This document shows, in pieces, positions 1 to 64,000 of a stretch of DNA of 64,000 bases (positions are counted from its first letter, which is position 1; each line of letters begins with the position of its first letter). The DNA comes from an uncultured Phascolarctobacterium sp. (lineage in GTDB: Bacteria > Bacillota > Negativicutes > Acidaminococcales > Acidaminococcaceae). Location of the stretch: assembly GCF_900544795.1 (NCBI RefSeq), contig NZ_UQWM01000001.1; one strand, given 5' to 3'. The notes beneath the pieces were generated by a model that had not been told where the DNA came from, searched no databases, and worked only from the letters and a program-made list of their open reading frames with translations. The position numbers and the translations under genes are program-made.

Positions 1-485
1 CTGAAATCCTGAATATTTTGGATCATTGCCGTATAGGTCCAATCATCGTTGATCTGACCGTTGACCCACAAACGGCTACGCAAGTCAGAATCATAACCCT
101 TGCCCTGGTTAGCTTTGGATTTTTGATTTACATAACGGGCACGGATCTCACCAGTGATCTTAACATTATCGGATTTTTTCTCGAGACCGGCTACGCGCAC
201 GCCCAAAGAATCCAGTTCGTCAGCAAATTCAGCAGCCAAACGGTCAACGTTAGCGCCTTTGGCCATAGCCTTAGCTACGATTTGGGCCATTTCATAACGG
301 GTCATCAAGCGATCGCCGCCAAAAGTACCGTTAGGATAACCGTCAACGATACCAGCTGCTGCCAGTTTGTTTACGGAATCATAAGCCCAATGACCTGCCG
401 GTACATCGGAGAAGGGGTTTGCAGCATAGGCAGAAGCAGTTACGCCCAAAGCCAGTGCCATTGCAAGTACTAAAGATTTTTTCAT
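1..485 (-). CDS. SLH-domain outer-membrane porin (OmpM/Mep45-like); N-terminal 161 codons, C-terminus lies outside the window
   Basis: Minus-strand reading gives MKKSL... signal peptide plus an SLH domain nearly identical to the N-terminus of the 2764..3981 paralog. RBS GAGGAGG precedes ATG at 485. The plus-strand ORF 18..473 is its antisense shadow. Confidence 0.8.
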   Translation of the reverse strand, partial: MKKSLVLAMALALGVTASAYAANPFSDVPAGHWAYDSVNKLAAAGIVDGYPNGTFGGDRLMTRYEMAQIVAKAMAKGANVDRLAAEFADELDSLGVRVAGLEKKSDNVKITGEIRARYVNQKSKANQGKGYDSDLRSRLWVNGQINDDWTYTAMIQNIQDF

Positions 486-897
486 GTTTGTTTCCTCCTC
501 GGAAAATTTATTAAGCTTAAGCGGATCATGGCTCAAATAAATAACTCCGAATTTCCTTCAGTGCGAGTTGCCTTGTTTCCTCTACCTGCAGAAATTCATC
601 GCATTATCTGTTTAAGCCAAAACTATAAGCTTTTATATATTCTAAGCATTAGTTTTATTTTTTGCAAGTTTAATTGCTATTTACTTATTTTAACTAAAAA
701 TTAGTAAATTCGTTATTTTATGTATTTTTATTTATTCTTTTTCGGCAATAAACTATTATTTTATTTCTTAAAATTGCATTATTTTAGCAAAAATTATTTT
801 ACTTATTTCCTGCTTAACGCTATAAAAACAGGACGTTGTGTATAACAAACTAATTATGTTAGAATAAATAAATCGTTAATATAAAGGAGGTCTTTCC

Positions 898-1290
898 ATG
901 AAAAAAGAGCTGCTTGCAGCAGGCATTATCCTGGCAGCATGCCTGCCTTCTATCAATACCGAAGCTTCAACTAACCGCATCCTTATATCCACTCCCCATA
1001 GTTATTCGCAAAACATCAGCAATTATACCAACATCACTCTGGGTATGGCTGGCAGGGAACGTAAAGAACAGGAAGCCTGGGATCGCGAAAAGAAACGACG
1101 CGGTAATGAGTACGAATCTGAAAAACAGGAGCGCCGTGACCGCGAACGTTGGGAACGCCAGGAAGAAAAGAAACGTGAACAGGACAAACGCCACCATAAA
1201 AAAAATAATAAACGTAAAAACAACAGTGATTTTGAGCGTCAGCGCAAATGGAAATTCGACCCTTCCCAGTCGGGCGGGCAAGGCGACTAA
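898..1290 (+). CDS. Small secreted ER/K-rich protein (signal peptide, then a highly charged Arg/Glu/Lys region); function unknown
   Basis: Strong RBS AAGGAGG 8 nt upstream of ATG. N-terminal hydrophobic signal sequence. Terminator hairpin immediately downstream. Confidence 0.6.
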   Translation: MKKELLAAGIILAACLPSINTEASTNRILISTPHSYSQNISNYTNITLGMAGRERKEQEAWDREKKRRGNEYESEKQERRDRERWERQEEKKREQDKRHHKKNNKRKNNSDFERQRKWKFDPSQSGGQGD

Positions 1291-1313
1291 AGCAATTCCG
1301 TGCAAAACAAAAA

Positions 1314-1346
1314 CAGCAGGTGAGATTTATCACCTGCTGTTTTTTA
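1314..1346. terminator. Bidirectional rho-independent terminator
   Basis: cagcaggtg-N8-cacctgctg hairpin followed by a T-run on plus and an A/T-run on minus. Sits between convergent genes. Confidence 0.7.
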
Positions 1347-1355
1347 GTAATGAAA

Positions 1356-1895
1356 TTATTTAAGCTGATTTACTTTCTTCAAATAGCTACGGACAGTTTT
1401 AGCGAATTCTTCGCTTTTCCAATCGCTGCGTACAGTCAAGGCTTCTTCTACTTCCGTGTCACCAGAATATTTTTTTACATAATATCTACCGGTAACTTTG
1501 TTTAAAAATGCAAACTGACCGCTCATATCCAGCTTTAAAGTAGGCTCGCGGCGAGGAAACAAAACTTTATCGTCCAGCTTGTCAAGCGACATGGCAATAA
1601 CGATATCCGACCCGGTCTCACGGGCAATACGCTCCAGATTTGCTTTGCTGAAATCAGAGATGTCCCTGGCGCCTACTGCTTTATCCACAACATCTTCCGC
1701 GACCATATCAAACTCAGGGAACTTAAACATATCCATGATCTCTTCCATGTAGATCATACTTGCGGTAGTGTTATCTTCCACATGGTTAGCCAAAGGTATC
1801 ACAGCCAATTTTGCAGCTTCAGCTTTACCTGCTGCCGGCAGCACAAAACAAATAGCCAAAACAGCCATTAGTACAAAATTCATAAATTTTTTCAT
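1356..1895 (-). CDS. Secreted protein of unknown function (paralog A of a tandem pair)
   Basis: 179 aa with N-terminal signal peptide (MKKFMNFVLMAVLAICFVLPAAGKAEA). About 45 percent identical to the 2099..2632 product. RBS GGAGG. Confidence 0.7.
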   Translation of the reverse strand: MKKFMNFVLMAVLAICFVLPAAGKAEAAKLAVIPLANHVEDNTTASMIYMEEIMDMFKFPEFDMVAEDVVDKAVGARDISDFSKANLERIARETGSDIVIAMSLDKLDDKVLFPRREPTLKLDMSGQFAFLNKVTGRYYVKKYSGDTEVEEALTVRSDWKSEEFAKTVRSYLKKVNQLK

Positions 1896-2050
1896 TAAAG
1901 AGCCTCCTCTATACCAGATTATATATCCACTCTGAACATCTTAGCATATTTTAACTGTAAAAAACAAGAGGAGATACAACTTTGCTTTTTTCACAAGTAC
2001 CATTGTTAATTTTTATCAATATCAGTTTAAGAATATAAACAATAAAAATA

Positions 2051-2076
2051 ACGCCGGTCTTAATGACCGGCGTTAT
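2051..2076 (-). terminator. Rho-independent terminator
   Basis: aacgccggtc-N5-gaccggcgtt hairpin with T-run on the minus strand, downstream of paralog B. Confidence 0.6.
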
Positions 2077-2098
2077 TTTATTAAAGCATTGCTTGTTT

Positions 2099-2632
2099 TC
2101 AGCGAACTTTCTTAAAAGCCTCACGTACTACCTTTTGCAGAACTTCGTGATCCCAGTCACTGCGAACAGTAACGGCTTCCTCTATGGTTCTACTATCGCG
2201 CAGGTCTTTGTAATAGTAATCACCGGTGATAACGTTTACAAAAGCAAATTTACCACGCAGGTCCATTTTCAAAGTTGCTTCTTTACGCTGCGGCATCCGC
2301 TTAGCATCCAGTTTATCCAGCTGCATGGCCACTACAATGTCAGCGCCGGTAACCTGAGCTACCCTCTCTAAAGCGGCTTTACTGTAATCAGCAAGGCCAT
2401 TTTCACTGCCGATAGCTTCCAGCACTACATCCTCACCCAAAAGGTCAAATTCAGGATAACGGAACAGCGCCAAAGCTTCCTGCATGTAAATTGTGCCGGC
2501 CACTTCGTCGCCGGCAACATGATTAGCCAGCGGCACAACGGCTACTTTAGCCGCTTCGGCCCTACCGCCTAACGGCAGAGCAAAGCAAATCGTTACTAAC
2601 GCCAAAAGCACATAATTAAAGAATTTTTTCAT
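2099..2632 (-). CDS. Secreted protein of unknown function (paralog B of a tandem pair)
   Basis: 177 aa, signal peptide, collinear similarity to the 1356..1895 product (AKxAVxPLANHV..., DIVxAMxLDKLD..., TVRSDW...). Confidence 0.7.
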   Translation of the reverse strand: MKKFFNYVLLALVTICFALPLGGRAEAAKVAVVPLANHVAGDEVAGTIYMQEALALFRYPEFDLLGEDVVLEAIGSENGLADYSKAALERVAQVTGADIVVAMQLDKLDAKRMPQRKEATLKMDLRGKFAFVNVITGDYYYKDLRDSRTIEEAVTVRSDWDHEVLQKVVREAFKKVR

Positions 2633-2710
2633 TATTTACCTCCTTCAGTAAAAAGCATCTGAAGATATCTTAACACATTTCCTAACAATCAAAAACTGTT
2701 TTGTTGAAAA

Positions 2711-2740
2711 AAGCGGCTGCCTAAGCAGCCGCTTTTAAAT
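2711..2740 (-). terminator. Rho-independent terminator downstream of porin paralog 2
   Basis: aaagcggctgc-N4-gcagccgcttt hairpin with T-run on the minus strand. Confidence 0.65.
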
Positions 2741-2763
2741 TTGCAATATCTAATTCAGTTAAA

Positions 2764-3981
2764 TTAGAAAGTGAAAGTCAAATCAGTCCAGATGATTTTA
2801 TCATCATCTTTGCTGTCAAGTTTATTCTCGGTATCATAATAAGCAACAGTACCAACAATATTTTTAGCAAAGGTGTAATTAACACCCACACCGTAGCCTT
2901 TGAAACCATCGTTATCAAAGGTGTTGGCATCAGTAGTATGTGCCAAGTAGGTTTGACCACCTTGGTTGTAGTAATTAGCCCAAATACCCCAGCTGTTAAC
3001 TTCAGCAGCTTCAGCGCCTTTATAAGCTAAGCCAAATACATAACCATCGTCATCAAGTTTAGCACCAGCAGAGCCAAACTCAGCGGCACCATCAGCGTCG
3101 CCTTTTAAATACATACCGGAAAGAGTAACATCACCGGCGGTATAGGTGAGACCAGCATGCCAGATAGCATTCTCTGCATCTTCGATATCGCCAATATCTT
3201 TAACATTAATGTAACCAGCGGCCAGATTCAGACCTTTAGCAAGATCAGCAGAAACTTCGCCACCTGCATAGTTGCCGAATGTTTCCTTAGCACCGTTCAA
3301 GGAACCCAAAGTACCATCAGTGCCTTTACCAACATAACCAGTTAATTTTACTTTGTCGCCATAGGAAACTTCGATACCGTCAGCACGGGTATCATAAACA
3401 TTTCCGTTAGCGAAGAAAGCATTATAACGACCAGCACGTACTGCAACACCACCGATTTTACCATCAACATAAGCACGTTGGAAATTAACATCTTCGTCGC
3501 CTTTGTCGGTTTTAAAGTCTTGGGTATTCTGCAACATGCCAGTATAAGACCAGTCATCGTTGACCTGTCCTTTTACCCAGATACGGGAACGCAGGTCATT
3601 AGTGTAACCGTTTTTATCGCTGTCAGTATAACGGAAACGAGCTTCACCAGTGATTTTAACATTGTCAGATTTTTTCTCCAAAGCTGCAACGCGAACGCCA
3701 AGGCTATCCAGTTCGTCAGCAAATTCAGCAGCCAAACGGTCAACGTTAGCGCCTTTTGCCATTGCTTTTGCTACGATTTGAGCCATTTCATAACGGGTCA
3801 TCAGACGGTCGCCACCGAAAGTAGCGTCGCCATAGCCGTCAACGATACCAGCTGCTGCCAGTTTGTTTACGGAATCATATGCCCAATGACCTGCCGGTAC
3901 ATCGGAGAAGGGGTTTGCAGCATAGGCAGAAGCAGTTACGCCCAAAGCCATAGCCATTGCTAATACTAAAGATTTTTTCAT
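2764..3981 (-). CDS. SLH-domain outer-membrane porin (OmpM/Mep45-like), full length
   Basis: Signal peptide MKKSLVLAMAMALGVTASAYA, SLH domain (FSDVPAGHWAYDSVNKLAAAGIVDGY), Gly/Tyr-rich beta-barrel region ending TDLTFTF. The true start is the internal ATG with RBS GGAGGAAATAACA; the tracked ORF is extended upstream. Confidence 0.85.
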   Translation of the reverse strand: MKKSLVLAMAMALGVTASAYAANPFSDVPAGHWAYDSVNKLAAAGIVDGYGDATFGGDRLMTRYEMAQIVAKAMAKGANVDRLAAEFADELDSLGVRVAALEKKSDNVKITGEARFRYTDSDKNGYTNDLRSRIWVKGQVNDDWSYTGMLQNTQDFKTDKGDEDVNFQRAYVDGKIGGVAVRAGRYNAFFANGNVYDTRADGIEVSYGDKVKLTGYVGKGTDGTLGSLNGAKETFGNYAGGEVSADLAKGLNLAAGYINVKDIGDIEDAENAIWHAGLTYTAGDVTLSGMYLKGDADGAAEFGSAGAKLDDDGYVFGLAYKGAEAAEVNSWGIWANYYNQGGQTYLAHTTDANTFDNDGFKGYGVGVNYTFAKNIVGTVAYYDTENKLDSKDDDKIIWTDLTFTF

Positions 3982-4551
3982 TGTTATTTCCTCCTTCGGA
4001 AATGTTTTATTTTTATAAAACATTCCGGAAAGGAATCTGCACGCTTCAGTGTGCTTCATGCGAGTTACCTAGTTTCCTCTACTCAGCGCACTATTTTGTT
4101 TAGAAGCCTTCCCCAACGCATTATAAACAGTTATAGAACAGATATAATATAATTGTTTTCCAATATATATTCCCCTGTTTGTGGATATTTTACATTATTT
4201 TCAGAATTATTGCAAGCTATTTCGTAAATTTTATTACTTTAACTGATATTTATCTATATTTTCTAATAATTCATTAGTTTTCACGAGTGCTGCCTGCGGC
4301 TATTTTACAGGCAAAATCTATTTTTACAGACGTCCCTTTTATAAGTTACTTATTAAAGGCTGCCGAAGCGCATACCAAAGCTATTTTCAACATATTTAAA
4401 AAGTTTATAAACCTAATTTGTGCAGCGTTAAAATGGTAAACAAGGTAAACTATAAATACAGAAAATTATCTGCAGCAGCTAGAAAAATCAAAACTTTTTC
4501 GCCTGCCGCAAATACCTGTAGCAACAACCTTTTTAGAAGGAGGGATATTGT

Positions 4552-6297
4552 ATGAAAAAGCAAGAATTATCATGGAAGGCCGGCGGCCAGCAGGGCGAGG
4601 GCCTGGAGAGCCTGGGCGAGATTTTCGCCGCAGCTTTATGCTCTTTGGGCTATGACGTGTATGGTTACCGTCAGTTTTCGTCCCGGATCAAGGGCGGCCA
4701 CACCAGCTACAAGCTGCGCATAGCCAACCACCCTGTCGCCACTATCGCCACCGGCTGCAACCTGCTGATAGCGATGGACCCCGACACACTGGAGGTGGAT
4801 GCGCCTGAACTGACGGCTGAAGGCATTTTAGTTACCGATGCTGCCTGGCTGGAAGGTAAAAACCCAAAGGTACGCACTGTTGCTCTATCCTGGAACGAAC
4901 TGAGCAAAGCAGACGGTACAACACTGCCGAAAAACATTCTGGCTTTAGGCATCACCGCCGCTTTACTGGGCATCGATACTGCCAAACTGCTGCCGCTGCT
5001 GGAGAAGCAATACGGACGCAAAGGCGCAGAGGTAATGGCAATCAATCGTCTGGCTTTAGAAACAGGCCACGATTATATCAAGAACAACTATGCCGACCTG
5101 CTGGGCACTTTTACTATGCCGGAGTTGGAAAACCCTCAGCCGAAGCTGTTTATGCTGGGCAACGAGGCGATCGCACTGGGTGCTTTGACGGCGGGGGCAA
5201 AATTTATGTCGGCCTACCCGATAACTCCCTCTTCGGAAATAATGGAATATATGGTAAAATACGCGCCTGACGAAGGCGGCGTGATGCTGCAAACAGAGGA
5301 CGAGATAGCAGCCTGTACGATGGCTATTGGTGCCGCCTACGCTGGCGCCCGTGCTTTTACAGCAACGGCAGGGCCTGGTTTATCGCTGATGGCGGAAGCT
5401 ATTGGCCTGGCAGAAATGACCGAAACGCCGCTGGTGCTTGTTGATACGCAGCGGGGCGGCCCCAGCACAGGCCTGCCGACCAAGCATGAACAATCAGATC
5501 TAATGGCTGCTATTTACAACACTCACGGCGATACGGGCAAGATCGTACTGTCACCTTCTTCTATTGAAGAAGCGTTTTACTACACTTTCGAGGCCTTCAA
5601 TCTGGCTGAAGAATACCAATGCCCTGTTATCGTGCTGTCCGACCTGCAGCTTTCCTTAGGCAAGCAGTCGGTCACCAGCCTTGATTACGACAAGCTGCAG
5701 ATCCGTCGCGGCAAGTTGATCAAAGAAGGGTTGCCGGAGATCAAATCGCCGGAATATTTTAAACGCTACGACCTGAACGCCGAAGACAATATTTCGCTGC
5801 GCGCCCTCCCGGGCACGCCTAACGGCATTAGCCTGGGTACAGGCCTGGAGCACGACGAAGTGGGCCGGCCTTCGGAAAACAAGGCCATGCGCACAAACCA
5901 AACAAACAAACGTCTGCGCAAAATGCGTGGCGTTATAGATACTTTTGACCAACCGCTGTACGAGGACGCTCCCTATCCGCAAAGCGACCTGCTGATCATT
6001 GGCATGGCAGGCACCAGGGCTGTTATCAGCGAAGTGGCTGACGAGCTGCGCGAAAAAGGCCTGCGGGTCAACCATGTGCAGATGCGTCTGCTGTCGCCTT
6101 TCCCGGTCTGCGCACTCAACCATTATTTGCAGGAAGCAAAAAAAATCGTCGTCGTCGAGCACAACGCTACAGCGCAGCTGGCACGGTTGATTAAAATGAA
6201 TATGCCGCCTTGCCCGGAACTACACTCTATTTTGAAATACAACGGCGATATTTTCTACAAAGAAGAATTGCTGGCCAAATGCAAGGAGGTGCTCTAA
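4552..6297 (+). CDS. korA: 2-oxoacid:ferredoxin oxidoreductase alpha subunit (fused gamma-alpha, KorA-like)
   Basis: 581 aa. N-terminal PorG-like domain then TPP/pyrimidine-binding alpha domain (LGNEAIALGALTAGAKFMSAYPITPSSEI). Same size and layout as Bacillus KorA. RBS AGAAGGAGGG. Confidence 0.85.
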   Translation: MKKQELSWKAGGQQGEGLESLGEIFAAALCSLGYDVYGYRQFSSRIKGGHTSYKLRIANHPVATIATGCNLLIAMDPDTLEVDAPELTAEGILVTDAAWLEGKNPKVRTVALSWNELSKADGTTLPKNILALGITAALLGIDTAKLLPLLEKQYGRKGAEVMAINRLALETGHDYIKNNYADLLGTFTMPELENPQPKLFMLGNEAIALGALTAGAKFMSAYPITPSSEIMEYMVKYAPDEGGVMLQTEDEIAACTMAIGAAYAGARAFTATAGPGLSLMAEAIGLAEMTETPLVLVDTQRGGPSTGLPTKHEQSDLMAAIYNTHGDTGKIVLSPSSIEEAFYYTFEAFNLAEEYQCPVIVLSDLQLSLGKQSVTSLDYDKLQIRRGKLIKEGLPEIKSPEYFKRYDLNAEDNISLRALPGTPNGISLGTGLEHDEVGRPSENKAMRTNQTNKRLRKMRGVIDTFDQPLYEDAPYPQSDLLIIGMAGTRAVISEVADELREKGLRVNHVQMRLLSPFPVCALNHYLQEAKKIVVVEHNATAQLARLIKMNMPPCPELHSILKYNGDIFYKEELLAKCKEVL

Positions 6298-6298
6298 G

Positions 6299-7159
6299 AT
6301 GTCGACCTTAGCTAGTTTCCAAAATCAAGTCAAACCTAACTGGTGCCCAGGCTGCGGCGATTATGCCGTACAAATGGCTTTGCAGCAGGCAGCGGTAAAA
6401 TTAAATCTGGAGCCCCATCAGCTGGCGCTGGTTTCCGGCATTGGCTGCAGCGGCCGCATGGGCGGTTATTTGTACGCTTACGGCATGCACACTACCCACG
6501 GCAGGGCACTGCCCTTCGCCCAGGGTGTTAAGCTGGCCAACCCCGATCTGACCGTTATTGCCTGCGGCGGTGACGGCGACGGTTTTGCCATTGGCACAGC
6601 GCACACTATCCACGCTATGCGCCGCAATGTCAATATAACTTATATCCTGATGGACAACCATGTTTACGGCCTGACCAAGGGCCAGACCTCGCCCCGCAGC
6701 GACGTGGGCTTTAAAACCAAAACTACGCCGACGGGCAATATCGAAACCCCGATCGCTGCTTTGGAATTGGCGCTGGCTTCCGGCGCGTCCTTTGTAGCAC
6801 AGGGCTTTTCGGCCCAGCTGCCGCAGCTGGTCGATCTGATCGTAGCCGCTGTCAAACACGAAGGTTTCTCTTTCGTCAATGTGTTCAGCCCCTGCGTAAC
6901 CTTTAACCATACCAACACTTATGAATGGTTCCGCGAGCATCTGAGCGATGTCAAAGATATCGCCGGCTACGACCCCCATAACAAGGGGCTCGCCGCCCAG
7001 CACATTATGGAGCATGAAGGCATGCTGACCGGACTGATCTACGAAAACGACAGACAGTCGTACGAACAGGCCAGCGGGCTGGCAGCTGCCAACACTATTA
7101 AAAATGTTGAAAAGATGCCCCGAGCCAATTTTGAAAAACTGCTGGAAGGTTTTAAATAA
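6299..7159 (+). CDS. korB: 2-oxoacid:ferredoxin oxidoreductase beta subunit (TPP-binding, KorB-like)
   Basis: 286 aa. CPGCGDY and GIGCSGR motifs and GDGD TPP motif. Translationally coupled to korA (TAAGATG). Confidence 0.85.
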   Translation: MSTLASFQNQVKPNWCPGCGDYAVQMALQQAAVKLNLEPHQLALVSGIGCSGRMGGYLYAYGMHTTHGRALPFAQGVKLANPDLTVIACGGDGDGFAIGTAHTIHAMRRNVNITYILMDNHVYGLTKGQTSPRSDVGFKTKTTPTGNIETPIAALELALASGASFVAQGFSAQLPQLVDLIVAAVKHEGFSFVNVFSPCVTFNHTNTYEWFREHLSDVKDIAGYDPHNKGLAAQHIMEHEGMLTGLIYENDRQSYEQASGLAAANTIKNVEKMPRANFEKLLEGFK

Positions 7160-7171
7160 TGTATTAAAGCA

Positions 7172-7197
7172 AAAAGCCACCCGAACGGGTGGTTTTT
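7172..7197 (+). terminator. Rho-independent terminator after korB
   Basis: agccacccg-aac-gggtggtt hairpin followed by TTTTTT. Confidence 0.7.
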
Positions 7198-7213
7198 TGC
7201 TTTGTAATATTTA

Positions 7214-7271
7214 TTTTAAAATTACTACGTTTGCAGTAATAATTTTAAAACTACTACATTTGTAGTAATAA
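7214..7271. promoter_or_regulatory. Two tandem 29-bp direct repeats, each with an internal inverted repeat (TACTACG/A TTTG C/T AGTA); putative autoregulatory operator overlapping the mntA-hepT promoter
   Basis: ttttaaaattactacgtttgcagtaataa followed by ttttaaaactactacatttgtagtaataa, then a TATAAT-like box at 7275..7280. Confidence 0.55.
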
Positions 7272-7308
7272 TGTTATAATAAAGTAAATTTGGCGGCAGG
7301 TGATGAAG

Positions 7309-7599
7309 ATGCAATACGGTTTAAATGACAAAATCATAATGGCCATCAAAGACCTGGCACAAAGGTACGCGCTGCACAAAGTCATTCTTTTCGGCTCGCG
7401 CGCAAGGGGCGATAACAGGGAACGCAGCGACATTGATTTAGCCGTCAGCGGCGGTAATACCACTGTTTTTGCCATTGAAGCAGAAACCGAGATCCCCACC
7501 TTGCTGCAGCTGGACATTGTAGACCTTAACAAACCTGTACAGGAAGAATTGCTGCAGGCCATAGCCAACGAGGGAGTTACGCTTTATGAAAAAATTTGA
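7309..7599 (+). CDS. mntA: Nucleotidyltransferase-domain antitoxin (MntA-type, Pol-beta superfamily)
   Basis: GSRARGD...SDIDL nucleotidyltransferase motif. About 97 aa. Overlaps the downstream HepT gene by 14 nt. Start taken at the ATG with RBS AGGTGA. Confidence 0.8.
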   Translation: MQYGLNDKIIMAIKDLAQRYALHKVILFGSRARGDNRERSDIDLAVSGGNTTVFAIEAETEIPTLLQLDIVDLNKPVQEELLQAIANEGVTLYEKI

Positions 7600-7975
7600 A
7601 AATTTCTGCAGGGCTTTAGCCAATCTTGAAAAAACTACCGGATATGCACAGCCTTATGACACCGTTGTTCTGACGGGCATGGCAGCTTTATATGAAATAT
7701 GCTTTGAGCAGTCGTGGAAAGCCATGAAAGAACTTTTAGAACAGCAGGGTTTTGCTGAAAACAAAACAGGTTCGCCAAGGCAGGTTTTAAAAACCGCTTA
7801 CCAGTCGGGCATGATAGACGATGAAGAATTGTGGCTGCAGGCTTTACAGGCGCGCAACAATGTTGCCCACGCTTATAACGAAGCCATAGCATTGAACATA
7901 GTCAAAGAAACACAGGAAACTTACATTGCCATGTTCCAAAAATTAAAAACCGTTTTAGAAGAAAACTGGTTATAA
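7586..7975 (+). CDS. hepT: HepT-family toxin (HI0074-type nucleotidyltransferase substrate-binding protein)
   Basis: 129 aa with the R-x4-H-x-Y motif (RNNVAHAY). Partner of the upstream MntA gene. Confidence 0.8.
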   Translation: MKKFENFCRALANLEKTTGYAQPYDTVVLTGMAALYEICFEQSWKAMKELLEQQGFAENKTGSPRQVLKTAYQSGMIDDEELWLQALQARNNVAHAYNEAIALNIVKETQETYIAMFQKLKTVLEENWL

Positions 7976-7983
7976 AAATCAAT

Positions 7984-8008
7984 AACGCCGGGCCATTGGC
8001 CCGGCGTT
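7984..8008. terminator. Bidirectional terminator between hepT and gltS
   Basis: aacgccgggcc-attg-gcccggcgtt hairpin flanked by A and T runs. Confidence 0.65.
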
Positions 8009-8021
8009 ATTCTTATTGGCT

Positions 8022-9215
8022 TTAAAACATATTCAAAAACAGGGTTATAACAAAAGCATTGATAAAGTCGATGAACAGGCTGCCAACCAAAGGTACAATA
8101 AAATAGGCCTTGGGGGCAGGTCCGTAACGGGCGACGATAGCGTTCATATTGGCCATGGCGTTAGGCGTAGCGCCCATACCAAAACCACAACCGGCAGCCG
8201 TGATAACAGCCGCTTCGTAGTCGCGACCCATGGCGTTAAAAATAAGAAAGCGGGCAAAAAGTGCCATCAAGGCCGTCTGCGCCAGCAGCATCACTACCAG
8301 CGGCAAAGCCAGCTCGCTTAGCTGCCACAGCTTTAGTCCCATCAACGCCATCGAAAGGAAGATGGACAGGGCCACGCTGCCCATAACGTCGATTTCTTTA
8401 GAAAAAACTTCGTATTTACCGGTCAGGTCAGCCAGGTTACGAATAATGGCTGCCGCCAACATCGCACCGATATAGGGCGGAAAAGTGACGCCCAAAGATG
8501 TGATCCAGCCGGTGATCCACGAACCGATACCCATGGCGATCAGCAGCTGGCCAATGCCGAACAAGAAATATTCTTTATCGACAGCGTAGGCTTCTTTACC
8601 GACGACAGTGGTTTTATGCACCGGTTCCTGGACACATTCAAAACAAAATAAATTATCTTTGTCGATGAGATAACGGGCAATAGGACCGCCAATAACACTG
8701 CCCATAACAAGGCCGAAGGTGGCCGCCGCAATAGCTACGGTAGCGGCACCCTGCGCACCCATTTCTTCGAGCAGCGGCCCGAAGGAACCGGCAGTGCCGT
8801 GCCCGCCGACCATAGGGATAGATCCTGTAGCCATGCCGATAAGCGGCCCCAGGTCAAAAACTTTGGCCAGGCCGATACCGAGCAGGTTTTGCAACACGAT
8901 GAGCAGTCCGCAGATCAGCACCAGCTTAAAAACGCTGAGGCCGCCTTCTTTAAGCATACGCAGGCTGGCCGTATAACCGATGCTGGTAAAAAACATGGTC
9001 ATAAAAAATCCCTGCAGCGAGGTATCCATTTCCAACTGCCAAAAGCCGCCCGTGGTCATGACCAGATTGAGCAGTGAAAAAAGCACGCCGCCGATGACCG
9101 GCGCCGGGATGCAATATTGGTCAAAAACATTGAACCTGCGCTTCAAGCGCAGGCCAATATAGTAAACGACTACAGCTACGGCAGTCATTTGGTACATATC
9201 CAAATCAATATTCAT
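8022..9215 (-). CDS. gltS: Sodium/glutamate symporter GltS
   Basis: 397 aa polytopic membrane protein collinear with the GltS family (Gly-rich re-entrant loops GGHGTAGSFGP). Confidence 0.8.
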   Translation of the reverse strand: MNIDLDMYQMTAVAVVVYYIGLRLKRRFNVFDQYCIPAPVIGGVLFSLLNLVMTTGGFWQLEMDTSLQGFFMTMFFTSIGYTASLRMLKEGGLSVFKLVLICGLLIVLQNLLGIGLAKVFDLGPLIGMATGSIPMVGGHGTAGSFGPLLEEMGAQGAATVAIAAATFGLVMGSVIGGPIARYLIDKDNLFCFECVQEPVHKTTVVGKEAYAVDKEYFLFGIGQLLIAMGIGSWITGWITSLGVTFPPYIGAMLAAAIIRNLADLTGKYEVFSKEIDVMGSVALSIFLSMALMGLKLWQLSELALPLVVMLLAQTALMALFARFLIFNAMGRDYEAAVITAAGCGFGMGATPNAMANMNAIVARYGPAPKAYFIVPLVGSLFIDFINAFVITLFLNMF

Positions 9216-9257
9216 CAGGTATCACGATCCTTATTAGATGTTCCACCCGCTTACCCA

Positions 9258-10187
9258 TCACAAAAGGTCGATATAGTCACAAGCCGCTAAAGCAGCTTCT
9301 GTACCATCGGCAGCAGCAGTTGTCAGCTGGCGCACCTTTTTGGCGCGGCCGTCACCGGCGGCAAAGATGCCCGGGCACGAGGTAGCGCAGTTTTCGTCAG
9401 TTTTGATATAGCCGTAAGCATCCAGCTCGACTAAAGCAGCAAAGGCTTTGTTATCGGGGATATGTCCAATGGCGATAAAAACTGCTTCAACATCCAAAAC
9501 CTGCTCCGTTTGGCTGACATTATCACGTACGTTCAACGATTCCAGCTTGTCAGTACCGTTGAGCGCCGTAACTTCGCTTTCCAGCAGAAAATGTACGTTT
9601 TTGTGCTCTTGCAGCTTCTCCAGCAGGCGTTTTTCGGCACTACAGGTTTTACTACGGTGGATAAGATAAACATTTTTACTGGTAGAACTTAATACCAAAG
9701 CGTCGTCAAGGGCCGTATTGCCGCCCCCGACCACAGCCACGTTTTTATCCTTAAAAAACGCGCCGTCGCAGGTGGCACAGTAGGAAACGCCGGCACCGAT
9801 GAATTTATCTTCATTATCCAGCCCTAAGGGGCGCACACGCGCGCCAGTAGCTAAAATAACGGTTTTAGCCAGCAGCTCGCCGCCATATTCAGTCTGCACG
9901 CCTTTGTGATAGCCATAATCATGCAGGCCTGTAACCTTGTCATAAGCGATCTCGGCACCCATTTTTATGGCCTGGTTATACAGCGCTTCGGCAAATTCAA
10001 AACCGGCAATGGATTCAAAGCCGGGGAAATTCTCTACATGTGAAGCGTTGATGATCTGACCGCCCTGCAGATACTGCTCGACCAGTTTAACAGATTTACC
10101 GGCCCGAGCCGCATAAACTGCCGCCGTCAATCCGGCTGTACCGGCACCGACGATCAGTACATCAGTCATGATTTGTTTCTCAGTCAT
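9258..10187 (-). CDS. trxB: Thioredoxin-disulfide reductase
   Basis: FAD motif VGAGTAGLTAAVYAARAG, redox CATCDG, NADPH motif GGGNTA. Start taken at MTEKQ with RBS GGTGA. Confidence 0.9.
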   Translation of the reverse strand: MTEKQIMTDVLIVGAGTAGLTAAVYAARAGKSVKLVEQYLQGGQIINASHVENFPGFESIAGFEFAEALYNQAIKMGAEIAYDKVTGLHDYGYHKGVQTEYGGELLAKTVILATGARVRPLGLDNEDKFIGAGVSYCATCDGAFFKDKNVAVVGGGNTALDDALVLSSTSKNVYLIHRSKTCSAEKRLLEKLQEHKNVHFLLESEVTALNGTDKLESLNVRDNVSQTEQVLDVEAVFIAIGHIPDNKAFAALVELDAYGYIKTDENCATSCPGIFAAGDGRAKKVRQLTTAAADGTEAALAACDYIDLL

Positions 10188-10212
10188 ATTTTCACCGCTT
10201 CCCAGCCGCAAT

Positions 10213-10521
10213 TTATTTCAGCATCGCCAAAATAGCTGGCTTCGGCTGTACGCCGACAGATTGTTTTACTGGTTTGCCGTCCTCAAAAACGATTAAGGTC
10301 GGGATAGTTTGAACCTTGTATTCAGAAGCCAGCTCCTGGTTGGCGTCAACATCTACCTTGCAGACTTTAACGTCGGTCAGTTCGCTGCCCAACTGGTCGA
10401 TGATGGGACCGAGCATACGGCAGGGGCCGCACCAGGAAGCCCAAAAATCCACCAATACTTTACCTTTAGCCTCCAGCACTTCTTTTGTAAAAGTTGCATC
10501 CGTAACATGTACAACTGACAT
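10213..10521 (-). CDS. trxA: Thioredoxin
   Basis: 102 aa with WCGPC active site, directly upstream of trxB. Confidence 0.9.
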   Translation of the reverse strand: MSVVHVTDATFTKEVLEAKGKVLVDFWASWCGPCRMLGPIIDQLGSELTDVKVCKVDVDANQELASEYKVQTIPTLIVFEDGKPVKQSVGVQPKPAILAMLK

Positions 10522-10692
10522 AATAACATCTCCTTTTATCCATATATTTTATATCTATCTTAATTGTACCTACTATTGATAATAATTGCAACAAATAATA
10601 ATTACATTATCATTGCTAAAAACTCCATAAAATATTCTTTGGCTTTTAAAACGGCAACAAGCACTTTGCTGTAGGCAAAGTGCTTATTGATA

Positions 10693-12267
10693 TCAAGGCT
10701 GATATATCTTATATTGGTTTTTGCCATGCCTTTTAGCGTCATACAGAGCGATATCGCTTTGCCGGATCAATAAATCCACATCTGCCAGCTGCTCACTGGC
10801 CGCGATACCAAGGCTGGCCGACAGCACGGCAAATTTTTCATTGCGACCGATAGCCCGCTGTAAGTTCGTCAAGAAGCGTTCCCCCAACTCTGCCAACTCA
10901 GACTCATTTCTTGGCCCCAGCACCACTGCTAAAAACTCGTCGCCGCCGATACGGGCGATAAACGACTCGCAGAAGGTCTCACGCAGGACATCAGTCACCA
11001 TGATCAAGGCAATGTCGCCCGTCTGGTGACCATGGATATCGTTGATCTTTTTAAAATTATCCAGGTCGATATAAAAAAGATTGACTCGCTGCACCATATT
11101 TTTCAGCTTGCCCATATATTCATAAAAATGACGGCGGTTATAAAGTTCAGTCAGATGGTCGGTATTGGCGTTATGCAAGATCCTCTTGGATAAGCTGCGC
11201 TCAACAGTCACATCCCTGCACATACACAACACGCCCACGGCCGTACCAAAAACATCATAAATAGGCTGTTCATAGATTTCCATATTTCTGGCACGGCCAT
11301 TGACAAACAGGGTAGCGTCGGCGTAGCCTTTAGCATTGATCTCGCCCATATCAAATAAATTCTTATGCTTCCAGGACGCATATTCCTGCCCTAAAAGTGT
11401 TTCCCTGTCAACGGCGAAATACTGACTGCAGTTTTCATTAGCGTTGATAATGATGCCAGCTTCATTGGTCAACAGCACTGCGAAAGGCAGGTTACGCAGA
11501 ATGACTTCCAATTCCGCACCCATATTTTCCAGATCGGTAACATCCTGGGCAATGCCGACCGTGCCGATCAACTGCTGTTCATCATCAAAAATCGGTGATT
11601 TATAGGTTTTGAACTGACGCATACCGTGCTTAGTCTTGACCTTTTCGTCAAAGACGCAGGTTTTGCGCTTCTGCAGCACGATCTCTTCTGTTTCTAAACA
11701 GACATATTCGCCCTGCTCATATTCTTCCTGCTTGATATCCCAGATATAATAATGGCCGCGGCCTTCAACATCAGCCTTGGTCTTGCCAACCGCGCGGCAA
11801 AAGCCGTCATTGACCTTTAAATGGGCACCCCGGACATCCTTGAACCAGATCAAGTTAGGGATACTGTTGATGGCTGTTTCCAGATAGCTGCGGTACAGGT
11901 TGCGGTCTTTAACAGCCTTGATCGCTTCAAAAAGGCGTTTTAATTTAAAAATAACAAAGGCTTCGCCATAAGGTTGAGCCCAAATATCTGTTAAAAACTG
12001 ATAAGTTTTCCCAGACAGCTGCTGCACCAAAGCCGCAGGCGCACACAAAATCACTTCCGCACCTGTTTTAGCCTGCTGCAGGGCTTGCAGCACATCAGCA
12101 TCCACAAGCTCGCAGATGATAATATCGGCAGTTTTTATCGCCTCATCGGCGTCCTTTTGCAGCAGTACCTGGTGGGCAAAGCCTTCCAGCGGCGGCATAC
12201 TCCGCACAGCGTTATACAAAAAATCGTTCTGGCTTAAAATTAGTATCTCTATTTTATAATGATACAT
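10693..12267 (-). CDS. Diguanylate cyclase with degenerate receiver-like N-domain and two PAS domains (PAS-PAS-GGDEF)
   Basis: 524 aa. RIGGDEF active-site motif. Upstream DxLTxLYNRR...YIDLDNFKKINDIHGH region and PAS segments. Confidence 0.8.
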   Translation of the reverse strand: MYHYKIEILILSQNDFLYNAVRSMPPLEGFAHQVLLQKDADEAIKTADIIICELVDADVLQALQQAKTGAEVILCAPAALVQQLSGKTYQFLTDIWAQPYGEAFVIFKLKRLFEAIKAVKDRNLYRSYLETAINSIPNLIWFKDVRGAHLKVNDGFCRAVGKTKADVEGRGHYYIWDIKQEEYEQGEYVCLETEEIVLQKRKTCVFDEKVKTKHGMRQFKTYKSPIFDDEQQLIGTVGIAQDVTDLENMGAELEVILRNLPFAVLLTNEAGIIINANENCSQYFAVDRETLLGQEYASWKHKNLFDMGEINAKGYADATLFVNGRARNMEIYEQPIYDVFGTAVGVLCMCRDVTVERSLSKRILHNANTDHLTELYNRRHFYEYMGKLKNMVQRVNLFYIDLDNFKKINDIHGHQTGDIALIMVTDVLRETFCESFIARIGGDEFLAVVLGPRNESELAELGERFLTNLQRAIGRNEKFAVLSASLGIAASEQLADVDLLIRQSDIALYDAKRHGKNQYKIYQP

Positions 12268-12574
12268 ATTCTCACATCCAGTTATTTCATTTTCCTCAAA
12301 ATCATTTTATAACAACACTATTCCAACTATATCTTCAACTATATTTATATTAGTTCAAATTATATTTCATTACCTCTGTTTTGTCTACTGCTTAAGCAAC
12401 TAAAGTATACATTATGTTATACTGTTTTTTATGATAAAAAAATCATCCGCACAAGGAGGACTATCATACAAAACCACGCCGCACTTATAGAAACGGCACT
12501 GGCGGAAGCCATGTTTGCAGGCTGGCAGCGGCGAACAACAGTTTTTTTATTTTGTTTACTGGCATACATAGAAA

Positions 12575-12606
12575 AAGAGCTTCCAAGATTTCTCTTGGAA
12601 GCTCTG
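12575..12606 (-). terminator. Terminator downstream of tRNA-Ser
   Basis: agagcttccaag-N6-cttggaagctct hairpin with T-run on minus. Confidence 0.65.
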
Positions 12607-12617
12607 GACTTACAATA

Positions 12618-12709
12618 GTGGCGGAGTGGGTGGGATTCGAACCCACGCACGAGTCACCCCGTCTAACGATTTAGCAAACCGTCCTCTTCAGCCACTTGAG
12701 TACCACTCC
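12618..12709 (-). tRNA. tRNA-Ser (anticodon GCU), CCA encoded
   Basis: Cloverleaf with long variable arm. Anticodon loop TTGCTAA. TTCGAAT T-loop. 3' GCCA. Confidence 0.85.
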
Positions 12710-12809
12710 GTTTGACTTACTAGGCTAGTATACACTATCCTGAGACTTTTTTCAAGAGCCGCCCAGCAAATATTTATTGCTATTATGCCGCTCAATTTGT
12801 TTTTAATAT

Positions 12810-12898
12810 GGCGGAGAGGGTGGGATTCGAACCCACGGAGGCTTGCACCTCGCTGGTTTTCAAGACCAGAGCCTTCAACCACTCGACCACCTCTCCGT
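12810..12898 (-). tRNA. tRNA-Ser (anticodon UGA), CCA encoded
   Basis: Cloverleaf with long variable arm. Anticodon loop CTTGAAA. TTCGAAT T-loop. Confidence 0.85.
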
Positions 12899-12994
12899 GC
12901 TTTTGTTATTATACGGCAAATAAGTATCTGCGTCAAGTTCAGCAGGCAGATTATTGACTGCTCGGCAGCTTTCAGCAGGCTGGTAAATAAAGAA

Positions 12995-13023
12995 AACCGC
13001 CGTCAAAAATGACGGCGGTTTTA
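12995..13023. terminator. Bidirectional terminator after the PFOR gene
   Basis: aaccgccgtca-aaaa-tgacggcggtt hairpin with T-runs on both strands. Confidence 0.7.
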
Positions 13024-13036
13024 GTGTTAAACAGGG

Positions 13037-16000
13037 TTATGCTTTACCTGCCAAACGTTTGTAGTTATTCAAACGTTCCTGAGCATCCTGTTCAGTTTTG
13101 GCGAACAGTGCCTCGGCAGTTTCGGGATATTGTTTGAGCAGGGAAGAATAACGAACTTCGCCCAAAAGGAACTCTCTGAAATCTGCAGTAGGTTCTTTGG
13201 AGTCCAGAACGAATGGGTTCTCGCCTTTCTCTTTCAAAGCCGGGTTGTAACGGTAGTTTGCCCAGTAACCGCAGTCTACAGCACGTTTAGATTCCAGCTG
13301 GCTGCAGCCCATGCCTGCTTTCAAACCGTGGTTGATACACGGAGAGTAAGCAATGATGAGGGACGGACCATCATAAGCTTCGGCCTCGGCGATAGCTTTC
13401 AGGGTCTGGTTTTTGTCGGCACCCATCGAGATCTGCGCTACATAAACGTAACCATAACTCATAGCCATCATGCCCAGGTCTTTTTTCTTAGTCTTTTTGC
13501 CGCTGGCAGCAAATTTAGCAATAGCCGCCGTCGGAGTGGATTTAGAGGACTGGCCGCCGGTGTTGGAGTAAACCTCGGTATCGAAAACCATAACGTTAAC
13601 GTTTTCGCCGGAGGCAAGAACATGATCCAAACCGCCGTAGCCGATGTCATAAGCCCAGCCGTCGCCGCCGAAGATCCAGTGGCTGCGTTTGACGAAGAAT
13701 TGTTTTTCTTTGTAGAGAGCCGCGCATTTTGTGCATTGGCCCTGGTATTTTTCCAAAGCGGCAGTCAACGCTTCAGCACGATCGCGGGTACCTTCGCTGA
13801 CGTCCATATTGTCAAGCCAATCCTGCATAGCGGCTTTCAGGTCAGCCGGGATATCGGCAGCCAAAGCTTCTTTGACCATTTCAGCAACGCGGTCGCGGGA
13901 TTGTTTTACGCCCAGGTACATACCCAAACCATATTCGGCATTATCCTCGAAGAGGGAATTTGCCCAGCTGGGGCCGTGACCTTTGCTGTTAGTGGTGTAA
14001 GGCATGGACGGCGCGCTGGCGCCCCAGATAGAGGAACAGCCGGTAGCATTGGCGATCATCATGCGGTCACCAACAAGCTGAGTAACCAGCTTAGCATACG
14101 GAGTCTCTCCGCAGCCTGCGCAGGCGCCGGAGAACTCGAGCAAAGGCGGCTCGAACTGTACGCCTTTAACAGTATTTTTATTCATCGGATTAGCTTTCGG
14201 TGTAACCTTATGGGCGGTATAATCCCAATTAACAGTTTTAGCCAGCTGGCTTTCCAGGGGTTTCATGACCAAAGCTTTTTCTTTAGCCGGACAGACCTGT
14301 TCGCAGTTGCCGCAGCCGGTGCAGTCGAGCGGGGAAATAGCCATATGGAATTTAAGGCCTTTAGCGCCGACAGCATCTTTATATTCCACGCCCTGCGGAG
14401 CATTTGCAGCTTCTTCTTCCGTCATCAGGACGGGGCGGATAACTGCGTGCGGGCAGACGAAGGAACATTGGTTACATTGGATACATTTATCCATTTGCCA
14501 TTCGGGAACATTGATGGCGATGCCACGTTTTTCGTAAGCGGAAGTGCCGCTGGGGAAAGTACCGTCGACATTTTTATTAAAGGTGCTGACAGGCAGGTTA
14601 TCGCCTTCCAAACGGTTGACCGGGGTCAGGATATTATCGATGAATTCGTTGCCGGTAACCAAAATGTTAGCGTCGCCTTCGGCTTCAGCCCAGGAGGCAG
14701 GCACATCGATCTTCACAATAGCGTTGACGCCGCGGTCGATAGCGCCATAGTTCATATCCAGAACAGCCTGGCCTTTGAGGCCATAGGAATGGTCAACAGC
14801 TTCTTTCAGATATTTGACAGCGTCAGCCACCGGAATGATATCAGCCAGTTTGAAGAAAGCAGACTGCATGATCATATTGATGCGGCCGCCCAGACCGATT
14901 TCCTGCGCGATCTTGACTGCGTCGATAGTATAGAAGTTAACAGCGTTTTTAGCAATATAGCGTTTAACGTTGCCGGGCAGGTGTTTTTCCAGCTCTTCCA
15001 TAGACCAGTTGCAGTTCAGCAGGAAGGTACCGCCTTTTTTCAGGCCGGCAGTAACATCATATTTATCAACATAGGATTGATTATGTACAGCTACGAAATC
15101 TGCAAAATTGATCAGATACGGCGCGCGGATCGGTTCGTGGCCGAAACGCAGATGGGAAACAGTGATACCGCCGGATTTTTTGGAGTCGTAGGAGAAATAA
15201 CCCTGAGCATACATATCTGTGTAATCGCCGATGATCTTGATGGCGCTTTTGTTAGCACCGACAGTACCGTCGCTGCCGAGGCCCCAAAACTTACAGCTCT
15301 TCGTGCCTGCGGGGGTAGTATCGAGCGCAGTGGTCACTGTCAGAGAAGTGTTGGTAACGTCGTCTACGATACCGACAGTGAAATTGTTTTTCGGTGCTGC
15401 CGCGCCAAGATTTTCAAAAACTGCCAAAATCTCAGACGGAGTCAGCTCTTTGCTGCCTAAGCCGTAACGGCCGCCGATGATAAGCGGGGACATTTCGGAT
15501 TCGTAGAAAGCGCCACGCACATCCATGTATAAAGGTTCGCCGAAGGAGCCGGGCTCTTTGGTACGGTCCATAACAGCGATGCGTTTAACAGATTTGGGGA
15601 TAGCGCCCATAAAATGCTTGATGGAGAACGGACGGTAGAGATGGACCGCCAGCAGACCAACTTTTTTACCTTCAGCGTTAAGCTTTTCAACAACGGTCTG
15701 AATAGTTTCGCAGGCACTGCCCATAGCGATGATGATCTCTTCAGCATCGGGTGCGCCGTAGTAGTTGAACAAACCGTATTTACGGCCGGTCAGCTTGCTG
15801 ATCTCGTTCATATATTCTTCCACGATTTCCGGCAAAGCTTCATAATAAGAGTTTACAGCTTCGCGGGTCTGGAAATAGATATCGGGGTTTTGGGCAGTAC
15901 CACGTACTACCGGGTTATCAGGATTAAGGCCACGGTTACGGAAAGCAGTTACCGCATCATAATCAACTAATTTTGCCAGATCGTCATAAGCAAGCGTTTC

Positions 16001-16546
16001 GATTTTCTGGATCTCGTGGGAGGTACGGAAGCCGTCAAAGAAGTTGATGAAAGGAACACGGCCTTTGATAGCAGCCAAATGTGCTACTGCAGACAGATCC
16101 ATTACTTCCTGCACGCCGCCTTCAGCAAGCAGTGCAAAGCCGGTCTGGCGGGTAGCCATAACGTCCTGATGGTCACCAAAAATAGACAGGGAGCTAGCAG
16201 CTAACGCACGGGCAGAAACATGGAACACGCCCGGCAGCAGTTCGCCTGCCATTTTGTACATATTGGGAATCATCAGAAGGAGACCTTGCGAAGCAGTGTA
16301 GGTAGTAGTTAAAGCACCGGACTGCAAAGAACCGTGCACGGCACCTGCGGCACCTGCTTCAGATTGCATTTCCAATACTTTTACTGTTTGACCAAAAATA
16401 TTTTTCTGACCTTGGGCAGACCATTCGTCTACTACTTCTGCCATGGTAGAGGACGGGGTAATAGGATAAATAGCCGCAACATCGGTAAACGCATAAGATA
16501 TATACGCCGCAGCGGTATTACCGTCCATAGTTTTCATTTTTGTCAT
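13037..16546 (-). CDS. nifJ: Pyruvate:ferredoxin (flavodoxin) oxidoreductase, single-polypeptide PFOR
   Basis: About 1170 aa from MTKMKTMDGNTAAAY (RBS GAAGGGGA). Contains domain I, II and III, two 4Fe-4S ferredoxin motifs (CIQCNQCSFVCPHA, CTGCGNCEQVCP) and the TPP-binding domain GGDGWAYDIGYGGLDH. The 776-aa plus-strand ORF 13130..15460 is its antisense shadow. Confidence 0.9.
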   Translation of the reverse strand: MTKMKTMDGNTAAAYISYAFTDVAAIYPITPSSTMAEVVDEWSAQGQKNIFGQTVKVLEMQSEAGAAGAVHGSLQSGALTTTYTASQGLLLMIPNMYKMAGELLPGVFHVSARALAASSLSIFGDHQDVMATRQTGFALLAEGGVQEVMDLSAVAHLAAIKGRVPFINFFDGFRTSHEIQKIETLAYDDLAKLVDYDAVTAFRNRGLNPDNPVVRGTAQNPDIYFQTREAVNSYYEALPEIVEEYMNEISKLTGRKYGLFNYYGAPDAEEIIIAMGSACETIQTVVEKLNAEGKKVGLLAVHLYRPFSIKHFMGAIPKSVKRIAVMDRTKEPGSFGEPLYMDVRGAFYESEMSPLIIGGRYGLGSKELTPSEILAVFENLGAAAPKNNFTVGIVDDVTNTSLTVTTALDTTPAGTKSCKFWGLGSDGTVGANKSAIKIIGDYTDMYAQGYFSYDSKKSGGITVSHLRFGHEPIRAPYLINFADFVAVHNQSYVDKYDVTAGLKKGGTFLLNCNWSMEELEKHLPGNVKRYIAKNAVNFYTIDAVKIAQEIGLGGRINMIMQSAFFKLADIIPVADAVKYLKEAVDHSYGLKGQAVLDMNYGAIDRGVNAIVKIDVPASWAEAEGDANILVTGNEFIDNILTPVNRLEGDNLPVSTFNKNVDGTFPSGTSAYEKRGIAINVPEWQMDKCIQCNQCSFVCPHAVIRPVLMTEEEAANAPQGVEYKDAVGAKGLKFHMAISPLDCTGCGNCEQVCPAKEKALVMKPLESQLAKTVNWDYTAHKVTPKANPMNKNTVKGVQFEPPLLEFSGACAGCGETPYAKLVTQLVGDRMMIANATGCSSIWGASAPSMPYTTNSKGHGPSWANSLFEDNAEYGLGMYLGVKQSRDRVAEMVKEALAADIPADLKAAMQDWLDNMDVSEGTRDRAEALTAALEKYQGQCTKCAALYKEKQFFVKRSHWIFGGDGWAYDIGYGGLDHVLASGENVNVMVFDTEVYSNTGGQSSKSTPTAAIAKFAASGKKTKKKDLGMMAMSYGYVYVAQISMGADKNQTLKAIAEAEAYDGPSLIIAYSPCINHGLKAGMGCSQLESKRAVDCGYWANYRYNPALKEKGENPFVLDSKEPTADFREFLLGEVRYSSLLKQYPETAEALFAKTEQDAQERLNNYKRLAGKA

Positions 16547-16663
16547 TTGATCCCCTTCTTTCTTTTGATTTAGAGTACAAGATATGGGAACCGGCCTTAT
16601 CGGTTCCTGTGATACGCAAAACAAGTGTGCTTCAGGGCATAGTTCACCCTTGCTCACATAATT

Positions 16664-16692
16664 AGTATACACTATTTAATCACTTTTGTAAA
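16664..16692 (-). promoter_or_regulatory. Putative sigma-A promoter of the PFOR gene (TTTACA-17-TATACT), followed by a 110-nt leader with a small hairpin
   Basis: Read on minus: tttacaaaagtgattaaatagtgtatact. Leader hairpin ggaaccg-N7-cggttcc. Confidence 0.45.
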
Positions 16693-16798
16693 TTTGCTTC
16701 GCATGTATACATGTGACAATTATGCAAGTGTTTTGTAAATTTTTAAAACGTGCCAAATGCTTGACGAGTGCTATAATAATGCTACGGAGGTGTTGAAT

Positions 16799-17305
16799 AT
16801 GCAGACGATAGTTAACTACATCGCAAAATCTCTTCAAGCTCGTATTCCCAGAATAAAAATAGATACAGCCATCGATACTGCTTTAGCGCACCTGACTATA
16901 CCGAACAAACACGGAGGCAAACCTATAAAAATCCTGGCCAAAGCCCATGCGGGCATCATGGTCATTTATAACAAAACTCCGCGGCTTTTTGCTCTGGACG
17001 CTAAAGGGATCGATAAACTCGTCTTTGATATCAGTGAATATCTTAAAGGACGCAGCGTTTATCTGGACCTGCTGAAAAGTGACGGCAGTGCTGGCGACAA
17101 GGACTGTATCGCCAATTCTATCGAAGTACAAGCTGAAACCTTTGATATTCTGACAAATTTGATCACCCGCAAAGGGCTTTTAGACAGCGCAGAATTGCAA
17201 GAGGCTTTAAACGAAGGAGACATTGTACGGATCAATTACTGGGATCCGCGCAAAAACTACGGTTACAGGCTTGATGGCGACCATCTTGCCAAAATTGCCC
17301 TGTGA
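16799..17305 (+). CDS. Hypothetical protein, 168 aa
   Basis: TTGACG-17-TATAAT promoter at 16761..16783. RBS GGAGGTG 7 nt before ATG. Terminator downstream. The tracked ORF is over-extended upstream. No family recognised. Confidence 0.55.
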   Translation: MQTIVNYIAKSLQARIPRIKIDTAIDTALAHLTIPNKHGGKPIKILAKAHAGIMVIYNKTPRLFALDAKGIDKLVFDISEYLKGRSVYLDLLKSDGSAGDKDCIANSIEVQAETFDILTNLITRKGLLDSAELQEALNEGDIVRINYWDPRKNYGYRLDGDHLAKIAL

Positions 17306-17316
17306 CCCAATAAAAA

Positions 17317-17344
17317 AGGAACTGCTCAGCAGTTCCTTTTTTAT
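17317..17344. terminator. Bidirectional terminator
   Basis: aggaactgc-tca-gcagttcct hairpin followed by TTTTTT. Confidence 0.7.
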
Positions 17345-17361
17345 TTAAGCTGTAAATTTAT

Positions 17362-18567
17362 CTAGGCTACAAAAGAGGACAATACGGCAGCCTTAGTAAT
17401 GATGCCGCGGAAGACCTTTTCTTCGTCTACTACCGCCAGCGGGAAAGTCGCATTGGCAGCGATCGGCACGATGTCTGCTATCGGCGCGTCCAGGTCGTTG
17501 ACCTGGGGCACGTCGCGGATGATGACTTCGGCAAAACTCTTTTTACCGTCGCGCACAGCCAAAGCCCCGTCCAGGGTAACGATGCCGATAAAGTTCATAT
17601 GCTCACCGACCACATAGGCACTGGAAACGCCGTTAGCACGCATACTGGTCAGGGCTGTGTTGGCGCCGTCGCTGGTTTTAACGATACAGCTGGGCGTAGA
17701 CATGATGTTGCGCACACAAAAGACCTTGCTGGTGTCGACGTTATGGATAAACTTCTTCACATAATCATCGGCAGGGTTGGCCAGCATCTGCTCCGGCGTA
17801 TCGATCTGCACCATGCGGCCGTCACGCAGAATACCGACCCGGTTGCCTAATTTAAAGGCTTCATTGATATCGTGGGTGATAAAAACGATGGTCTTGCCCA
17901 TCCGCTCCTGTATCCGCAGCAATTCAAACTGCAAATCGTTTTTCACTAATGGGTCAAGTGCTGAAAAGGCCTCATCCATCAGCAGGATATCAGGGTCGTT
18001 AGCCAGCGCCCGGGCAATGCCGACACGCTGCTTCATACCGCCTGAAAGGCTGCTGAGCTTTTCATTTTCGTAGCCGGTCAGCCCCACCATATTGATCATT
18101 TCCAAAGCTTTTGCTTCACGTTCTTCCTTACTGATGCCACGCACTTCAAGGCCATAGGCCACATTGCCCAAAACATCGCGGTGGCTTAAAAGCCCCCCGT
18201 TCTGGAAGACCATGGAAACTTTGGTACGGCGCAGCTCCTGCAGCTGCTTTTCAGTATATTTAGTAATATCTTCGCCGTCGATCAGGATCTCGCCCTTCGT
18301 CGGCTTATGCAGCATATTTAAACAACGCACGATGGTGGATTTACCGCTGCCCGACAAACCTATGAGCACGAACAGCTCGCCCCGCTTAACACTGAAGGAA
18401 ACGTCACTGATAGCCGCCATGATCCCGGTGGTCTCCATAACGTCCATACGGCTGGCACCAAGCTCCAGCAGTTTAAAGGCAGCTTTTCTTTCATCCATAA
18501 AATCGTAAGGTCCGAATAGTTTATATAAATTTTTAACTTCTAATACCGTATCTTTATCCTGCATCAT
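17362..18567 (-). CDS. opuAA: Glycine betaine/proline ABC transporter ATP-binding protein with C-terminal CBS domains
   Basis: Walker A GLSGSGKST, signature LSGGMKQR, Walker B LLMDEAFSALD. Tandem CBS region at the C-terminus. Confidence 0.85.
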   Translation of the reverse strand: MMQDKDTVLEVKNLYKLFGPYDFMDERKAAFKLLELGASRMDVMETTGIMAAISDVSFSVKRGELFVLIGLSGSGKSTIVRCLNMLHKPTKGEILIDGEDITKYTEKQLQELRRTKVSMVFQNGGLLSHRDVLGNVAYGLEVRGISKEEREAKALEMINMVGLTGYENEKLSSLSGGMKQRVGIARALANDPDILLMDEAFSALDPLVKNDLQFELLRIQERMGKTIVFITHDINEAFKLGNRVGILRDGRMVQIDTPEQMLANPADDYVKKFIHNVDTSKVFCVRNIMSTPSCIVKTSDGANTALTSMRANGVSSAYVVGEHMNFIGIVTLDGALAVRDGKKSFAEVIIRDVPQVNDLDAPIADIVPIAANATFPLAVVDEEKVFRGIITKAAVLSSFVA

Positions 18568-19421
18568 TTTCCCTCCTTCTGTACCATGCTCTGGGTCAGA
18601 CGGTCAATAATGATCGCGATGATAACGATGGCAAAGCCGGCGATAATACCGCGTCCGGATTCCATCCTGTTGATAGCTATCAGTACTTCCATGCCCAGGC
18701 CGTTAGCGCCGATCATCGCGCAGGTAACGACCATGGCCACAGCCATCATCATCGTCTGGTTGATACCAGTCATAATGGTCGGTAAAGCCTGCGGTATCTG
18801 CACCTTAAACAGGGTCTGCCAGCTGGAAGAGCCAAAGGCACGGGATGCCTCGACGACTTCCGTATCAACCTGACGGATGCCGTGGCTGGTGAGCCTGATA
18901 ACAGGCACTACCGCATAAACAACCGTCGCCAGTACCGCCGGCACTTTACCGGGGCCCAGCAGCATAACGGCCGGGATCATATAGACGAAAGTCGGCATCG
19001 TCTGCATGGCGTCCAATATCGGCCGCACTATCGTATCCGCACCCCGTACTGCCGCCAGGGCCACGCCTATCGGCAAACCGATCAGCAGCGAAAAAATAAC
19101 TGCCGTGATAACGATGGCCAGGGTCTCATTCATCATCTGCCAATAACCGCAGGCGCCTATCAAAAAGAGCAGCCCGCCGTAAAGCACACCGGTTTTATAA
19201 CTGCCCATCAATTTTTTCGTAGCGAAAATAACCAGTAAAATCATCAGCCACCAGGGAATAATATCCAAAGCGCCATTGATGCCATTTATAAACACACTGA
19301 GCATTCTTTTGACGGCGACAAAAAAAGCGCCGTAGTTAATATTGATATAACGTACAAATTCGTCTATAGGTTCTGCTATATTTAAACTGATAGCAGGAAA
19401 ATTCACTAACCAATTAGTCAT
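18564..19421 (-). CDS. opuAB: Glycine betaine/proline ABC transporter permease
   Basis: 285 aa polytopic membrane protein, ProW/OpuAB-like, with EAA-loop region. Overlaps the opuAA start. Confidence 0.8.
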   Translation of the reverse strand: MTNWLVNFPAISLNIAEPIDEFVRYININYGAFFVAVKRMLSVFINGINGALDIIPWWLMILLVIFATKKLMGSYKTGVLYGGLLFLIGACGYWQMMNETLAIVITAVIFSLLIGLPIGVALAAVRGADTIVRPILDAMQTMPTFVYMIPAVMLLGPGKVPAVLATVVYAVVPVIRLTSHGIRQVDTEVVEASRAFGSSSWQTLFKVQIPQALPTIMTGINQTMMMAVAMVVTCAMIGANGLGMEVLIAINRMESGRGIIAGFAIVIIAIIIDRLTQSMVQKEGK

Positions 19422-19433
19422 ATGCCCACCCCC

Positions 19434-20423
19434 TTATTTTTCTTTTAACGCAGCTCGTACTGCCTCGGCTTTATCCTGAGGCAGCCATTGAGCAAGCAGG
19501 TCGTCGTGCTGCTGTAAAAACCACCGTGCAGCCTGATCGTAGGTCGCTTTGTTATCACCGATATACGCCAGGGCCTTGGCCGTCAAAGCGCTGGAAGTAT
19601 GATATTTTTTCAAGAATTCCGTATACTCGGGCAAGCGTCCGGGCAAGCGGCTGTTAGCCGCTACCATGACCACTACCGAAGGGGCAGCTGTTTTGCCTTC
19701 TGCAAAGCCCTGTTCAGTATAAGGCTCGTCTTCCAAAAGCACCATATCCAGCTTGCCGCTGATCCAGGTCGGTTCCCAGTTATAGCCCACGATAGGCAGC
19801 CCTTTTTCATAGGCCGTTACAAAAGCCGTATTTAAGGTTGCCTCGCTGCCGGGTCGAAAATAAATGTAATTTTTATCCAAACCATAGTATTCATATTTTT
19901 TGAACAGCACTTCATCGACGGCCCAGCCGGGGATAGCGCCGTAAATACGACCCTTGGAGGGATTTTCCTCATCGACGAAAATATTACTGTACCGTGCCAG
20001 GTCAGCGACCTTTTTTAGATCTGGCGCTAACGGGGCGATGCCGCGTTGTGGATCACCTTCGATAACATAGCGGGGCACATACAAGCCTTGCCTGTTATCA
20101 TCGAAATTGACACCCAAATCGACAATACCACCCGCCGCCTTATCCGCCTGATAAGTAGCGACATTATCGGTCCACAGTTCCATATTGACGTCCACGTCAC
20201 CACGCACCAGCGCGGCTTCCATAATGGGCGATGAACCATTCATTGTTTCTACTTTTAAACCATAAGCCTTTTCTGCGATCAAACCGGCTACCGCGTTGTG
20301 AAATTTAACGCTATCCCAGCCGGCGTCAGAAAAAACTATGGTTTTTTCATTGCTGCCACCGCAGCCTGTCAAAAGCAGCATACATAACAGCGAACTTAAC
20401 AGCAGCAATATTTTCTTCCTCAT
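19434..20423 (-). CDS. opuAC: Glycine betaine-binding lipoprotein (substrate-binding component)
   Basis: Lipobox LLTGCGGS after signal peptide. ProX/OpuAC-type fold. Start at MRKK with RBS AAAGGGGGG. Confidence 0.8.
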   Translation of the reverse strand: MRKKILLLLSSLLCMLLLTGCGGSNEKTIVFSDAGWDSVKFHNAVAGLIAEKAYGLKVETMNGSSPIMEAALVRGDVDVNMELWTDNVATYQADKAAGGIVDLGVNFDDNRQGLYVPRYVIEGDPQRGIAPLAPDLKKVADLARYSNIFVDEENPSKGRIYGAIPGWAVDEVLFKKYEYYGLDKNYIYFRPGSEATLNTAFVTAYEKGLPIVGYNWEPTWISGKLDMVLLEDEPYTEQGFAEGKTAAPSVVVMVAANSRLPGRLPEYTEFLKKYHTSSALTAKALAYIGDNKATYDQAARWFLQQHDDLLAQWLPQDKAEAVRAALKEK

Positions 20424-20646
20424 CAAAATCCCCCCTTTTCTTTCCGACAACTTTATGTTATCATTGAGTTGTCTCTATCCGCTTTTTTAGTTTAACGCAC
20501 TTGTAAAAACTTGTCAATTTACTTTAATTACTTTTTTACATGGCTAATATCGCCGTCAAACGGCTACCTGCACTACAATAGGGACCAGCTGAAAATTATC
20601 CGTTTCATAAAATTTTATTTATTTTTTACCGCAAAGGATCGATATC

Positions 20647-21276
20647 ATGGCCAACAAACACAAAATCGCAGAACCTATCTACCAGAAAATAGCGATCGAC
20701 ATCGCCGCCAAAATAGCCGCCGGCAAATACAAGGTCGGCGAAAAAATTTACGGACGTTCGATGCTGTCCGCTCATTACGCCGTTTCGCCCGAGACTATCA
20801 GGCGCTCCATGTTCATGCTGCAGGACCTTGGCATCGTAGCCATCGAATCAGGCAGCGGCAGCACCGTCCTCTCGGCCGAGCGGGCCGCTCAGTTGGTAGG
20901 GCGCTTCCGCAACATCTCTACCATAACTGAACTGAAAAAAAATATCGAGACCTTATCGGCACAGCAGAAAAAGCAGCAGGACGATATTTTGGCCAATGTA
21001 CACCATCTGCTGGAATATATCGAAAAATTCCGTCTGGCTTCACCGATCCTGCCCTATGAAGTAAAGATCACCAACGAGTGCCGTTTTTTAGGCAAAATGA
21101 TCTCGGAGATCAACTTCTGGCAAAGCACCGGTGTTACAGTCGTCGCCATCCGCAAGGGCGAGCAGCTGATCGTTTCACCCGGCCCCTATGCCTTATTTGA
21201 ACCCGGTGACGTGTTCATTATGGTGGGACCGGAAGACAGCCACAGCAAGGTACAGGATTATCTTTATGCACAATAA
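20647..21276 (+). CDS. GntR-family transcriptional regulator with C-terminal TrkA-C (RCK_C) ligand-binding domain
   Basis: N-terminal winged helix (EPIYQKIAIDIAAKIAAGKYKVGEKIYGRSMLSAHYAVSPETIRR). C-terminal TrkA-C-like segment (GVTVVAIRKGEQLIVSPGPYALFEPGDVFIMVG). Divergent from the opuA operon. Confidence 0.7.
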   Translation: MANKHKIAEPIYQKIAIDIAAKIAAGKYKVGEKIYGRSMLSAHYAVSPETIRRSMFMLQDLGIVAIESGSGSTVLSAERAAQLVGRFRNISTITELKKNIETLSAQQKKQQDDILANVHHLLEYIEKFRLASPILPYEVKITNECRFLGKMISEINFWQSTGVTVVAIRKGEQLIVSPGPYALFEPGDVFIMVGPEDSHSKVQDYLYAQ

Positions 21277-21277
21277 T

Positions 21278-21315
21278 ACAAACACCCCGTATCTAAATAG
21301 ATACGGGGTGTTTGT
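21278..21315. terminator. Bidirectional terminator
   Basis: acaaacaccccgtatct-aaat-agatacggggtgtttgt hairpin, 17-bp stem. Confidence 0.7.
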
Positions 21316-21316
21316 A

Positions 21317-23341
21317 TTATTGTCTTATTTTTATAGCATTACCTTTTAACACACGCCATGCAGTTACTTTTTTAGCGGCCAAAGCCATCTTCTTGATGTC
21401 CTGCGCTTTCTGTAACACCTTGCTCTGATCAGCGGGCAGTTCTTGCTTATCAATCTGATCCAGCTCGCCTAAGGTACCATCGCAGGCCCAAAGTCGATGA
21501 TTAAATGCCTTATTAAAATGTTCATCAAACAAGCTGGGCAAAATACTTGCATATTCCTGACCCGGCTGCCCCAGCATTTCCATCAGCGTTGGTATCAGCT
21601 GGATCGGACAACCCACTTTATTCGCTTGGAACCAGTCTTTTTCAACTCCTTGCCCGTAAAAAATCATCGGCACCACTGATAAAGTACGCAGGTCTTCTGC
21701 TCTTTTAAACGAAAATCTTTCCGAATGGTCGCCTGTGATAATAAAAAGTGCCGAAGGGATTTTTTGTTCAACCTTCTGAACGAAAAGACCCATAACATGA
21801 TCCGAATACCAGAAATGACCCAGTTCATTCAAAGTTTCATCGTCACCAGCTATACTGTCGGGCAACATATTTTTCACACGCTCTTTGTCAAAACCTTTAG
21901 CCGCCACGTCAATAGTATAGGGAGGATGATTGGACGTAGTCATTATAAAATGAAAAATCTTTTCCTCTCGATGTTCCCCAATATACTGCTCTATATGTTC
22001 AAATAATGCTTCATCAGGACAGCCCCAGGCATCACCTTCTGCGTATTTTATTTCATCGGCACAACGAAATTCATCAAAATTCTGTGCTAGGACAAAATCC
22101 CCCAAGTTCTGCCAATCCTTAAATCCGCCATACCAGAAAACTGTTTTATAGCCCAAATCCTTCATCATTTTGCCAAGCCCGGTAGCATAACCAGTCTTAT
22201 AGCTTTCCGGCTGATAATTCTCATATAAATAGGCATCTGCCAAACCTGTAAGATAACCGTTGATAGCAGGCATCGTCCCCGTGCCATGTGCCAAAAATGT
22301 ATTTACCGAAGCGCTATGCGGGGATTGCAGCAGCTTTTCGCTTTCTGCTGCCAAACCCAATTGTACAAACTCAGGTAATAAAGGCCATACGCCATAGCTT
22401 TCACCCATGATCATAACGATTTGCTGCGGCTTCTGCTGCATTTTTGCCTGCACCACTTTTTTACTAAAAGCCTGTTCTATTGTTGCAGCCTGCGGATCAC
22501 CGCCTAAAATACTGATCTGCTTAACTATTTCTGCTTGTGTCAGGTTTGTGCCCGCCGTTTCCCTCAAACACCTGTTGCTGATATAGACTCTGTAAAGAGC
22601 TTGTCCGTCGTCTAAAACCGCCTCGTTAAGCAGGTTAGAATTTAATCTGGCAGCATTTTCCCAAGAAATAGACCCGGCATAATTAAAAGAGGCGCCAAAC
22701 CGGATAAAAACAAAGAACAATGGTAAAAATACAACTAAGGCTGCACAGGCGCAGTACATTTTTTTAGTTGTCACAGCAAAGGTTTTTTCCGGCAGCGAAA
22801 CTGCAGTGCCAGTCTGCTTTACTGCTGACCAATTCTTGGTGCGCAGCAGACGCAGCAAAAAATAAATCAAAACTGCTGCAACTGCAAAAGCGAGCGGCAA
22901 ACGCAACAAAAGCTGATATTCTTCGACCCCTGTAGCCAAAATAGCCTGCCAATCGTCATGTATACCATTGATCAGCATCATATTAAATCCGGAGTTAAAG
23001 ATTTTATAATAGGGAATACGTGCAAAAAACAAGATTGTAAAAACACAAACGACCAGACTATGCCAATAGCGTCTAATTTTAGCAGCAGGCCAACAAGGTA
23101 ATAATAATTGCACTATCGTTGAAAAGACTGCGCCAATGAATACCATCAGTCCCGCTGTTTTAAGGCTCAACCTAAAGCCATACCACAAAGTGGCCACAAT
23201 ATCAACCGTTGCTACTCCTGCTAACTGGCTTTTAAAAACCAGCAAAAACAATATCCTAAACACCATCAGCAAAATGATCAAAAACGCAAAAGCCTTTAGA
23301 TCCTGCTGTAAACCGATAATAAAATTATTAAATCTTTTCAT
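21317..23341 (-). CDS. LtaS-like sulfatase-family membrane protein (phosphoglycerol or phosphoethanolamine transferase type)
   Basis: 674 aa. Five N-terminal TM helices followed by a sulfatase domain (IVMIMGESYG, TTSNHPPYT). Confidence 0.7.
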   Translation of the reverse strand: MKRFNNFIIGLQQDLKAFAFLIILLMVFRILFLLVFKSQLAGVATVDIVATLWYGFRLSLKTAGLMVFIGAVFSTIVQLLLPCWPAAKIRRYWHSLVVCVFTILFFARIPYYKIFNSGFNMMLINGIHDDWQAILATGVEEYQLLLRLPLAFAVAAVLIYFLLRLLRTKNWSAVKQTGTAVSLPEKTFAVTTKKMYCACAALVVFLPLFFVFIRFGASFNYAGSISWENAARLNSNLLNEAVLDDGQALYRVYISNRCLRETAGTNLTQAEIVKQISILGGDPQAATIEQAFSKKVVQAKMQQKPQQIVMIMGESYGVWPLLPEFVQLGLAAESEKLLQSPHSASVNTFLAHGTGTMPAINGYLTGLADAYLYENYQPESYKTGYATGLGKMMKDLGYKTVFWYGGFKDWQNLGDFVLAQNFDEFRCADEIKYAEGDAWGCPDEALFEHIEQYIGEHREEKIFHFIMTTSNHPPYTIDVAAKGFDKERVKNMLPDSIAGDDETLNELGHFWYSDHVMGLFVQKVEQKIPSALFIITGDHSERFSFKRAEDLRTLSVVPMIFYGQGVEKDWFQANKVGCPIQLIPTLMEMLGQPGQEYASILPSLFDEHFNKAFNHRLWACDGTLGELDQIDKQELPADQSKVLQKAQDIKKMALAAKKVTAWRVLKGNAIKIRQ

Positions 23342-23522
23342 TGCATCCTCTTAATCGACTTTCAGCATGATTCTTACCGCTCATACTTATGTTATTTTAT
23401 GGCTTTATCTATGATATACGTCCCAATTATAATCCAAAGTCTATTTTTAAAAATTTTAATATTTGTATATGTTCTTCAAATTATAATTCTAACCCATTGC
23501 TATATAGAAAGCAACTTGCGCT

Positions 23523-23590
23523 AAAAAATAAACAACAGTCACATAACCTAAAGCTTCTAAGTTATCAGACTGTTGTTTATTTTTATAATT
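23523..23590 (-). terminator. thiC terminator, long hairpin
   Basis: aaataaacaacagtc-N38-gactgttgtttattt, 15-bp stem. T-run on minus strand. Confidence 0.6.
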
Positions 23591-23600
23591 ATTTGCTTTA

Positions 23601-24899
23601 CTATTTTTTGCGATGCTCTTCCAGGTACTGCCCCACGATCTTGACGGCGCAGTAATCACCACACATAGAGCAGGCTTCATCCTCGGCCTTATTCTTTTTA
23701 TTGCGGTAGGCCTGAGCCTTGACCGGATCGAGGGCTAAACGGATCTGCTCCGGCCAGTCCAGGTTTTTACGGGCCACAGCCATCTCCCTGTCCCAGGCGA
23801 TGGCCTGCGGCAGACCTTTAGCAATATCGGCCGCATGGGCGGCAATACGGGTAGCGATCACCCCTTCGCGCACATCGTCGATATCGGGTAATCCCAAATG
23901 CTCGGCCGGCGTCACATAGCACAAAAAATCGGCGCCGCTGACTGCCGCCAAAGTACCGCCGATAGCGGAAGTGATATGGTCATACCCGGGCGCCACATCA
24001 GTCACCAGCGGCCCCAGCACATAAAATGGTGCACCGTGGCACAGACGTTTTTGCAGCTGCATATTGGCGGCGATTTGGTTATAGGGCACATGGCCCGGCC
24101 CTTCTACCATCACCTGCACACCCCTGTCCCAAGCCCGTTGGGTCAGCTCACCTAAATTCAGCAGTTCCTGAATCTGCGCCCGGTCGGTAGCGTCAGCCAG
24201 GCAGCCCGGCCGCAACCCGTCGCCCAGACTGATCGTTACGTCATATTCAGCGCAGATATCCAATATTTCATCGTAATATTCATACAAAGGGTTTTCCTTA
24301 TCGTTGTGCAGCATCCAGCCGGTAATAAAGCTGCCGCCACGGCTCACCACGTCCATGATCCGCCCCTCGGTCGTCAGGGCATGCAGCACCTGCCGGTTGA
24401 TACCGCAGTGGATGGTCATAAAGTCTGCCCCATCGGCCGCCTGCTGACGGATGACTGCAAACAGATCCTCTTTGGTCATTTCTACAACAGCGCCACGTTT
24501 TTTGATAGTCTCGACCGTAGCCTGATAGATGGGCACCGTACCCACCATAACTGTCGATGCGTTGATAATAGCCTTACGGGAAGCGTCGATATTATCCCCT
24601 GTCGAAAGATCCATCACCGCATCGGCACCAGCTTCGATAGCGGCACGCAGCTTGGCAAGTTCCGGCTCCGGGTCTGGATAAGCGCTGGAAGTACCAATAT
24701 TGGCATTGACCTTGACCGACAAGCCCTGTCCCACACCGCGCGGCACCAGATTTTTGTGTCTGCTGTTGCAACAGATCGCTATGGTGCCTGCCGCCACACC
24801 CTCTCTGATAAACTCCGGCGCCAAATCCTCCTGTGCCGCTACCTGGCGCATCGCCTCGGTAATGATGCCCTGACGGGCCAACTGCATCTGTGTTGCCAT
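23601..24899 (-). CDS. thiC: Phosphomethylpyrimidine synthase ThiC
   Basis: Collinear with radical-SAM ThiC; C-terminal CSMCGDYC cluster motif. Start at MATQMQ with RBS AAGGAG. Confidence 0.9.
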   Translation of the reverse strand: MATQMQLARQGIITEAMRQVAAQEDLAPEFIREGVAAGTIAICCNSRHKNLVPRGVGQGLSVKVNANIGTSSAYPDPEPELAKLRAAIEAGADAVMDLSTGDNIDASRKAIINASTVMVGTVPIYQATVETIKKRGAVVEMTKEDLFAVIRQQAADGADFMTIHCGINRQVLHALTTEGRIMDVVSRGGSFITGWMLHNDKENPLYEYYDEILDICAEYDVTISLGDGLRPGCLADATDRAQIQELLNLGELTQRAWDRGVQVMVEGPGHVPYNQIAANMQLQKRLCHGAPFYVLGPLVTDVAPGYDHITSAIGGTLAAVSGADFLCYVTPAEHLGLPDIDDVREGVIATRIAAHAADIAKGLPQAIAWDREMAVARKNLDWPEQIRLALDPVKAQAYRNKKNKAEDEACSMCGDYCAVKIVGQYLEEHRKK

Positions 24900-24904
24900 G
24901 ATCA

Positions 24905-25050
24905 ATTCTCCTTTCAAAATAAAAAGCCAATCTCCCGCAGGAAATTGGCTTTTGCTCGCGCTTGTGCCACTTCCCTACGCCGGTATTATCCGTAAATCAG
25001 GTTCTAAGGGTCGGCCTTGCGGCCTCTCAGCATAATGCGCCCCCAGTGGA
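24905..25050 (-). promoter_or_regulatory. TPP (THI-box) riboswitch with terminator-type expression platform
   Basis: Minus strand reads GGGGCGC...CTGAGAGG...ACCCTTAGAACCTGATTTACGGATAATACCGGCGTAGGGAA, then terminator hairpin agccaatttcc-N4-ggagattggct plus U-run. A TTGCTA-17-TAAAAT promoter lies at about 25060..25088. Confidence 0.85.
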
Positions 25051-25107
25051 TAGACTTATGATATTAAATTAATTTTAGCATTTTACACCTACAATAGCAA
25101 GTAAAAC

Positions 25108-27338
25108 TTAAATTTTATCGCCAGCCTCATAAACATGGTAGCCGCCTTTACCGCTTTTTTTGACAACATAGGCGGCCATATCAGACAAATGGACAAGGAC
25201 GTCGAAGTCGCGCCCATGCTCGGGGAAGAAACAGATGCCAACGCTGGCCGAAACAACGATGCCGGAATATTCAGCCTGTAATACGCCGCACAGAGCTCCA
25301 GCCCGTTTGACAGTTGCCTCGCGCGAAAGGCCCGGCGCGTAAATATAAAACTCATCGCCGCCAAAGCGGCCGATAACATCGCCGGTGCGGAAGAACTGGC
25401 GCAGCTTCGCCGCCATTTCCTGCAGCACTTTGTCGCCAACCTGATGCCCCAGTGTATCATTAACTGTTTTAAAGTTATCCAGATCAGCAAAGATGAAGCT
25501 GCCAAAAGTAGCCTGCTGCAGCAGCGGTTCTACCACGGTTTTAAAACCTGCTTTATTATAGACGCCAGTCAGTTCATCAAGCCTGCTTTTATCCTGCAGC
25601 TCGGCCTTTTCACGCATTTCCTCATCTATATTATCCAGCTTGCCTACCAGGCGGATCACCGTATCATGCTTGATGATGCAGTTGGCCCGAGCCCTGAACC
25701 AGTGCTGCTCGCCGTTAGCATAGCCAAGCAGCAGTTCCGCACTATCCGAATGTTTTTCTCTGATGATCTTCTCGACGAAACTACTTACAGCGTCGATATT
25801 TTCAGCCTCCAGAGGCTGCTGTGCTACCGGCGCAACGCCGCGCCTGCCAAATTTCCAAAAGGCTCAAAACCAAAGATCGCCCGGTATAAAGGCGACCAGG
25901 CGATATGCCTTTGCAGCACGTCTACGTCAAAAATTATTTCGTTCGAAGCTTGTACCATCAGGTCGTAGCGTTCCTTCTCCAACGCCAGCTCCTGGATGAT
26001 GCGTTTCTGCTCGCTGATATCGACGATAAGGCAGTACATGAGCAGTACGCCGTCCTTATCCACGCCCACACTGCCACGAACCAGAGCCGGTATATAATGG
26101 CCATCCTTATGCAGCAGCCGCATTTCCAGGTCGATTTTATCGTCAAGATGCCATTCACCCGTCAGCAGTGCTTGAAATTTAGCCATATCTTCATCATAGA
26201 TCAAATGGGCCTGTAGCAGCGACGGTACTTTTTCCAGTTCAGCGCGGCTATGGCCGATCAGCTTCAAAAAACCATCATTGGCGTAGCGAATACAGAAGCC
26301 TACCTCATTGACTAAAGTCAGCACACCGCCGTTAATATTGTCGCCGATCTGGCGCAGCATCTCTTCTCTTTCCCTGATCTCGCGCTGTACTTCTTTATTT
26401 TCCAGCCATTTTTTCGCCCCATAGGTGCTAAGCAGCCAAACCAGAAAAGCAAGTCCGACATTCAGGAAAATGATTTTAGTACCGATCCAGCCCCCGACCC
26501 TGTCGACCTCTAAAATACACTTGGTGTTTGGCAGATCGATATTATACGTACGCCCGCCATACATAGCCATAGCCTCGTGGTTAGAAGCGGCGATGGTAAG
26601 CCGGCTGCCGTTTTCCAGCTTGTAAAGGTGATACCTGTGTTGCTGCCCGTCCAGGGCGGCAAAATTTATATTCTGCAAAGCGTAATGCTTACTATCAGGG
26701 TTCATGCTCAATGTAATGGCCACAAACCCCCAGGGAGAACCGTCCTGATTTCTGACGGCAACGAGGCCTGTCAGCACCAGTTCCTGATCCTGCACCCGCC
26801 TGAACGGCCCTTCGATGACCAGCTCGCCCTGCTTCTGATAGACCTTGCTGATAGCATCATCTCTGCCAGGCAGCGACATCAGATCGAGTCCCAAAGCACT
26901 CTTGTTTTCTTCATAAGGGTAGCAGTAGGAAATAACGCTTTTAGCAGGCACACCATCAACAACAGGCCCTTCTGCCCGTGCCAGAGAAACATTCTTGATC
27001 AACGTCATATCATCGAAAGCCGCACAGACGCTGTCCATTCTGGCAATGCCGATCTCCGACATATTCCGGTAACCTTTTGCGTTTACAGCTATTTTGTTAC
27101 CCCGCGCATCCAGCATCACCTGTTCGATCAATTCTCTTAAAACAAAGGCGTCATCGTAAAGGTCCATCAGCTCGTAACGAATCTGCGAACCGTAGCTTTG
27201 CGCCAAAAAAGCAGCCCGCTCACGGGTATATTTATAAGTATTATAAAGACTGACGCTTGCAGCAGCAGCGCAAACCAGTGCCGCAGTTATACTAAGCAGC
27301 AGCAGGTATTTGATATTATAAATACGTTTTTTCGCCAT
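25108..27338 (-). pseudogene. Sensor diguanylate cyclase (TM, periplasmic sensor domain, TM, PAS, GGDEF) split by a frameshift between 25827 and 25863
   Basis: The upstream frame (25824..27338) ends ...FGFEPFGNLAGAALRR*. The downstream frame is open from 25863, continues the PAS domain (SDSAELLLGYANGEHWFRARANCI) and the GGDEF domain (RFGGDEFYIY). The frames overlap around an A4 run at 25857..25860. Confidence 0.7.
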
Positions 27339-27455
27339 GTCGGGCCTTCTTCCAACAATATTCTAACCTCACTTTTATTATAGCTTATTTCATATCATCG
27401 GACATCATTTTTATTTATTTTCCAAATATTTTTAGTCATTGGCACATATTCGCAA

Positions 27456-27495
27456 AAAAAAGCCTGCCGACATTATTTGTCGGCAGGCTTTGAGC
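27456..27495 (-). terminator. Terminator of the encapsulin operon
   Basis: agcctgccgaca-aataa-tgtcggcaggct hairpin with T8 on minus. Confidence 0.75.
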
Positions 27496-27502
27496 TTAAC
27501 GA

Positions 27503-28342
27503 TCAGCCAAAAATTACCACTGCATCCTTACATTTGATGCGCAGCAAAGCTGTCTCAAATACGCGGAACTCATGATTAAGTTTAGCAGAGCCCAAATAAC
27601 CGGTAATAAGATCCTGGCCAATGACAATGTCCATATTCTGCGGTTCGGCGCAGACCAATACGGCTTTATTGAGACCCAAAGCCGGAGTCATATATAATCC
27701 ACCGCCCACCAGGTTTTTGATGCGTTCACTTTCAAGCAATCCGGTGCTGACCTGCAAACGCTGTAATTGAGCGTAAAGATCAGGGCTGACTGCCAAAGCG
27801 TAACGGCCTCTCAAATTCTTGTCCGCAAAATGCTGCAAACCTTTAACTACGTCACTAAAAGCACTCTCGTCTTTGCTCCAATCGGATTTTTTAACTTTGA
27901 AAGCGCCCTCGACAGTAGCCAGGCCTTCATAACCGGCTTTAGGGTTACCGGCAAAAATCATCAGGTCTTCTTTTTGAGCACAGGCATTAGCGGCTGCGCT
28001 TACTGCGGCCAAATCGATAGGCATACCGATCATTTTAGCCTGTTCCATATCTCTCCAGGATAAAACGAAATCCCTGTAGATCATGGGCAATTCTTTAAAG
28101 CTGCGTCCGGTAACTTTTACCGCTTCCTCTTCTTCACCGAAGAAATCGACGCTGCCTTTTTCAGCCGGGGTCAGCACATCTACATTCACGCTTTGAGCGC
28201 CTGCGCCCAAAGGACCGTAGATCTGCAAAAACTTACGGCCAACCAAAACATTTCTTGCCGCATTGACAGCGGCGCTATCGATAGCCTGCCATTGTTCGGC
28301 AGACAAGCTTACGTCATCACGCATTAAAAATTCCATAACCAT
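27503..28342 (-). CDS. enc: Family-1 encapsulin nanocompartment shell protein (linocin M18 / HK97-fold)
   Basis: 279 aa, collinear with T. maritima encapsulin. LSAEQWQAIDSAAVNAARNVLVGRKFLQIYGPLG matches LTEKQWQEIDNRA...YGRKFVDVEGPYG. IVIGQDLITGY matches LILGQDLSIGY. Confidence 0.85.
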   Translation of the reverse strand: MVMEFLMRDDVSLSAEQWQAIDSAAVNAARNVLVGRKFLQIYGPLGAGAQSVNVDVLTPAEKGSVDFFGEEEEAVKVTGRSFKELPMIYRDFVLSWRDMEQAKMIGMPIDLAAVSAAANACAQKEDLMIFAGNPKAGYEGLATVEGAFKVKKSDWSKDESAFSDVVKGLQHFADKNLRGRYALAVSPDLYAQLQRLQVSTGLLESERIKNLVGGGLYMTPALGLNKAVLVCAEPQNMDIVIGQDLITGYLGSAKLNHEFRVFETALLRIKCKDAVVIFG

Positions 28343-28347
28343 ACCTC

Positions 28348-28725
28348 CTATTTATCCAGCAGACTGCCAACGGTAGTCGCTTTATTGGTGACTTCCGTTT
28401 TGTCATCGGCAATGCCGGCCGCTTTCATTCCTAAACCTTCCAGCATTTCCTTAACTTCGCCTTCGCCGGAAATAAAATGCTCGGCTTCTGCCGGGTCCAA
28501 ATAACGCAGCAGGGTCATCAGTTCGCCGACATGGGCTTTTTCTTCATCACGGATATCGGCAATAACCATTTTTGCCACTTCGTCATCAGTTGCCTGTACA
28601 TGGGCGTCATACAGGTAAATAGCTTCCAGCTCACCTGCAATATCCAGACGTACGGCTTGGATAAGTTCCTCTTTGGTTAATTTTCTGTTGACATTACCTT
28701 GAAACGGGTTTGCAAAATTTGGCAT
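28348..28725 (-). CDS. encFtn: Encapsulated ferritin-like protein (EncFtn) with C-terminal encapsulin targeting peptide
   Basis: About 125 aa. Ferritin-like di-iron ligands in the E-x-x-H arrangement (ELEAIYLYDAH, EEKAHVGE). C-terminal tail TVGSLLDK resembles GSL-type cargo-loading peptides. Immediately upstream of the shell gene. Start at MPNF with RBS GAAGGTGG. Confidence 0.8.
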   Translation of the reverse strand: MPNFANPFQGNVNRKLTKEELIQAVRLDIAGELEAIYLYDAHVQATDDEVAKMVIADIRDEEKAHVGELMTLLRYLDPAEAEHFISGEGEVKEMLEGLGMKAAGIADDKTEVTNKATTVGSLLDK

Positions 28726-28958
28726 TACTGCCACCACCTTCCTGATTTTGTTTGTTTGCAGTGTGTAATCGCAACAAATAAGAATTATCTTTTACCATAT
28801 TATAGCACTGTAAATTTAAAAAAGCAATTAACTTTTCGCATAGTACTGCGTGACGGAAAACTTCTCCGTACTTTTATTATAACACCGCTGCTGTTTTCTA
28901 CAACCCAAAAACCAGCTCCTTAAAGTATTTTTTGCTAAGATAATCACTTACAAAAACT

Positions 28959-28988
28959 AAAAAACAGCCGCCCCACGCGGAGCGGCTG
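28959..28988 (-). terminator. Terminator downstream of the DUF554 gene
   Basis: cagccgc-N10-gcggctg hairpin with T-run on minus. Confidence 0.6.
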
Positions 28989-29000
28989 TTTTGCTGCGGC

Positions 29001-29684
29001 TTAACTAAAGCAGCGCAGCAGCAGGACCCATATGGGCGGCACCAAAAGTGCCGGCAGCATATTAAGGGTCTTAAATTTTTTCAATTCTAAAATAGCCAAG
29101 CCAGAGCTCATAATAAAGACGCCGCCAATAATGGATATCTCCGTCATCAGCTCCGCCGTTAAAAAGGGTGCCAACCAGCCGGCAAACATATAAATGGATC
29201 CCTGCCAAACGAACAGTACCAGGCCAGCCAGGCCGATACCGATGCCATAAGCCGAAGCCAATACCATCGAAGCGACAAAATCAAGTGTCGCATTAGTAAA
29301 AAGATAGGTATTATTGCCGTACAACGCACTTTCGACAGGACCCAAAATAGATAGAGTACCGATGCAGAACAGCAGGATCGCCGTCGCCAAACCCTGCCCC
29401 AGGTCAGAGCCGCCTTTAAAGCGTCCGGCCAGCCCTTGGAAACGTCCGTCGATATCCAGCGCCGTACCAAGCACGCTGCCGATAGCCAGGCTTAAAATGA
29501 ACAGGACCGGGAACTTACTGTGCGGCATATTGCTGACCACAGCATTGGCGCCAAGGCCTACCGTTGCCAGACCTAAAGCGTCAAACAGGGCCTTTTTATA
29601 ATTTTCTTTGATGCCCCGTCCAAAAACACTGCCCAGCAGGCTGCCTGCCAGAATAGTGCTTGTATTGACGATAGTACCCAGCAT
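29001..29684 (-). CDS. DUF554-family membrane protein
   Basis: 227 aa, Gly/Ala-rich polytopic protein typical of the YdfK/YqgA family. Confidence 0.6.
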   Translation of the reverse strand: MLGTIVNTSTILAGSLLGSVFGRGIKENYKKALFDALGLATVGLGANAVVSNMPHSKFPVLFILSLAIGSVLGTALDIDGRFQGLAGRFKGGSDLGQGLATAILLFCIGTLSILGPVESALYGNNTYLFTNATLDFVASMVLASAYGIGIGLAGLVLFVWQGSIYMFAGWLAPFLTAELMTEISIIGGVFIMSSGLAILELKKFKTLNMLPALLVPPIWVLLLRCFS

Positions 29685-29751
29685 TGCCTCATTCCCCCAT
29701 TGATAACATTTTGTACCTTTATATTATATGCTTTTCGGCGGCAACAAACAA

Positions 29752-32469
29752 CTACAACAGTTCGCCGTAACGTTTGATATAAAGTTTTTTCATTACCGTG
29801 GCCAAAGCCATGTAAGCCAGCGTGATAGCGGCCAACCAGCCGAAATAATCAGCAGGCAGCGATGCTAGCCCGATAGCGTGACCCGCAGCGGTAAAGGGTA
29901 TCACTGTCAGTACTGCAATGCCAATAAAGGTGAGCAGCGTGACCGGGGCCGACGCATGGCTTTGCAGGAAGGGGATCTTCGGCGTTCTGATCATATGGAT
30001 GACCAGAGTCTGCGTCCACATGGATTCTACGAACCAACCGGCCTGGAACACGGCGATATACAGCGCCTGCTGCGCCGGATCGGTCAGTTGATGGAACAAG
30101 AGTCCTCCTACAGCCGCCGGGCAAATGATGAAATACATCAGCGCGTAGGTCGCGATGTCAAAAACTGAACTGGTCGGCCCGATCCAGATCATAAAATTGC
30201 TGACGCTGGAAGCATCCCATTTTCTGGGCCGGGTCAAAAATTCCTTATCCACGTTATCCCAGGGGATCGCCGTGCAGGAAATATCATAGATCAAATTAAG
30301 CAAAATCAGATGGATGGACGCCATAGGCAAAAACGGCAGGAAGGCGCTGGCAATCAGGACCGAGAAGATATTGCCGAAGTTGGACGAAGCCGTCATCTTG
30401 ATATATTTGATCATATTGGCATAAGTTTTGCGGCCTTCGATGATGCCCTTTTCCAGCACCAGCAGGTCTTTTTCCAGCAGGATAACGTCAGCAGATTCCT
30501 TGGCGATATCGACTGCCGTATCGACAGAGATACCCACATCGGAAGCCTTCATGGCCGCCGCATCGTTGATACCGTCGCCAAGATAACCTACAGAATGGCC
30601 ATTTTCACGCAGCAACCGCACGACCCTGGCTTTTTGGGCCGGGGCTAATTTGGCAAAAACAGTGGTAGTTTCAGCCGCTGCTGCCAGTTCTTCATTGCTC
30701 ATGGCCTCCACTTCACTGCCCAGCAGCATTTTTTCTATGGACAGCCCCACATGGCGGCACACACATTTAGTGACCTTCTCGTTGTCGCCGGTCAAGATCT
30801 TCACGGCAACACCGTGCTCCTGCAGCGCTTTGATGGCTGCGGCCGTAGTTTCTTTCGGCGGGTCGAGGAAAGCCAGATAGCCTATCAGTACCATCTCGTT
30901 TTCATCGGCAACCGAAAAAGCGCCAACAGGCGACGGATTAGTTTTTTGGGCTACAGCGATGACGCGCATCCCATCCTCGTTCAACTCGTCCACCTTCTCC
31001 ATCACGATTTTTTTCATGGAAGCGGTCAGCGGCACTACTCGGCCTGCATATTCTACGAAAGCTGAAATATTGAGCATTTCTTCAACGGCACCCTTGGTTA
31101 TCATCTGGGTCTTGCCATTTTTATCTTCCACCACCACGCTCATGCGGCGGCGTTCAAAATCAAAGGGTATTTCGTCCACCTTGTTATAAAAGTTTTCCAG
31201 GTCGCCCAGCTGGTCGTGCTGCGTTTCCTGTTCCAGCTTCGTCCTGCTGATAATGGCGATATCCATCAGATTTTTCAACCCGGTCTGGTAAAAGCTGTTC
31301 AAAAAAGCGTGCCGCAAGACCCGAGGCGCTTCGTTGCCTTCGATATCCAGATGGTATTCCAGCACTACCTTGTCCTGGGTCAGCGTGCCTGTTTTATCGG
31401 TGCAGAGGATATCGATAGAGCCTAAATTTTGGATAGAATTAAGATTTTTGATGATGACTTTTTCTTTAGACATCGATACCGCGCCCTTAGCCAGGCAGGT
31501 AGTAACGATCATCGGCAGCATTTCCGGAGTCAGGCCGACGGCCACCGAAATAGCAAACAGGGCGGCGTTCATCCAGTCGCCTTTGGTAAAACCGTTGATG
31601 AACAGTACCACCGGCACCATGACCAGCATAAAGCGGATCAATACCCAGGAAACGGAATTAACGCCTTTTTCAAAGCTGGTTTTGGGTGGCTTGCCGCTCA
31701 GTGCTCTGGCCATCTCACCCAGCAGCGTATCGTTACCCGTAGCCACAACAACGCCGACGGCAGTGCCGCTGATAACATTGCTGCCCATAAAGGCCAGATT
31801 GGAATTTTCGGTAATGGCGGCAGCCACTTCTGCCTGACACAAGTATTTTTCTACCGGCTCACTTTCACCGGTTAGTGCCGACTGGCTGACAAACAGGTCT
31901 TTCGCAAAAATGATGCGGATATCAGCCGGCACCATATCGCCTGCCGATAAATGCACGATATCGCCTACCACCACTTCGTCCAGCGGTATTTCCTGCTGCC
32001 CCGTTTCCAACCGCTCTACACAGGTAGTAGTTTCGATCATCGCCGACAGCTTGGCTGCCGCGTTGCCGCTTCTGGTCTCCTGCACAAAACGCAACAGTCC
32101 CGAAATCAGTACCATCGTCGTAATGATGATCACAGTGATGGCGTCTTCCTCGCCCGGATCGGACAGATAAATATCCGTAAAGCCCGACACCACAGCCAGC
32201 ACGAATAAGATAGCCGTGAACGGATTAACAAAAGCCTTGCAGATACGGGTAAACAGCGACTCCTTCTTGCCGTGGGTCACCACATTGTCGCCATAGCGAT
32301 CACGCACGCTTTCCACCATGCCCGTAGGCAGCCCTTTGCCTGTAGTGCCCAGCTGCCGCAAAACAGTGTTTACATCATGGCCTGCGGCAAAACGCAGCCT
32401 TTCGCTGACCTGCTCACGATGCAGGATCTCCTGCGGGTTATTTTTAAAAAACAGTAATTTCTTTTTCAT
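29752..32469 (-). CDS. mgtA: Magnesium-importing P-type ATPase
   Basis: 905 aa. DKTGTLT phosphorylation motif, [14 protein letters not shown] hinge, about 10 TM helices. RBS GGAGGTAG. Confidence 0.9.
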
Positions 32470-32704
32470 TGTCTTCTACCTCCTTACGGTTAATAATGCG
32501 TACTTTCAGGAAAGTAGGACATACAACGAAAAGCCAAAGCATCTATATGTGATTGTCGTGGAAGAACAGACGCCCTGATGGCAGACTGCTTCCTCTTACT
32601 TCGCCTTTTGGTTTTATGCCCCTACTGCCTCCTGCGTCCATTCTTCTCACCTCACTTATTTCTAAAAATATTTATTATAAAATCCTGCGGTGGGCCGTGG
32701 AAAT

Positions 32705-32742
32705 ATAAAAAACCCGCGTCAATGCCTAAACAAAGACGCGGG
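32705..32742 (-). terminator. Intrinsic terminator of the M-box expression platform
   Basis: cccgcgtc-N14-gacgcggg hairpin followed by T6ATATTT on minus. Confidence 0.65.
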
Positions 32743-32764
32743 CAATAAATATACACCCTTACAG

Positions 32765-32925
32765 TTCAAATCAGAACCGGCCCTGTTCAAGCTTTAACTC
32801 CACAGGGCGATGAAACTGCGTTAGATTATGCCTTGTTTTCGACATAGCCTGTTCAAACCTGCTCATGGTGTCTCCACCACTCCGCGGCAGCAGTCCGTAT
32901 CCCTATGGTAGCCTCACCTACCAGA
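32765..32925 (-). promoter_or_regulatory. M-box (ykoK-type) magnesium riboswitch in the mgtA leader
   Basis: Minus strand reads TAGGTGAGGCTACCATAGGGATACGGACTGCTGCCGCGGAG...ATGTCGAAAACAAGGCATAATCTAACGCAG..., matching the conserved M-box cores GTTAGGTGAGGCT, ATACG, CTGCTGCC and ATGTCGAAA. Confidence 0.8.
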
Positions 32926-32974
32926 ATATCCAGCTTCTATATTATACATTAAGCTATTTAAGTTTGTCAACACT

Positions 32975-33355
32975 TTATTTTCTTAAATTTTCTTCTTCAA
33001 ATTTCAAACATCTTTCTTCATAACCGTCGATCTTATTGTCAAGCCGTTCCAATACTGCCTGCATTTCAACTATTTTAAGAGCAAGCTGCTGGCGCTGTTC
33101 TACTAAAAGTTCTTTGCGGGCACCGATCGTGTCCGCTCCCTGATTGAACATGGCCACATACTCGATCAGCATTTCGACCGGTATACCAACACCACGCATA
33201 CATTTGATAAATTCGACCCAATTACAGTCGGTCTCATCGTAAGTACGGATACCGCTGCTACTGCGCTTTACCGGCGGGATCAGACCGATCCGCTCATAAT
33301 AGCGCAATGTATCTGCTGGCAAACCAAATTTTTTACTCACTTCGGCAATCGTCAT
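32975..33355 (-). CDS. adhR: MerR-family transcriptional regulator, AdhR/NmlR-like (conserved Cys, aldehyde or electrophile stress type)
   Basis: 127 aa. MTIAEVSKKFGLPADTLRYYERIGLIPPVKRSSSGIRTYDE...FIKCMRG aligns closely with B. subtilis AdhR, including the single conserved Cys. RBS GAGGAGGTG. Confidence 0.8.
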   Translation of the reverse strand: MTIAEVSKKFGLPADTLRYYERIGLIPPVKRSSSGIRTYDETDCNWVEFIKCMRGVGIPVEMLIEYVAMFNQGADTIGARKELLVEQRQQLALKIVEMQAVLERLDNKIDGYEERCLKFEEENLRK

Positions 33356-33380
33356 GGGGCAGCACCTCCTCGTTGCCTTT

Positions 33381-33411
33381 ATTCTAACACTTAGAGTTAA
33401 CTCCAAGTCAA
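33381..33411 (-). promoter_or_regulatory. MerR-type promoter-operator (TTGACT, 19-bp spacer containing a palindrome, TAGAAT) upstream of the merR gene
   Basis: Minus strand reads TTGACTTGGAGTTAACTCTAAGTGTTAGAAT; near-perfect dyad ACTTGGAGTTAACTCTAAGT. Confidence 0.75.
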
Positions 33412-33441
33412 GCAGAATTTGTCACTGCACCGCTCAACGGC

Positions 33442-34590
33442 TTATTCACCAAAAACAGCTGCTGCCTGCCGCATATTCTCGATCACCGCTACCTTAAAGG
33501 GGCAGCGCTTTTCGCAGGCACCGCAGCCTACGCACTCGCCAGCCTTATGGGCCAGTACTTTATAATGCTCCCGCACGGTCTCCGGAACGCCATTTTGCGC
33601 CCTGGTCAAATTCAAAAACTTGGTTACCGTTGCCACGTCGATGCCTTTGGGACAGGGAGCACAATGGCCGCAGTACATACAATGCCCTTCCCAGTTGATC
33701 TTAGGGAAGGAAGCAAAAGCCGCCGCGTAATCTTTTTCAGCAGCGGTCGCCGTAGTATAAGCAATGCACGCCTTCAGCTCGTCCACCGTGTGTGAACCAG
33801 CCATCACTGCCGCCACGCCCGGGCGGGTCAGCGCATAATGCAGGCACTGATTGACCGTCAACGCCTTGCCCGCCGGTGAAAGTTTCTCGCTTAAAAGGTC
33901 ACCGCCGCCAAAAGCCTTCATGACGGTGATGCCCACGCCTAAACGGCTACATGCTTCGTACAGCGCTTCTCTTTCCGGATCCATATTTGAAAGCTGCTGC
34001 TCATAGTTTTTTCCGTCCCACAGGTCATAGCAATCTTCACCGCCCGGCTGTAGGTCATAACAGGGATTAACACTGAACATCAATACGTCGATCAGACCGC
34101 TTTTGACTGCTTCCAAAGCAGCTACAGGGTTATGGCTACTCAAACCGATATGTTTGATTTTTCCCTGCACCTGCATTTCTCTGGCATACTCCATCACAGG
34201 GCCATTGGCTACTTCGTACCAATCCTCTAAGGCGTCCACATAATGGATCATCCCAATGTCGATATAATCGGTCTCCAGCCGGGCCAGCAGATCCTCGAAG
34301 CTATCACGCACTTCCTTCAGCACACGGGTTCGTTTATACTGGCCATCCTGCCAGATAGTACACAGATGGGCCTGCAAAATAAATTTGCCGCGGCGGCCTC
34401 GCAGCCATTTGCCTAAACGGCTGCGCATCTCCGGCTGCGGAGCATACAGGTCGATACAATTGATGCCTGCTTGCTCTGCCGCTAACAACAAAGGTTCCAT
34501 CAAAGCTCCTTCGCTAGCAACAAAGCCCTCACAGCCTAAAGCTATGGCGCTGACTTTCAGGTCGGTACGTCCTAATTCACGATATTCCAT
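33442..34590 (-). CDS. Aldo/keto reductase fused to a C-terminal 4Fe-4S di-cluster ferredoxin domain
   Basis: AKR fold at the N-terminus (LGRTDLKVSAIALGC). C-terminal CMYCGHCAPCP and CVGCGACEKRCP motifs. Confidence 0.8.
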   Translation of the reverse strand: MEYRELGRTDLKVSAIALGCEGFVASEGALMEPLLLAAEQAGINCIDLYAPQPEMRSRLGKWLRGRRGKFILQAHLCTIWQDGQYKRTRVLKEVRDSFEDLLARLETDYIDIGMIHYVDALEDWYEVANGPVMEYAREMQVQGKIKHIGLSSHNPVAALEAVKSGLIDVLMFSVNPCYDLQPGGEDCYDLWDGKNYEQQLSNMDPEREALYEACSRLGVGITVMKAFGGGDLLSEKLSPAGKALTVNQCLHYALTRPGVAAVMAGSHTVDELKACIAYTTATAAEKDYAAAFASFPKINWEGHCMYCGHCAPCPKGIDVATVTKFLNLTRAQNGVPETVREHYKVLAHKAGECVGCGACEKRCPFKVAVIENMRQAAAVFGE

Positions 34591-34634
34591 TCTTCTCGCT
34601 CCATTTCTTTACTAAACTCCAGCTCATCTGCTTT

Positions 34635-35384
34635 TTAGCGCAACGCCAGTGTCAACAGCAGGTACAGCAATGGCTGATGCAGCAGATAAACGGCCAGCGA
34701 ATGACGGCCACAGCGGCTCAAACAGGCGTTGCCACGGCCAAAGGCATCAGGCAACCTGCCCTGGCGCGCACTGATACGAAAAGCATAATAACCGGCCAGA
34801 TATAAAAACAGCCAGGGAAACAACGAAAAATAATCGCTGGAAGCAAAACCAGCTTCCGTAAAGCCCAGATAAGTAGTCAGTTTATTTTTATACAGCACCG
34901 CCGGTAGCCGTGCCATGTTCCATTGTTCAAAGCCTATATAGCCGTCGTTGATATTACGGGTCAGCACAAACAATGCGGCATTGGCAAAAAGTCCCCAACC
35001 AGGACGCACTTTAGCCGCCCACCCTTCAACGGCAGCCAGCAGCAGCATCGCCGAACCCAGAAAAAACAAGATCCCGAAAACAACAGCCTGCTCGGGCACA
35101 AAAACGTGCGTTATTACAGCTACCAGCACCCCGCCAGCTATGACATGCAAGCCGCGCCTTACGGGACGCCGCCCCAGTGGCCAGCAAAAACCAGAAAGAA
35201 AGATGAACAGCCAGCAAAAACTTTGCTGCCACCAATAACAGGCAGCACTTTGGAACCAGGGCAATTCTACCTGAAACAAATACACCAGATCCCAGAAAAA
35301 ATGATAAACGATCATTCCCAGCAGCAGCAACCCCCGCAGGCTGTCTAAAAAATCATACCTGGCGCCACTATTTATCCTCTCCAT
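34635..35384 (-). CDS. DUF1624 / acyltransferase-3-like integral membrane protein
   Basis: 249 aa, about 7 TM helices. N-terminal RYDFLDSLRGLLLLGMIVYHF typical of the family. Confidence 0.5.
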   Translation of the reverse strand: MERINSGARYDFLDSLRGLLLLGMIVYHFFWDLVYLFQVELPWFQSAACYWWQQSFCWLFIFLSGFCWPLGRRPVRRGLHVIAGGVLVAVITHVFVPEQAVVFGILFFLGSAMLLLAAVEGWAAKVRPGWGLFANAALFVLTRNINDGYIGFEQWNMARLPAVLYKNKLTTYLGFTEAGFASSDYFSLFPWLFLYLAGYYAFRISARQGRLPDAFGRGNACLSRCGRHSLAVYLLHQPLLYLLLTLALR

Positions 35385-35412
35385 CTAACAGCCCTTCCTT
35401 CGCGGTAAAGTT

Positions 35413-35943
35413 TCAGCGAAGCACTTTGTCCAGCCAGTTTACTATGGCAGTTTGTCCCGACGCCGCGTCAGAACCACGGACCGCCAGTCCTTCTTTTAGC
35501 TCGGCTCCCGGGCAAACCAGTGCAATATCCTTCATACTGCGCCCCAAGCCGCTGCCCTCGTGCGTGCAGAAGGGATAGATGGTTTTGTTATGGAAATCGA
35601 ATTTTTCCAAAAAGGTCAGCACCGCCATCGGCAGCGTCCCCCACCAGATGGGATAGCCTAAAAATATCCCTTCATACTCTGCCAGCGAGGGTGGATAAAC
35701 GGCCAGCCGAGGGCGGGAACCATTACGCTGTTCCTTTTGGGCAATGGCACTCATTTCCTGATAACTGTCCGGATAAGGAATGACTGTTTCCAGCTTCACC
35801 GCCTCACAGCCAGTCTGCTGCACCAGTATCTCGGTAGCCAACTGCGTATTGCCTATGGCCAGTTCGACAGTTTTACCGCCGCTGTAATTTTCTCCGGCGC
35901 GCGAAAAATAAACGATCAGATTTTTTTCTTTATTAAAACTCAT
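35413..35943 (-). CDS. Flavodoxin-family protein
   Basis: About 176 aa. NLIVYFSRAGENYSGG FMN-binding start and PIWWGTLP motif. Start at MSFNK with RBS AAGGAG. Confidence 0.75.
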   Translation of the reverse strand: MSFNKEKNLIVYFSRAGENYSGGKTVELAIGNTQLATEILVQQTGCEAVKLETVIPYPDSYQEMSAIAQKEQRNGSRPRLAVYPPSLAEYEGIFLGYPIWWGTLPMAVLTFLEKFDFHNKTIYPFCTHEGSGLGRSMKDIALVCPGAELKEGLAVRGSDAASGQTAIVNWLDKVLR

Positions 35944-35960
35944 TTTCCTGCTCCTTTTAC

Positions 35961-35991
35961 AGCATAACACTTAAAGTTAACTCCAAGTCAA
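35961..35991 (-). promoter_or_regulatory. Second copy of the MerR-type promoter-operator, upstream of the flavodoxin gene
   Basis: Minus strand reads TTGACTTGGAGTTAACTTTAAGTGTTATGCT; 27 of 29 identical to the site at 33381..33411, same 19-bp spacing. Confidence 0.7.
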
Positions 35992-36063
35992 GAGTTCACT
36001 TGTTTTTTGTTTGTTCTCTCTATATTATATAACACTCGGAAACAGATATTTCTTAACTGCAAT

Positions 36064-36100
36064 AAAAAAAGCTTTCGAGTATACTCTCGAAAGCTTTAAC
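36064..36100 (-). terminator. Terminator after the tRNA cluster
   Basis: agctttcgag-tatact-ctcgaaagct hairpin with T7 on minus. Confidence 0.75.
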
Positions 36101-36107
36101 TGTTGAT

Positions 36108-36193
36108 TGGTGCGAGTGACAGGAATCGAACCTGCACGTCGTAAGACGCTAGATCCTAAGTCTAGTGCGTCTGCCAGTTCCGCCACACTCGCA
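36108..36193 (-). tRNA. tRNA-Leu (anticodon UAG), CCA encoded
   Basis: Long variable arm. Anticodon loop CTTAGGA. GTTCGATTC T-arm. Confidence 0.85.
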
Positions 36194-36207
36194 AACAGAC
36201 AAAAAAA

Positions 36208-36283
36208 TGGTGATCCACCCGCGACTCGAACGCGGGACACCCTGATTAAAAGTCAGGTGCTCTACCGACTGAGCTAGTGGATC
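36208..36283 (-). tRNA. tRNA-Lys (anticodon UUU), CCA encoded
   Basis: GATCCACTAGCTCAGTCGGTAGAGC...CTTTTAA anticodon loop...GTTCGAGTC. Confidence 0.85.
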
Positions 36284-36287
36284 ACAT

Positions 36288-36363
36288 TGGCTGGGGCGGC
36301 TGGACTCGAACCAACGCATGCGGGAGTCAAAGTCCCGTGCCTTACCGACTTGGCTACGCCCCA
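36288..36363 (-). tRNA. tRNA-Gln (anticodon UUG), CCA encoded
   Basis: TGGGGCGTAGCCAAGTCGGTAAGGC...CTTTGAC anticodon loop...GGTTCGAGTCC. Confidence 0.85.
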
Positions 36364-36388
36364 AGATTTGGAAATATTGGATAAATTG

Positions 36389-36466
36389 TGGGGTGACTGG
36401 AGGGGATCGAACCCTCGAAATAACGGAGCCACAATCCGCCGTGTTAACCGCTTCACCACAGCCACC
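36389..36466 (-). tRNA. tRNA-His (anticodon GUG) with encoded G-1, CCA encoded
   Basis: Extra 5' G pairing with discriminator C. Anticodon loop TTGTGGC. GGTTCGATCC T-arm. Confidence 0.85.
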
Positions 36467-36571
36467 AAATTGGCCAAACTTTATAGCTTGGCGACGAATG
36501 TTATTCTACCATAGCCACTAATCTATGTCAATCTTTTTTATAAATTTTTTTACATTTTTTTGCAGTTTTTC

Positions 36572-36952
36572 TTACTTGCAAACAGCTATAGCTTCGATTT
36601 CTACTTTTACACCTTTAGGCAGCCCGGCAACCTGCACGCAGGACCGCGCCGGCGGATTAATGGGGAACTTTTCACCGTAAATACTGTTAACCGCGCTGAA
36701 GTCTTCTAAATCGGTCAGGAATACCGTAGTTTTAACTATATCGGCAAAGGTCAGGCCCGCTTCAGTCAAAACGCCTTCCATATTCTGCAGCACTCTGATG
36801 GTCTGTGCTTCAACACCTTCGTCTACAACTTCGCCGGTTTCGGGGATCAGCGCGATCTGCCCCGACATATAGAGCATGCCGCCCACCTTGATAGCTTGAG
36901 AATAAGGGCCGATAGCGGCCGGTGCATTTTTAGTACTGATAACTTCTTTCAT
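36572..36952 (-). CDS. ridA: RidA-family reactive-intermediate (enamine/imine) deaminase
   Basis: About 126 aa, YjgF/L-PSP fold (GPYSQAIKVGGMLYMSGQIAL...). RBS GGAGG. Confidence 0.85.
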   Translation of the reverse strand: MKEVISTKNAPAAIGPYSQAIKVGGMLYMSGQIALIPETGEVVDEGVEAQTIRVLQNMEGVLTEAGLTFADIVKTTVFLTDLEDFSAVNSIYGEKFPINPPARSCVQVAGLPKGVKVEIEAIAVCK

Positions 36953-36992
36953 TTTAAAGCCTCCATTCAATGATCTTATTTAAGTTTTGCGT

Positions 36993-37901
36993 TTATTTTT
37001 TGCTGTCTGCGTCAAAATAGGCCTTCGCCCAGGCCAAAGCCGTTGGGGTCTGGGCCAGCCCGCCTTCAGCCGTTTCTTTCAGTGTACAGGGCAGACGGTC
37101 ACCGACCGCTTTCATGGCGTCGATAGCTTCGTCAGCCGGGATAAAGCTGGTGATGCCGGCCAGAGCCAGTTCAGCCGCCAGCAAAGCCTGTGCCGCCGCA
37201 CCGCCGTTACGCTTGATGCAGGGCACTTCTACCAATCCGGCAACAGGGTCGCAGACCAGGCCCAACATATTTTTAAAAACCATAGCCACTGCGTGCCCGA
37301 CCTGCTCGGGCGTACCACCCAGCACGTCTACAGCCGCACCAGCAGCCATAGCGGCGCCGCTGCCACATTCGGCCTGACAGCCACCCATAGCCCCTGACAA
37401 AGAGGCACGGTTAGCAATGACCAAGCCGATGTTACCTGCCACCACCAATGCCTCCGTCATCTGCTGAGGTTCAAGTGCATAATGTTTTTTTAAAGCCAGC
37501 AATACGCCCGGCAGTACGCCGCTGGCGCCTGCCGTTGGAGCCGCCACGATGCGGCCCATGGCTGCGTTGCACTCGCCCACTGCCATAGCGTAAGCAACGG
37601 CGTCATTGACCACGCCGCCCAGAATGTTTTTATAACCGGCTTCCTGCGGCGCTGCCTGCAATTTTTTAGCAGCGCCGCCGGTCAGACCGCTGTGCGAAGG
37701 CACGCCGGTCAAACCAAAGGCCACCGATTCTTCCATAACCTGCAGCATCGCCGCCATCTGTTCCAAAACAGCGTCTGCCGAAAGCTCCAGTTCTTCACTG
37801 CTGCGCTCCAGCAGATAGGTATGTAAAGGCACCTGCCGTACAGTAGCTTCGTCGATCCATGTTTTTAAAGAAATTTTTTCGTTGATCACGGCACACCTCA
37901 C
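36993..37901 (-). CDS. sdaAA: L-serine dehydratase (4Fe-4S dependent) alpha subunit
   Basis: 302 aa, collinear with SdaAA (catalytic subunit with Cys ligands CxxxxC...). Confidence 0.85.
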   Translation of the reverse strand: MRCAVINEKISLKTWIDEATVRQVPLHTYLLERSSEELELSADAVLEQMAAMLQVMEESVAFGLTGVPSHSGLTGGAAKKLQAAPQEAGYKNILGGVVNDAVAYAMAVGECNAAMGRIVAAPTAGASGVLPGVLLALKKHYALEPQQMTEALVVAGNIGLVIANRASLSGAMGGCQAECGSGAAMAAGAAVDVLGGTPEQVGHAVAMVFKNMLGLVCDPVAGLVEVPCIKRNGGAAAQALLAAELALAGITSFIPADEAIDAMKAVGDRLPCTLKETAEGGLAQTPTALAWAKAYFDADSKK

Positions 37902-38563
37902 AAAACATTGCGGATAAACCGCACCGACTGCATCGGTTCTAAAGCTGCAACTAAATTGACGATCGGTTCCGGCACGACCTGGTCACACTCGATGACCATG
38001 GTAGCCATTCCACCCTTATTGGCGCGGAAAACACGCATACCGGCAATGTTGATACCCGCACTGGCCAGCGCGCTGCTGACCAGCGAGATCACGCCCGGCT
38101 TGTCTTTGTGCAGGGTCAGGATCGCCGGGAAACGGCCGCTTAATTCCACAGCAGCGCCGTCGATGGAGGTAACCAGTACCTGCCCACCGCCGATAGAGGA
38201 ACCGATAACTTCGCACTGCCTGCCATCGGCCGCCGTCAATTTAAAATACACCGTATTGGGATGGGTAAGGTCGCCTAAATTGATAGTCGAAAATTCGTAT
38301 TCCAGCCCTTGCTCGGCAGCAAACTCTTTGGCCTGTGGGATGCGCGCGTCATCTGGCAACCAACCCATCAGCCCTGCCAAAAGCGCCATATCCGTACCAT
38401 GGCCGCGATAAGTCTGGGCAAAGCTGCCATGCAAAGCGATCTGCGCTTTGACAGGCCAGGCACCCAAAATGCTAATCGCCAGCAGCGATAAGCGCACAGC
38501 ACCCGCCGTATGTGAACTGGATGGCCCGATCATCACCGGGCCGATAACGTCAAATATATTCAT
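37898..38563 (-). CDS. sdaAB: L-serine dehydratase beta subunit with ACT-like domain
   Basis: 221 aa. SdaAB-type N-terminus (PSSSHTAG) and C-terminal ACT-like regulatory domain. Overlaps the sdaAA start. Confidence 0.85.
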   Translation of the reverse strand: MNIFDVIGPVMIGPSSSHTAGAVRLSLLAISILGAWPVKAQIALHGSFAQTYRGHGTDMALLAGLMGWLPDDARIPQAKEFAAEQGLEYEFSTINLGDLTHPNTVYFKLTAADGRQCEVIGSSIGGGQVLVTSIDGAAVELSGRFPAILTLHKDKPGVISLVSSALASAGINIAGMRVFRANKGGMATMVIECDQVVPEPIVNLVAALEPMQSVRFIRNVL

Positions 38564-38590
38564 ACTAACCTCGCTTTGTTCAGTACCGGC

Positions 38591-39025
38591 CTATTCCACG
38601 TTGTCTAAAGAACGATGGGCCAGCCCCACACACAATTCATTGAGATTCAACACGCCCACCGCCATATAAATAGCGACGCACAGATGCTCGCCGCAGCGGG
38701 CGATACCGATCTTGCCGCCCACATTAAACCCCAGGGCCTTGGTTTTGACCTGTTCCAGCGCCGCATGGGCAGCGCCAGCCACCGCACCGGCACCCACATG
38801 GGTATCGGAAACCAGCCCCTGCCTTTGGGCAGCGACAACTGCCCGTTCCACGATCTTAACGATGGAAGGTATAAATTCGCCGCCAAAATCCACTGCCGTC
38901 GAACGGATGCCCTGCTCGGCCAGCTCCTGCTTGACGCGCTGCTCTTCAGGCCGCGAACCAGTCACAGCTATTTTTAAGGCCGCACGGCCAATTTCGATAC
39001 TGGTGAGTTTGCTGTCGGTCATCAT
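38591..39025 (-). CDS. HutP-family RNA-binding regulatory protein homolog
   Basis: 144 aa, size and secondary-structure-like pattern of HutP (PF09021). Embedded between the transporter and sdaAB genes. Confidence 0.55.
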   Translation of the reverse strand: MMTDSKLTSIEIGRAALKIAVTGSRPEEQRVKQELAEQGIRSTAVDFGGEFIPSIVKIVERAVVAAQRQGLVSDTHVGAGAVAGAAHAALEQVKTKALGFNVGGKIGIARCGEHLCVAIYMAVGVLNLNELCVGLAHRSLDNVE

Positions 39026-39026
39026 A

Positions 39027-40448
39027 TCAAGCCTCTTCCTCTACTAATTCCGGCACTTTGATAGGAGTTTTATCGATAACGGCCACCAAAAGGAACGTCA
39101 CGATGCAGATCAGCCATTCAAAATAAATAACATGCTGCAAAACGTGTAAAGCCGGTACAAACTCCCACACCACCAGGCCCAGCAGGCCTACCAGCGTAGT
39201 ATAAAACGCACTGCTGCGGCGGCATAAGCCCGGTGCGAACACCGTAAACAAAAAGACGCAGGTCAGCGCCGTCGTCATAGACAGACCGGCGATCATGGTC
39301 TTTAAAATACCTGCCGCATTAAAGGCGAACCACAAAGTCACCAAACCAACGGCAAAAATAGTGATGCGGTTGACGGTAACAAATTTATCATCGCTGACAC
39401 CGGGATTGATGAAGCGTTTGTAAATATCCTGGCTAAACAGGGTTCCGGCACCCAAAAGGATCGTGCAGGCCGTAGAAACGTCTGCCGCCCACAAAGCCGC
39501 CAAAGTAGTACCCGAAGCTACAGGATTCAGGCTCATAACCACCTTCGGCAGCGCCATGGTAGCCGTGATATCGGGGAAGGAGACCTTAGCCACGATACCC
39601 AGCAGGGCACATAAGAAGCCGATAGGGAAAATCAAAATGCCGCCTAAAATAAAACCCTTGCGGGCAGTTTTGGCATCACGGGCACCGCATGCGATCTGTA
39701 CTGGGCCCTGGGCCGTGATAGCCTGGGTGATCATAACGATGAACCAACCAATTATAACGGCCATCGGGATACCTGCCAGCGGGTCCAGCCAATCCATATT
39801 TGTAGGCAGCTGCGCTGCAATAGCATCGATACCGCCGGCATTGCTGACAGCGGTGATACAGGAATATAAAATACCCACATAGATCAGGATAACGCTGACG
39901 ATATTAGACAGCCCGGAAGACCACAGCCCGCCGATGAGTGTGATACCGATAAAAACTACGGCGCTCACAATCATACCAGCCTTAAAACTGAAAACATCGG
40001 GCAGCAGGGCTGCTAAAATAGCGCCGCCGGCCAGATATTGCAAAGCCGTAATGACGGACATGATGATAACAAGACCCACGGCGCTGATGACGCGACCCTT
40101 CGTGTCATAATATTTCTCAAAAAATTCAGGGATAGTCGAGATCTTCATAGCGCGCAGCTTGCCTGCTGCCACCAGTCCCATCACGATAGCGCCTGCCGAC
40201 CAGGCCGCATTATACCAGCCCGCCGCCATACCTACCCGGAAAGCATTTTCAGCTACGCCGACAGTAGAGGCCGCACCTACGGCCAGCCCTGTGATGTTGA
40301 CCGCGATCAGAGCCGTACCTAACTTACGGCCGGCAAATAAATATTCAGCCGAGCCTTTATCCGCCCGCCGCTTGACATAAAAACTGATACCAAAAAGAAG
40401 CGCGATATACACGCATACGATAAATAATTGAATAGACAAATGCCACAC
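39027..40448 (-). CDS. Sodium:solute symporter family (SSS) transporter, probable serine or amino-acid uptake
   Basis: 473 aa, about 13 TM helices. SSS-type N-terminal region (SAEYLFAGRKLGTALIAVNITG). First gene of the serine operon. Start GTG at 40448 or TTG at 40439. Confidence 0.75.
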   Translation of the reverse strand: MWHLSIQLFIVCVYIALLFGISFYVKRRADKGSAEYLFAGRKLGTALIAVNITGLAVGAASTVGVAENAFRVGMAAGWYNAAWSAGAIVMGLVAAGKLRAMKISTIPEFFEKYYDTKGRVISAVGLVIIMSVITALQYLAGGAILAALLPDVFSFKAGMIVSAVVFIGITLIGGLWSSGLSNIVSVILIYVGILYSCITAVSNAGGIDAIAAQLPTNMDWLDPLAGIPMAVIIGWFIVMITQAITAQGPVQIACGARDAKTARKGFILGGILIFPIGFLCALLGIVAKVSFPDITATMALPKVVMSLNPVASGTTLAALWAADVSTACTILLGAGTLFSQDIYKRFINPGVSDDKFVTVNRITIFAVGLVTLWFAFNAAGILKTMIAGLSMTTALTCVFLFTVFAPGLCRRSSAFYTTLVGLLGLVVWEFVPALHVLQHVIYFEWLICIVTFLLVAVIDKTPIKVPELVEEEA

Positions 40449-40765
40449 TACCTTTCTACGCTGCTACATTGCTGCTTAATAAACTACCTGCGTCCCCTGG
40501 ACGCGCCTACCATACTACCCCCCTGCCCGCTTCAAATATACTACATTATATCAAGTTTCTTTGGTAAAGTGAAGTAAAACAACTTAAGAAACTGCCTGCA
40601 TCTGCTTTCCAAATCCCCTTTACAAAAGCTTTATAAAAGGCGAGCCAGGTAAAATTTTTCTTACTTGCCCGCCAACAACAAGGATTTTAGCTTTTTATGT
40701 CGAATGTAAAAAAGATTACAGAAGATTTATTCTGTCTATTTTCCTGATAAGCGAGGCTTAAAATC

Positions 40766-41011
40766 ATGTACTCTTATAAAACCAGCGGCACCTGTGCCCA
40801 GCAAATCAACTACGATATCATCGACGGCAAGATCCACAATGTGTCTTTTGTCAGCGGCTGCCCCGGCAACCTTAAAGCCATCGGTATCCTTATCGAAGGC
40901 ATGCCCGTTGAAGAAGTGGCAGCCAAGCTACGCGGTATCCGCTGCGGCAACCGCAGCACCTCCTGCGGCGACCAGCTGGCCCAGGCTTTGGAGCAGCACA
41001 TCAATAAATAA
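40766..41011 (+). CDS. TSCPD-domain (TIGR03905) four-cysteine protein
   Basis: 81 aa. VSFVSGCPGN and RSTSCGDQLA motifs characteristic of the family. Confidence 0.7.
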   Translation: MYSYKTSGTCAQQINYDIIDGKIHNVSFVSGCPGNLKAIGILIEGMPVEEVAAKLRGIRCGNRSTSCGDQLAQALEQHINK

Positions 41012-41056
41012 ACGTCAACTAAGCATGGTAAACTTGAAGGAAAGGAGTGAACTGCA

Positions 41057-42007
41057 ATGTATAAGATCCTCAAAAGCACGCCCAACGGTATTGACGAGCT
41101 GGAAATGGAACAACTGGAAAAAGGCTGCTGGATCGACATTGTCAGCCCCTCTCCCGAAGAACTGCACGAAATAGCGGACGCCACCAATATCCAACTGGAT
41201 TTTTTGACTGCCGCACTTGACGAAGAAGAAAAATCGCGTATCGAAACGGAAGACGACCAGATCCTGATCCTGGTCGATATACCATTCCTGCGCAGCAACA
41301 AAGACTATGACACTCTTCCTCTCGGCATTATCATTTCCGAAGATTTCATTGTCACCGTTTGTCTGGAACCCAACGCCGTTGTAGCCGATTTCTCGTCCTA
41401 CAACCACCGTTTTTTCAGCACCTTCAAAAAAACGCGCTTCCTGTTCCAGATCCTCTACAAATCAGCAACTCTGTATCTGAAATATATCCGTATCATTATC
41501 AAGCGGACCGATGAATTAGAGCAGCATCTGCGTAAGTCCATGGAAAATTCCGAGCTGTTCAATTTGCTGGATCTGCAGAAATCACTGACCTACTTCACCA
41601 CGTCCCTGCGCAGTAATTACATCGTGACAGAAAAACTGCTGCGGCTGCGTTCCACCAATCAGTCGGGACATTTGATCAAGCTTTATGAAGAAGATGAGGA
41701 CCTTTTGGAAGATGTCATCATCGAATACAAACAGGCTATTGAGATGGTTGAGATGTACAGCCACATTCTTAACAGCATGATGGAAGTATTCGCCTCCATC
41801 ATCAGCAACAACCTGAACTTAGTTATGAAATTCTTAGCTTCCGTAACCATTATCCTGGCCATACCGACGACCATCGGCGGCTTGTGGGGTATGAACGTGC
41901 CAGTGCCCATGGAGGGCAACGAATTCGGCTTCGTCACCATCACCTCCATCGCCCTGCTGATTTCGGTGGGTACAGGTTACTGGCTGTGGAAACGCCGTAT
42001 GTTTTAG
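41057..42007 (+). CDS. corA: CorA-family magnesium/cobalt transporter
   Basis: 316 aa. Cytoplasmic funnel domain, then two C-terminal TM helices with the GMN signature (GLWGMNVPVP). Confidence 0.85.
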   Translation: MYKILKSTPNGIDELEMEQLEKGCWIDIVSPSPEELHEIADATNIQLDFLTAALDEEEKSRIETEDDQILILVDIPFLRSNKDYDTLPLGIIISEDFIVTVCLEPNAVVADFSSYNHRFFSTFKKTRFLFQILYKSATLYLKYIRIIIKRTDELEQHLRKSMENSELFNLLDLQKSLTYFTTSLRSNYIVTEKLLRLRSTNQSGHLIKLYEEDEDLLEDVIIEYKQAIEMVEMYSHILNSMMEVFASIISNNLNLVMKFLASVTIILAIPTTIGGLWGMNVPVPMEGNEFGFVTITSIALLISVGTGYWLWKRRMF

Positions 42008-42022
42008 TTTTAGGAGACCATT

Positions 42023-42253
42023 ATGTCAAAAATATTAGCAGAACAATTATTGGCCGGTATCATTCTCGGCGATAACGACAATCAGGAATATATTTACCTG
42101 CCTGGCGGCGAGGTGGGCAGCGATAACCCCTGCTGCGTTTTTGAAAGCAGGGACGGACGTCAGGACCTGCAGCTGGAGGCAGCCGTCGAGCAGGTCAAGC
42201 GACTGCACTTAAAACCTGTCAGCCATCCGGAAATGGGCCGCCGTTCCTATTAA
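42023..42253 (+). CDS. Hypothetical small protein, 76 aa
   Basis: RBS GGAGA 6 nt before ATG. Co-oriented 15 nt after corA. Terminator downstream. Confidence 0.5.
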   Translation: MSKILAEQLLAGIILGDNDNQEYIYLPGGEVGSDNPCCVFESRDGRQDLQLEAAVEQVKRLHLKPVSHPEMGRRSY

Positions 42254-42267
42254 ACATTACTAAAAAC

Positions 42268-42302
42268 ACAAAACCCACCACGCCAAGCGCGGTGGGCTTT
42301 TT
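42268..42302. terminator. Bidirectional terminator
   Basis: cccaccacgcc-aagc-gcggtgggc hairpin followed by TTTTTT. Confidence 0.6.
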
Positions 42303-42314
42303 TATTGCCACTTT

Positions 42315-43858
42315 TTACTTTTGCAGCCACTGCCGTAAAAATTCCTCCGGAGGCAAAGGCCGTGAAAAATAGTAACCCTGCCCCTGCTGACAGCCAAACT
42401 CCTGTAGCAGTTCTAATTGCTCTTTGGTCTCGATGCCTTCGGCCAAAGTCAGCGTGTCGCCGAACTCCCGACACATGAAAATGCCTGCTTTAAACATGAT
42501 CTGGGCCTTGGGGTTATCTACCAGATCGTTGACCAGGCTTTTATCAAATTTCACCGTATCAAAATTTACCTGAGCCAGCAGTTCTTTTTCCAGCAGGCCG
42601 AAGCTTTCGGTGATCTCCACGTCTATCAATTTAGTATCGATACCGTACTGGCTGCAGATCTCTGCACCGCTTCTGATGATATTCTCAGCCATCAGGGTGA
42701 CCCGCGAAACGTTGACCGAAACCTTAAAGGAAGCATGCCCCTGTTCCTGCCATTTTTTTAGTAGCTGGCAAACGCTTTCCAGAACAAAGGTATCGACATA
42801 ACTGATCAAGCCGTTTTCCTCATATTCGGGAATAAACTTATCAGGCGTCACCATCCTGCCGTTCTCGTCAAACTTGCGCACCAGTGCTTCAGCACCTTCC
42901 AGTGCTCCTGTACGCAAATTTATCTTCGGCTGCAAATACACGGTAAAATGGCCTGAGGCAATCTCATCCTGCAATTGATGGGCTCTTTCGGCCCGATTGT
43001 TATAATCTGTTTCCATATCCTGATAGCTTACAAATTTTGTCGCTTCCATCACAGCGTTGGCCTGCGACACTTTTTTGTAGATATCGGCGCAGCTATCGCA
43101 CCACAAACGGCCTACGGAAACCCCAAACTCTATACCTTTGCTCAGTTCGCCCTTCAGCTCTTCCACCTTGGCCTCAAATTCTTTCTTGGTACAACCCACC
43201 AAAAGACCCACAAATTCATCACTGCCGATGCGGAAGGAATCGGTACCAAATAAACGCCTCACGATGTCCGCCAGCTTGATCAGCGCCTGATCTCCTGCCT
43301 GATTGCCTTTAGCAGCATTGATATACCGCAGCCCGTTAAGGTCCATATCAACGATACCAATACTGGTATTTTTCCGTTCAGCCAATTCTTGCAGTGTCAG
43401 ATTATATTTTCCCTGTTATACAGGCCTGTCAAAGTATCGGTCCAGCGCAGATGCAGTAATTTTTCTTCCACATATTGCTTCTGCCGTTCCAGTTCATCCT
43501 CCTGCAGATTATACAACACTTCAAACCGCAAGCGGCGGTCATTATGCTCCAATAAAATACTTTTGACCTCCAAATACCGCTGTATGTAAGGCTGATAAAC
43601 TTCCTCTACAAAAAAATTCTCTGTTTGCAGTGACGCGTTATGGCAGAACTTGCACCGTTCATCCAGTCCCTGCAGTACAGTATAGCATTTGCAGCCATGA
43701 TAGCTTTCGTCATCTACCGGCCGCTGCAGCATCTCTTTGGCATATTTGTTCATATAAATGATCTCATCCGTATCGATGTCGATCAGATATACCGCTCTCG
43801 CATCCTCTGTCCTTACTATCTGCGGCAATTCATCAAAACCTATCAGTCTGCCGTCCAT
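42315..43858 (-). pseudogene. PAS, degenerate GGDEF, EAL c-di-GMP phosphodiesterase split by a frameshift near 43398..43412
   Basis: The upstream ORF (43397..43858) ends ...TDTLTGLYNRENII*, i.e. inside the start of a GGDEF domain. The next frame continues LQELAERKNTSIGIVDMDLNGLRYINAAKGNQAGD...GSDEF, then an EAL domain (EALVR, DVEITE). A T4/A4 homopolymer sits at the junction. Confidence 0.7.
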
Positions 43859-44057
43859 CCATACACCTCTTTATCTCGGCCTGTTTAGTTTGCACTTTTA
43901 TCTAACTTAATAAACAATACCTTATCGTTTAAGTTTTTTATCATCTTAAAAATTTGCATCTTTTTTATCTCTCCCTATTATAGCACATCATTAGTTATAT
44001 TCAATCTTTTCCGTCTATCAGGAATGTTTTATATTTTATTGCAATAAAAAAGCGCTG

Positions 44058-44089
44058 CGGCAATGCCGCAACGCTTTTAATTTTTACTT
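44058..44089 (-). terminator. Terminator after the usp gene
   Basis: gcgctgcggc-aatg-ccgcaacgc hairpin with T-run on minus. Confidence 0.65.
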
Positions 44090-44536
44090 TTACTTTATTA
44101 CGATCACAGGTACGCCTGCGTCTTCAACAACTGTTCTGCTGACGCTTCTTTTCAGCATCCCCTCCAGGGTGCCGAAACCCCTGCTGCCCATAACTATAGT
44201 ATCGCAGCCTTCGCGGCGGCCCAGCTTAATTATCTCCTCGGACGGTCTGCCGCTGATAGCCAGCAAATAATCGCAGGGCACTTCCTGCTTATCCATCAGG
44301 TGTTTCGCTGCTCCCAGGACCTCATTGCCGATCTGCATCACAGGTCCATTGGCACTGTAAACGAGTTCTTCTTCAAGAGGAGCCCCGCCGACAGCGTTGA
44401 TACCCGGTTTGACTATCGTCAAAATGACCAGGTGCCCGCCAGATAATCTTGCTAAAGCAGCCGCGTATTCCATCGCACGCCAGGAATGTTCACTTCCATC
44501 AATAGGTACGAGAATCTTTTTGAGCATCTTCATCAT
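44090..44536 (-). CDS. Universal stress protein (UspA family)
   Basis: KILVPIDGSEHS N-terminal motif and C-terminal G-x2-G-x9-GS ATP-binding motif (MGSRGFGTLEGMLKRSVS). Confidence 0.8.
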   Translation of the reverse strand: MMKMLKKILVPIDGSEHSWRAMEYAAALARLSGGHLVILTIVKPGINAVGGAPLEEELVYSANGPVMQIGNEVLGAAKHLMDKQEVPCDYLLAISGRPSEEIIKLGRREGCDTIVMGSRGFGTLEGMLKRSVSRTVVEDAGVPVIVIK

Positions 44537-44564
44537 CCTTCAGCCAAAACTTATTGTCCCGGTA

Positions 44565-45011
44565 TTATTTTACGATCAAAACAGGCACCGTTGCATACTG
44601 CGATACCTTGGAGCTGACGCTGCCCAGGAAAAACTCGGCGATGCCGCTGAGTCCACGACTGCCTAAAACGATAGCGTCGGCCTCTGCTTTTTTAGATAAA
44701 GCGATGATACGCTCAGAGGGATGACCGACTTCCATATCGTATTCAACTTTATGAGGATAGGAACCAACCATTTCTTTAGCCAGCTCTAAAACCTTGTCGC
44801 CAACTTTTTCAAGTTCGCTGTTGCCCTGGTTGATCGTTGCATGATCGAGAGGAACAGCCAGCAGAGCCGCGTTATTATAAGGCTGGATAACATTCACAAC
44901 CAAAATTTCGCTTTCAAATTTCTTTCCCAGCTCCAAAGCGCTGTTCAATGCGCGCCAGGCAGTTTCGGAACCATCTACAGGTACTAAGATCTTTTTAAAC
45001 ATAATACGCAC
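44565..45011 (-). CDS. Universal stress protein (UspA family), tandem paralog
   Basis: KILVPVDGSETA...LGSRGLSGIAEFFLGSVS motifs. Confidence 0.8.
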   Translation of the reverse strand: MRIMFKKILVPVDGSETAWRALNSALELGKKFESEILVVNVIQPYNNAALLAVPLDHATINQGNSELEKVGDKVLELAKEMVGSYPHKVEYDMEVGHPSERIIALSKKAEADAIVLGSRGLSGIAEFFLGSVSSKVSQYATVPVLIVK

Positions 45012-45116
45012 CTCCTGCTATCTTAACTACAGCTAAAATATTCAAAATCAATAATATACTTATTGGTTTCAATGTTAGTTTCTCTTTTTTACAGCAAAAC
45101 TCCTGCAAAAGAGCAA

Positions 45117-45467
45117 TTATTTAACTTTATTTTTTTTAGCCTGGTGTTTCAGCGATTTTTTGCTGACCTTCTTCATTTCAGACGGCGCCGGAGCATCATC
45201 CATACTGCCGCCCTTGCCGAAACGGTAATAAAGCAGCATCAAGCCCAAAAGCAGCATGGGCATACCGCCAACCACATAGCGGTATTCCGCCGGTACGGTC
45301 ATGGTTATAAAATCGTAGCCGATAATAGCCAGCGGAACAAGAATGATCTGACCGTAGCGGCTGGCAGGGCCTTCAGTGCCCAGAAAACGGATCACCAGGC
45401 CGTAAGCCAGAAAGGCCACGGCAAAAGATACAAAAGACATAAAGCATAAGAAAATAAAAAATTCCAT
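45117..45467 (-). CDS. Small membrane protein with Lys-rich C-terminal tail; function unknown
   Basis: 116 aa, about 3 TM helices. Follows the ABC permease gene. Confidence 0.5.
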   Translation of the reverse strand: MEFFIFLCFMSFVSFAVAFLAYGLVIRFLGTEGPASRYGQIILVPLAIIGYDFITMTVPAEYRYVVGGMPMLLLGLMLLYYRFGKGGSMDDAPAPSEMKKVSKKSLKHQAKKNKVK

Positions 45468-45482
45468 AACAGCTCTCCTCGT

Positions 45483-46430
45483 TTAACGTTCTTCCCTGTC
45501 GTAAGGTTGACCCAATGCCTGCGGCGCCGCCAGGCGGCCGCCTTTGCGGGCCAGTACCAAAATCAGCACTAAAATAGTAAAAATATAAGGCAGCATATTG
45601 AGAATAAAAACAGATACCGGCAGACCGATCACCTGTAAATGGAAGCCCAGCGCGTCGATGCCGCCGAAAAGGTACGAGCCTACCAGCGCACGCCACGGAT
45701 CCCACAAAGCAAAGATGACCAAAGCCACAGCTATCCAGCCCCGGCCGGCCGTCATATTCTCCAGCCAGCAGGGAGCATAAGCCAGCGACAGATACGCTCC
45801 GCCCAAGCCTGCCAAAGCCCCGCCGATGACCACGTACAAATACCGCAGACCGAAAACATTGACGCCTACCGCGTCGACTGCCGCCGGGTTTTCACCCAAG
45901 GCCCGCATAAACAGGCCCGGACGAGTACGGTACAGATAAAAGGCCGTCGCCGCTACCAATAGATAGCTAAGATAGACCAAAAGATCCTGCTTAAAAAGCA
46001 CAGGCCCGATAACAGGCAGCTCGCTAAGCCCAGGCACCGCCAGCTTGGTAAAAGACACACTTGCCTGCTGACCTACATAATCAAGTCCCAGATAACCCGA
46101 CAGCCCTGTCCCGAACAGGGTCAGAGCCAAACCACTGACGACCTGGTTAGCCCGCAGAGTAATGGTCAGATAAGCATGGATCAGCGCCATCAGCGCACCG
46201 GCGACCAGTGCCATAGCCACACCGCCAGCCAGACTACCCATCTGCTGGGCAGCAATAAAACCGGCGCAAGCGCCTACAAGCATCATCCCATCCACACCTA
46301 AATTGGTGATACCGGCCCGTTCAGAGATCAGCTCGCCGAGGGCCGCAAATAAGATCGGCGTTCCCGCCGTGATGGAAGCGGCTAAAATGGAAATGAGCAA
46401 AGCTTCATTCATGCTCCTCGCCTCCTTCAT
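45483..46430 (-). CDS. ABC transporter permease (BMP / nucleoside-type, YufQ-like)
   Basis: 315 aa polytopic protein; overlaps the upstream permease gene. Confidence 0.75.
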   Translation of the reverse strand: MKEARSMNEALLISILAASITAGTPILFAALGELISERAGITNLGVDGMMLVGACAGFIAAQQMGSLAGGVAMALVAGALMALIHAYLTITLRANQVVSGLALTLFGTGLSGYLGLDYVGQQASVSFTKLAVPGLSELPVIGPVLFKQDLLVYLSYLLVAATAFYLYRTRPGLFMRALGENPAAVDAVGVNVFGLRYLYVVIGGALAGLGGAYLSLAYAPCWLENMTAGRGWIAVALVIFALWDPWRALVGSYLFGGIDALGFHLQVIGLPVSVFILNMLPYIFTILVLILVLARKGGRLAAPQALGQPYDREER

Positions 46431-47481
46431 CCTTCACTAAGCGTAGCTGATAACTGGTAAAAATGTCAGCGCCGACCACAAAGAACAAGATCGCCCCCTG
46501 GAGCATCGTCGCCACGGCGGAAGGTATACCCAGGGTCTGCACCATAAAACCGCCCACATGGATAATGGCGAATAAAAACGCCACCACGATGATCGCCGCC
46601 GGATGCAGACGCGCCAGCCAGGCCACAATGATCGCCGTATAGCCATAACCGGGGCTAATACCCGGCTGCAGCTTGCCAACGATGCCACTGACCTCGATCA
46701 TGCCGCCCATACCGCAGATCGCGCCGCTGAGCAGCATGACCAAAAGTACGTTACGGGGGATATTGATGCCGGCATAACGGGCCGCAGTCGGATTGGAGCC
46801 GATGACCAGCGTTTCATAACCCCAGCGGGAATCACGGAAGACCACCGTCAGGATAGCCGCTAAAACAAAAACGATAATAATGCCTGCATGCACACGCAAA
46901 TCGCCGAAGGTCGGCAGCAAAGCAGCCTCACTGAAGGCCGCCGTCAGCGGAAAGTTCAGCCCTTTGGGATCGCGCCAGGCACCGTAAACTAAATAATTGA
47001 CCCATAAAATAGCAATATAATTCATCATCAGCGTGGTTATCAGCTCGCTGACCAGCCATTTTGTTTTGAACCAACCGGCCAAAAGCCCCCACAACCCACC
47101 GGCCACCGCACCCAAAAGCAGCATGCCCGGCAGCATAATAAATGAGGGCAGGTCAGGAAAGGTGAGCGGCAGCCAACTGGCCGCACAGGCACCCATATAG
47201 AACTGGCCTTCCGCACCGATGTTCCAGATCTGCATCCTAAAAGCAATGGCTATGCCCAGTCCGCACATCGCTAAAGGTATCATCTTGACTATGGTTTCTG
47301 ATATACCGTATTCAGAGCCTAAAGCGCCGCTGAACATGGCATAATAAACTTCCAGAGGGTCGCGCCCGGTCAGGGCAAAAAAGATGCCGCAGAAAACCAG
47401 CGCCGCCAAAGCGGCAGCAATGGGCACCAGCGTCCGCATCAGCGGACTGGGGGCCAGACGTTTTTCCATCATCAGCTTCAT
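46405..47481 (-). CDS. ABC transporter permease (BMP / nucleoside-type, YufP-like)
   Basis: 358 aa polytopic protein. Confidence 0.75.
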   Translation of the reverse strand: MKLMMEKRLAPSPLMRTLVPIAAALAALVFCGIFFALTGRDPLEVYYAMFSGALGSEYGISETIVKMIPLAMCGLGIAIAFRMQIWNIGAEGQFYMGACAASWLPLTFPDLPSFIMLPGMLLLGAVAGGLWGLLAGWFKTKWLVSELITTLMMNYIAILWVNYLVYGAWRDPKGLNFPLTAAFSEAALLPTFGDLRVHAGIIIVFVLAAILTVVFRDSRWGYETLVIGSNPTAARYAGINIPRNVLLVMLLSGAICGMGGMIEVSGIVGKLQPGISPGYGYTAIIVAWLARLHPAAIIVVAFLFAIIHVGGFMVQTLGIPSAVATMLQGAILFFVVGADIFTSYQLRLVKDEGGEEHE

Positions 47482-49007
47482 GCGTCCGCACCTCCACCAT
47501 CAGTGATACCGGCCATCAGTGCGCCGATCTTTTCCGTATCCATCTCGCTGACAGGGAACTCACCCAAAATCCTGCCCGCAAACATTACGCCGACACGGTC
47601 GGCCAGCTTGGCGATCTCCTCCAGCTCCTCTGATACTAAAATAATTGCCGTCTGCTCCTGCTTCAGCTGCAATAGCAGCTTGTGCACTGCTTCGATAGCG
47701 CCGATATCCAGCCCGCGCACCGGGTACAGAACTATCATCAGCTTCGGCCGGGCAGCGATCTCGCGCCCTAACAGCAGTTTTTGCAGGTTGCCGCCGCTCA
47801 TCATTTTAACAGGCTGGAAGATGGAGCCCAGCTTCACGTCAAAATCTTCCACAATGCGTTTCGTCGCCGCAATAGCGGCCTCGCGCCTGATGCGCCAGCC
47901 CTTGGAAAATTTGCCGTCGTATTCTTTTAGGATCACGTTATCGACCGAGCTCAGGTTAGGCACCAGCCCCATCCCCAGACGGTCCTCAGGCACATAGCTG
48001 ATACCGGCTTCGATCATGGTCTTCGGTTTTTTATTGGTCAGATCGTGCCCGTAAAAAAGCACCTTGCCGCCCATAGAAGGGCGCAGCCCGGCCAACACCT
48101 CTGCCAGCTCACGCTGACCGTTGCCCGATACCCCGGCGATACCATAGATCTCGCCCGCCCGAACCTTTAGATCAACATTGTTCAGCGCCACCGTGTTCAT
48201 ATCGTTAAGGGCCGAAACCTGCTCCAGACGCAGCACCACTTCGCCGCAGTGTTCGCAGGTTTTTTCGTAAGTATTCAGCACCTCACGGCCTATCATCATC
48301 TGCACCAGCTGTTCGCGCCGCATATTGGCTTTAGCGGCACTGCCAGTTACGCAACCGCCCCGCAGCACTGTTACCCGGTCGGCCAGCTCTTCTACTTCGT
48401 TCAGCTTATGGGAAATAAAAACTACGGCGCAGCCGTCGTCAGCCATTTTCCGCAGATTGACAAAAAGCTCCCTGGTCTCCTGGGGCGTTAAAACCGCCGT
48501 CGGTTCGTCCAAAATCAGCACCTTACTGCGATGGTACAGCATCCGCAAAATCTCGACCCGCTGCTTTTCGCCCACACCCAGCTGCCACACATAGGCCCGA
48601 GGATCGACCTGCAAGCCATATTTTTCGCCCAGGCTTTCGATATCGGCGATGATCTGCTCTGCCTGCAGCAAAAAGCCGCCCTTATCTTGGCTCAAAACGA
48701 TGTTTTCCGCCACTGTAAAGGATTCGATCAGCTTAAAGTGCTGATGCACCATGCCGATACCGCTGGCAATGGCGTCGGCCGGTGAAGCGAACTTCACCTC
48801 GGCGCCATTGACCATGATGCAGCCCTCCGTTGGTTTATACAAACCTGTCAGGATGCTCATCAGCGTGCTTTTGCCGCTGCCGTTCTCACCCAGCAAAGCG
48901 TGGATCTCGCCCGCATGTAATTCCAGATCTATTTTATTGTTGGCGATAACGCCGGGAAACCGCTTCGTTATCTGCCTCATACTGATAAGAGGCGAAGTCA
49001 TAACCAT
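47478..49007 (-). CDS. ABC transporter ATP-binding protein with duplicated ABC domains (YufO/NupO-like)
   Basis: Two Walker A motifs (GENGSGKST, GVSGNGQRE), LSGG-type signatures, Walker B ILDEPTAVL. Confidence 0.8.
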   Translation of the reverse strand: MVMTSPLISMRQITKRFPGVIANNKIDLELHAGEIHALLGENGSGKSTLMSILTGLYKPTEGCIMVNGAEVKFASPADAIASGIGMVHQHFKLIESFTVAENIVLSQDKGGFLLQAEQIIADIESLGEKYGLQVDPRAYVWQLGVGEKQRVEILRMLYHRSKVLILDEPTAVLTPQETRELFVNLRKMADDGCAVVFISHKLNEVEELADRVTVLRGGCVTGSAAKANMRREQLVQMMIGREVLNTYEKTCEHCGEVVLRLEQVSALNDMNTVALNNVDLKVRAGEIYGIAGVSGNGQRELAEVLAGLRPSMGGKVLFYGHDLTNKKPKTMIEAGISYVPEDRLGMGLVPNLSSVDNVILKEYDGKFSKGWRIRREAAIAATKRIVEDFDVKLGSIFQPVKMMSGGNLQKLLLGREIAARPKLMIVLYPVRGLDIGAIEAVHKLLLQLKQEQTAIILVSEELEEIAKLADRVGVMFAGRILGEFPVSEMDTEKIGALMAGITDGGGADA

Positions 49008-49025
49008 GCTCCGTTCATTATAAAA

Positions 49026-50420
49026 TTATTTTTCACCGCTGATCCTGGCACCTATCTGGCGCGCTACATGGACGCCGCTGGCACTGGCCTGTGACAAGCC
49101 TCTGGTGATGCCGGCGCCGTCGCCGACGGCAAACAGGTTGGGGATTTTCGTTTCCAGCTTGTCATCAAGCTCCAGCCGCGCGCTGTAGAATTTTACCTCG
49201 ACGCCGTACAGCAAGGTATCGGCGTTGGCCATGCCCGGTGCCACTTTATCCAGCGCATAGATCATTTCGATGATATTATCCAGATGACGCTTGGGCAGTA
49301 CCAGGCTCAAATCGCCGGGAGTCGCTGCCAGTGTCGGTTTGGTAAAGCTTTTTTCCAACCGCCGCTCGTTAGTACGGCGTCCCTTGATCAGGTCGCCGAA
49401 ACGCTGGAGCAGCACGCCCCCGCCCAGCATATTGGAGAAAGACGCGATGCGCTTGCCGTACTGATGGGGTTCGGTAAACGGCTCGGTAAATTTGTTGCTG
49501 ACCAGCAGCGCAAAATTGGTGTTATGACTGTGCAGCTTGGGGTCACGGAAGCTATGGCCGTTGACAGTGATGATACCGTCGGTATTTTCCGCCACCACAT
49601 AGCCGTTGGGATTCATACAGAAGGTCCGCACCAGATCGTTATACTGCCGGGTACGGTAAACCAGCTTCGCTTCATACACCTCGTCGGTGATATGCTTAAA
49701 GACCTGCGCCGGCACCTCTACCCGCACGCCTACGTCCACCTGGTTATTGATGAACGACAGACCCAGCCCACGGCACTGGTCTGTAAACCATTCCGCACCG
49801 GCACGTCCCGGAGCAGCGATCAGATAGTCACAACGGACATCGGGCTTGTCCTCACCACGCACGGTCAGCTCGAAGCCTTCGCCGTGGCGTTTGATGGTTT
49901 CTACATGGGTGTTGCAGCGGATCTCCATCCGCTCTGCCAGATATTTATAGATATGCTCCATAATGATGAGGTTATTTTCTGTACCCAGATGCCGCACCTT
50001 CGCATTTAAAAGATGCAGGTCGTGGCCCAAAGCCAAACCGCCGATCGTACTGTTTTTGGTGCTGAAATATTCGCCGGGTGCACCATGACGGCAATTAAGC
50101 TCGTCCACATAATCGATCAGCTCGATCACATCCTTTTCGGGGATGTATTCGTTGAGCCAGCCGCCGAATTCCGTCGTAAAATTATATTTACCATCGGAAA
50201 AAGCGCCGGCGCCGCCGAAGCCGCGCATAATGTCACAAGGCACGCAGCGCAGACAGTGGTCAACTTTTTTCGACGCCAGAGGGCACTCACGTTTCTCGAT
50301 CGGGTTGCCCTCCTCCAGCATGATCAGCTTGACCGTCGGATACTTCAGGGTAAACTCATAGGCCGCAAAAACAGCGGCGGGACCGCCGCCAATGATCGCT
50401 ACATCGTAGTTCTCGTACAT
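49026..50420 (-). CDS. FAD-dependent oxidoreductase (COG2509-type)
   Basis: Dinucleotide fold YDVAIIGGGPAAVFAAYEF. Second GxGxxG-like region GDGAGITRG near the C-terminus. Confidence 0.7.
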   Translation of the reverse strand: MYENYDVAIIGGGPAAVFAAYEFTLKYPTVKLIMLEEGNPIEKRECPLASKKVDHCLRCVPCDIMRGFGGAGAFSDGKYNFTTEFGGWLNEYIPEKDVIELIDYVDELNCRHGAPGEYFSTKNSTIGGLALGHDLHLLNAKVRHLGTENNLIIMEHIYKYLAERMEIRCNTHVETIKRHGEGFELTVRGEDKPDVRCDYLIAAPGRAGAEWFTDQCRGLGLSFINNQVDVGVRVEVPAQVFKHITDEVYEAKLVYRTRQYNDLVRTFCMNPNGYVVAENTDGIITVNGHSFRDPKLHSHNTNFALLVSNKFTEPFTEPHQYGKRIASFSNMLGGGVLLQRFGDLIKGRRTNERRLEKSFTKPTLAATPGDLSLVLPKRHLDNIIEMIYALDKVAPGMANADTLLYGVEVKFYSARLELDDKLETKIPNLFAVGDGAGITRGLSQASASGVHVARQIGARISGEK

Positions 50421-50455
50421 AAAGGACCTCCGTTCATAATGTTGCTTCTATAAAA

Positions 50456-50977
50456 TTATAAATCGTACTTTTTACTTTCATCCCCCAAAGGCTCATCTTT
50501 TTTGGGGTCGTTTTTAAACAAATCGATATTTTTCTTTGCTTCACGCAAAGCGTCGTCATAAACAGTTTTAAAAGGGCTCAGGTCTGCCGGCTTACCGGCC
50601 TTCAGCCACTCGGTCACCACTCGTCCCAAAGCGTAGGTCGTGCCCACGGCTACAGGTATCTGTAAGGGTGCAAAAGGTATCAAAGTCGTCAGCGTACTGC
50701 CTACAAAATAAGCGCCTAAAGAGCTCAGCAGGCTTACTGCCGCCTTTTCGCCTATTTCCTCTTCATAAACGCCGCCTAATTTTATTACCAGGTACACATC
50801 ATTGGCGATCAGCGCCATCGTACCCACCAGCGGTGCTACCACGATAACGCCGGCGCGGGCTGCCGCCCAGCGGCATAAAGCCTCAGCTTCTTCCTGACGG
50901 GACCTGTCATCGATAACGGTCACTTTCGTTTGTTCTGTATCCATTTGCATGACCTCCTTCAAGGCACAATAAACCAC
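50456..50977 (-). CDS. Hypothetical protein (possibly DUF697-like)
   Basis: 173 aa with a Gly/Ala-rich hydrophobic core and charged termini. No confident family. Confidence 0.4.
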   Translation of the reverse strand: MVYCALKEVMQMDTEQTKVTVIDDRSRQEEAEALCRWAAARAGVIVVAPLVGTMALIANDVYLVIKLGGVYEEEIGEKAAVSLLSSLGAYFVGSTLTTLIPFAPLQIPVAVGTTYALGRVVTEWLKAGKPADLSPFKTVYDDALREAKKNIDLFKNDPKKDEPLGDESKKYDL

Positions 50978-51100
50978 TTATTATAATTCGCAATATTCCT
51001 GAAAAATCCTGCCAAAAGCACCGAATAAATCCGGCGCGGCACAACAAAACCGCAGGCCTTTCAGCCTGCGGTCTCCAGTAGCGTGTTTTTATGATGGCAG

Positions 51101-51481
51101 TTAAATATTTTCGGCTGCTTTTTTCGCAAGCTGCTGACGCATATACTCGGTTACCAGCACCGTGCTTTCTTCAAACAGCACCAGCGCGTGCTCGGCTTTC
51201 TTTTCCAAAAAGGGGATCAATTTTTCCAAATTCTCTCTGGTATCGACGATAGTGACCAGCACAGGCAAATTGGAAACACCGGTGAACAGTGACACCGGAC
51301 GGCGGTCGATGCCGCGCACTTCGGTAGCATAGCCTTCGATACCTTTGATAACAGTAGCGCCCGCTATTTTCAATTTTCTCGCCTCGTCCAAGATAGTCCT
51401 GTACAGAGGTTCATCGCCGACGATAACGTCTTCGCCAGTATAAATTTTCAGCATCCAGCATTTTCTAAATTCTGCCGTCAT
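51101..51481 (-). CDS. DUF190-family (PII-like fold) protein
   Basis: MLKIYTGEDVIVGDEPLYRTILDEARKLKIAGATVIKGIEGY matches the DUF190 signature. Confidence 0.55.
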   Translation of the reverse strand: MTAEFRKCWMLKIYTGEDVIVGDEPLYRTILDEARKLKIAGATVIKGIEGYATEVRGIDRRPVSLFTGVSNLPVLVTIVDTRENLEKLIPFLEKKAEHALVLFEESTVLVTEYMRQQLAKKAAENI

Positions 51482-51687
51482 GGTAAATCACGCCTTTCCG
51501 TAAATTATTCTTCTTCTGTTACTTTAATTATAGCACGGTCTTTCTGAAAAAGCATACGCTTTAAGGCAGCAGCAATAAATAATTTTTGTAACACAAATTG
51601 CACTTTGGCTCTGCTTGAAAATTAGGCCTCAGCCCGCCCGTAAATTTGGTATAATAAAACAAATACCATACACTCAGGAGGTACGCC

Positions 51688-52851
51688 ATGTCTGTTACCT
51701 GTCAGGACCTACTGCCTTTAAAATATTTTGACCGCATCAAACTGGTGGCCGGGCATAACGGCCTCGACCGCACCGTCACCTGGCCCTATGTCGGCCAGAC
51801 TTCCACCGTTTCCCAATGGGTGCACGGTGGCGAATTGCTGTTTATCACCGGCATCGCTCACAGCGCCGACAAGCTGAAAGGCCTCATCTGGGAATGTATC
51901 CAGAAAAAACTGGCCGGCCTGGTCATCCTCGTCGGCAACGAATATATCAATGCTATCCCGGCCGAACTACTGGAGCAGGCTGACGCCGCCGACTTTCCCC
52001 TGTTCGAGATGCCCTGGGACGTGAAGCTGATCGACGTGACACGCGAGATCACCGACCTGATCATGCGCGATAAATTCGAGGTCAAAAAATCAAAAAACTT
52101 TTTAGGCCGCCTGCTCTTTGCCTCCGACGTAGACTACCAGCAGATGCTGGACACGGCAGTCATCAATGATATCGAGCTGCTGGAACATAAATTCATCACC
52201 ATCTTTAATTTGGGACGTCCTACCGCCGAGGCTGTAGAAGACGCAGTGCACGACAGCACTGAAGACAAAATGCAGCACTCTATCGACAACCTGTGCAAAG
52301 ACAACCGGATCCCCGTAGTGACCCTGGTCTACGGCAACAACGTCATTTGCCTGGTCAGCGCCGCCACCACCGCCAAAGCCGCCGAGGCTGCTGCCTATAT
52401 GGAAACGGTCCACGGGCTTTTAAAGCAGATCTACAGCGGCAGCGACCTCTATATCAGCTTTGGGCGAGTCTACACGGCTATCGAGCAGATCAAAGACAGC
52501 TATCAGGAAGCGCAGAAAGCCCTTTCACTGTGGAAAAAAATGAACCGTGCCGAGCACATCGTCTATTATTCGCGCTTGGGACTGTACCGCCTGCTCTTTA
52601 AAATCGAGGACAAAGAAGAGATCCGCGAATACTACCGCTATAACCTGAACGTACTGCTGGAGACCCTGCGTCAGTACCTGTACTGCAACGGCAATCTGGT
52701 CAAGACCTCGCAGGCCCTGTTCATCCACCGCAACACCCTGCTGTACCGGCTCAACCAGATCCGTGACCTGCTGGGCAAGGATATCGACGACGCCCTGGTA
52801 CGGCTGAACCTGTTCAACAGTATCGTCGCCAAAGATTATTTGGGCGAATAA
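51688..52851 (+). CDS. PucR-family transcriptional regulator
   Basis: C-terminal PucR-type HTH (KTSQALFIHRNTLLYRLNQIRDLLGKDIDD). Confidence 0.75.
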   Translation: MSVTCQDLLPLKYFDRIKLVAGHNGLDRTVTWPYVGQTSTVSQWVHGGELLFITGIAHSADKLKGLIWECIQKKLAGLVILVGNEYINAIPAELLEQADAADFPLFEMPWDVKLIDVTREITDLIMRDKFEVKKSKNFLGRLLFASDVDYQQMLDTAVINDIELLEHKFITIFNLGRPTAEAVEDAVHDSTEDKMQHSIDNLCKDNRIPVVTLVYGNNVICLVSAATTAKAAEAAAYMETVHGLLKQIYSGSDLYISFGRVYTAIEQIKDSYQEAQKALSLWKKMNRAEHIVYYSRLGLYRLLFKIEDKEEIREYYRYNLNVLLETLRQYLYCNGNLVKTSQALFIHRNTLLYRLNQIRDLLGKDIDDALVRLNLFNSIVAKDYLGE

Positions 52852-52859
52852 AAACAAAA

Positions 52860-52905
52860 AAGAATCGGCCCCCCAAGCAGTAAGCTGGCCGATTCTTTTT
52901 TCTTT
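52860..52905 (+). terminator. Terminator after the PucR gene
   Basis: gaatcggcc-N16-ggccgattc hairpin followed by T-run. Confidence 0.65.
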
Positions 52906-52950
52906 ATTTGTAGGAGGATTTGTAAGTTTGTTCAAAATTAAGATGCAGTA

Positions 52951-53628
52951 TCAGCCTTCCGGAATGGTAACGACCTCTTCGGGCGGCTTTTTTTCTTTAG
53001 CCAGCGACAGGGTCACCACGCCTATCATTATCAGGGCACAAGCCATGATTTTGATGGTAGTAACAGTTTCGCCCAAAAGCAGCACGCCGCAAATGATACT
53101 GGTGATCGGCTCGAAGGTAGTCAAAATAGCTGCCGTCGAAGCGCCTACATGTTTGATGCCGATTTGCAGCAGCGACAGAGCCACTACAGTGCAAAGCAGC
53201 GCGAATACTATAGAAATATACCAGGCCTCAGGCGTCAAAGTCGTCAATGTCAGTTGGCCAGTACCCATACCGAAGATACCCATAGCGATGGACGACATCA
53301 GCGCCACATAGAAGGTGATTTTAAAAACAGGCTGGTTTTTAAGCCCGCTCTTGTCCATGTAAATGATGTAAAAAGCATAGGTCACACCGGAAGCTACTGC
53401 TAAAAACAGGCCCATGAAGGTGCCGCCGCCAAAGCCGGCGCTCATATCGACACCGAAGAAGAAACAGGCGATGCCCGAGGTTGCTATCAACAGAGCGAAA
53501 AACTTCTGCATACCCAGTTTCTCTTTGTAAAACATTACGCAGCCCAAAGTAACGAACACCGGATAAATAAAGTGGATCGTCGTCGCTACGCCCACGTCGA
53601 TCAGGGAGAAGGAAATAAACAGCATCAA
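52951..53628 (-). pseudogene. EamA/DMT-family transporter lacking its N-terminal segment (about 225 of about 300 aa)
   Basis: Seven TM helices corresponding to the C-terminal two-thirds of an EamA protein. In-frame stop 12 codons upstream of the start. No upstream TM-encoding frame. Confidence 0.5.
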
Positions 53629-53639
53629 GGTAGTAACAG

Positions 53640-53802
53640 CATCGAAGCAGGCAAGCCTGCCAACTTTATCGTGCTTAATGCCAAAGGAGAATTTGAGGCT
53701 GTCTGCAACCGTGTTTCCGTAGCCTGCTCCGTCCGCGACGGCGAATTCCTTTTTGAACGCACACCCGAAGTCATCAATACTGCTAACAGCTTGTTGAAAT
53801 AA
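53640..53802 (+). pseudogene. C-terminal remnant of an amidohydrolase-superfamily gene (cytosine or guanine deaminase / SsnA-like tail)
   Basis: ...IEAGKPANFIVLNAKGEF...RVSVACSVRDGEFLF resembles the conserved amidohydrolase C-terminus (GKxADLVVLD....V..V.V.G..V). No upstream remainder. Followed by a perfect terminator. Confidence 0.35.
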
Positions 53803-53811
53803 GCGCTATAT

Positions 53812-53850
53812 GGCAAAAATCCTGATAGAAAATTCTATCAGGATTTTTTG
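53812..53850. terminator. Bidirectional terminator
   Basis: atcctgataga-aaat-tctatcaggat perfect hairpin flanked by A5 and T6. Confidence 0.7.
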
Positions 53851-53924
53851 CTTTTGTTCTATGAGTTTTTATTGTTCATTTCTTTTGGCGGCAAAAGACG
53901 GATAATAATGTACCTGCTCTGCCA

Positions 53925-53970
53925 AATAATAAAACAGGGCAGATCTTCATCGATCTGTCCTGTTTTATTT
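53925..53970. terminator. Orphan hairpin terminator in non-coding DNA
   Basis: cagggcagat-N8-atctgccctg with flanking A and T runs; no adjacent gene end. Confidence 0.45.
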
Positions 53971-54175
53971 GCAAATCCACATAAAAAATACATGTATACA
54001 TAAGCCGTTATGGCAGGACTTCCAGTATCTTTGCAGAAGTATTTATATACAAAGAACAAACAAGTAATCACTTAAAATTCATCACTCTCACCTGACTATC
54101 GCGGAGTGTTACTACTACCGCCTGTAACATTTCCGATTTAACTATAGATGCGGATGTTTTAAGGAGGGATTTACC

Positions 54176-54616
54176 ATGATGAAAAAGATTCTTGTACCGT
54201 TTGACGGTTCTGAAACCGCGCATCGCGCACTGGATTTTGCAGCAGGCCTGGGGCAGCCCTTTGGCAGTGAGATCATGGTGGTCAACGTTATCGTGCCCTA
54301 TGACTTCACCAAAGTACCGCCCAGAAAACCCAAGAATGCTATCGAAGAAGCTGAAATGGCTGCTAAAGAACCCGAACCGACACCGCTCGACATTGCTAAA
54401 GTGCTTTTAGACAAACTTGGTTACACCAGCGCTTCCTACAGGCTGATCGTAGATATCGACCCGGCTGAAAGGATTTTGGAATATGCCAAAAACTCCGAAG
54501 TCGATATGATCATCCTCGGCAACAGAGGCATGGGTATGCTGGCCGAGCTGCTGATGGGCAGCGTGAGCATGAAGATCTCCCAATATGCAGATTGCCCCGT
54601 AGTGATCGTGAAATAA
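54176..54616 (+). CDS. Universal stress protein (UspA family)
   Basis: KILVPFDGSETA...LGNRGMGMLAELLMGSVS motifs. RBS AAGGAGGG. Confidence 0.8.
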   Translation: MMKKILVPFDGSETAHRALDFAAGLGQPFGSEIMVVNVIVPYDFTKVPPRKPKNAIEEAEMAAKEPEPTPLDIAKVLLDKLGYTSASYRLIVDIDPAERILEYAKNSEVDMIILGNRGMGMLAELLMGSVSMKISQYADCPVVIVK

Positions 54617-54654
54617 TTAACATACAAGTTCCCGTCTAGTGAAGGCGGTAATCC

Positions 54655-54700
54655 CTTGGAAAAGGCCCCTCACCCACTGGAGGTGAGGGGCCTGGTGTTT
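54655..54700. terminator. Bidirectional terminator
   Basis: ggcccctcaccc-N7-gtgaggggcc hairpin. Confidence 0.7.
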
Positions 54701-54707
54701 TCAGATG

Positions 54708-55529
54708 CTATTTGGCCGTCAGCGCATCGTTCATACTGCCGCTGCGAAAGCCCTCTAAATCTAAACTGATATAGGTAAAACCCGCTGCCTTTAATGCAGC
54801 TACTACTTTTTGGCGCAGCTCAGGCTGCGCTATTCTTTCGATAGCGACCTGCGGCACCTCAATGCGCGCCAAGCCACCGTGATAGCGTACCCGCATCTCG
54901 GCAAAGCCTAAATCAAGCAGCGCCTGCTCTGCCGACTCGATCATTTGCAGCTTAGCAGCAGTGATCGGCTCTCCGTAAGGAATACGCGACGCCAAACAGG
55001 CGTAAGAAGGCTTGTTCCAGGTGAACAGCCCAAACTCCTGCGAAAGCTGGCGCAGCTCGTCCTTAGTAAGCCCCACCTGCCGGAAGGGACTTTGGATACC
55101 AAGTTCCGCCGTCGCCTTCATGCCGGGGCGGTAATCGCCCTCGTCGTCAACATTGGCGCCGTCAGCCACATTGGCGCAGTGGTGCAGTGCCGCCATTTCC
55201 TGCACTGTTTCAAACAAAGCCAGCTTGCAGTAATAGCAGCGTTCCGGGCCGTTCTCGGCAAAGCCGGGGACAGCCAGCTGGTCGACGCCCACTTCGATAT
55301 GGGGCACCTGCAACTGCTGCAACAGTCGGGCCGCATCTTTGGCCTCGTGGGCCGGGTAACTGGGCGTAAGCACCGTAACGGCCAGCACCTGCTCCTTCCC
55401 CAACGCCTCACGGGCCGCATACAGCAGCAGCGCCGAATCGACACCGCCGGAAAAGGCTACGGCCACACTGCCGTAGCCGCGCAGCAGTTCCAGTAGATTT
55501 TCGTATTTTTTTTGTACTTCTGCTTGCAT
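54708..55529 (-). CDS. larE: PP-loop ATP pyrophosphatase of the LarE family (ATP-dependent sacrificial sulfur transferase-like)
   Basis: SGGVDS PP-loop in VAVAFSGGVDSALL; size and conserved Cys region (SYACLASR) as in LarE/TIGR00268. Confidence 0.6.
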   Translation of the reverse strand: MQAEVQKKYENLLELLRGYGSVAVAFSGGVDSALLLYAAREALGKEQVLAVTVLTPSYPAHEAKDAARLLQQLQVPHIEVGVDQLAVPGFAENGPERCYYCKLALFETVQEMAALHHCANVADGANVDDEGDYRPGMKATAELGIQSPFRQVGLTKDELRQLSQEFGLFTWNKPSYACLASRIPYGEPITAAKLQMIESAEQALLDLGFAEMRVRYHGGLARIEVPQVAIERIAQPELRQKVVAALKAAGFTYISLDLEGFRSGSMNDALTAK

Positions 55530-55544
55530 TTTACACCGCCTGTC

Positions 55545-57026
55545 TTAATTTTGACGATTGACCAGATCTTCGATAGCATTTTCGCGCAAGGACGTTTTCA
55601 TGATTTTGCCCGTACCGTTTTTGGGCAGCTGCTCGCAGAAAAAGAAATATTTAGGCACCTTATAGTTGGCCATTCGTGCCATCAAAAAGCGCCGCAACTG
55701 TGGTTTGGTAGCCTCCTGCCCTTCCTTCAGCACTACATAAGCGCACACAGCCTGGCCGCGCAGCTTGTCGGGCACACCCACTACGGCATTCTCCTGCACC
55801 GCAGGGTGCGTATACAGGGCTTCTTCCACCTCGCGGGGATACACATTCTCGCCACCGGTGATGATCATATCCTTAAGCCGGTCCACGATAAAAATATAAC
55901 CCTCGTCATCCCGATAGGCCAAGTCGCCCGTATGCAGCCAGCCACCGCGCAAAGCGGCGGCAGTTGCTTCGAGGCGGTTTAAATAACCCAGCATCACATT
56001 AGCGCCCCGGACGCATAACTCGCCCACAGTGCCATTAGCAACAATCTGGTCGTTGTCGTCGCGGATCTCCACCTGTACGTTAGGCAGCTGCGGCCCGATA
56101 GAGCCGATCTTGATTTTTTCTGCTGGGTTGACCGTACAGACAGGCGACGCTTCCGAAAGGCCGTAGCCCTCCTGGACCGGTTTCCCGAATTTCTTTTTAA
56201 AATCTTTGGCCAGCTTTTGCGGCAGCGAAGCCCCACCGCTGATAAAAAAACGGACCGATGCCAACTGCTCAGGTTCGGCTCCCTTTTCAAACATCTGGAT
56301 CATGGTAGGAACACCGGCAAATTGATCGATTTGATATTTTTTGATCAAACGCAAAGCGTCGAGTAAAGTGTAATTTTCCTGCACTACGATACAGCCGCCG
56401 TGCAGCAGCGGGCCTGAAACAGAGACCGTCCAGGCAAAGCAATGGTACATGGGCAGTACGCACAGGCTCTTGTCCGTCGAATACATCAGCACCCGCTCAG
56501 TAAAGTCGTGGGCGTTGGCCACTAAATTGCGGTGCGACAGCATGGCGCCCTTGGGGTAGCCGGTGGTGCCGCTGGTATAAATAATCGTGCAGTTGTCGTT
56601 TTCGTCCAGCTCGGCTGCTGCGTAAGCGTGTTCCGTCGTCTGGCGCAAGTCGTCAAAATCAAGCTGTACCAAAGGCCCGCAGCCCCGTTCCGCTAAAGCG
56701 GCGGCCAGCTCCAGCTTCTGCCGTGCCACCATCACCTTCATATCGGCGTCCTGCACGATATAGGCTACTTCGGGTGCAGCAAGCTGAAAATTGAAGGGCA
56801 CTACCACGCCACCGGCCTTGATGATAGCCAGATAAGCAATAACGAACTCACTACAGTTTTTGCTTAAAAGGCCCACCTTGTCGCCCTTACGGACACCGTG
56901 GCTTTGCAAATGCGCCGCCCACAAGGTGATTTCTGCGCGCAGCTGGCCGTAGGTCAGCATTTTATCCTGACAAACGAGGGCTGGAGACTCGGCCGGGTGC
57001 TTATTTATAATCTCATAAAATAACAT
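55545..57026 (-). CDS. Long-chain fatty acid--CoA ligase (AMP-binding enzyme)
   Basis: AMP-binding signature IIYTSGTTGYPKGAMLSHRNL, GYGLSE, C-terminal lid. Start at MLFYEI with RBS GGGGAGAG. Confidence 0.85.
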   Translation of the reverse strand: MLFYEIINKHPAESPALVCQDKMLTYGQLRAEITLWAAHLQSHGVRKGDKVGLLSKNCSEFVIAYLAIIKAGGVVVPFNFQLAAPEVAYIVQDADMKVMVARQKLELAAALAERGCGPLVQLDFDDLRQTTEHAYAAAELDENDNCTIIYTSGTTGYPKGAMLSHRNLVANAHDFTERVLMYSTDKSLCVLPMYHCFAWTVSVSGPLLHGGCIVVQENYTLLDALRLIKKYQIDQFAGVPTMIQMFEKGAEPEQLASVRFFISGGASLPQKLAKDFKKKFGKPVQEGYGLSEASPVCTVNPAEKIKIGSIGPQLPNVQVEIRDDNDQIVANGTVGELCVRGANVMLGYLNRLEATAAALRGGWLHTGDLAYRDDEGYIFIVDRLKDMIITGGENVYPREVEEALYTHPAVQENAVVGVPDKLRGQAVCAYVVLKEGQEATKPQLRRFLMARMANYKVPKYFFFCEQLPKNGTGKIMKTSLRENAIEDLVNRQN

Positions 57027-57195
57027 AACTTCTCTCCCCATTGCAGCGGCCTCGCCGCCCAATTTCACCACCACCCTGATTTTTGGCAGCAGTATATGAT
57101 TATTATACTAAATAAAAGCCCACTTGCACAATGCTAAAAATCAGGTTAAGATGTAGTATGTAAAATATAACTTCCCAGAAAGGCAGATTTAATAA

Positions 57196-57588
57196 ATGAA
57201 AATTGAGTTAAGACCCGGTCTTCAAGGACGAGCCGAAGCAATCGTCGATACCACCAATGTTGCAGCAGTTATGGGCAGCGGTGATCTTGATGTTTTTGCC
57301 ACTCCGGCCATGATAGCCCTAATGGAGCAGGCCGCCTGCAATGCAATTGTTCCATGTCTGGATTCCTCAACCAGCAGCGTTGGCATCAAAATGGATACTA
57401 CACATGAGGCAGCCACACTACTAGGTAAAAAAATTATTGCCACGGCCAAGCTGGTAGCCGTTGATGGACGCAAACTGACCTTTAAGGTAGGCGCCTGCGA
57501 TGACCACGGCCCCATCGGCACCGGTACGCACGAGCGTTTTCTGATCGACGCTGCAAAATTCATGGATAAGCTGGCGGCAAAGGGTTAA
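57196..57588 (+). CDS. Hotdog-fold thioesterase-family protein (FlK-like)
   Basis: 130 aa. Pattern GTGTHERF typical of this thioesterase subfamily. Divergent from the acyl-CoA ligase. Confidence 0.6.
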   Translation: MKIELRPGLQGRAEAIVDTTNVAAVMGSGDLDVFATPAMIALMEQAACNAIVPCLDSSTSSVGIKMDTTHEAATLLGKKIIATAKLVAVDGRKLTFKVGACDDHGPIGTGTHERFLIDAAKFMDKLAAKG

Positions 57589-57596
57589 AGACCCAG

Positions 57597-57632
57597 TGAC
57601 GCAAAAACTCCCGCTCGGCGGGAGTTTTTTTA
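57597..57632 (+). terminator. Rho-independent terminator
   Basis: aactcccgc-tcgg-cgggagtt hairpin followed by T8. Confidence 0.75.
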
Positions 57633-57700
57633 TTGCACAAAAAACGCCTCCGCAGCAGCTGCTCCGAAGGCATTTTCGTTATTATCATACTTGCTGCGAT

Positions 57701-58267
57701 CTATTCCCGCAATTGGGCAACATCAGGCATAGCCACGCGCAAGGGCTTCCATAAAACAGCGGCGATAGTATAATCTATCAGCGAATGCAGCAGCGTACCG
57801 CCACCCACCAAAACTAACACGCTCATCAAATAGCCTGTTTCCAGCTGTTCGGGCTTAAACATATAGCCCGCCATAAAAAACGGCGACACCACTGCCACCT
57901 CACAGGCTGCGTGCACTAAAGCCAGCCCCCCATTAAATACCATGGACGAGGCCGGTTTTTCGATGATACTGGGTATTTTTTTGATCAGCAACGCTCCGAT
58001 AATGGCAAATACGATATGACTTGCCGCACGCAAAGCAATGATCAGCGGCGTGGTAAGGAAAAAGCCCAGGGTAGTACCGATGCAAACGGCTACCGCCACT
58101 GCCGGCGAAATAAACATAGCCAGAAAAATAGCCACATGGCTGGCCAGCGTAAACGACATGGGCCCCAGCACTATTTTAGGCATGAACATGGGAATGACAA
58201 GGCCAACGGCGCACAACACGCCCGCTACAACCAGCTGCAAAATCTTTTTATTCTTCATTTCGTACAT
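57701..58267 (-). CDS. ECF-transporter S (substrate-capture) component; substrate unknown
   Basis: About 185 aa, six TM helices, typical small S-component architecture. Confidence 0.55.
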   Translation of the reverse strand: MYEMKNKKILQLVVAGVLCAVGLVIPMFMPKIVLGPMSFTLASHVAIFLAMFISPAVAVAVCIGTTLGFFLTTPLIIALRAASHIVFAIIGALLIKKIPSIIEKPASSMVFNGGLALVHAACEVAVVSPFFMAGYMFKPEQLETGYLMSVLVLVGGGTLLHSLIDYTIAAVLWKPLRVAMPDVAQLRE

Positions 58268-58337
58268 TACCTTCCTTCAAGCAGAATAGCAGCTATGGCA
58301 ACGCTCCATGATCCAGCAATGCAGCTGTTGATATATT

Positions 58338-59099
58338 TTATTTGAGCACGGTTTGTAAAAACGTCTGTAAGCGTTCATTTTTGGGATTGGTAAAAATATC
58401 TTCAGGGCGGCCCTGCTCCTGCACCTTGCCGTCCGCCATAAAAATAACCTTGGTCGCCACCTCACGGGCAAAGCCCATTTCGTGGGTCACTACCACCATC
58501 GTCATTTTTTCTTCGGCCAGCTCGCGCATAGTGCGCAGCACTTCGCCCGTCAGCTCCGGGTCAAGTGAAGAGGTCGGTTCGTCAAAAAGCATGATCGAAG
58601 GCTTCATGGCCAAAGCACGGGCGATAGCCACACGCTGCTGCTGCCCGCCCGAAAGCTTACGCGGATAAACGTCCGCTTTTTCGGACAAGCCAACCTTTGC
58701 TAACAGCTCCCTTGCTTCCCGCACCACTTCGTCCTTATTGCGCTTCTGCACCTGCAATGGCGCTTCGATCAGGTTTTCCAGCACCGTCATATGTGGAAAC
58801 AGATTGAACTGCTGAAAGACCATGCCCATTTTGCAGGCGATGCGGCGGCTGGCGTCACCGGGGGCGTATTCCACCTCGCCGGTGCTGTTAGTATCGGCCA
58901 GCAACTCACCGTCGATAATAACAGTGCCCTTGTTGATGGTCTCCAGCTTATTAAGACAGCGCAGCAAGGTGCTTTTACCGCTGCCGCTGGGCCCGATGAC
59001 GGCGATAACTTCGCCCTCCTCCACATCAAGGTCGATGCCCTGCAGCACCTCCAGCTCCTGGAAACTTTTATAAATATTGCGTGCTTCGATTTTTTTCAT
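58338..59099 (-). CDS. Polar amino-acid ABC transporter ATP-binding protein
   Basis: Walker [10 protein letters not shown], signature [14 protein letters not shown], Walker [12 protein letters not shown]. Confidence 0.85.
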
Positions 59100-59111
59100 G
59101 GTCTACTCCCA

Positions 59112-59762
59112 TCAATCGTACTTAGAAAATCTTTTTTCCAGCTTGTCGAATCCATAGGTCAAAACCAGCGTCATCAGCAGATAAAAAACACCCGCTACCA
59201 AAAACGGCGTGATGCTGAAATCGCGCTGCACCAGATTACGGGTAGTGCGCAGCAAATCGTTCATCGCCAGTACATAAATCAAAGAAGTATCTTTGACCAG
59301 GGTAATGGTCTCGTTGCTGACCGGCGGCAGGATGATGCGGAAAACCTGCGGCAAAATAATGCGGCGCATGGTCTGCACATAATTCATGCCCAAAGTGCGG
59401 GCAGCCTCGTACTGGCCTTTGGGTATGGCCTGGATACCGGCGCGGAAGATCTCGCAGAAATAGGCGGCGTAATTGAGCACAAAAGCAAAAATAGCAGCCT
59501 GAAAATCGTCCAGCCTGATACCAATGACCGGGATAAAGGGCAACCCGTAATAAACGAATAAAAGCTGCAGCATCAGCGGTGTACCGCGCAGCAGCCAAAC
59601 ATAAACGCCGACGGCGCTACGCAGGCTGCGGAAGGATGAGACCCTCGCCAGCGCAAGCAATACACCCAGCGGTATCGACAAGACAATAGTAACGAAAAAC
59701 AATTTTAAAGTTTCGATCGTCCCTACCCACATCTGTGGCAGGATGGAAATAATATAGTCCAT
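59112..59762 (-). CDS. Polar amino-acid ABC transporter permease (HisMQ family)
   Basis: 216 aa with EAA-type loop (EAARTLGMNYVQTMRRIILPQ). Confidence 0.85.
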   Translation of the reverse strand: MDYIISILPQMWVGTIETLKLFFVTIVLSIPLGVLLALARVSSFRSLRSAVGVYVWLLRGTPLMLQLLFVYYGLPFIPVIGIRLDDFQAAIFAFVLNYAAYFCEIFRAGIQAIPKGQYEAARTLGMNYVQTMRRIILPQVFRIILPPVSNETITLVKDTSLIYVLAMNDLLRTTRNLVQRDFSITPFLVAGVFYLLMTLVLTYGFDKLEKRFSKYD

Positions 59763-59837
59763 TATGAGTCTCCGTATCTGATTTTAAAATAATTAGAGTA
59801 AAAGGGCCGACAGCTCATGCCATCGGCCCGGAGCTTA

Positions 59838-60608
59838 TTAATATTTAGTGATGTCAATGCCCATCCATTGTTCGGAAATCTTTTTCATAGTGCCGTCTTT
59901 TTTCATTTCATCCAGCGCTTTATTGATTCTTTCGCTGTATTCTTTATCATCTTTGCGGAAAGCAACTGCCACGACTTCGTCGCCCATATTTTCTTCCAAC
60001 GCTACATATTTATCAGGATGTTTGACCATGTAGTAGCGTGCCAGTACGGCGTCAACTACCATCGCGTCGATACGTTTAGCGTCCATATCCATATAAACTG
60101 CCGCAAAGTCAGGATATTTCCTGTAATCTTTCAGAGAAGTCCTCAAAGCATCATCTCTGTCAAGGATATAAGAACCGGTGCTGTCGTCCTGTACTGCCAA
60201 AACCTTACCTTTAAGGTCAGCGATCTTAGTGATCTCGGAATCTTTAGGAACAACTACCAGCTGCGCATTGACCATGTAAGGTTTGGAAAGAGTATATGCC
60301 TGTTCACGCTCGGGATTAACCGTAAAGCAGTTCCAGATCGCATCGATGCGTTTACCCTTGATCTCGGCTTCTTTGGAAGCCCAGTCGATAGGTTTGAACT
60401 CTACTTCCATACCTGCGCGCTTGCAGGCTTCACGGGCCAGGTCGATGTCATAACCGACGATCTCGTTCTTTTCGTTACGGAAGCCCATCGGTGCAAAGTT
60501 ATCATCAAGCCCTATCACCATTTTTTTCGGTCCGTCACTGCCGCAGCCTGCCACCAAGGACAAAGCCATAAGCAGAGTCATTGCCAAAAGTAAAAATTTC
60601 TTCATCAT
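59838..60608 (-). CDS. Amino-acid ABC transporter substrate-binding lipoprotein
   Basis: Lipobox LVAGCGS. Family-3 SBP fold. Confidence 0.8.
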   Translation of the reverse strand: MMKKFLLLAMTLLMALSLVAGCGSDGPKKMVIGLDDNFAPMGFRNEKNEIVGYDIDLAREACKRAGMEVEFKPIDWASKEAEIKGKRIDAIWNCFTVNPEREQAYTLSKPYMVNAQLVVVPKDSEITKIADLKGKVLAVQDDSTGSYILDRDDALRTSLKDYRKYPDFAAVYMDMDAKRIDAMVVDAVLARYYMVKHPDKYVALEENMGDEVVAVAFRKDDKEYSERINKALDEMKKDGTMKKISEQWMGIDITKY

Positions 60609-60777
60609 ACATCCCCCTCTAAGGTGTTTTTGTTGCTACGCTTTTGATTATACTTTAGTTCGCTAAATTTGTAAAGGGGTAAAACAAGTTTTTTTGAAAT
60701 TTTTTGCAGGAATTTGCCGGCAGGCTGCGGAACTATATTATTGGGATTAGTTTATAATTATGAGGGAGGGTTCAATT

Positions 60778-61128
60778 ATGATCGTAACAGAGAGAAAAAC
60801 AGACGTCTTTAACCAACGCGCAGGCGGCAAAGGCGAAACCATTATGGAACACATCGTGGACGAAAAGCTTTACGGCGGCAAGATCATCACCTACGCCCGC
60901 GTCATTTTAAAACCGGGCTGCTCGCTGGGGCTGCACAAGCATGTAGGTACCAGCGAAACCATGTACCTGCTACAGGGCACCGGACTTTATAACTATAACG
61001 GCAAGGAAAGCACGCTGCACGCAGGCGACGTAACCTTCTGCCCCGAAAACGAAAGCCACAGCATCGAAAACATCGGCAACGACGACCTGATGATCATGGC
61101 GCTCATCGTCAACACAAAAGAAGAATAA
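60778..61128 (+). CDS. Cupin-domain protein
   Basis: Cupin motifs (G-x5-H-x-H: SLGLHKHVGTSE; later HAGDVTFCPENESHSIEN). RBS GAGGGAGGG. Confidence 0.7.
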   Translation: MIVTERKTDVFNQRAGGKGETIMEHIVDEKLYGGKIITYARVILKPGCSLGLHKHVGTSETMYLLQGTGLYNYNGKESTLHAGDVTFCPENESHSIENIGNDDLMIMALIVNTKEE

Positions 61129-61139
61129 CAGGAAGAACA

Positions 61140-61180
61140 ATAAAAAACAACACGCAAAATGCGTGTTGTTTTTTTGTTGC
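61140..61180 (+). terminator. Rho-independent terminator
   Basis: acaacacgca-aaa-tgcgtgttgt hairpin followed by T-run. Confidence 0.75.
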
Positions 61181-61210
61181 CTAGCAGTATTATAGGAACG
61201 TAGAAATAGC

Positions 61211-62494
61211 TTAAAATTCGAACCTCAACCCGGCGTTGATGCTCCACTTTTTGTTGATGTCGCCGCCAAAGCCGCGGGTCACCTCGCCGTAGAAATTACC
61301 GGTCTTGCTGATTTTGACGTTGCCGCCCAGGCCCAGCTCAAACCAGGTATCGCCGTAATCGTTGTGTTTAGTTAAAATATCGTTCGTACCGCCTGCGTCC
61401 GAGGTCAGCTGCAAGTCGCGCTCACCGGCAAATTCATGCAGCAGGTCGGCCTTCAGGTAAATATCGCTGCCACCAGTCACCTTCTGCCCCAGCACAAAGC
61501 CGATGCGCCCGATAGCGCTGTTCATGCCGTCGATGTGGCCGTTGGCACCCCGATCGGTGGTGTAGCTGATGCCACCCAACCTGCCTAAAGTGAATTGGGC
61601 GTTAGGCTCGAAGAACAGGCCGCTCTCCAAATCCAAACGCTTGCCGTATTCCACGCTGACGCTGTAGGCATGCTCTTTGTATGCGGCTTTATCCGGGAAG
61701 TCGCCGTAGGATTCCAAATCGGTCGACACGATGCCGTAGCGGGCCGTAACATTGGTATAAGTACCGCTATCGCCAGTCCACACGCCGTACAGGCTCAAGG
61801 TTTTTAGCTTGTCCTTGCCACTGCCATTATCATAGCTGCCAGTGCCATCGCCATAATCCATAGCCACGCCGTAAATGCTGTTGGCGTTGGTGGCCTTGTC
61901 GTAGCCAAACTGGTACATATTGTAGCGGCCTTCGTAATTATTACCGCTAAAGCGGCCCGCCTGGGTACGCGCCCACACGCCGTCGCTTTGCTCGCTGCCG
62001 CTGGCCAGCGCGCCCAAACGGCCGCGCAGGCTATCGTTAGTATTGCGCCACAGGGCATAGCTGTTATCGGCCGCATCCAACAATACTGCTGTATCGTTAT
62101 TGACAGTTTTAGCCAGCTTTGTCAAATACCATAGTGAGCCGTCCTGCTCCAGGGTCGGGTCAACATCCCATAGGCCGCCAAAATTGGCCTTTGCTCCCGT
62201 AAAGGTCAGCTTGCCGCTGTTATCGGTAACCAAAAGCAGCTTGTGGGCGCCGGTCACTTCCGTACCGTTAATACTGCTCAAATCCCTAACGGAAATACCG
62301 TAGCTGCCCGTGCCAGTGTTGCCACCGCCCACCGTCAGCGTATCACCAGTATTATTGGCCAGGTCAGTATCCATCAGCAGCTTGCCGCCGCTGCCCTGCA
62401 AGTCGCTTACCGTCAGGCTTTGGTAGGTAGGCGTTGCCCCAACACGCACGCTGCGGCCAAATGTATAGATGAAAGCACATACCTTTAAATACAA
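61211..62494 (-). pseudogene. Autotransporter beta-barrel translocator domain with a short passenger remnant; 5'-truncated (no signal peptide)
   Basis: C-terminus ...WSINAGLRFEF typical of autotransporter beta domains. Gly/Thr/Ser-rich passenger repeats at the N-terminus. The frame is closed 13 codons upstream, with no signal peptide. Confidence 0.6.
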
Positions 62495-62495
62495 A

Positions 62496-62522
62496 ACACC
62501 GACTGCAATGCAGCCGGTGTTT
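62496..62522. repeat. 27-bp hairpin repeat, copy 1 (aacaccgactgcaatgcagccggtgtt)
   Basis: 24 of 27 identical to the copy at 63689..63715. Followed by T-run. Confidence 0.7.
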
Positions 62523-62614
62523 TTATATTTCAGTTAAGATATTGTTTTCACAGCTGTATGTTACACTAACTGCTCTGTTGCATTATGATAACTACACTAT
62601 TTCTTTTAAAGCCA

Positions 62615-63565
62615 TTACCAGTGCAAAAAGTTGATTACTACCTGAATCATAATCTCTTTATCTTCCGGTCTTGATTCGGCTATCATCAATGTTATAGCAA
62701 CAATCGCGCTATCACTGATGATTTTTTTCTGTTCTTTATAAAGCACTTTGTTTTTATCAAGAAAATATAAAAACAAGCCGGCGGCAATTCTTTTACAGCC
62801 GTCGTTAAAAGGATGATCTTTAATAAGAAAGTACAAAAGATGGGCTGCTTTCTCTTCTAATGTAGTATAAGCATCCTTCCCACATACGCTTTGATAGACA
62901 GCTGCTAAAATACCCTGCAGTTTACCATGTTCTTTTTCCTGTCCGAAAATATCAGAAGTTTTACTGAAATCCATCCGCCTGATGAAGTCTACGCATTCCG
63001 TTTCCTGCAATATATATATACACTCACTACCTTCAGGAACAATTACACACTGATGATCATAGGCGTCAAGCAATTCCAACGAGCGGGAATACTCCTGCAC
63101 TACCCGCAACACCTCGTCTGATTCTATACTATTGGTGCTGGCAATGATATGCGACTGAATGGCTATAGTTTTATTTAAGGCAGCTAATTTCTTTTCATTA
63201 ACTGCATAACCGTCAATAATATATTGTTTTAAAACATTAGTCGCCCATTTACGAAAGGCGATGCCCCGTTTACTGTTTACGCGATAGCCAACGGAAATGA
63301 TCACGTCGAGATTATAGCTTTTTTGCTTTCTTCTAACAACTCTTTTTCCTTCTTGACGAACCTGTAAGAAATCCTTACAAGTTGACCGCTCTTCCAATTC
63401 ATCATTGTAAATATTCTTTAAATGCATTGTAATATTTTGTGCAGTAGTTTGAAATAACTCTGCCATCTGCGCTTGCGTCAACCATACTGTATCCTCATCA
63501 GGCGCAATATTTACTTCTAATTCCAAACCATCATCTTGAAAGATGATAACATTATTATCAAGCAT
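62615..63565 (-). CDS. RhuM-family virulence protein fused to a Fic/Doc-family domain
   Basis: N-terminal RhuM-like region (LDVIISVGYRVNSKRGIAFRKWATNVLKQY). C-terminal Fic-type motif HPFNDGCKRIAAGLF. AT-rich relative to its neighbours. Confidence 0.7.
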   Translation of the reverse strand: MLDNNVIIFQDDGLELEVNIAPDEDTVWLTQAQMAELFQTTAQNITMHLKNIYNDELEERSTCKDFLQVRQEGKRVVRRKQKSYNLDVIISVGYRVNSKRGIAFRKWATNVLKQYIIDGYAVNEKKLAALNKTIAIQSHIIASTNSIESDEVLRVVQEYSRSLELLDAYDHQCVIVPEGSECIYILQETECVDFIRRMDFSKTSDIFGQEKEHGKLQGILAAVYQSVCGKDAYTTLEEKAAHLLYFLIKDHPFNDGCKRIAAGLFLYFLDKNKVLYKEQKKIISDSAIVAITLMIAESRPEDKEIMIQVVINFLHW

Positions 63566-63688
63566 TTATCCCATCTCCTCAGTCATTGGCTATCAACTTA
63601 TATATAGCATTTACGGCACTTTTTAGAATTATATTTGTTATAAAAATTATCGCAGCAGCAATATTGACGTCGATATAATACTTACACA

Positions 63689-63715
63689 AACACCGGCTGC
63701 CTTGCAGCCGGTGTT
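63689..63715. repeat. 27-bp hairpin repeat, copy 2 (aacaccggctgccttgcagccggtgtt); also the terminator of the MATE gene
   Basis: Perfect 11-bp stem. Direct repeat of the copy at 62496..62522. Confidence 0.7.
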
Positions 63716-63730
63716 TGATTTATTGCGTTT

Positions 63731-64000
63731 TTACACTTGTTCGCGTGCCAGCTTCCGTTGCAGCCACAGCATCCGCAGGGTCAAAAACACGGCCGAGAAG
63801 AACAGGCCGATATCGAGGCTTTGCCAATAGGCCACAGGCCCATGCCCCATAACGAAATCTAAAAAGCAGCCCAGGGGCAGGCATACTACCCAATAGGCGA
63901 AAAAACCGGAATAAAAAGTGGCTTTAACATCTTTATAGCCGCGCAGGATGCCCTGGATAGGGGCCGCTGTAGCGTCGAATAATTGGAAGAAAATGGCGTA
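63731..64000 (-). CDS. MATE-family efflux transporter, C-terminal 89 codons (partial at window edge)
   Basis: Minus-strand frame open to the window edge, ending ...LWLQRKLAREQV*. Hydrophobic TM segments consistent with a MATE C-terminus. Confidence 0.5.
   Translation of the reverse strand, partial: YAIFFQLFDATAAPIQGILRGYKDVKATFYSGFFAYWVVCLPLGCFLDFVMGHGPVAYWQSLDIGLFFSAVFLTLRMLWLQRKLAREQV

Follow-up and report, generated by a model that had tools for sequence, protein, structure and literature searches.

A predicted encapsulin nanocompartment operon with an encapsulated-ferritin cargo in a gut Phascolarctobacterium

Two adjacent minus-strand genes at positions 27503-28725 of the 64-kb window, the whole stretch of Phascolarctobacterium DNA analysed here, raised the question of whether they encode a protein nanocompartment together with its ferritin-like cargo, how large such a compartment would be, and what purpose it would serve in the cell. 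The cargo gene comes first in the direction of transcription and the shell gene lies downstream. We conclude with high confidence that the locus is a Family 1 (classical) encapsulin nanocompartment operon with an encapsulated ferritin cargo (EncFtn, alias Flp-TP) of a gut Phascolarctobacterium; no observation spoke against this identification. It is not a new kind of system: the operon type has already been catalogued in Bacillota (Andreas and Giessen 2021), and much is already known about Family 1 encapsulins that carry Flp/EncFtn cargo. The main value of the present analysis lies in correct annotation, and a 22-nt operator-like motif shared with the trxA-trxB promoter provides the sole new lead, a testable one, on regulation.

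Organisation of the operon and its upstream region

The features of the locus are listed in Table 1. The cargo ORF would comprise 129 residues if read from the GTG at 28737. For the shell gene, the original prediction gave a product of 279 residues. An ORF of that length (27503..28342) does exist when counted from the first ATG (28342), but the AGGAGG is spaced 1 nt from this codon and 7 nt from the second ATG (28336), and the latter spacing places the start at Met3 and sets the length at 277 residues, in agreement with RefSeq. The 7-nt spacing also implies tight or coupled translation of the shell. As the gap between the cargo gene and the shell start is only 11 nt, the shell Shine-Dalgarno overlaps the cargo stop codon, and the promoter-like sites are conserved across related species, the two genes are probably under one promoter. 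The arrangement of the cargo gene directly upstream of the shell gene on the same strand, with a GSL-type peptide on the cargo, had been predicted and recurred in 78 of 80 related loci from many Bacillota families. No further ORF with a targeting peptide was found in the 64-kb window or within 6 kb on either side in the 80 loci.

Table 1. Coordinates of the features at the encapsulin locus (positions in the window)
Feature	Position	Strand	Remarks
Intrinsic terminator closing the encapsulin operon	27451..27491	-	AAAGCCTGCCGACA-aataa-TGTCGGCAGGCTTT then TTTTT
Family 1 encapsulin shell gene	27503..28336	-	277 aa from Met3; NF041155, PF04454
Shine-Dalgarno AGGAGG of shell gene	28344..28349	-	overlaps cargo TAG stop (28350..28348)
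EncFtn-type (EncB/EncC family) ferritin-like cargo gene	28348..28725	-	125 aa from ATG; NF058679, PF22277
C-terminal targeting peptide TVGSLLDK	28351..28374	-	after variable linker of ~20 residues (residues 99-117)
Cargo ligand codon H65	28531-28533	-	
Cargo ligand codon E62	28540-28542	-	
Cargo ligand codon Y39	28609-28611	-	
Cargo ligand codon E32	28630-28632	-	
SD-like GGAAGGTGG of cargo gene	~28742..28734	-	
Conserved operator-like block	28755..28793	-	between proximal -10 and ribosome-binding site; core TAATTCTTATTTGTTGCGATTA (28787..28766)
Proximal promoter-like site	28799..28827	-	-35 TTGCTT (28827..28822), 17-nt spacer, extended -10 TGCTATAAT (28807..28799)
Distal promoter-like site	28876..28903	-	-35 TTGTAG (28903..28898), 16-nt spacer, extended -10 TGTTATAAT (28884..28876)
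Terminator of mgtA/DUF554 unit	28992..28961	-	
DUF554 gene	29001..29684	-	upstream of encapsulin operon in transcription direction
mgtA	29752..32469	-	upstream of encapsulin operon in transcription direction
M-box (RF00380)	32775-32932	-	93.7 bits

The operon is closed by the strong terminator that had been predicted after the two genes, which the terminator search placed at 27491..27459 with a 14-bp stem containing 8 GC pairs and a T-run. The genes around it include mgtA, the DUF554 gene and a CHASE/PAS diguanylate cyclase gene. The mgtA gene with its M-box and the DUF554 gene were present as originally described, but they do not follow the operon; they lie upstream of it, and their own terminator sets them apart as a separate transcription unit. 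The metabolic context is rich in Fe-S enzymes, and genes for PFOR and a 2-oxoacid:ferredoxin oxidoreductase are present, as had been claimed.

A scan of the minus strand at 28738-29000 with the sigma-70 consensus returned no qualifying promoter, and both promoter-like sites were picked by eye and by their conservation. The -35 and -10 hexamers of the distal site are invariant in five Phascolarctobacterium loci; this site went unreported in the scan because its -35 matches the consensus at just 3 of 6 positions. The proximal site is also kept across the Phascolarctobacterium loci, and the two are regarded as candidate promoters. No Rfam family was detected at the gathering threshold in the operon leader.

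The operator-like block was almost invariant in the five loci, in flanking DNA of about 80% identity. A second copy of its 22-nt motif was found at the trxA promoter, at 10583..10604 on the minus strand. Among 117 matches of the motif in metagenomes, 34 preceded EncFtn and 55 preceded trxA. At the encapsulin operon the motif lies over the predicted transcript start, and at trxA-trxB it overlaps the -35 box of the promoter. The sharing of this motif hints at oxidative-stress control of the encapsulin operon. We tentatively propose that TAATTNTTATTTGTTGCNATTA may act as the operator of a repressor that responds to redox state or peroxide, possibly a member of the Fur/PerR family; in Phascolarctobacterium, the encapsulin operon would then be linked in its control to the thioredoxin system. 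If so, the compartment would be an inducible defence against oxygen exposure in one of the most prevalent Negativicutes of the human gut. When known consensus sequences were compared by eye with the motif, that of Rex (TTGTTAAnnnnTTAACAA) was a poor fit, while those of Fur (TGATAATnATTATCA) and PerR (TTATAATnATTATAA) matched at only 10-11 of 14-15 positions, too few for a regulator to be assigned. A scan of the window with the Fur consensus showed no enrichment beyond chance at the encapsulin and trxA motif sites.

In relatives, a gene for desulfoferrodoxin (17 loci) or rubrerythrin (6 loci) is located directly downstream of the operon, and these neighbours, along with the motif shared with trxA-trxB, suggest a role of the compartment in stress. 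The competing view that it is a constitutive main iron store under Fur-type control, and not a stress-induced detoxifier, appears rather unlikely. The GATAAT and the partial 7-1-7 half-site pattern of the Fur family (10 of 14-15 positions) in the operator-like block would suit such a store, the few ORFs of the window that were scanned showed neither a ferritin nor a Dps gene, and IMEF encapsulins have been proposed as primary iron stores in other Bacillota (PMC6668986). The same motif, however, is present at the promoter for thioredoxin and thioredoxin reductase, whose function concerns redox stress and not iron, the relatives tie the operon to superoxide reductase and rubrerythrin, and other iron stores may be encoded beyond the 64 kb examined.

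Shell protein and expected particle size

The shell protein matched the NCBIfam equivalog encap_f1 (NF041155) at 288 bits against a cutoff of 100, covering profile positions 1-261 of 261, and Pfam Linocin_M18 (PF04454) at 4.3e-71. It showed 41% identity to EncA of M. xanthus (E 4e-68) with a single 1-residue gap, and the predicted full-length alignment with the linocin-like encapsulin of T. maritima was reproduced end to end (27% identity, E 1.5e-19). The AF2 model built on an alignment of 115 sequences had a pLDDT of 90.1, and Foldseek gave TM values of 0.87-0.90 to EncA, 9fy6 and 9i8e; a model from a 14-sequence alignment (pLDDT 62.9) was discarded. These results supported the assignment of the 277-residue protein to the Family 1 encapsulins, with a predicted HK97 fold. 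An identical 277-residue protein is already named as an encapsulin shell in RefSeq (WP_177566496.1). The gene is under purifying selection, as seen from 95% identity in amino acids versus 86.7% in nucleotides. The 90%-identity cluster of the shell comprised 929 sequences; a single variant from P. faecium occurred on 627 contigs.

Particles of 24 nm, the size originally proposed, are not what the closest relatives of this shell would suggest. The identity was 20-27% to T=1 shells versus 36-41% to T=3/T=4 shells. All PDB matches below E 1e-50 were wild-type or engineered variants of natively T=3 or T=4 shells, or 9i8e, which has a four-chain asymmetric unit, whereas T=1 shells matched at E 1e-19 or worse. 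The Phascolarctobacterium shell also shares with EncA and 9i8e an insertion of 8 residues where the E-loop begins, which T. maritima lacks. As TM and rmsd values from Foldseek did not discriminate among the protomer conformations of T=1, T=3 and T=4 shells, the triangulation number was judged from sequence relatedness and the common insertion. By its nearest solved relatives, the shell would most likely be T=3 or T=4 (180-240 subunits, 32-42 nm). Since the protein is much closer to these shells than to that of T. maritima, particles of 32-42 nm, rather than 24 nm, would most likely be obtained upon co-expression with the cargo.

It is improbable, in our estimate, that the same encapsulin system builds a T. 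maritima-like T=1 shell of 60 subunits and 24 nm. Such a shell would be compatible with the full-length alignment to the T. maritima protein, with the low rmsd (2.6 A) that Foldseek gave for 7s21, the EncA protomer of the T=1 form, and with the formation of T=1 shells by EncA, the closest solved homolog, when expressed without cargo (PMC10402063). The identities and the E-loop insertion nevertheless side with the larger shells, and the nearest solved relatives of the cargo, EncC and P. furiosus EncFtn, come from T=3 systems. The encapsulin of Alkaliphilus metalliredigens was also considered as a close relative; its shell is T=1 of the T. maritima type and was uninformative for the Phascolarctobacterium shell. 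To our knowledge, EncFtn-loaded shells of T=3/T=4 size have yet to be described in bacterial anaerobes. As a candidate for a large (T=3/T=4) cage of mesophilic origin, the Phascolarctobacterium shell may be of interest for nanocage engineering.

Cargo protein, targeting peptide and proposed working

The cargo protein scored 171 bits against NCBIfam EncB_fam (NF058679; cutoff 90) and 28.7 bits against Pfam EncFtn-like (PF22277; cutoff 27), and its score of 105 bits against TIGR04535 fell under the cutoff of 125. The best PDB match was EncC (7s8t, 9e-18), along with P. furiosus EncFtn (5n5e, 1.4e-16). The matches supported an EncFtn-type (EncB/EncC family) cargo. In an ungapped BLASTP alignment to residues 27-84 of R. 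rubrum EncFtn (5da5), with the same numbering, E32, Y39, E62 and H65 fell in register on the ferroxidase positions, and all four were invariant in 78 of 78 cargo homologs. The roles of the ferroxidase-centre residues of EncFtn have been shown by mutagenesis (reviewed in PMC11202242). The original prediction of a ferritin-like protein with di-iron ligands therefore held, except for the pairs of E-x-x-H motifs: each monomer carries one (E62-H65) plus E32, and the di-iron site would be complete only across a dimer. By analogy with the crystallised homologs, which are decamers (10 chains in 7s8t, 30 chains in 5n5e), the cargo is predicted to form a decameric ring with ferroxidase activity. Comparison with P. 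faecium (99.2% identity in amino acids, 91% in nucleotides) indicated purifying selection on the cargo.

The RefSeq entry of the cargo, WP_177566494.1, is labelled "demethoxyubiquinone hydroxylase family protein". This is a mis-naming and is due for replacement by EncFtn/EncB-family cargo, the name that fits. That the protein is in fact a COQ7-like demethoxyubiquinone hydroxylase is extremely improbable: besides the name itself, the reading draws on a Pfam COQ7 score of 24.6 bits (cutoff 23.5), but the match is limited to profile positions 3-56 of 169, only one of the two necessary ExxH motifs is present, 125 residues are too few for a four-helix di-iron bundle, and EncB_fam reaches 171 bits. 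Encapsulin-linked "CoQ7" proteins are moreover Flp ferroxidase cargos (Andreas and Giessen 2021). An IMEF encapsulin system, in which the four-helix-bundle cargo has no ExxH and is often accompanied by a ferredoxin gene, was rejected as well, the cargo being EncFtn-type with ExxH and the operon containing neither a ferredoxin gene nor a second cargo gene. We likewise discard as hardly credible a remnant HK97-type prophage capsid gene beside an unrelated upstream gene, as the weak matches to PHROG 264 major head protein (38 bits, to the shell itself and the sole PHROG match in the neighbourhood) and Pfam Major_capside (33 bits) are expected from the HK97 fold that encapsulins have in common with capsids, and stand against 288 bits for the encapsulin equivalog, the absence of portal, terminase, protease and other phage packaging or morphogenesis genes next to the operon, and the pairing with a targeting-peptide cargo in 78 of 80 loci across many Bacillota families.

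The GSL-type targeting peptide predicted on the tail of the EncFtn-type cargo was well conserved. Among the 78 cargo homologs, G120 and L122 were found in all, T118 in 74, S121 in 73 and V119 in 64 (isoleucine in the others), while the linker of residues 99-117 was poorly conserved and varied in length. TVGSL is also the core of PEKRLTVGSLRR, the EncC peptide of M. xanthus, whose structure has been resolved in complex with the EncA shell (PMC10402063). We infer from this likeness that TVGSLLDK loads the cargo into the shell. Of the five polar contacts of EncA with the peptide (PMC10402063), R28, R34 and D242 are kept in the Phascolarctobacterium shell, whereas D38 is replaced by Q38 and D213 by G212. 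The peptide ends in LDK where that of M. xanthus has RR. Owing to these replacements and the different tail, the details of docking would differ from those of EncA, suggesting co-variation of the shell pocket (Q38, G212) with the peptide tail.

The following working of the compartment is proposed by homology with solved and tested encapsulin systems. The 125-residue cargo would assemble into annular decamers, in which every di-iron ferroxidase centre would be shared by two monomers that contribute E32, E62 and H65, Y39 being close by. The HK97-fold shell would close to an icosahedral cage, most likely T=3 or T=4. Fe(II) would enter through the shell pores and be oxidised by the cargo with O2 or H2O2, the assumed oxidants, in transient exposure, and the ferric mineral would be retained within the shell. 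The cytoplasm of this anaerobe, with its many Fe-S enzymes, would thereby be cleared of Fenton-active iron. Phascolarctobacterium is a very prevalent commensal of the human gut, and the system could therefore matter for iron handling and oxygen tolerance there.

Comparison with known systems

Literature searches on encapsulin with Phascolarctobacterium, PDB 9I8E, Dendrosporobacter or linocin found no paper, and a search on Negativicutes found none mentioning encapsulin. The "CoQ7"/Flp operons of Negativicutes and Clostridia in the entries listed by Andreas and Giessen (2021) represent the same operon type and cargo family, and their cargos are also flagged as COQ7 by Pfam. The listed examples include Propionispora sp. 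2/2-37 P22_3858, 55% identical to the Phascolarctobacterium protein, and Pelosinus sp. UFO1; Phascolarctobacterium did not appear among the supplementary-table entries listed.

The EncFtn-encapsulin systems of R. rubrum and H. ochraceum (PDB 5da5, 5n5f, 7odw) have the identical E32/Y39/E62/H65 register and likewise a decameric Flp (the decamer being predicted by homology in Phascolarctobacterium) that bears a targeting peptide and whose gene precedes that of the shell. Their shells, in contrast, are of the T=1 type, with only some 23-24% identity to that of Phascolarctobacterium, and the R. rubrum cargo resembles that of Phascolarctobacterium only in its core (38% over 58 residues). The T. maritima encapsulin (maritimacin, 3dkt) with its Flp cargo is similar in being a Family 1 shell that aligns over its full length, in having an anaerobic host and in its ferritin-like cargo. 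It differs in its T=1, 24-nm shell of 27% identity, which is without the 8-residue insertion at the E-loop start and two smaller insertions, and in its targeting peptide.

Closer shells are those of the Bacillota Dendrosporobacter quercicolus (9i8e/9i8f), Quasibacillus thermotolerans (6nj8) and B. methanolicus (9fy6), with 36-39% identity and TM values of 0.86-0.90. Four chains make up the asymmetric unit of their entries, the number found in T=4 shells. D. quercicolus belongs to the Negativicutes like Phascolarctobacterium; the Q. thermotolerans cargo is IMEF, a four-helix bundle, and not EncFtn (PMC6668986). The system of M. xanthus, EncA with EncB/EncC (PDB 4pt2, 7s20, 7s8t, 8tk7), is alike in the shell (41%), in EncC as best match of the cargo and in the TVGSL core. 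M. xanthus has three cargos (EncB, EncC and EncD) at scattered loci, whereas Phascolarctobacterium has a single cargo directly upstream of the shell. The Phascolarctobacterium peptide ATTVGSLLDK lacks the pocket-P1 leucine and the RR tail of RLTVGSLRR in M. xanthus, and its host, unlike M. xanthus, is a strict gut anaerobe.

Shell protein and ferritin-like cargo

An ORF scan of the interval detected two minus-strand ORFs, with the gene for the 125-aa cargo directly upstream of that for the shell, as the original prediction had it. The GTG at 28737 was an unlikely start for the cargo, as it sits inside the Shine-Dalgarno-like sequence GGAAGGTGG. In the shell gene, an AGGAGG at 28349..28344 is spaced 1 nt from the ATG of the longest form and 7 nt from the ATG at 28336, making a 277-aa product starting at 28336 the most likely; together with an identical 277-aa protein in RefSeq (WP_177566496.1), this corrected the claimed length of 279 aa. 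The AGGAGG overlaps the TAG stop of the cargo gene, and the two coding regions are 11 nt apart. The strong terminator expected at the operon end was also found (see table).

Features of the encapsulin operon, its neighbourhood and related loci (L052 and L042 are loci of other species carrying a shell homolog)
Feature	Position	Strand	Details
Cargo ORF	28348..28725	-	125 aa from ATG preceded by GGAAGGTGG
Shell ORF, longest form	ATG at 28342	-	279 aa
Intrinsic terminator closing the operon	27491..27451	-	14-bp GC-rich hairpin and T-run
Proximal extended -10 promoter-like site	28827..28799	-	TTGCTT-17-TGCTATAAT; conserved in five Phascolarctobacterium loci
Distal extended -10 promoter-like site	28903..28876	-	TTGTAG-16-TGTTATAAT; conserved in five Phascolarctobacterium loci
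DUF554 gene	29001-29684	-	After mgtA; own terminator 28992..28961
mgtA	29752-32469	-	NCBIfam Mg-translocating P-type ATPase, 1168-1199 bits
M-box riboswitch RF00380	32775-32932	-	93.7 bits
Second operator-like copy	10583..10604	-	Overlaps -35 of TTGCAA-17-TACAAT, predicted promoter of trxA-trxB
trxA	10213..10521	-	Thioredoxin/thioredoxin-reductase operon
trxB	9258..10211	-	Thioredoxin/thioredoxin-reductase operon
Desulfoferrodoxin gene (example)	L052 6903-7277	Same as shell	16 further related loci, Clostridia
Rubrerythrin gene (example)	L042 7873-8430	Same as shell	5 further related loci, Clostridia

The shell matched Pfam Linocin_M18 (4.3e-71) and, over the full profile, the NCBIfam equivalog "family 1 encapsulin nanocompartment shell protein" (288 bits; cutoff 100 bits). 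The anticipated full-length alignment with T. maritima maritimacin was borne out, though at only 27% identity (E 1.5e-19). The top solved structure was M. xanthus EncA (E 4e-68, 41% identity, one single-residue gap), and other top matches were the encapsulins of Dendrosporobacter quercicolus (9i8e, 2e-63), Q. thermotolerans (6nj8) and B. methanolicus (9fy6). A model computed with AlphaFold2 from an alignment of 115 homologs (mean pLDDT 90.1) superposed on these top matches with TM of 0.86-0.90, and on T=1 shells with 0.77-0.80. The profile scores, structure matches and model superposition together established the predicted HK97 fold and Family 1 membership. A phage-capsid identity was rejected, as the PHROG match reached only 38 bits and phage neighbours were absent.

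The cargo scored 171 bits against NCBIfam EncB_fam (cutoff 90 bits) and slightly over threshold against Pfam EncFtn-like, and its best PDB matches were M. xanthus EncC (9e-18) and the P. furiosus EncFtn domain (1.4e-16). An ungapped BLASTP alignment with R. rubrum EncFtn (5da5, residues 20-89, taken from the PDB search) placed E32, Y39, E62 and H65 in register with residues of the same numbers; in mutagenesis work these residues proved to be the ferroxidase-centre ligands and the conserved tyrosine (PMC11202242). The di-iron ligands were thus present, but the wording "ExxH pairs" was only loosely right, as each monomer carries one Glu and one ExxH motif and the site is predicted to form across the dimer. 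The RefSeq entry for exactly this cargo (WP_177566494.1) is mis-named "demethoxyubiquinone hydroxylase family protein" owing to a marginal, partial match to the Pfam COQ7 profile (24.6 bits, positions 3-56 of 169); under NF058679 (EncB_fam), a newer NCBIfam model, it would be renamed.

Targeting peptide and expected particle size

The cargo C-terminus reads ...NKATTVGSLLDK. Among 78 cargo homologs from the related loci, T118, V/I119, G120, S121 and L122 were conserved, with the G and L in all 78 and usually a hydrophobic L or I after L122. The preceding stretch of about 20 residues differed among the homologs in length as well as sequence, the behaviour expected of a linker. The M. xanthus EncC peptide PEKRLTVGSLRR, whose structure in the EncA-bound state is known (PMC10402063), has an identical core, and this match and the conserved core supported the proposed cargo-loading role. 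The peptide-contact residues R28, R34 and D242 of EncA are present in this shell too, whereas D38 and D213 are replaced by Q38 and G212, which would fit the absence of a basic RR tail on the cargo peptide. No further ORF with a TVGSL-type tail turned up in the window, nor up to 6 kb to either side in the 80 loci.

All solved shells matching at E <1e-50 were natural T=3/T=4 shells (EncA, Q. thermotolerans, B. methanolicus), as wild-type or engineered variants, or D. quercicolus 9i8e/9i8f, whereas T=1 shells were all far more distant. The 9i8e/9i8f entries hold four chains per asymmetric unit, consistent with T=4; a literature search found no publication describing them. Compared with T. maritima, this shell, EncA and 9i8e have in common an 8-residue insertion where the E-loop begins (residues ~53-60), and the E-loop is held to determine triangulation number (PMC11202242, PMC6668986). 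The nearest solved relatives of the cargo likewise come from T=3 systems. Co-expressed particles would be expected at 32-42 nm, not the 24 nm of the original prediction. As EncA without cargo assembles T=1 shells (PMC10402063), shell-only expression could mislead on size.

Neighbouring genes, candidate regulation and role

The M-box, mgtA and DUF554 gene do adjoin the operon; rather than following it, they lie upstream on the same strand with their own terminator, probably as a separate unit. A P-type ATPase of any kind was nearby in only 7 related loci. Just downstream of the encapsulin terminator, a CHASE/PAS/GGDEF diguanylate cyclase gene (25108-27338, minus strand) is split into 504-aa and 183-aa ORFs. 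An intact 741-aa P. faecium ortholog spans both, and the frame switches from -1 to -3 at about 25836-25869; a frameshift accounts for the split and marks either a pseudogene or an error in the sequencing. Farther on, a TPP riboswitch (RF00059, 24955-25054, minus strand, 64.5 bits) precedes a 438-aa ORF (23601..24917, minus strand), presumably a thiamine-biosynthesis gene.

The leader carries two promoter-like sites, and a block of ~40 nt downstream of the proximal -10 is nearly invariant in DNA whose flanks are only about 80% identical; we infer promoter and regulatory roles for these sites. The operator-like core had one further copy in the 64-kb window, with 2 mismatches in 19 specified bases (chance expectation 0.03), at trxA-trxB. 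The 22-mer TAATTNTTATTTGTTGCNATTA gave 117 metagenome matches, mainly in human-gut assemblies: 55 upstream of trxA, 34 upstream of EncFtn, 3 elsewhere and 25 for which the next 200 nt held no ORF of 60 aa or more, probably because the contig ended there. These counts are not independent events, since all trxA- and EncFtn-linked matches were Phascolarctobacterium-like. The second copy, conserved in many such gut contigs, suggests a small shared regulon of the encapsulin operon and trxA-trxB. Compared by eye, the motif showed only loose likeness to Fur or PerR boxes. A short inverted repeat, ACGGAGAAGTTTTCCGT (28853-28869), between the promoter-like sites was not kept in P. faecium-group loci and is probably without significance.

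In 17 related loci the shell gene is followed immediately, on its own strand, by a gene for desulfoferrodoxin (superoxide reductase), and in 6 by one for rubrerythrin; neither follows the operon in the window. These neighbours and the trxA-trxB link would favour a function in oxidative stress over one in iron storage alone. Genes for PFOR (13037..16672) and for a 2-oxoacid:ferredoxin oxidoreductase of two subunits (4552..7159) lie in the window as well, in keeping with the portrayal of the organism as rich in Fe-S enzymes.

Conservation and relation to known encapsulins

When one genome per species was scanned, 80 loci carried a shell homolog, 78 of them with an EncFtn homolog immediately upstream on the same strand. 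The nearest were P. faecium DSM 14760 and two uncultured Phascolarctobacterium genomes (95% aa), followed by unclassified Bacillota, Sporomusa, Propionispira and Propionispora (54-61%) and then many Clostridia. The window and P. faecium share the order mgtA, DUF554, cargo, shell, diguanylate cyclase, with about 80% DNA identity over 9.4 kb. Relative to P. faecium, protein identity exceeded DNA identity for both cargo (99.2% versus 91%) and shell (95% versus 86.7%), pointing to strong purifying selection. No identical shell gene occurred in the one-genome-per-species collection; judged from sequence, the source belongs to a Phascolarctobacterium species other than that of P. faecium DSM 14760.

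The encapsulin operon was thus confirmed and its reading as a nanocompartment supported, with amendments to the shell's length, the orientation of the genes, the wording on ligands and the predicted particle size. A literature search found no mention of encapsulin in Phascolarctobacterium. The sole new lead is the operator-like motif common to this operon and trxA-trxB. The operon itself is of an already-known kind and already annotated, the RefSeq shell being named "family 1 encapsulin nanocompartment shell protein". Andreas and Giessen catalogued 2,383 Family 1 operons, and entries in their supplementary table include Negativicutes with "CoQ7" cargo (PMC8346489), among them Propionispora P22_3858, which is our match P0022 at 55% identity.

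Follow-up and report, generated by a model that had tools for sequence, protein, structure and literature searches.

Downstream of a tRNA cluster in an uncultured Phascolarctobacterium sp., a gene for a small MerR-family regulator follows three genes for a flavodoxin, an HGSNAT-like membrane protein and an aldo/keto reductase-like protein with a ferredoxin domain (AKR-Fe-S), with all four on the minus strand. The same short element precedes both the first of these genes and the regulator gene, which raises the question of what this regulator controls, by which switch and in response to which signal. Analysis of the surrounding window (i.e., the whole 64,000-nucleotide stretch of contig NZ_UQWM01000001.1 under study) indicated that the locus is very likely an autoregulated AdhR/NmlR-type MerR activator regulon with its cargo operon, in which an electrophile would trigger promoter distortion, as judged from its sequence and from characterised relatives. 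The switch itself is most likely the known "twist-the-promoter" type, ordinary but cleanly built, with a cargo that differs from the Bacillus alcohol dehydrogenase.

Two operator-promoters precede the cargo operon and the regulator gene

A 28-nt direct repeat was found at 33385-33412 and 35965-35992, with 27 of 28 nucleotides identical (96%) and a palindrome inside each copy; no repeat of this length is expected by chance. The pattern TTGACTTGGAGTTAACTYTAAGTGTTA matched the window without mismatches at 33385-33411 and 35965-35991 only, both on the minus strand, and found no match in shuffled sequence even with three mismatches allowed. Moreover, the looser palindrome CTTNRAGTTAACTYNAAG (two mismatches allowed) revealed no third operator copy in the 64-kb window.

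Both copies (P1 and P2, Table 1) have a spacer of exactly 19 bp and carry TGT directly 5′ of the -10 hexamer, i.e., the extended -10 form, confirming the claim of an earlier note on this DNA that one element with 19-bp spacing and an inner palindrome occurs twice. The spacer contains the dyad, reading ACTTGGAGTT|AACTTTAAGT in P1 and ACTTGGAGTT|AACTCTAAGT in P2. This 20-bp imperfect palindrome occupies positions 4-23 of the 31-mer, has its centre (GTT|AAC) 13.5 nt from the start of the -35 and overlaps just 3 nt of the -35. P1 and P2 both show the over-long spacer (19-20 bp) with a dyad operator by which MerR-family promoters are recognised, and the AdhR box is recognisable as well (window CTTGGAGTTAACTYTAAG vs. 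CTTAAAGTTAACTTTAAG in Bacillus subtilis PadhR).

Table 1. Features of the regulon in the window.
Feature	Position	Strand	Description or basis
Intrinsic terminator	36068..36097	-	12-bp stem followed by T-run; terminator scan
Operator-promoter P1	35961..35991	-	TTGACT, 19-bp spacer TGGAGTTAACTTTAAGTGT, TATGCT; upstream of flavodoxin
Flavodoxin, 176 aa, first gene of operon	35413..35943	-	Flavodoxin_4 (PF12682), 79.9 bits vs. 24
Polytopic HGSNAT_cat (formerly DUF1624) protein, 249 aa, second gene	34635..35384	-	PF07786, 137.2 bits vs. 22
AKR-Fe-S protein (AKR-like barrel and C-terminal two-cluster ferredoxin domain), 382 aa, core cargo	33442..34590	-	PF00248, Fer4_8, Fer4_17
Operator-promoter P2	33381..33411	-	TTGACT, 19-bp spacer TGGAGTTAACTCTAAGTGT, TAGAAT; upstream of merR
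merR, AdhR/NmlR-type MerR-family regulator, 126 aa	32975..33355	-	Pfam, NCBIfam, alignment with AdhR

As had also been noted, each copy is situated just upstream of a start codon. Since P2 lies 30 nt past the AKR-Fe-S stop codon, with 25 nt between its -10 and the merR ATG (33355; Shine-Dalgarno GAGGAGGTG), it is taken to be the autoregulated promoter of the regulator. P1 is followed 17 nt past its -10 by the flavodoxin ATG (35943; Shine-Dalgarno AAGGAG), and its sequence context makes it the most likely driver of the flavodoxin/HGSNAT-like/AKR-Fe-S operon, although a leader this short counts against that reading.

The upstream His-Gln-Lys-Leu tRNA cluster ends in an intrinsic terminator, which delimits the unit on its 5′ side and would insulate P1 from upstream transcription. 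Between the AKR-Fe-S gene and merR, the terminator scan revealed a single weak hairpin. Since no convincing terminator precedes merR, transcripts from P1 probably read through into it.

The regulator groups with AdhR and NmlR and carries a second conserved cysteine

The merR product consists of a winged helix-turn-helix and a coiled coil, ending soon after the latter without an effector domain. It matched PF13411 (MerR_1; 66.5 bits), PF00376 (MerR; 59.7 bits) and PF09278 (MerR-DNA-bind; 27.9 bits), all above their cut-offs, and aligned end to end with MerR-family structures, including the N-terminal winged helix-turn-helix and the long dimerisation helix typical of the family. The earlier proposal that it resembles AdhR held up: it shares 57% identity with B. 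subtilis AdhR across 113 residues (AdhR sequence verified by exact look-up), its Cys52 aligns with the sensing Cys52 of AdhR, and its best NCBIfam model is by a wide margin NmlR (NF041849), with 138.4 bits, which is below the equivalog cut-off of 175 bits. The lack of a C-terminal effector or metal-binding region is likewise as in the AdhR/NmlR subfamily.

Some features could be read as those of a metal sensor of the CueR/ZntR/MerR type heading a metal-stress operon, i.e., weak matches to CueR, ZntR, MerR and CadR profiles and to CueR structures, and the promoter geometry, which CueR-type promoters share. Nevertheless, this is very improbable, as the CueR, ZntR, MerR, CadR and SoxR models score far below their cut-offs (e.g., 65.5 vs. 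147 bits for CueR), the protein stops at residue 126 without a C-terminal metal-binding loop, its only C-terminal cysteine (Cys116) is not conserved, and no transporter or metal-handling cargo is operator-linked in 160 related loci.

The AdhR (YraB) regulon of B. subtilis, with adhA-yraA, yraC and adhR, provides the closest comparison among characterised systems. Its promoters (PadhR, PyraC and PadhA, read directly from locus L082) are likewise built of a -35, a 19-bp spacer with a CTTRRAG-N4-CTYYAAG dyad, and a -10. PadhR (TTGACTTAAAGTTAACTTTAAGTGTTA) differs from P1 at 2 of 27 positions, and PyraC and PadhA carry CTTAAAGCAxACTTTAA. The regulator gene is immediately preceded by an operator in both organisms, but merR is co-directional with and downstream of its cargo whereas adhR is divergent from yraC. 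The cargo differs as well, comprising the Zn-dependent alcohol dehydrogenase AdhA, the DJ-1/PfpI protein YraA, and YraC in Bacillus vs. Flavodoxin_4, HGSNAT-like and non-canonical AKR-Fe-S proteins in the window. Where AdhR/NmlR regulons have been characterised, their hallmark is a class III Zn-dependent alcohol dehydrogenase among the cargo; no enzyme of this AdhA/AdhC type was found in the operon or among the operator-linked genes of the 64-kb window.

NmlR of Haemophilus influenzae (HiNmlR), Neisseria and Streptococcus pneumoniae is also a MerR-family protein with a conserved cysteine and without a sensor region, for which DNA distortion has been proposed as the mode of activation (PMC5001606). 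However, the match to HiNmlR (E = 1.5e-14) is weaker than that to AdhR, the DNA-contacting Tyr17 of HiNmlR corresponds to Asp15, and NmlR cargo consists of adhC and estD, unlike that of the window. Moreover, the HiNmlR dyad encloses the -35 elements of a pair of overlapping divergent promoters (PMC5001606), whereas the dyad in the window has the classical location within the spacer. The closest solved structure is that of the uncharacterised MerR-family protein LMOf2365_2715 of Listeria monocytogenes (PDB 3GP4; E = 6.9e-33, residues 2-122), which has Leu and Gln at the positions of Cys44 and Cys52 and therefore cannot use the same thiol switch.

The regulator contains three cysteines, at positions 44, 52 and 116. 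Cys52 also aligns with Cys54 of HiNmlR, and these helix α3 cysteines of AdhR and HiNmlR are functionally required for activation (PMC5001606, PMC4776306). The earlier note had described a single redox-active cysteine, shared with AdhR and expected to be conserved among orthologs. Cys52 is indeed shared and is kept in 64 of the 67 regulators from related loci, but it is not single: Cys116 varies among these regulators, while Cys44, whose place is taken by Ile in AdhR and by Leu in HiNmlR, is kept in 64/67 clade regulators and in all 13 sequences of the regulator alignment. As AdhR and NmlR lack this second clade-conserved cysteine, the regulator may sense a signal other than theirs.

The same type of MerR activator might then respond to oxidants, disulfide stress, quinones or oxygen exposure rather than aldehydes, and the regulon would serve redox or quinone detoxification. 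Next to Cys44 itself, the cargo of relatives points in this direction, consisting mostly of flavoproteins and Fe-S proteins (FMN_red, Flavodoxin_4, AKR-Fe-S and DUF362) and not of thiol-dependent formaldehyde dehydrogenases. However, Cys44 lies eight residues before Cys52 in a segment equivalent to helix α3 of HiNmlR (PMC5001606), a spacing that disfavours an intramolecular disulfide without local unfolding. Moreover, Cys52 by itself suffices in AdhR, and AKR and Fe-ADH cargo suits carbonyl reduction well. We therefore keep such a redox signal as a possible but less likely alternative to electrophile sensing through Cys52.

Operator and cargo linkage are conserved in relatives

The earlier note implied that operator copies should exist in relatives, and the operator-promoter was indeed present in 72 of 80 genome loci encoding regulators 57-72% identical to that of the window. 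These loci yielded 92 oriented sites (vs. 0-1 in shuffles), all of which fit a fixed 19-bp-spacer template that was also the search template. The positions that were not scored still make up the dyad, with GG in 81% and 91% on one arm and CA in 76% and 98% on the other, and one relative's site carries a symmetric double change (TTGTAGT...ACTACAG). A footprint alignment that included the window, Sphaerochaeta and B. subtilis PadhR showed conservation of the -35, dyad and -10 but not of the flanking intergenic DNA. Close relatives retain both P1 and P2. In L083-L087 and L089-L108, the P1 site stands in the corresponding place before the leading cargo gene. Overall, the operator recurs with almost no base changes in Bacillus, Negativicutes, Clostridia, Spirochaetes and Elusimicrobia.

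This conservation also bears on whether P1 and P2 are simply strong promoters that were duplicated, or what is left of a duplication, to which no regulator binds and near which merR lies by coincidence. Both copies do combine a perfect TTGACT -35 with a reasonable extended -10, and a simple promoter scan with 16-18-bp spacers reported neither. Nevertheless, 19 bp is not the optimal spacer length for sigma-70-type promoters, the dyad is conserved across phyla (compensatory change included) where its flanks are not, the site co-occurs with the regulator, and it matches B. subtilis promoters known to be AdhR-controlled, making mere duplication the least credible of the alternatives considered here.

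A second sample consisted of 80 metagenome loci picked by the AKR-Fe-S protein alone, ignoring the regulator. Here, 69 of 70 operator matches lay on the AKR-Fe-S strand (vs. 1-2 in shuffles), and of the 55 loci that extended 1.5 kb or more upstream, 40 had an upstream match, with merR adjacent in just 23/67.

Cargo among the relatives comprised AKR-Fe-S proteins (32 loci), FMN reductase-like proteins (18) and Flavodoxin_4 proteins (12), as well as cupin, Fe-ADH and CMD proteins, which fits a theme of electrophile or redox detoxification. Since B. subtilis YraC, which is under an AdhR box, has been described as a gamma-carboxymuconolactone decarboxylase (PMC4776306), the CMD cargo may parallel YraC, for which no Pfam match is on record.

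Proposed switch

From this anatomy, these family relationships and the conserved linkage of operator and cargo, we infer how binding, activation by distortion, inducer and enzyme chemistry might be connected. A regulator dimer most likely sits on the 20-bp dyad within the over-long spacer of P1 and P2. Without a signal, the -35 and -10 would be out of phase, leaving both promoters repressed or only weakly active. If the switch works as in AdhR and NmlR, Cys52 would be modified by a reactive electrophile (an aldehyde, e.g., formaldehyde or methylglyoxal, or another thiol-reactive compound), upon which the dimer would under-twist and kink the operator, allow RNA polymerase to form the open complex, and cause both promoters to fire. 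P1 would then yield the flavodoxin, HGSNAT-like and AKR-Fe-S transcript, with the AKR-Fe-S enzyme as the core output, and P2 would provide positive autoregulation of merR.

A switch characterised experimentally in Bacillus and respiratory pathogens is hereby extended to a genus that is common among the anaerobes of the human gut, and the position-specific motif can readily be used to predict the electrophile-stress regulon of many uncultured gut species. The AKR plus 4Fe-4S and Flavodoxin_4 families, two large families for which we know of no characterised member, gain a physiological context, probably that of stress induction.

The core cargo is a non-canonical AKR-like protein

Pfam matches bore out the cargo identities given earlier, i.e., Flavodoxin_4, HGSNAT_cat, and Aldo_ket_red with a 4Fe-4S dicluster. 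The AKR-Fe-S protein, whose barrel is of the (β/α)8 type, matched PF00248 with 62.3 bits (cut-off 24), Fer4_8 with 27.4 (vs. 27) and Fer4_17 with 26.5 (vs. 22.2), and its best PDB matches were AKR structures (1YNP, E = 1.7e-12). Its two four-cysteine motifs, C304-X2-C-X2-C-X2-C313-P (C304, C307, C310 and C313) and C353-X2-C-X2-C-X3-C363-P (C353, C356, C359 and C363), each end in Cys-Pro, are invariant in the subfamily alignment, and predict a two-[4Fe-4S] domain. Orthologues with 63-99% identity sit behind the same operator.

The catalytic Asp-Tyr-Lys-His tetrad of AKRs is incomplete in this protein, with Asp47 and His116 present and His75 at the Lys position. This His is invariant across the divergent subfamily, whose members have Q, H, D, N or E where the canonical Tyr would be; a Tyr is found at Asp+2 instead, its placement being ambiguous between two alignments. 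The canonical AKR plus 4Fe-4S group ("predicted aldo/keto reductase-like oxidoreductase") has the same succession of AKR barrel and C-terminal two-cluster ferredoxin domain and in relatives often forms part of the cargo behind this operator (cluster C1, 32 loci). However, it is just 20-25% identical to the protein of the window, retains the D-T-A-x-x-Y and T-K motifs (vs. IDLY...QAHLC, with His75 for Lys and the Tyr displaced), and has CX2CX2CX3CP instead of CX2CX2CX2CP as first cysteine motif. A search of the available literature on this group returned nothing relevant.

The canonical paralogues also hold a Gln, which we take to be the nicotinamide-binding Gln, at a column where the window's protein has Ser. 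Together with the Lys-to-His swap, this is compatible with a mechanism that does not use NAD(P)H. The enzyme presumably reduces the offending carbonyl or electrophile, and if it draws on flavodoxin or ferredoxin, it would represent a new kind of detoxifying reductase. More speculatively, and a little less likely still than the redox-signal alternative above, the two-Cys (Cys44 and Cys52) AdhR-like regulators of anaerobes could form a distinct sensor class, whose signature cargo, the His-for-Lys AKR-like 2x[4Fe-4S] barrel, would be a ferredoxin- or flavodoxin-driven rather than NAD(P)H-dependent reductase that detoxifies carbonyls, quinones and other electrophiles with low-potential electrons. 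This would amount to an anaerobe-specific detoxification chemistry without a characterised member.

Flavodoxin and membrane genes are variable accessories

Beyond Cys44 and the His-for-Lys subfamily, the comparison of loci added to the first reading of this DNA that the genes for the flavodoxin and the membrane protein are accessory to the operon and vary between loci. The HGSNAT_cat gene, which starts 28 nt past the flavodoxin stop codon and whose product covers profile positions 1-222 of 222, is confined to Phascolarctobacterium-type loci (L085-L088 and L089-L108) and was found in none of the operons at the 80 genome loci. The Flavodoxin_4 homologues, as counted above, do occur in operator-driven operons of relatives. 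The flavodoxin of the window has no signal peptide, matches NCBIfam flavodoxin models below their cut-offs, and has PDB relatives in 3KLB, 4J8P and 4ICI; it would be a plausible low-potential electron partner of the AKR-Fe-S enzyme.

Organization of the unit and its two operator-promoters

From the tRNA cluster to merR, all parts of the region are encoded on the minus strand (see the table). A repeated element, proposed in the earlier note, was recovered at both of its sites by pattern search: in the 64-kb window the TTGACTTGGAGTTAACTYTAAGTGTTA pattern matched at 33385–33411 and 35965–35991 only, on the minus strand and with 0 mismatches, and none of 100 shuffled sequences matched with 3 mismatches allowed. 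A repeat search extended the match to 28 nt (27/28 identical) with an internal palindrome, and a looser palindrome pattern found no third operator copy in the window. As the earlier note had also read, each copy lies close before a start codon, i.e., that of the flavodoxin gene (P1) or of merR (P2). Both promoters have a consensus-like –35 element, a spacer of exactly 19 bp and a TGn extended –10, and in both an imperfect 20-bp dyad, centred between GTT and AAC, overlaps the final three bases of the –35.

The cargo had been described as a flavodoxin, a DUF1624 membrane protein and an aldo/keto reductase (AKR) with a ferredoxin domain, and the annotated operon indeed holds the same three genes, the last encoding an AKR-like barrel joined to a two-cluster ferredoxin domain (AKR-Fe-S). 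A 185-aa flavodoxin ORF from a GTG at 35970 was rejected, since it would start inside the operator while the ATG at 35943 is preceded by a Shine-Dalgarno (SD) sequence. Because the only hairpin before merR is a weak one, placed inside the AKR gene at its 3′ end, P1 transcripts probably continue into merR. P2, which starts 30 nt past the AKR-Fe-S stop codon, would be the regulator's own autoregulated promoter. The downstream boundary of the unit is set by the promoter, M-box riboswitch and mgtA gene that follow merR; since no terminator was seen between merR and the M-box leader, transcription of merR may extend into the riboswitch.

On the other side, the tRNA cluster has its own near-consensus promoter (36531–36503, minus strand) and is preceded by a RidA-family gene and the genes for the L-serine dehydratase alpha and beta subunits (36572–38563, minus strand), a synteny common to the window and its Phascolarctobacterium relatives L083–L085.

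Features of the unit and its surroundings, with the B. subtilis promoters used for comparison
Feature	Position	Strand	Sequence or remarks
tRNA His-Gln-Lys-Leu cluster	36465..36108	–	upstream of P1
Strong terminator ending the tRNA cluster	36097..36068	–	precedes P1
P1	35991..35961	–	TTGACT-TGGAGTTAACTTTAAGTGT-TATGCT
Flavodoxin_4 gene, 176 aa	35943..35413	–	ATG 17 nt past P1 –10; SD AAGGAG
HGSNAT_cat (formerly DUF1624) membrane protein gene, 249 aa	35384..34635	–	gap of 28 nt from flavodoxin gene
AKR-Fe-S gene, 382 aa	34590..33442	–	gap of 44 nt from HGSNAT_cat gene
P2	33411..33381	–	TTGACT-TGGAGTTAACTCTAAGTGT-TAGAAT
merR, 126 aa	33355..32975	–	ATG 25 nt past P2 –10; SD GAGGAGGTG
Perfect TTGACA-18-TATAAT promoter	32970..32941	–	begins five bases past merR stop codon
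M-box (Mg2+) riboswitch	32932..32775	–	Rfam RF00380, 93.7 bits
mgtA, P-type ATPase gene	32469..29752	–	after M-box riboswitch
PadhR (B. subtilis)			TTGACT-TAAAGTTAACTTTAAGTGT-TACCTT
PyraC (B. subtilis)			TTGCCT-TAAAGCACACTTTAAACTC-TATACT
PadhA (B. subtilis)			TTGCCT-TAAAGCAGACTTTAAGGTT-TATCGT

The operator is an AdhR box conserved among relatives

The AdhR boxes of B. subtilis were read directly from the fetched adhR locus. Since all three promoters (PadhR, PyraC and PadhA) have 19-bp spacers and the dyad CTTAAAG-N4-CTTTAAG, and PadhR differs from P1 at only 2 of 27 positions, the window element is recognized as an AdhR box. At the H. influenzae NmlR site, divergent promoters overlap and the dyad lies around their –35 elements (PMC5001606), a geometry unlike that of the window and B. 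subtilis promoters.

A genome scan with the regulator alignment returned 80 loci with regulators 57–72% identical, from Clostridia, Negativicutes, Spirochaetes, Elusimicrobia, Dehalococcoidales, Paenibacillus, Enterococcus and others. When oriented sites were scored at 19 informative positions of the 31-bp promoter (threshold of at least 16 matches), 92 operator-promoter sites were found in 72 of these 80 regulator-bearing loci, nearly all on the regulator's strand, versus 0–1 in shuffled loci; operator copies in relatives, on which the earlier note had made its reading depend, are thus present. The positions left out of the score still form the dyad, with GG at 81% and 91% in one arm and CA at 76% and 98% in the other. 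Moreover, one operator among the metagenome loci L089–L168 carries a matched half-site variant, TTGTAGT...ACTACAG (TTGACTTGTAGTTTACTACAGG), a symmetric compensatory change of the kind that recognition by a homodimer would predict. In an alignment of merR upstream regions from the window, three Phascolarctobacterium relatives, one Sphaerochaeta and B. subtilis, conservation was confined to the –35, the dyad, the –10 and the ribosome-binding site.

Within the 80 genome loci the operator preceded a cargo operon ending in merR in 32 loci and stood directly before merR in 30, while both operators occurred together, as in the window, in three (Sphaerochaeta L004, Christensenella L007 and Syntrophomonas L008). 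The separately fetched Phascolarctobacterium relatives have both operators too.

A regulator with two conserved cysteines

NCBIfam placed NmlR (138 bits) far ahead of the runner-up CueR (65 bits) for the window's regulator, at a score below the NmlR equivalog cut-off of 175. The close similarity to B. subtilis AdhR noted earlier held, with 57% identity over 113 residues and Cys52 aligned with Cys52; the AdhR reference sequence was verified by exact look-up. Cys52 also aligns with Cys54 of H. influenzae NmlR (HiNmlR), and this sensing cysteine is needed for activation in AdhR and HiNmlR and is described as absolutely conserved in the subfamily (PMC5001606, PMC4776306). Its conservation among orthologs was borne out in 64 of 67 regulators from related loci. 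The regulator does not, however, have the single redox-active cysteine ascribed to it, as three are present (Cys44, Cys52 and Cys116): Cys44 is likewise conserved in 64 of the 67, and Cys116 is variable. Position 44 is Ile in AdhR and Leu in HiNmlR, and the closest solved structure, Listeria 3GP4, has neither Cys44 nor Cys52.

No C-terminal sensor or metal loop is present in the regulator. A metal-sensor reading was rejected, as was a defence-system reading, for which the PADLOC match of the regulator to 'mad1' was at the helix-turn-helix level only.

Cargo genes and their linkage to the operator

Among the 80 genome loci, operator-driven genes encoded AKRs, mostly with an Fe-S domain (32 loci), FMN reductase-like flavoproteins (18 loci), Flavodoxin_4 proteins (12 loci), cupins (7 loci) and Fe-dependent alcohol dehydrogenases (6 loci), with DUF362, DUF4405 and carboxymuconolactone decarboxylase-family proteins and MATE exporters as further groups. 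B. subtilis YraC, described as a gamma-carboxymuconolactone decarboxylase (PMC4776306), may be a counterpart of the carboxymuconolactone decarboxylase-family cargo; the YraC of the B. subtilis locus has no Pfam hit on record.

In a separate set of 80 metagenome loci, chosen by the window-type AKR-Fe-S protein alone (63–99% identity), 69 of 70 operator matches, comprising 33 distinct sequences, lay on the AKR strand (shuffles, 1–2). Upstream sequence of 1.5 kb or more was available for 55 loci, and 40 of these had the operator upstream on that strand; merR lay immediately downstream of the AKR gene in only 23 of the 67 loci with enough downstream sequence. It follows that the window-type AKR-Fe-S subfamily is linked to the operator as such and not just to an adjoining merR.

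The AKR-Fe-S enzyme is non-canonical

Members of the window-type subfamily are 47–82% identical in their alignment, versus only 20–25% to canonical AKR-Fe-S proteins, and the same operator controls both. Canonical members have D-T-A-x-x-Y and T-K motifs, whereas the window subfamily has IDLY...LQAHLC. In the window's enzyme Asp47 and His116 are retained and an invariant His75 takes the place of the catalytic Lys; within the subfamily the canonical Tyr column varies, with a Tyr instead at Asp +2, a placement on which the PDB and MAFFT alignments leave ambiguity. A Ser occupies the column of a Gln in the canonical paralogues that we take to be the nicotinamide-binding one. The eight Cys of two motifs (304–313 and 353–363) are invariant in the subfamily. 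These features are compatible with the suggestion of the earlier note that the enzyme could receive electrons through its Fe-S domain instead of NAD(P)H. An AlphaFold2 model (seven sequences, at least 82–84% identity) was poor, with a mean pLDDT of 64 and the Fe-S domain below 50. Three more invariant Cys lie in the barrel domain, i.e., Cys77 (next to His75), Cys214 and Cys249; they may have a structural or catalytic role or bind a further cluster.

Proposed mechanism and classification

By analogy with MerR-family activators, AdhR and NmlR, the system would work like that of B. subtilis AdhR: a regulator dimer would occupy the dyad whether resting or activated, a reactive electrophile would modify Cys52 and so convert the dimer into an activator that under-twists the 19-bp spacer, and P1 and P2 would then both fire, yielding the enzyme set and a positive feedback loop for the regulator. 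Least certain in this scheme is the inducer. Given the extra conserved Cys44, and a cargo rich in flavoproteins and Fe-S proteins, the AdhR-type regulator might instead be a variant that senses oxidants or quinones; electrophile sensing via Cys52, the position shared with AdhR and HiNmlR, is the reading we prefer.

The similarity of the regulator, its sensing Cys, the sequence of the operator and the design of the promoters place the system in the AdhR/NmlR subfamily. The regulator falls short of the NCBI NmlR equivalog score, and none of the operator-linked genes in the window encodes the Zn-dependent formaldehyde/alcohol dehydrogenase typical of that group. Variant-like features are the clade with two Cys and the AKR-Fe-S cargo of non-canonical type. 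In the literature searched, no description was found of a MerR, AKR and flavodoxin module in Clostridia or Phascolarctobacterium, nor anything relevant on AKR plus 4Fe-4S proteins, and RegPrecise-related papers treat NmlR in Lactobacillales only. The regulon itself would be unsurprising to a specialist; the operator model can be put to use in annotation, and the AKR-Fe-S enzyme would be a sensible choice for function-discovery work.

Variation of the unit among lineages

The core among close relatives consists of AKR-Fe-S and merR. The L084 lineage has flavodoxin, AKR and merR, and the L085 lineage, whose AKR matches that of P. faecium, carries the HGSNAT-like gene together with AKR and merR; the HGSNAT-like gene was found only in Phascolarctobacterium-type loci. 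In the P. faecium-type lineage the flavodoxin gene is reduced to a decayed 5′ stump behind a retained P1 (L085 3816–3985, and the same region in L086 and L091 to L108), with the start codon gone, internal deletions and the HGSNAT-like gene directly after it. Since the gene decayed behind a kept operator, flavodoxin is dispensable for the module. All four genes of the window's unit are present in the metagenomic locus L090 (AKR 83% identity), and an additional protein search returned almost solely P. faecium variants (82% identity).

In L083–L086, a hybrid sensor kinase of ~930 aa with SBP_bac_3, HisKA, HATPase_c and receiver domains lies between merR and the mgtA leader (e.g., L085 6566–9361); the window does not have it, and merR abuts the mgtA promoter there.

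Seven AdhR-type operator-promoters lie within 12 kb in Clostridium polyendosporum (L059, 70–11338), preceding FMN reductase-like, MATE, AKR-Fe-S, AKR and Flavodoxin_4 genes and two merR paralogues, in what looks like a local regulon expansion. Finally, an uncultured Sphaerochaeta (L004, 992–4420) carries nearly the window's module with the same two operator-promoters, i.e., a canonical AKR-Fe-S, Flavodoxin_4 (47% identity), a window-type AKR-Fe-S (74%) and merR (69%), a likeness suggesting that the unit has passed between phyla as a whole by horizontal transfer.

Follow-up and report, generated by a model that had tools for sequence, protein, structure and literature searches.

The locus described here lies in a 64-kb stretch of Phascolarctobacterium DNA, referred to below as the window, and its genes are read from the minus strand in the order SSS transporter, HutP-family protein, SdaAB, SdaAA and RidA (Table 1). 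This order, followed by four tRNA genes, had been given in a preliminary description made from the sequence and is borne out by family-profile matches. When the transporter was compared with the NCBIfam equivalogs every score was below the cutoff; its probable true start, judged by alignment with the ATG-TCT of its orthologues, is the TTG at 40439. The HutP-like gene begins 1 nt past the stop codon of the transporter gene, the end of sdaAB is overlapped by sdaAA over 4 nt, and RidA probably starts at an ATG six codons inside its ORF. The tRNA cluster is probably a separate transcription unit, which may also receive read-through, and the same tRNA synteny is repeated in two related loci (L003 and L013).

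Table 1. Features of the SSS-HutP-sda locus and the adjoining tRNA cluster (positions in the 64-kb window)
Feature	Position	Strand	Details
Promoter-like site	40545..40573	-	TTCACT, 17-nt spacer, TATAAT; extended -10 TG; 10/12 matches
Site I, distal cluster	40507..40526	-	GCAG-N4-GUAG-N4-GUAG; three G-N-A-G units, 8-nt period
Hairpin, 6 bp	40490..40504	-	GCGUCC-AGG-GGACGC; between site I and site II; without U-tract
Isolated GUAG	40484..40487	-	Between hairpin and site II
Site II, proximal cluster	40448..40475	-	GCAG-N4-GUAG-N4-GUAG-N4-GUAG; four units, 8-nt period
SSS transporter	39027..40448	-	PF00474; subfamily uncharacterised
HutP-family protein, 144 aa	38591..39025	-	PF09021
SdaAB, L-serine dehydratase beta subunit, ACT domain	37898..38563	-	TIGR00719, 218 bits (cutoff 161)
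SdaAA, L-serine dehydratase alpha subunit	36993..37901	-	TIGR00718, 297 bits (cutoff 243)
RidA-family enamine/imine deaminase	36572..36970	-	TIGR00004, 174 bits
tRNA-His, Gln, Lys, Leu	36108..36465	-	tRNA cluster region 36068..36531
tRNA cluster promoter-like site	36503..36531	-	
tRNA cluster terminator	36068..36097	-	

The assignment of the 144-aa protein to the HutP family was checked by profile and fold searches, and both agree with it. PF09021 is matched over its full length (E=2.2e-42; 144.8 bits, cutoff 25; profile positions 1-128 on residues 12-138), as it is by B. subtilis HutP with 111 bits. An AF2 model of medium confidence (pLDDT 72), which is weak in its C-terminal part, gave HutP structures as all of its top five Foldseek matches in the PDB (1VEA, 1WPV, 1WMQ and 4OK9; probability 0.97-1.0, TM 0.42-0.52). 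The identity to solved HutP is about 13-19%, with 18% or so as the overall figure, no match for the protein was found in the PDB with phmmer, and the family profile reaches HutP only at E=0.03. The protein thus appears to be a distant member of the HutP-fold family, an assignment in which we place moderate confidence as far as the fold is concerned. The pocket of HutP for L-histidine and Mg2+ is formed by His73, His77, His138, Glu81, Arg88 and Arg98, residues whose roles were reportedly described by Kumarevel et al. in 2005. In weak alignments (E = 0.03 and 0.002) His73, His77, Glu81, Arg88 and Arg98 are not conserved and the ligand residues are paired with Gly80, Gly84, Ala88, Thr95 and Phe100, and His138 falls near Glu130 by the Pfam end-points, which would be consistent with a ligand other than histidine.

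The HutP-like family has at least 590 matches in GTDB species genomes, and its protein tree follows taxonomy. In relatives the neighbouring genes include thrS-infC, cmk or glycosyltransferase genes, and none of the 80 loci examined contains hutH, hutU, hutI or hutG. As to the synteny of HutP with sda genes, which the preliminary description had proposed to look for in relatives, the conserved core module is the SSS-HutP pair, and the sda genes lie outside it.

The leader of the operon is approximately 95 nt long and follows a TATAAT -10 box at 40550..40545; the leaders of orthologues are likewise preceded by TATAAT boxes. The preliminary description had listed UAG triplets starting at 40543, 40517, 40509, 40486, 40466, 40458 and 40450, all of which are exact and all of which are preceded by a G. 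The first of these is probably not transcribed, since it sits 2 nt past the -10 box. When N-A-G is allowed as a unit, as for HutP, the remaining triplets extend into two longer clusters that each keep one 8-nt register, namely CAG40525-UAG40517-UAG40509 in site I and CAG40474-UAG40466-UAG40458-UAG40450 in site II; the GUAG between them is out of phase with both and is not kept in orthologues. In other Phascolarctobacterium leaders the place of site I is taken by GUAG-uaugg-UAG or near variants. Site II encloses the Shine-Dalgarno sequence GAAAGG (40456..40451). It had been suggested that the repeats overlap both the RBS and the start codon; the first part stands, while the start codon probably lies outside, as with the probable TTG start site II covers the Shine-Dalgarno sequence and its spacer and spares the codon itself. 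The hairpin between the two sites is also present, with coordinates that had been drawn 1-2 nt too wide. A role for it as a terminator was rejected, there being neither a U-tract nor a predicted terminator-like site at that position, and related leaders carry at the equivalent position hairpins that differ in sequence with pairing maintained. Searches with the Rfam 15 covariance models gave no match to the leader, either in the window (35500-42000, E<=1) or in six loci (E<=0.1), the only matches, all of them elsewhere, being tRNAs and an L20 leader. The folding energies of the leaders are close to those of shuffled sequences (z = -0.6 to -1.5) with no significant fold, as expected for a protein-binding site that is mostly single-stranded.

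The plain density of UAG is within chance, as in 64% of dinucleotide shuffles the densest point of the window has 7 or more TAG per 100 nt. For GTAG a density of seven per 100 nt did not arise in any of 500 shuffles, and GTAG-N4-GTAG is found three times in 64 kb, every time inside the SSS leader, for which p is ~0.06 with clustering ignored. The first and the last of these figures would suit the explanation that the repeats arose by chance or as a by-product of a purine-rich RBS; we give this next to no probability and consider a chance origin effectively refuted by the strand bias, the 8-nt period and the concentration in leaders. In the 80 related loci together with the window (813 kb), GUAG-N4-GUAG has 52 matches on the coding strand versus 3 on the opposite strand, and GUAG pairs at spacings of 6, 7, 9 and 10 nt have 2-16. 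Forty-seven of the 52 fall inside the 212-nt leaders of the SSS/HutP-like unit, a density ~435-fold that elsewhere on the coding strand, and only ~6 of ~835 other predicted gene starts have three in-phase NAG units. GUAG-N4-GUAG is present in 26 of 27 SSS leaders, and UAG-aaagg-UAG or UAG-caugg-AAG-aaagg-UAG likewise in 26/27, so that the UAG periodicity, on whose conservation in orthologous leaders the preliminary description had beforehand staked its proposal, is conserved. Among 24 non-redundant leaders the AG-AG distance of 8 nt was observed 62 times as compared with 18.8 +/- 4.0 in shuffled sequences (z = 10.8), and there was no enrichment at 7 nt. G is found at -1 in 88% and A at +4 in 73% of the units, closely related leaders included; these two positions were unselected, whereas the A-G was part of how the unit was defined and hence does not vary. 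The pattern is real, and it is more regular than first noted.

The phased repeats recur in otherwise unalignable orthologous leaders from three orders of Negativicutes, where they are without exception on the coding strand and at the RBS of the first gene in the unit encoding the HutP-like protein, and across these lineages they strictly co-occur with the HutP-like gene. In Veillonella (L037, L039, L041 and L046), where this gene is first or alone, the motif is on its own RBS, and the same is seen in L044, L045 and L021, an arrangement that argues for autoregulation. In Acidaminococcus (L013-L017 and L022) the repeats are likewise on the RBS of the HutP-like gene, with a single UAG abutting its Shine-Dalgarno sequence and looser spacing upstream. 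In L012 the motif is also on the RBS of a gene for an ABC substrate-binding protein at a distance of 3 kb. Around the Dialister-type genes (thrS-HutP-infC) and at most Clostridia loci no repeats were found nearby, and the role of the HutP-like protein may not be uniform or its targets may be elsewhere in these genomes.

These last loci, with their housekeeping neighbours, could also be read to mean that the HutP-like protein has an unrelated role and is a mere neighbour of the repeats, which would then act in cis as an RNA element or bind another trans factor, for instance CsrA, Hfq or a ribosomal protein; the GGA core of CsrA sites does occur in some Pelosinus units (AGGAUGG). We regard this as improbable, since the motif stays with the HutP-like gene in four different surroundings, also where the gene is solitary and the motif lies in its leader, and since the window repeats lack GGA and conserve G-1 and A+4. 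The leader moreover has no Rfam match and no significant fold, and NAG repeats are a known ligand of HutP (PMC2425495).

With confidence only a little better than even, we favour a model in which the 144-aa protein binds the leader of its own operon and represses its translation autogenously, with attenuation added in Pelosinus-type relatives. The gene identities, the family and fold of the protein, and the architecture, phase, strand and co-occurrence of the repeats are observed; RNA binding by the protein, its oligomeric state, the repressive sense of the control and the ligand are inferred. The HutP-like protein would bind via two G-N-A-G clusters (mostly GUAG) with a spacing of exactly 8 nt; 2 to 4 in-phase units per cluster, differing between leaders, are compatible with a 3+3 hexamer geometry, and such repeat counts are not diagnostic of it. 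With the Shine-Dalgarno sequence of the transporter gene inside site II, 30S binding should be blocked once the protein is bound. Translation of the SSS transporter would then fall, and with it, by tight coupling and polarity, that of the HutP-like gene itself, SdaAB/SdaAA and RidA, amounting overall to autogenous translational repression of the TRAP kind, exerted by a protein of the HutP type. Binding is presumably turned on or off by a small molecule, a ligand other than L-histidine. Our best guess is the substrate of the transporter, most plausibly L-serine, a choice guided solely by the gene neighbourhood.

In Pelosinus-type leaders, as in L028, L029, L052 and L077, a true intrinsic terminator lies between the two clusters, which would add transcription attenuation to the control. 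No competing antiterminator fold was found beside this strong terminator, an arrangement more in keeping with positive antitermination than with a repressor. The same protein-RNA pair could accordingly exert positive control, like canonical HutP or BglG, the ligand-bound protein preventing formation of the hairpin or terminator or remodelling the RBS so that the operon is on when substrate is present. This has some appeal, as in the Pelosinus-type, L052, L029 and L077 leaders, with the terminator past the distal repeats, the default looks off; the operon is catabolic, and substrate induction is usual for such operons. In addition, the crystal structure of HutP with RNA has the bases of the spacers turned towards the solvent, and the Shine-Dalgarno sequence is a spacer here. 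Canonical HutP itself is an activator that needs its ligand for RNA binding (PMC12591593). However, the window has no terminator and its hairpin no U-tract, the proximal cluster of the relatives is downstream of the terminator and so has no part in the termination decision, and a regulator gene that is monocistronic and has the repeats right on its Shine-Dalgarno sequence is hard to square with activation. We therefore think positive control unlikely, though a good deal less so than the involvement of another factor.

The closest known system is HutP, whose hexamer binds a cluster of three NAG triplets on each of its two faces (PMC2425495, PMC12591593). B. subtilis HutP (1VEA, 1WPV, 1WMQ, 3BOY) shares its Pfam family and Foldseek fold with the 144-aa protein, and in both cases the target, known or proposed, consists of two N-A-G clusters in a mostly single-stranded leader with a GC-rich hairpin or linker between them, and the regulator is encoded within the operon that it apparently controls. 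Apart from the low identity and the divergent ligand residues, the differences are considerable. The period is 7 nt in HutP and 8 nt here; the triplet here needs a G in front of it and favours A at +4, whereas the HutP spacers are sequence-independent (PMC2425495); and the proximal cluster is on the Shine-Dalgarno sequence rather than on the 3' side of a terminator, the window having none for the NAG clusters to flank. The regulator gene is downstream of the sites and not upstream, and hut genes are absent. The expectation that the target would differ from that of the hut system is thus supported by the RBS position, the lack of hut genes and the period.

A resemblance to TRAP (MtrB) of Bacillus, which has been compared with HutP before (PMC2425495), is one of working logic, namely RBS occlusion, and not of membership. 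Like the regulator proposed here, TRAP forms a ring, is gated by a ligand and recognises (G/U)AG triplets in repeats, with an attenuator in some leaders and sites overlapping the Shine-Dalgarno sequence in others (trpG, trpP, ycbK) that block ribosomes. Its fold is unrelated, an 11-mer beta-sandwich binding 11 repeats with 2-3 nt spacers as opposed to PF09021 and 5-nt spacers, and its regulon is anabolic and without autoregulation. A regulator gene placed in an operon behind its own leader is also seen with BglG-type proteins, where autoregulation is positive, and with PyrR, whose gene lies behind its own attenuator and is negatively autoregulated. These proteins have other folds, and what they bind is folded RNA, be it a binding loop or a RAT hairpin, and not phased triplets.

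For decades work on HutP has treated it as a Bacillus-specific antiterminator that depends on histidine and serves a single operon, and to our knowledge post-transcriptional regulation in the Negativicutes is almost unexplored. A 2025 review of RNA-binding antiterminators covers Bacillus examples only, and our literature search found no description of HutP-like proteins outside Bacillus. The SSS/HutP-like pairing with its repeats across many Negativicutes points to an undescribed branch of the HutP regulator family. More tentatively, and with slightly less than even confidence, we suggest that HutP-like proteins are widespread, largely vertically inherited, ligand-gated RNA-binding regulators of Negativicutes and many Clostridia, which read 8-nt-phased GUAG repeats on RBSs and repress themselves and nutrient transporters in cis and trans, with attenuation in some lineages. 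In function they would form a second, independent system of the TRAP type, based on the HutP fold and using a ligand other than histidine, which in Phascolarctobacterium would gate serine uptake and deamination. If this is true, the HutP fold would serve a far wider range of anaerobic Firmicutes, including the abundant gut genera Phascolarctobacterium, Acidaminococcus, Veillonella and Dialister, with a distinct RNA code (GUAG in an 8-nt phase) and a distinct point of action at the RBS. It would also provide an operator that can be searched for in sequences to predict regulons in Negativicutes, and a natural pair of HutP variants, one with a 7-nt and one with an 8-nt period, in which to study the way ring proteins gauge the spacing of RNA.

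The five closely spaced minus-strand genes that follow a single promoter-like site in the window encode a sodium:solute symporter (SSS), a HutP-family protein, SdaAB, SdaAA and RidA, and profile matches bear out the gene list of the preliminary description, which had placed four tRNA genes at its end. This tRNA cluster has a promoter-like site and a strong terminator of its own and is best seen as an adjoining unit. When the SSS transporter was compared with NCBIfam equivalogs, none attained its cutoff. Divergent plus-strand genes at 40766-42007 code for a protein with a TSCPD domain (PF12637) and for a CorA Mg2+ transporter (PF01544). Their position as upstream neighbours of SSS-HutP is conserved in L051 and most of the Phascolarctobacterium loci (L numbers denote fetched related loci carrying a HutP-like gene); the CorA neighbour would possibly be of relevance if the HutP-like protein requires a divalent ion.

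Features of the SSS operon, its leader and the adjoining tRNA unit in the window, and of terminator-bearing leaders in three related loci
Feature	Location	Strand	Details
Promoter-like site	40573..40545	-	TTCACT, 17-nt spacer, TATAAT, extended TG
Site I (distal cluster)	40526..40507	-	GCAG-gggg-GUAG-uaug-GUAG
Hairpin, 6 bp, between the clusters	40504..40490	-	GCGUCC-AGG-GGACGC
Site II (proximal cluster)	40475..40448	-	GCAG-caau-GUAG-cagc-GUAG-aaag-GUAG
SSS transporter	40448..39027	-	PF00474
HutP-family protein, 144 aa	39025..38591	-	PF09021, 144.8 bits, E=2.2e-42, full length
SdaAB	38563..37898	-	TIGR00719
SdaAA	37901..36993	-	TIGR00718
RidA	36970..36572	-	TIGR00004
Promoter-like site of tRNA cluster	36531..36503	-	
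tRNA cluster, four genes	36108-36465	-	3' of RidA
Strong terminator of tRNA cluster	36097..36068	-	
L052 promoter	2161-2189		
L052 terminator	2262-2283		
L029 terminator	3739-3761		
L028 promoter			TTGACA-18-TATAAT
L028 terminator			visible by eye

The assignment of the 144-aa protein to the HutP family, as proposed earlier, is upheld by the full-length PF09021 match, a profile that canonical HutP also matches end to end, and by its fold. Searches against solved structures were weak at the sequence level, with no relative found by phmmer and only E=0.03 for the family profile against Geobacillus HutP (4OK9), and a fold search was therefore used. With an AlphaFold model built from a shallow alignment (pLDDT 72), the five best PDB matches out of 350,542 were all HutP chains (probability 0.97-1.0, TM 0.42-0.52, identity 13-19%). 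The Bacillus subtilis HutP sequence, checked against 1VEA, was then aligned to the family profile. The 2005 HutP structures reportedly assign roles to His73, His77, Glu81, Arg88, Arg98 and Thr99, and in this weak alignment these residues correspond to Gly80, Gly84, Ala88, Thr95, Phe100 and Asn101; the alignment thus lends no support to a histidine/Mg2+ pocket, though it is too weak for certainty. The family has an invariant signature of its own, N-V-G-G-K (residues 101-105) together with E28, E60 and H137-R138. Equating the C-terminal GLAH with GLEH(138) of HutP was rejected, as the Pfam end-points put window residue 138 near HutP residue 146.

On the mRNA strand of the leader, UAG triplets start at 40543, 40517, 40509, 40486, 40466, 40458 and 40450, in agreement with the preliminary description, and each of them is preceded by a G. 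The UAG count, which had been offered as a statistic, does not exceed chance: a window-wide maximum of at least seven TAG per 100 nt is attained in 64% of dinucleotide-preserving shuffles. Plain UAG enrichment was hence discarded as evidence, and GUAG count, phase, strand and conservation were used instead. Seven GTAG per 100 nt were reached in 0 of 500 shuffles (the highest value, six, was seen in two), and GTAG-N4-GTAG occurs three times in 64 kb, always inside the same 71 nt of the SSS leader. Read by the N-A-G triplet rule established for HutP targets (PMC2425495), the leader shows two clusters of G-N-A-G units that keep strictly to an 8-nt register, with a single out-of-phase GUAG between them. 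Site II encloses the Shine-Dalgarno sequence GAAAGG (40456..40451). The ATG-TCT start of orthologues aligns with TTG-TCT at 40439 in the window, so that this TTG is the likely SSS start codon and the site II repeats span roughly -37 to -10 relative to it. The UAG at 40543 lies 2 nt past the -10 box and is probably outside the RNA.

We regard the comparative data as the decisive evidence against chance. One genome per GTDB species was scanned, giving at least 590 matches to the HutP-like protein, and the best 80 loci were fetched. In these loci and the window (813 kb), there are 52 copies of GTAG-N4-GTAG on the HutP-coding strand versus 3 on the other, compared with 16/10, 9/0, 12/4 and 2/2 for spacings of 6, 7, 9 and 10 nt. 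As many as 47 of the 52 coding-strand matches fall in the 200 nt ahead of the gene that opens the SSS/HutP unit, which corresponds to a density of 2.7 per kb in these leaders versus 0.006 per kb in the rest of the coding strand, and the motif is present at least once in 26 of 27 SSS leaders. The repeats are therefore conserved in orthologous Negativicutes leaders, a point on which the preliminary description had made its reading depend, and apart from them the leaders cannot be aligned between genera. Among 24 non-redundant leaders, an AG-AG distance of 8 nt was observed 62 times versus 18.8 +/- 4.0 expected (z = 10.8), and the canonical HutP period of 7 nt was not enriched (22 versus 18.4). 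The unit logo, for which units were chosen without using G-1 or A+4, has G at -1 in 88%, U at 0 in 66% and A at +4 in 73%; GGA is not conserved in the units, for which reason CsrA was rejected as the binder.

In units that begin with the HutP-like gene or consist of it alone, the repeats lie over its own Shine-Dalgarno sequence, as in Veillonella (ggUAGauuggUAGgaagg-N-AUG), L044/L045 and L021; in Acidaminococcus one UAG abuts the Shine-Dalgarno sequence of the gene and the upstream spacing is looser. An uncultured Acidaminococcus has a further triple site, GUAG-uaag-GAAG-gaug-GUAG (L012:9170-9235), directly over the ribosome-binding site of a gene for an ABC substrate-binding protein (PF04392). 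A hairpin with U-run precedes this site, the distance to the HutP-like gene is 3 kb, and the ABC gene may be a target in trans. Among the 80 loci, repeats close to the HutP-like gene are absent from those linked to thrS and from most of the Clostridia loci, and UAG repeats occur upstream in only a few Clostridia loci (L077, L078, L079). Five off-leader GTAG-N4-GTAG matches (L020:3344, L040:4943, L040:5189, L040:7450 and L027:4230) and a looser triple G-N-A-G pattern at L032:9480 were set aside as background; the five inspected, all of these but L040:7450, are inside coding regions or a tRNA gene. Repeats of ATTAGG(G)ATTAGG type with very high UAG counts and a 7-nt period (L030:5790-5880, 5' of the -10 box that precedes the HutP-like gene; L055:6575-6750, where they are partly palindromic) look like a separate intergenic repeat element. 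The UAG-N4 cluster in L030 was rejected as a 7-nt site variant, since it resembles a ATTAGGGATTAGG-type intergenic repeat that L055 has as well and is located 5' of this -10 box.

Among 90% clusters, the HutP-like protein has 4,822 relatives with E<=1e-5, of which those labelled Phascolarctobacterium or Acidaminococcaceae are the closest; clustering at 50% gives 232 representatives. The order SSS-HutP-SdaAB-SdaAA(-RidA) is found in Phascolarctobacterium and allies and in one Sporomusales-like MAG (L051), and SSS-HutP alone in Pelosinus and others. The gene is alone or first in its unit in Acidaminococcus, with tRNAs after it, and in Veillonella, with glycosyltransferase genes after it. Dialister, Negativicoccus and some Veillonellaceae have it squeezed between thrS and infC, with a start that directly adjoins the thrS stop codon (match at about 6001 in L038, L047, L049, L053, L055-L058, L060-L063, L066, L067, L070 and L074). 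Clostridia (Oscillospiraceae, Syntrophomonas) have it after an HI0933-like gene and before cmk, plsC and a fused ispH-S1 gene (L050, L059, L064, L069, L073, L076, L078 and others), a housekeeping neighbourhood. An L20-leader match (RF00558, 51.8 bits, under the gathering score) at L037:11760-11872, 5.7 kb downstream of a Veillonella HutP-like gene, suggests that this gene also is near the infC-rpmI-rplT region, with the glycosyltransferase genes inserted between. Clusters of three or four tRNA genes lie 3' of the operon in the window and at L003:8576-8847, and a four-tRNA cluster lies 3' of the lone Acidaminococcus gene at L013:6528-6876, from which it follows that the HutP-tRNA synteny predates the presence or absence of SSS and sda genes. 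The neighbour-joining tree of the proteins tracks taxonomy, which fits vertical inheritance rather than the spread of a mobile paralogue dedicated to serine.

Between the clusters, Phascolarctobacterium-type leaders have a short GC hairpin after the distal pair. In the near-identical leaders L003, L005, L006, L010 and L026 its stems vary while pairing is kept (GUCACC/GGUGGC, GCUCUC/GAGGGC, GCCCC/GGGGC), with at least two positions altered on both sides, as read directly from the sequences. Pelosinus-type leaders (L052, L029 and L028) have at this place a full intrinsic terminator with U-tract, 3' of a consensus promoter. These terminator-bearing leaders leave a positive role, by antitermination in the manner of HutP or BglG, as the main rival to repression. 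An antiterminator fold that could compete with the terminators was looked for in Pelosinus-type leaders and none was found. Leader folding gave no significant global structure, with energies near those of shuffles, and no conserved Shine-Dalgarno sequestration, and Rfam had no family match to the leaders. The Clostridia-type leader of L077 (5700-6000) carries GCAG-gacg-GUAG-gaug-GAAG some 235 nt ahead of the start codon of the HutP-like gene and, after these repeats, a terminator-like hairpin and U-run, so that the attenuator layout is present outside Negativicutes too.

In three orders of Negativicutes, a protein of HutP fold thus occurs together with a phased GNAG element, which lies on the same strand and at the ribosome-binding site of the protein's unit. 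Each of the two faces of the HutP hexamer binds one cluster of three NAG triplets (PMC2425495; PMC12591593), and by this analogy the HutP-like protein probably binds the repeats. Repression is moderately favoured as the outcome, because the Shine-Dalgarno sequence lies within the proximal cluster, which monocistronic orthologues have on their own ribosome-binding site, and it may coexist with antitermination. Binding of the proximal cluster would then result in autogenous translational repression, a TRAP-like logic on a HutP scaffold, with RNA binding modulated by a ligand, for which L-serine is a tentative candidate in this operon.

We found no literature that describes repeats of this kind or any HutP-like protein outside Bacillus, and nothing relevant on HutP with serine dehydratase, the HutP family or PF09021; a 2025 review lists only Bacillus HutP. 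The HutP-like protein shares with HutP of Bacillus the fold and the NAG-repeat principle, but differs in period, extended unit, point of action, gene order, phylogenetic range and, apparently, ligand pocket.
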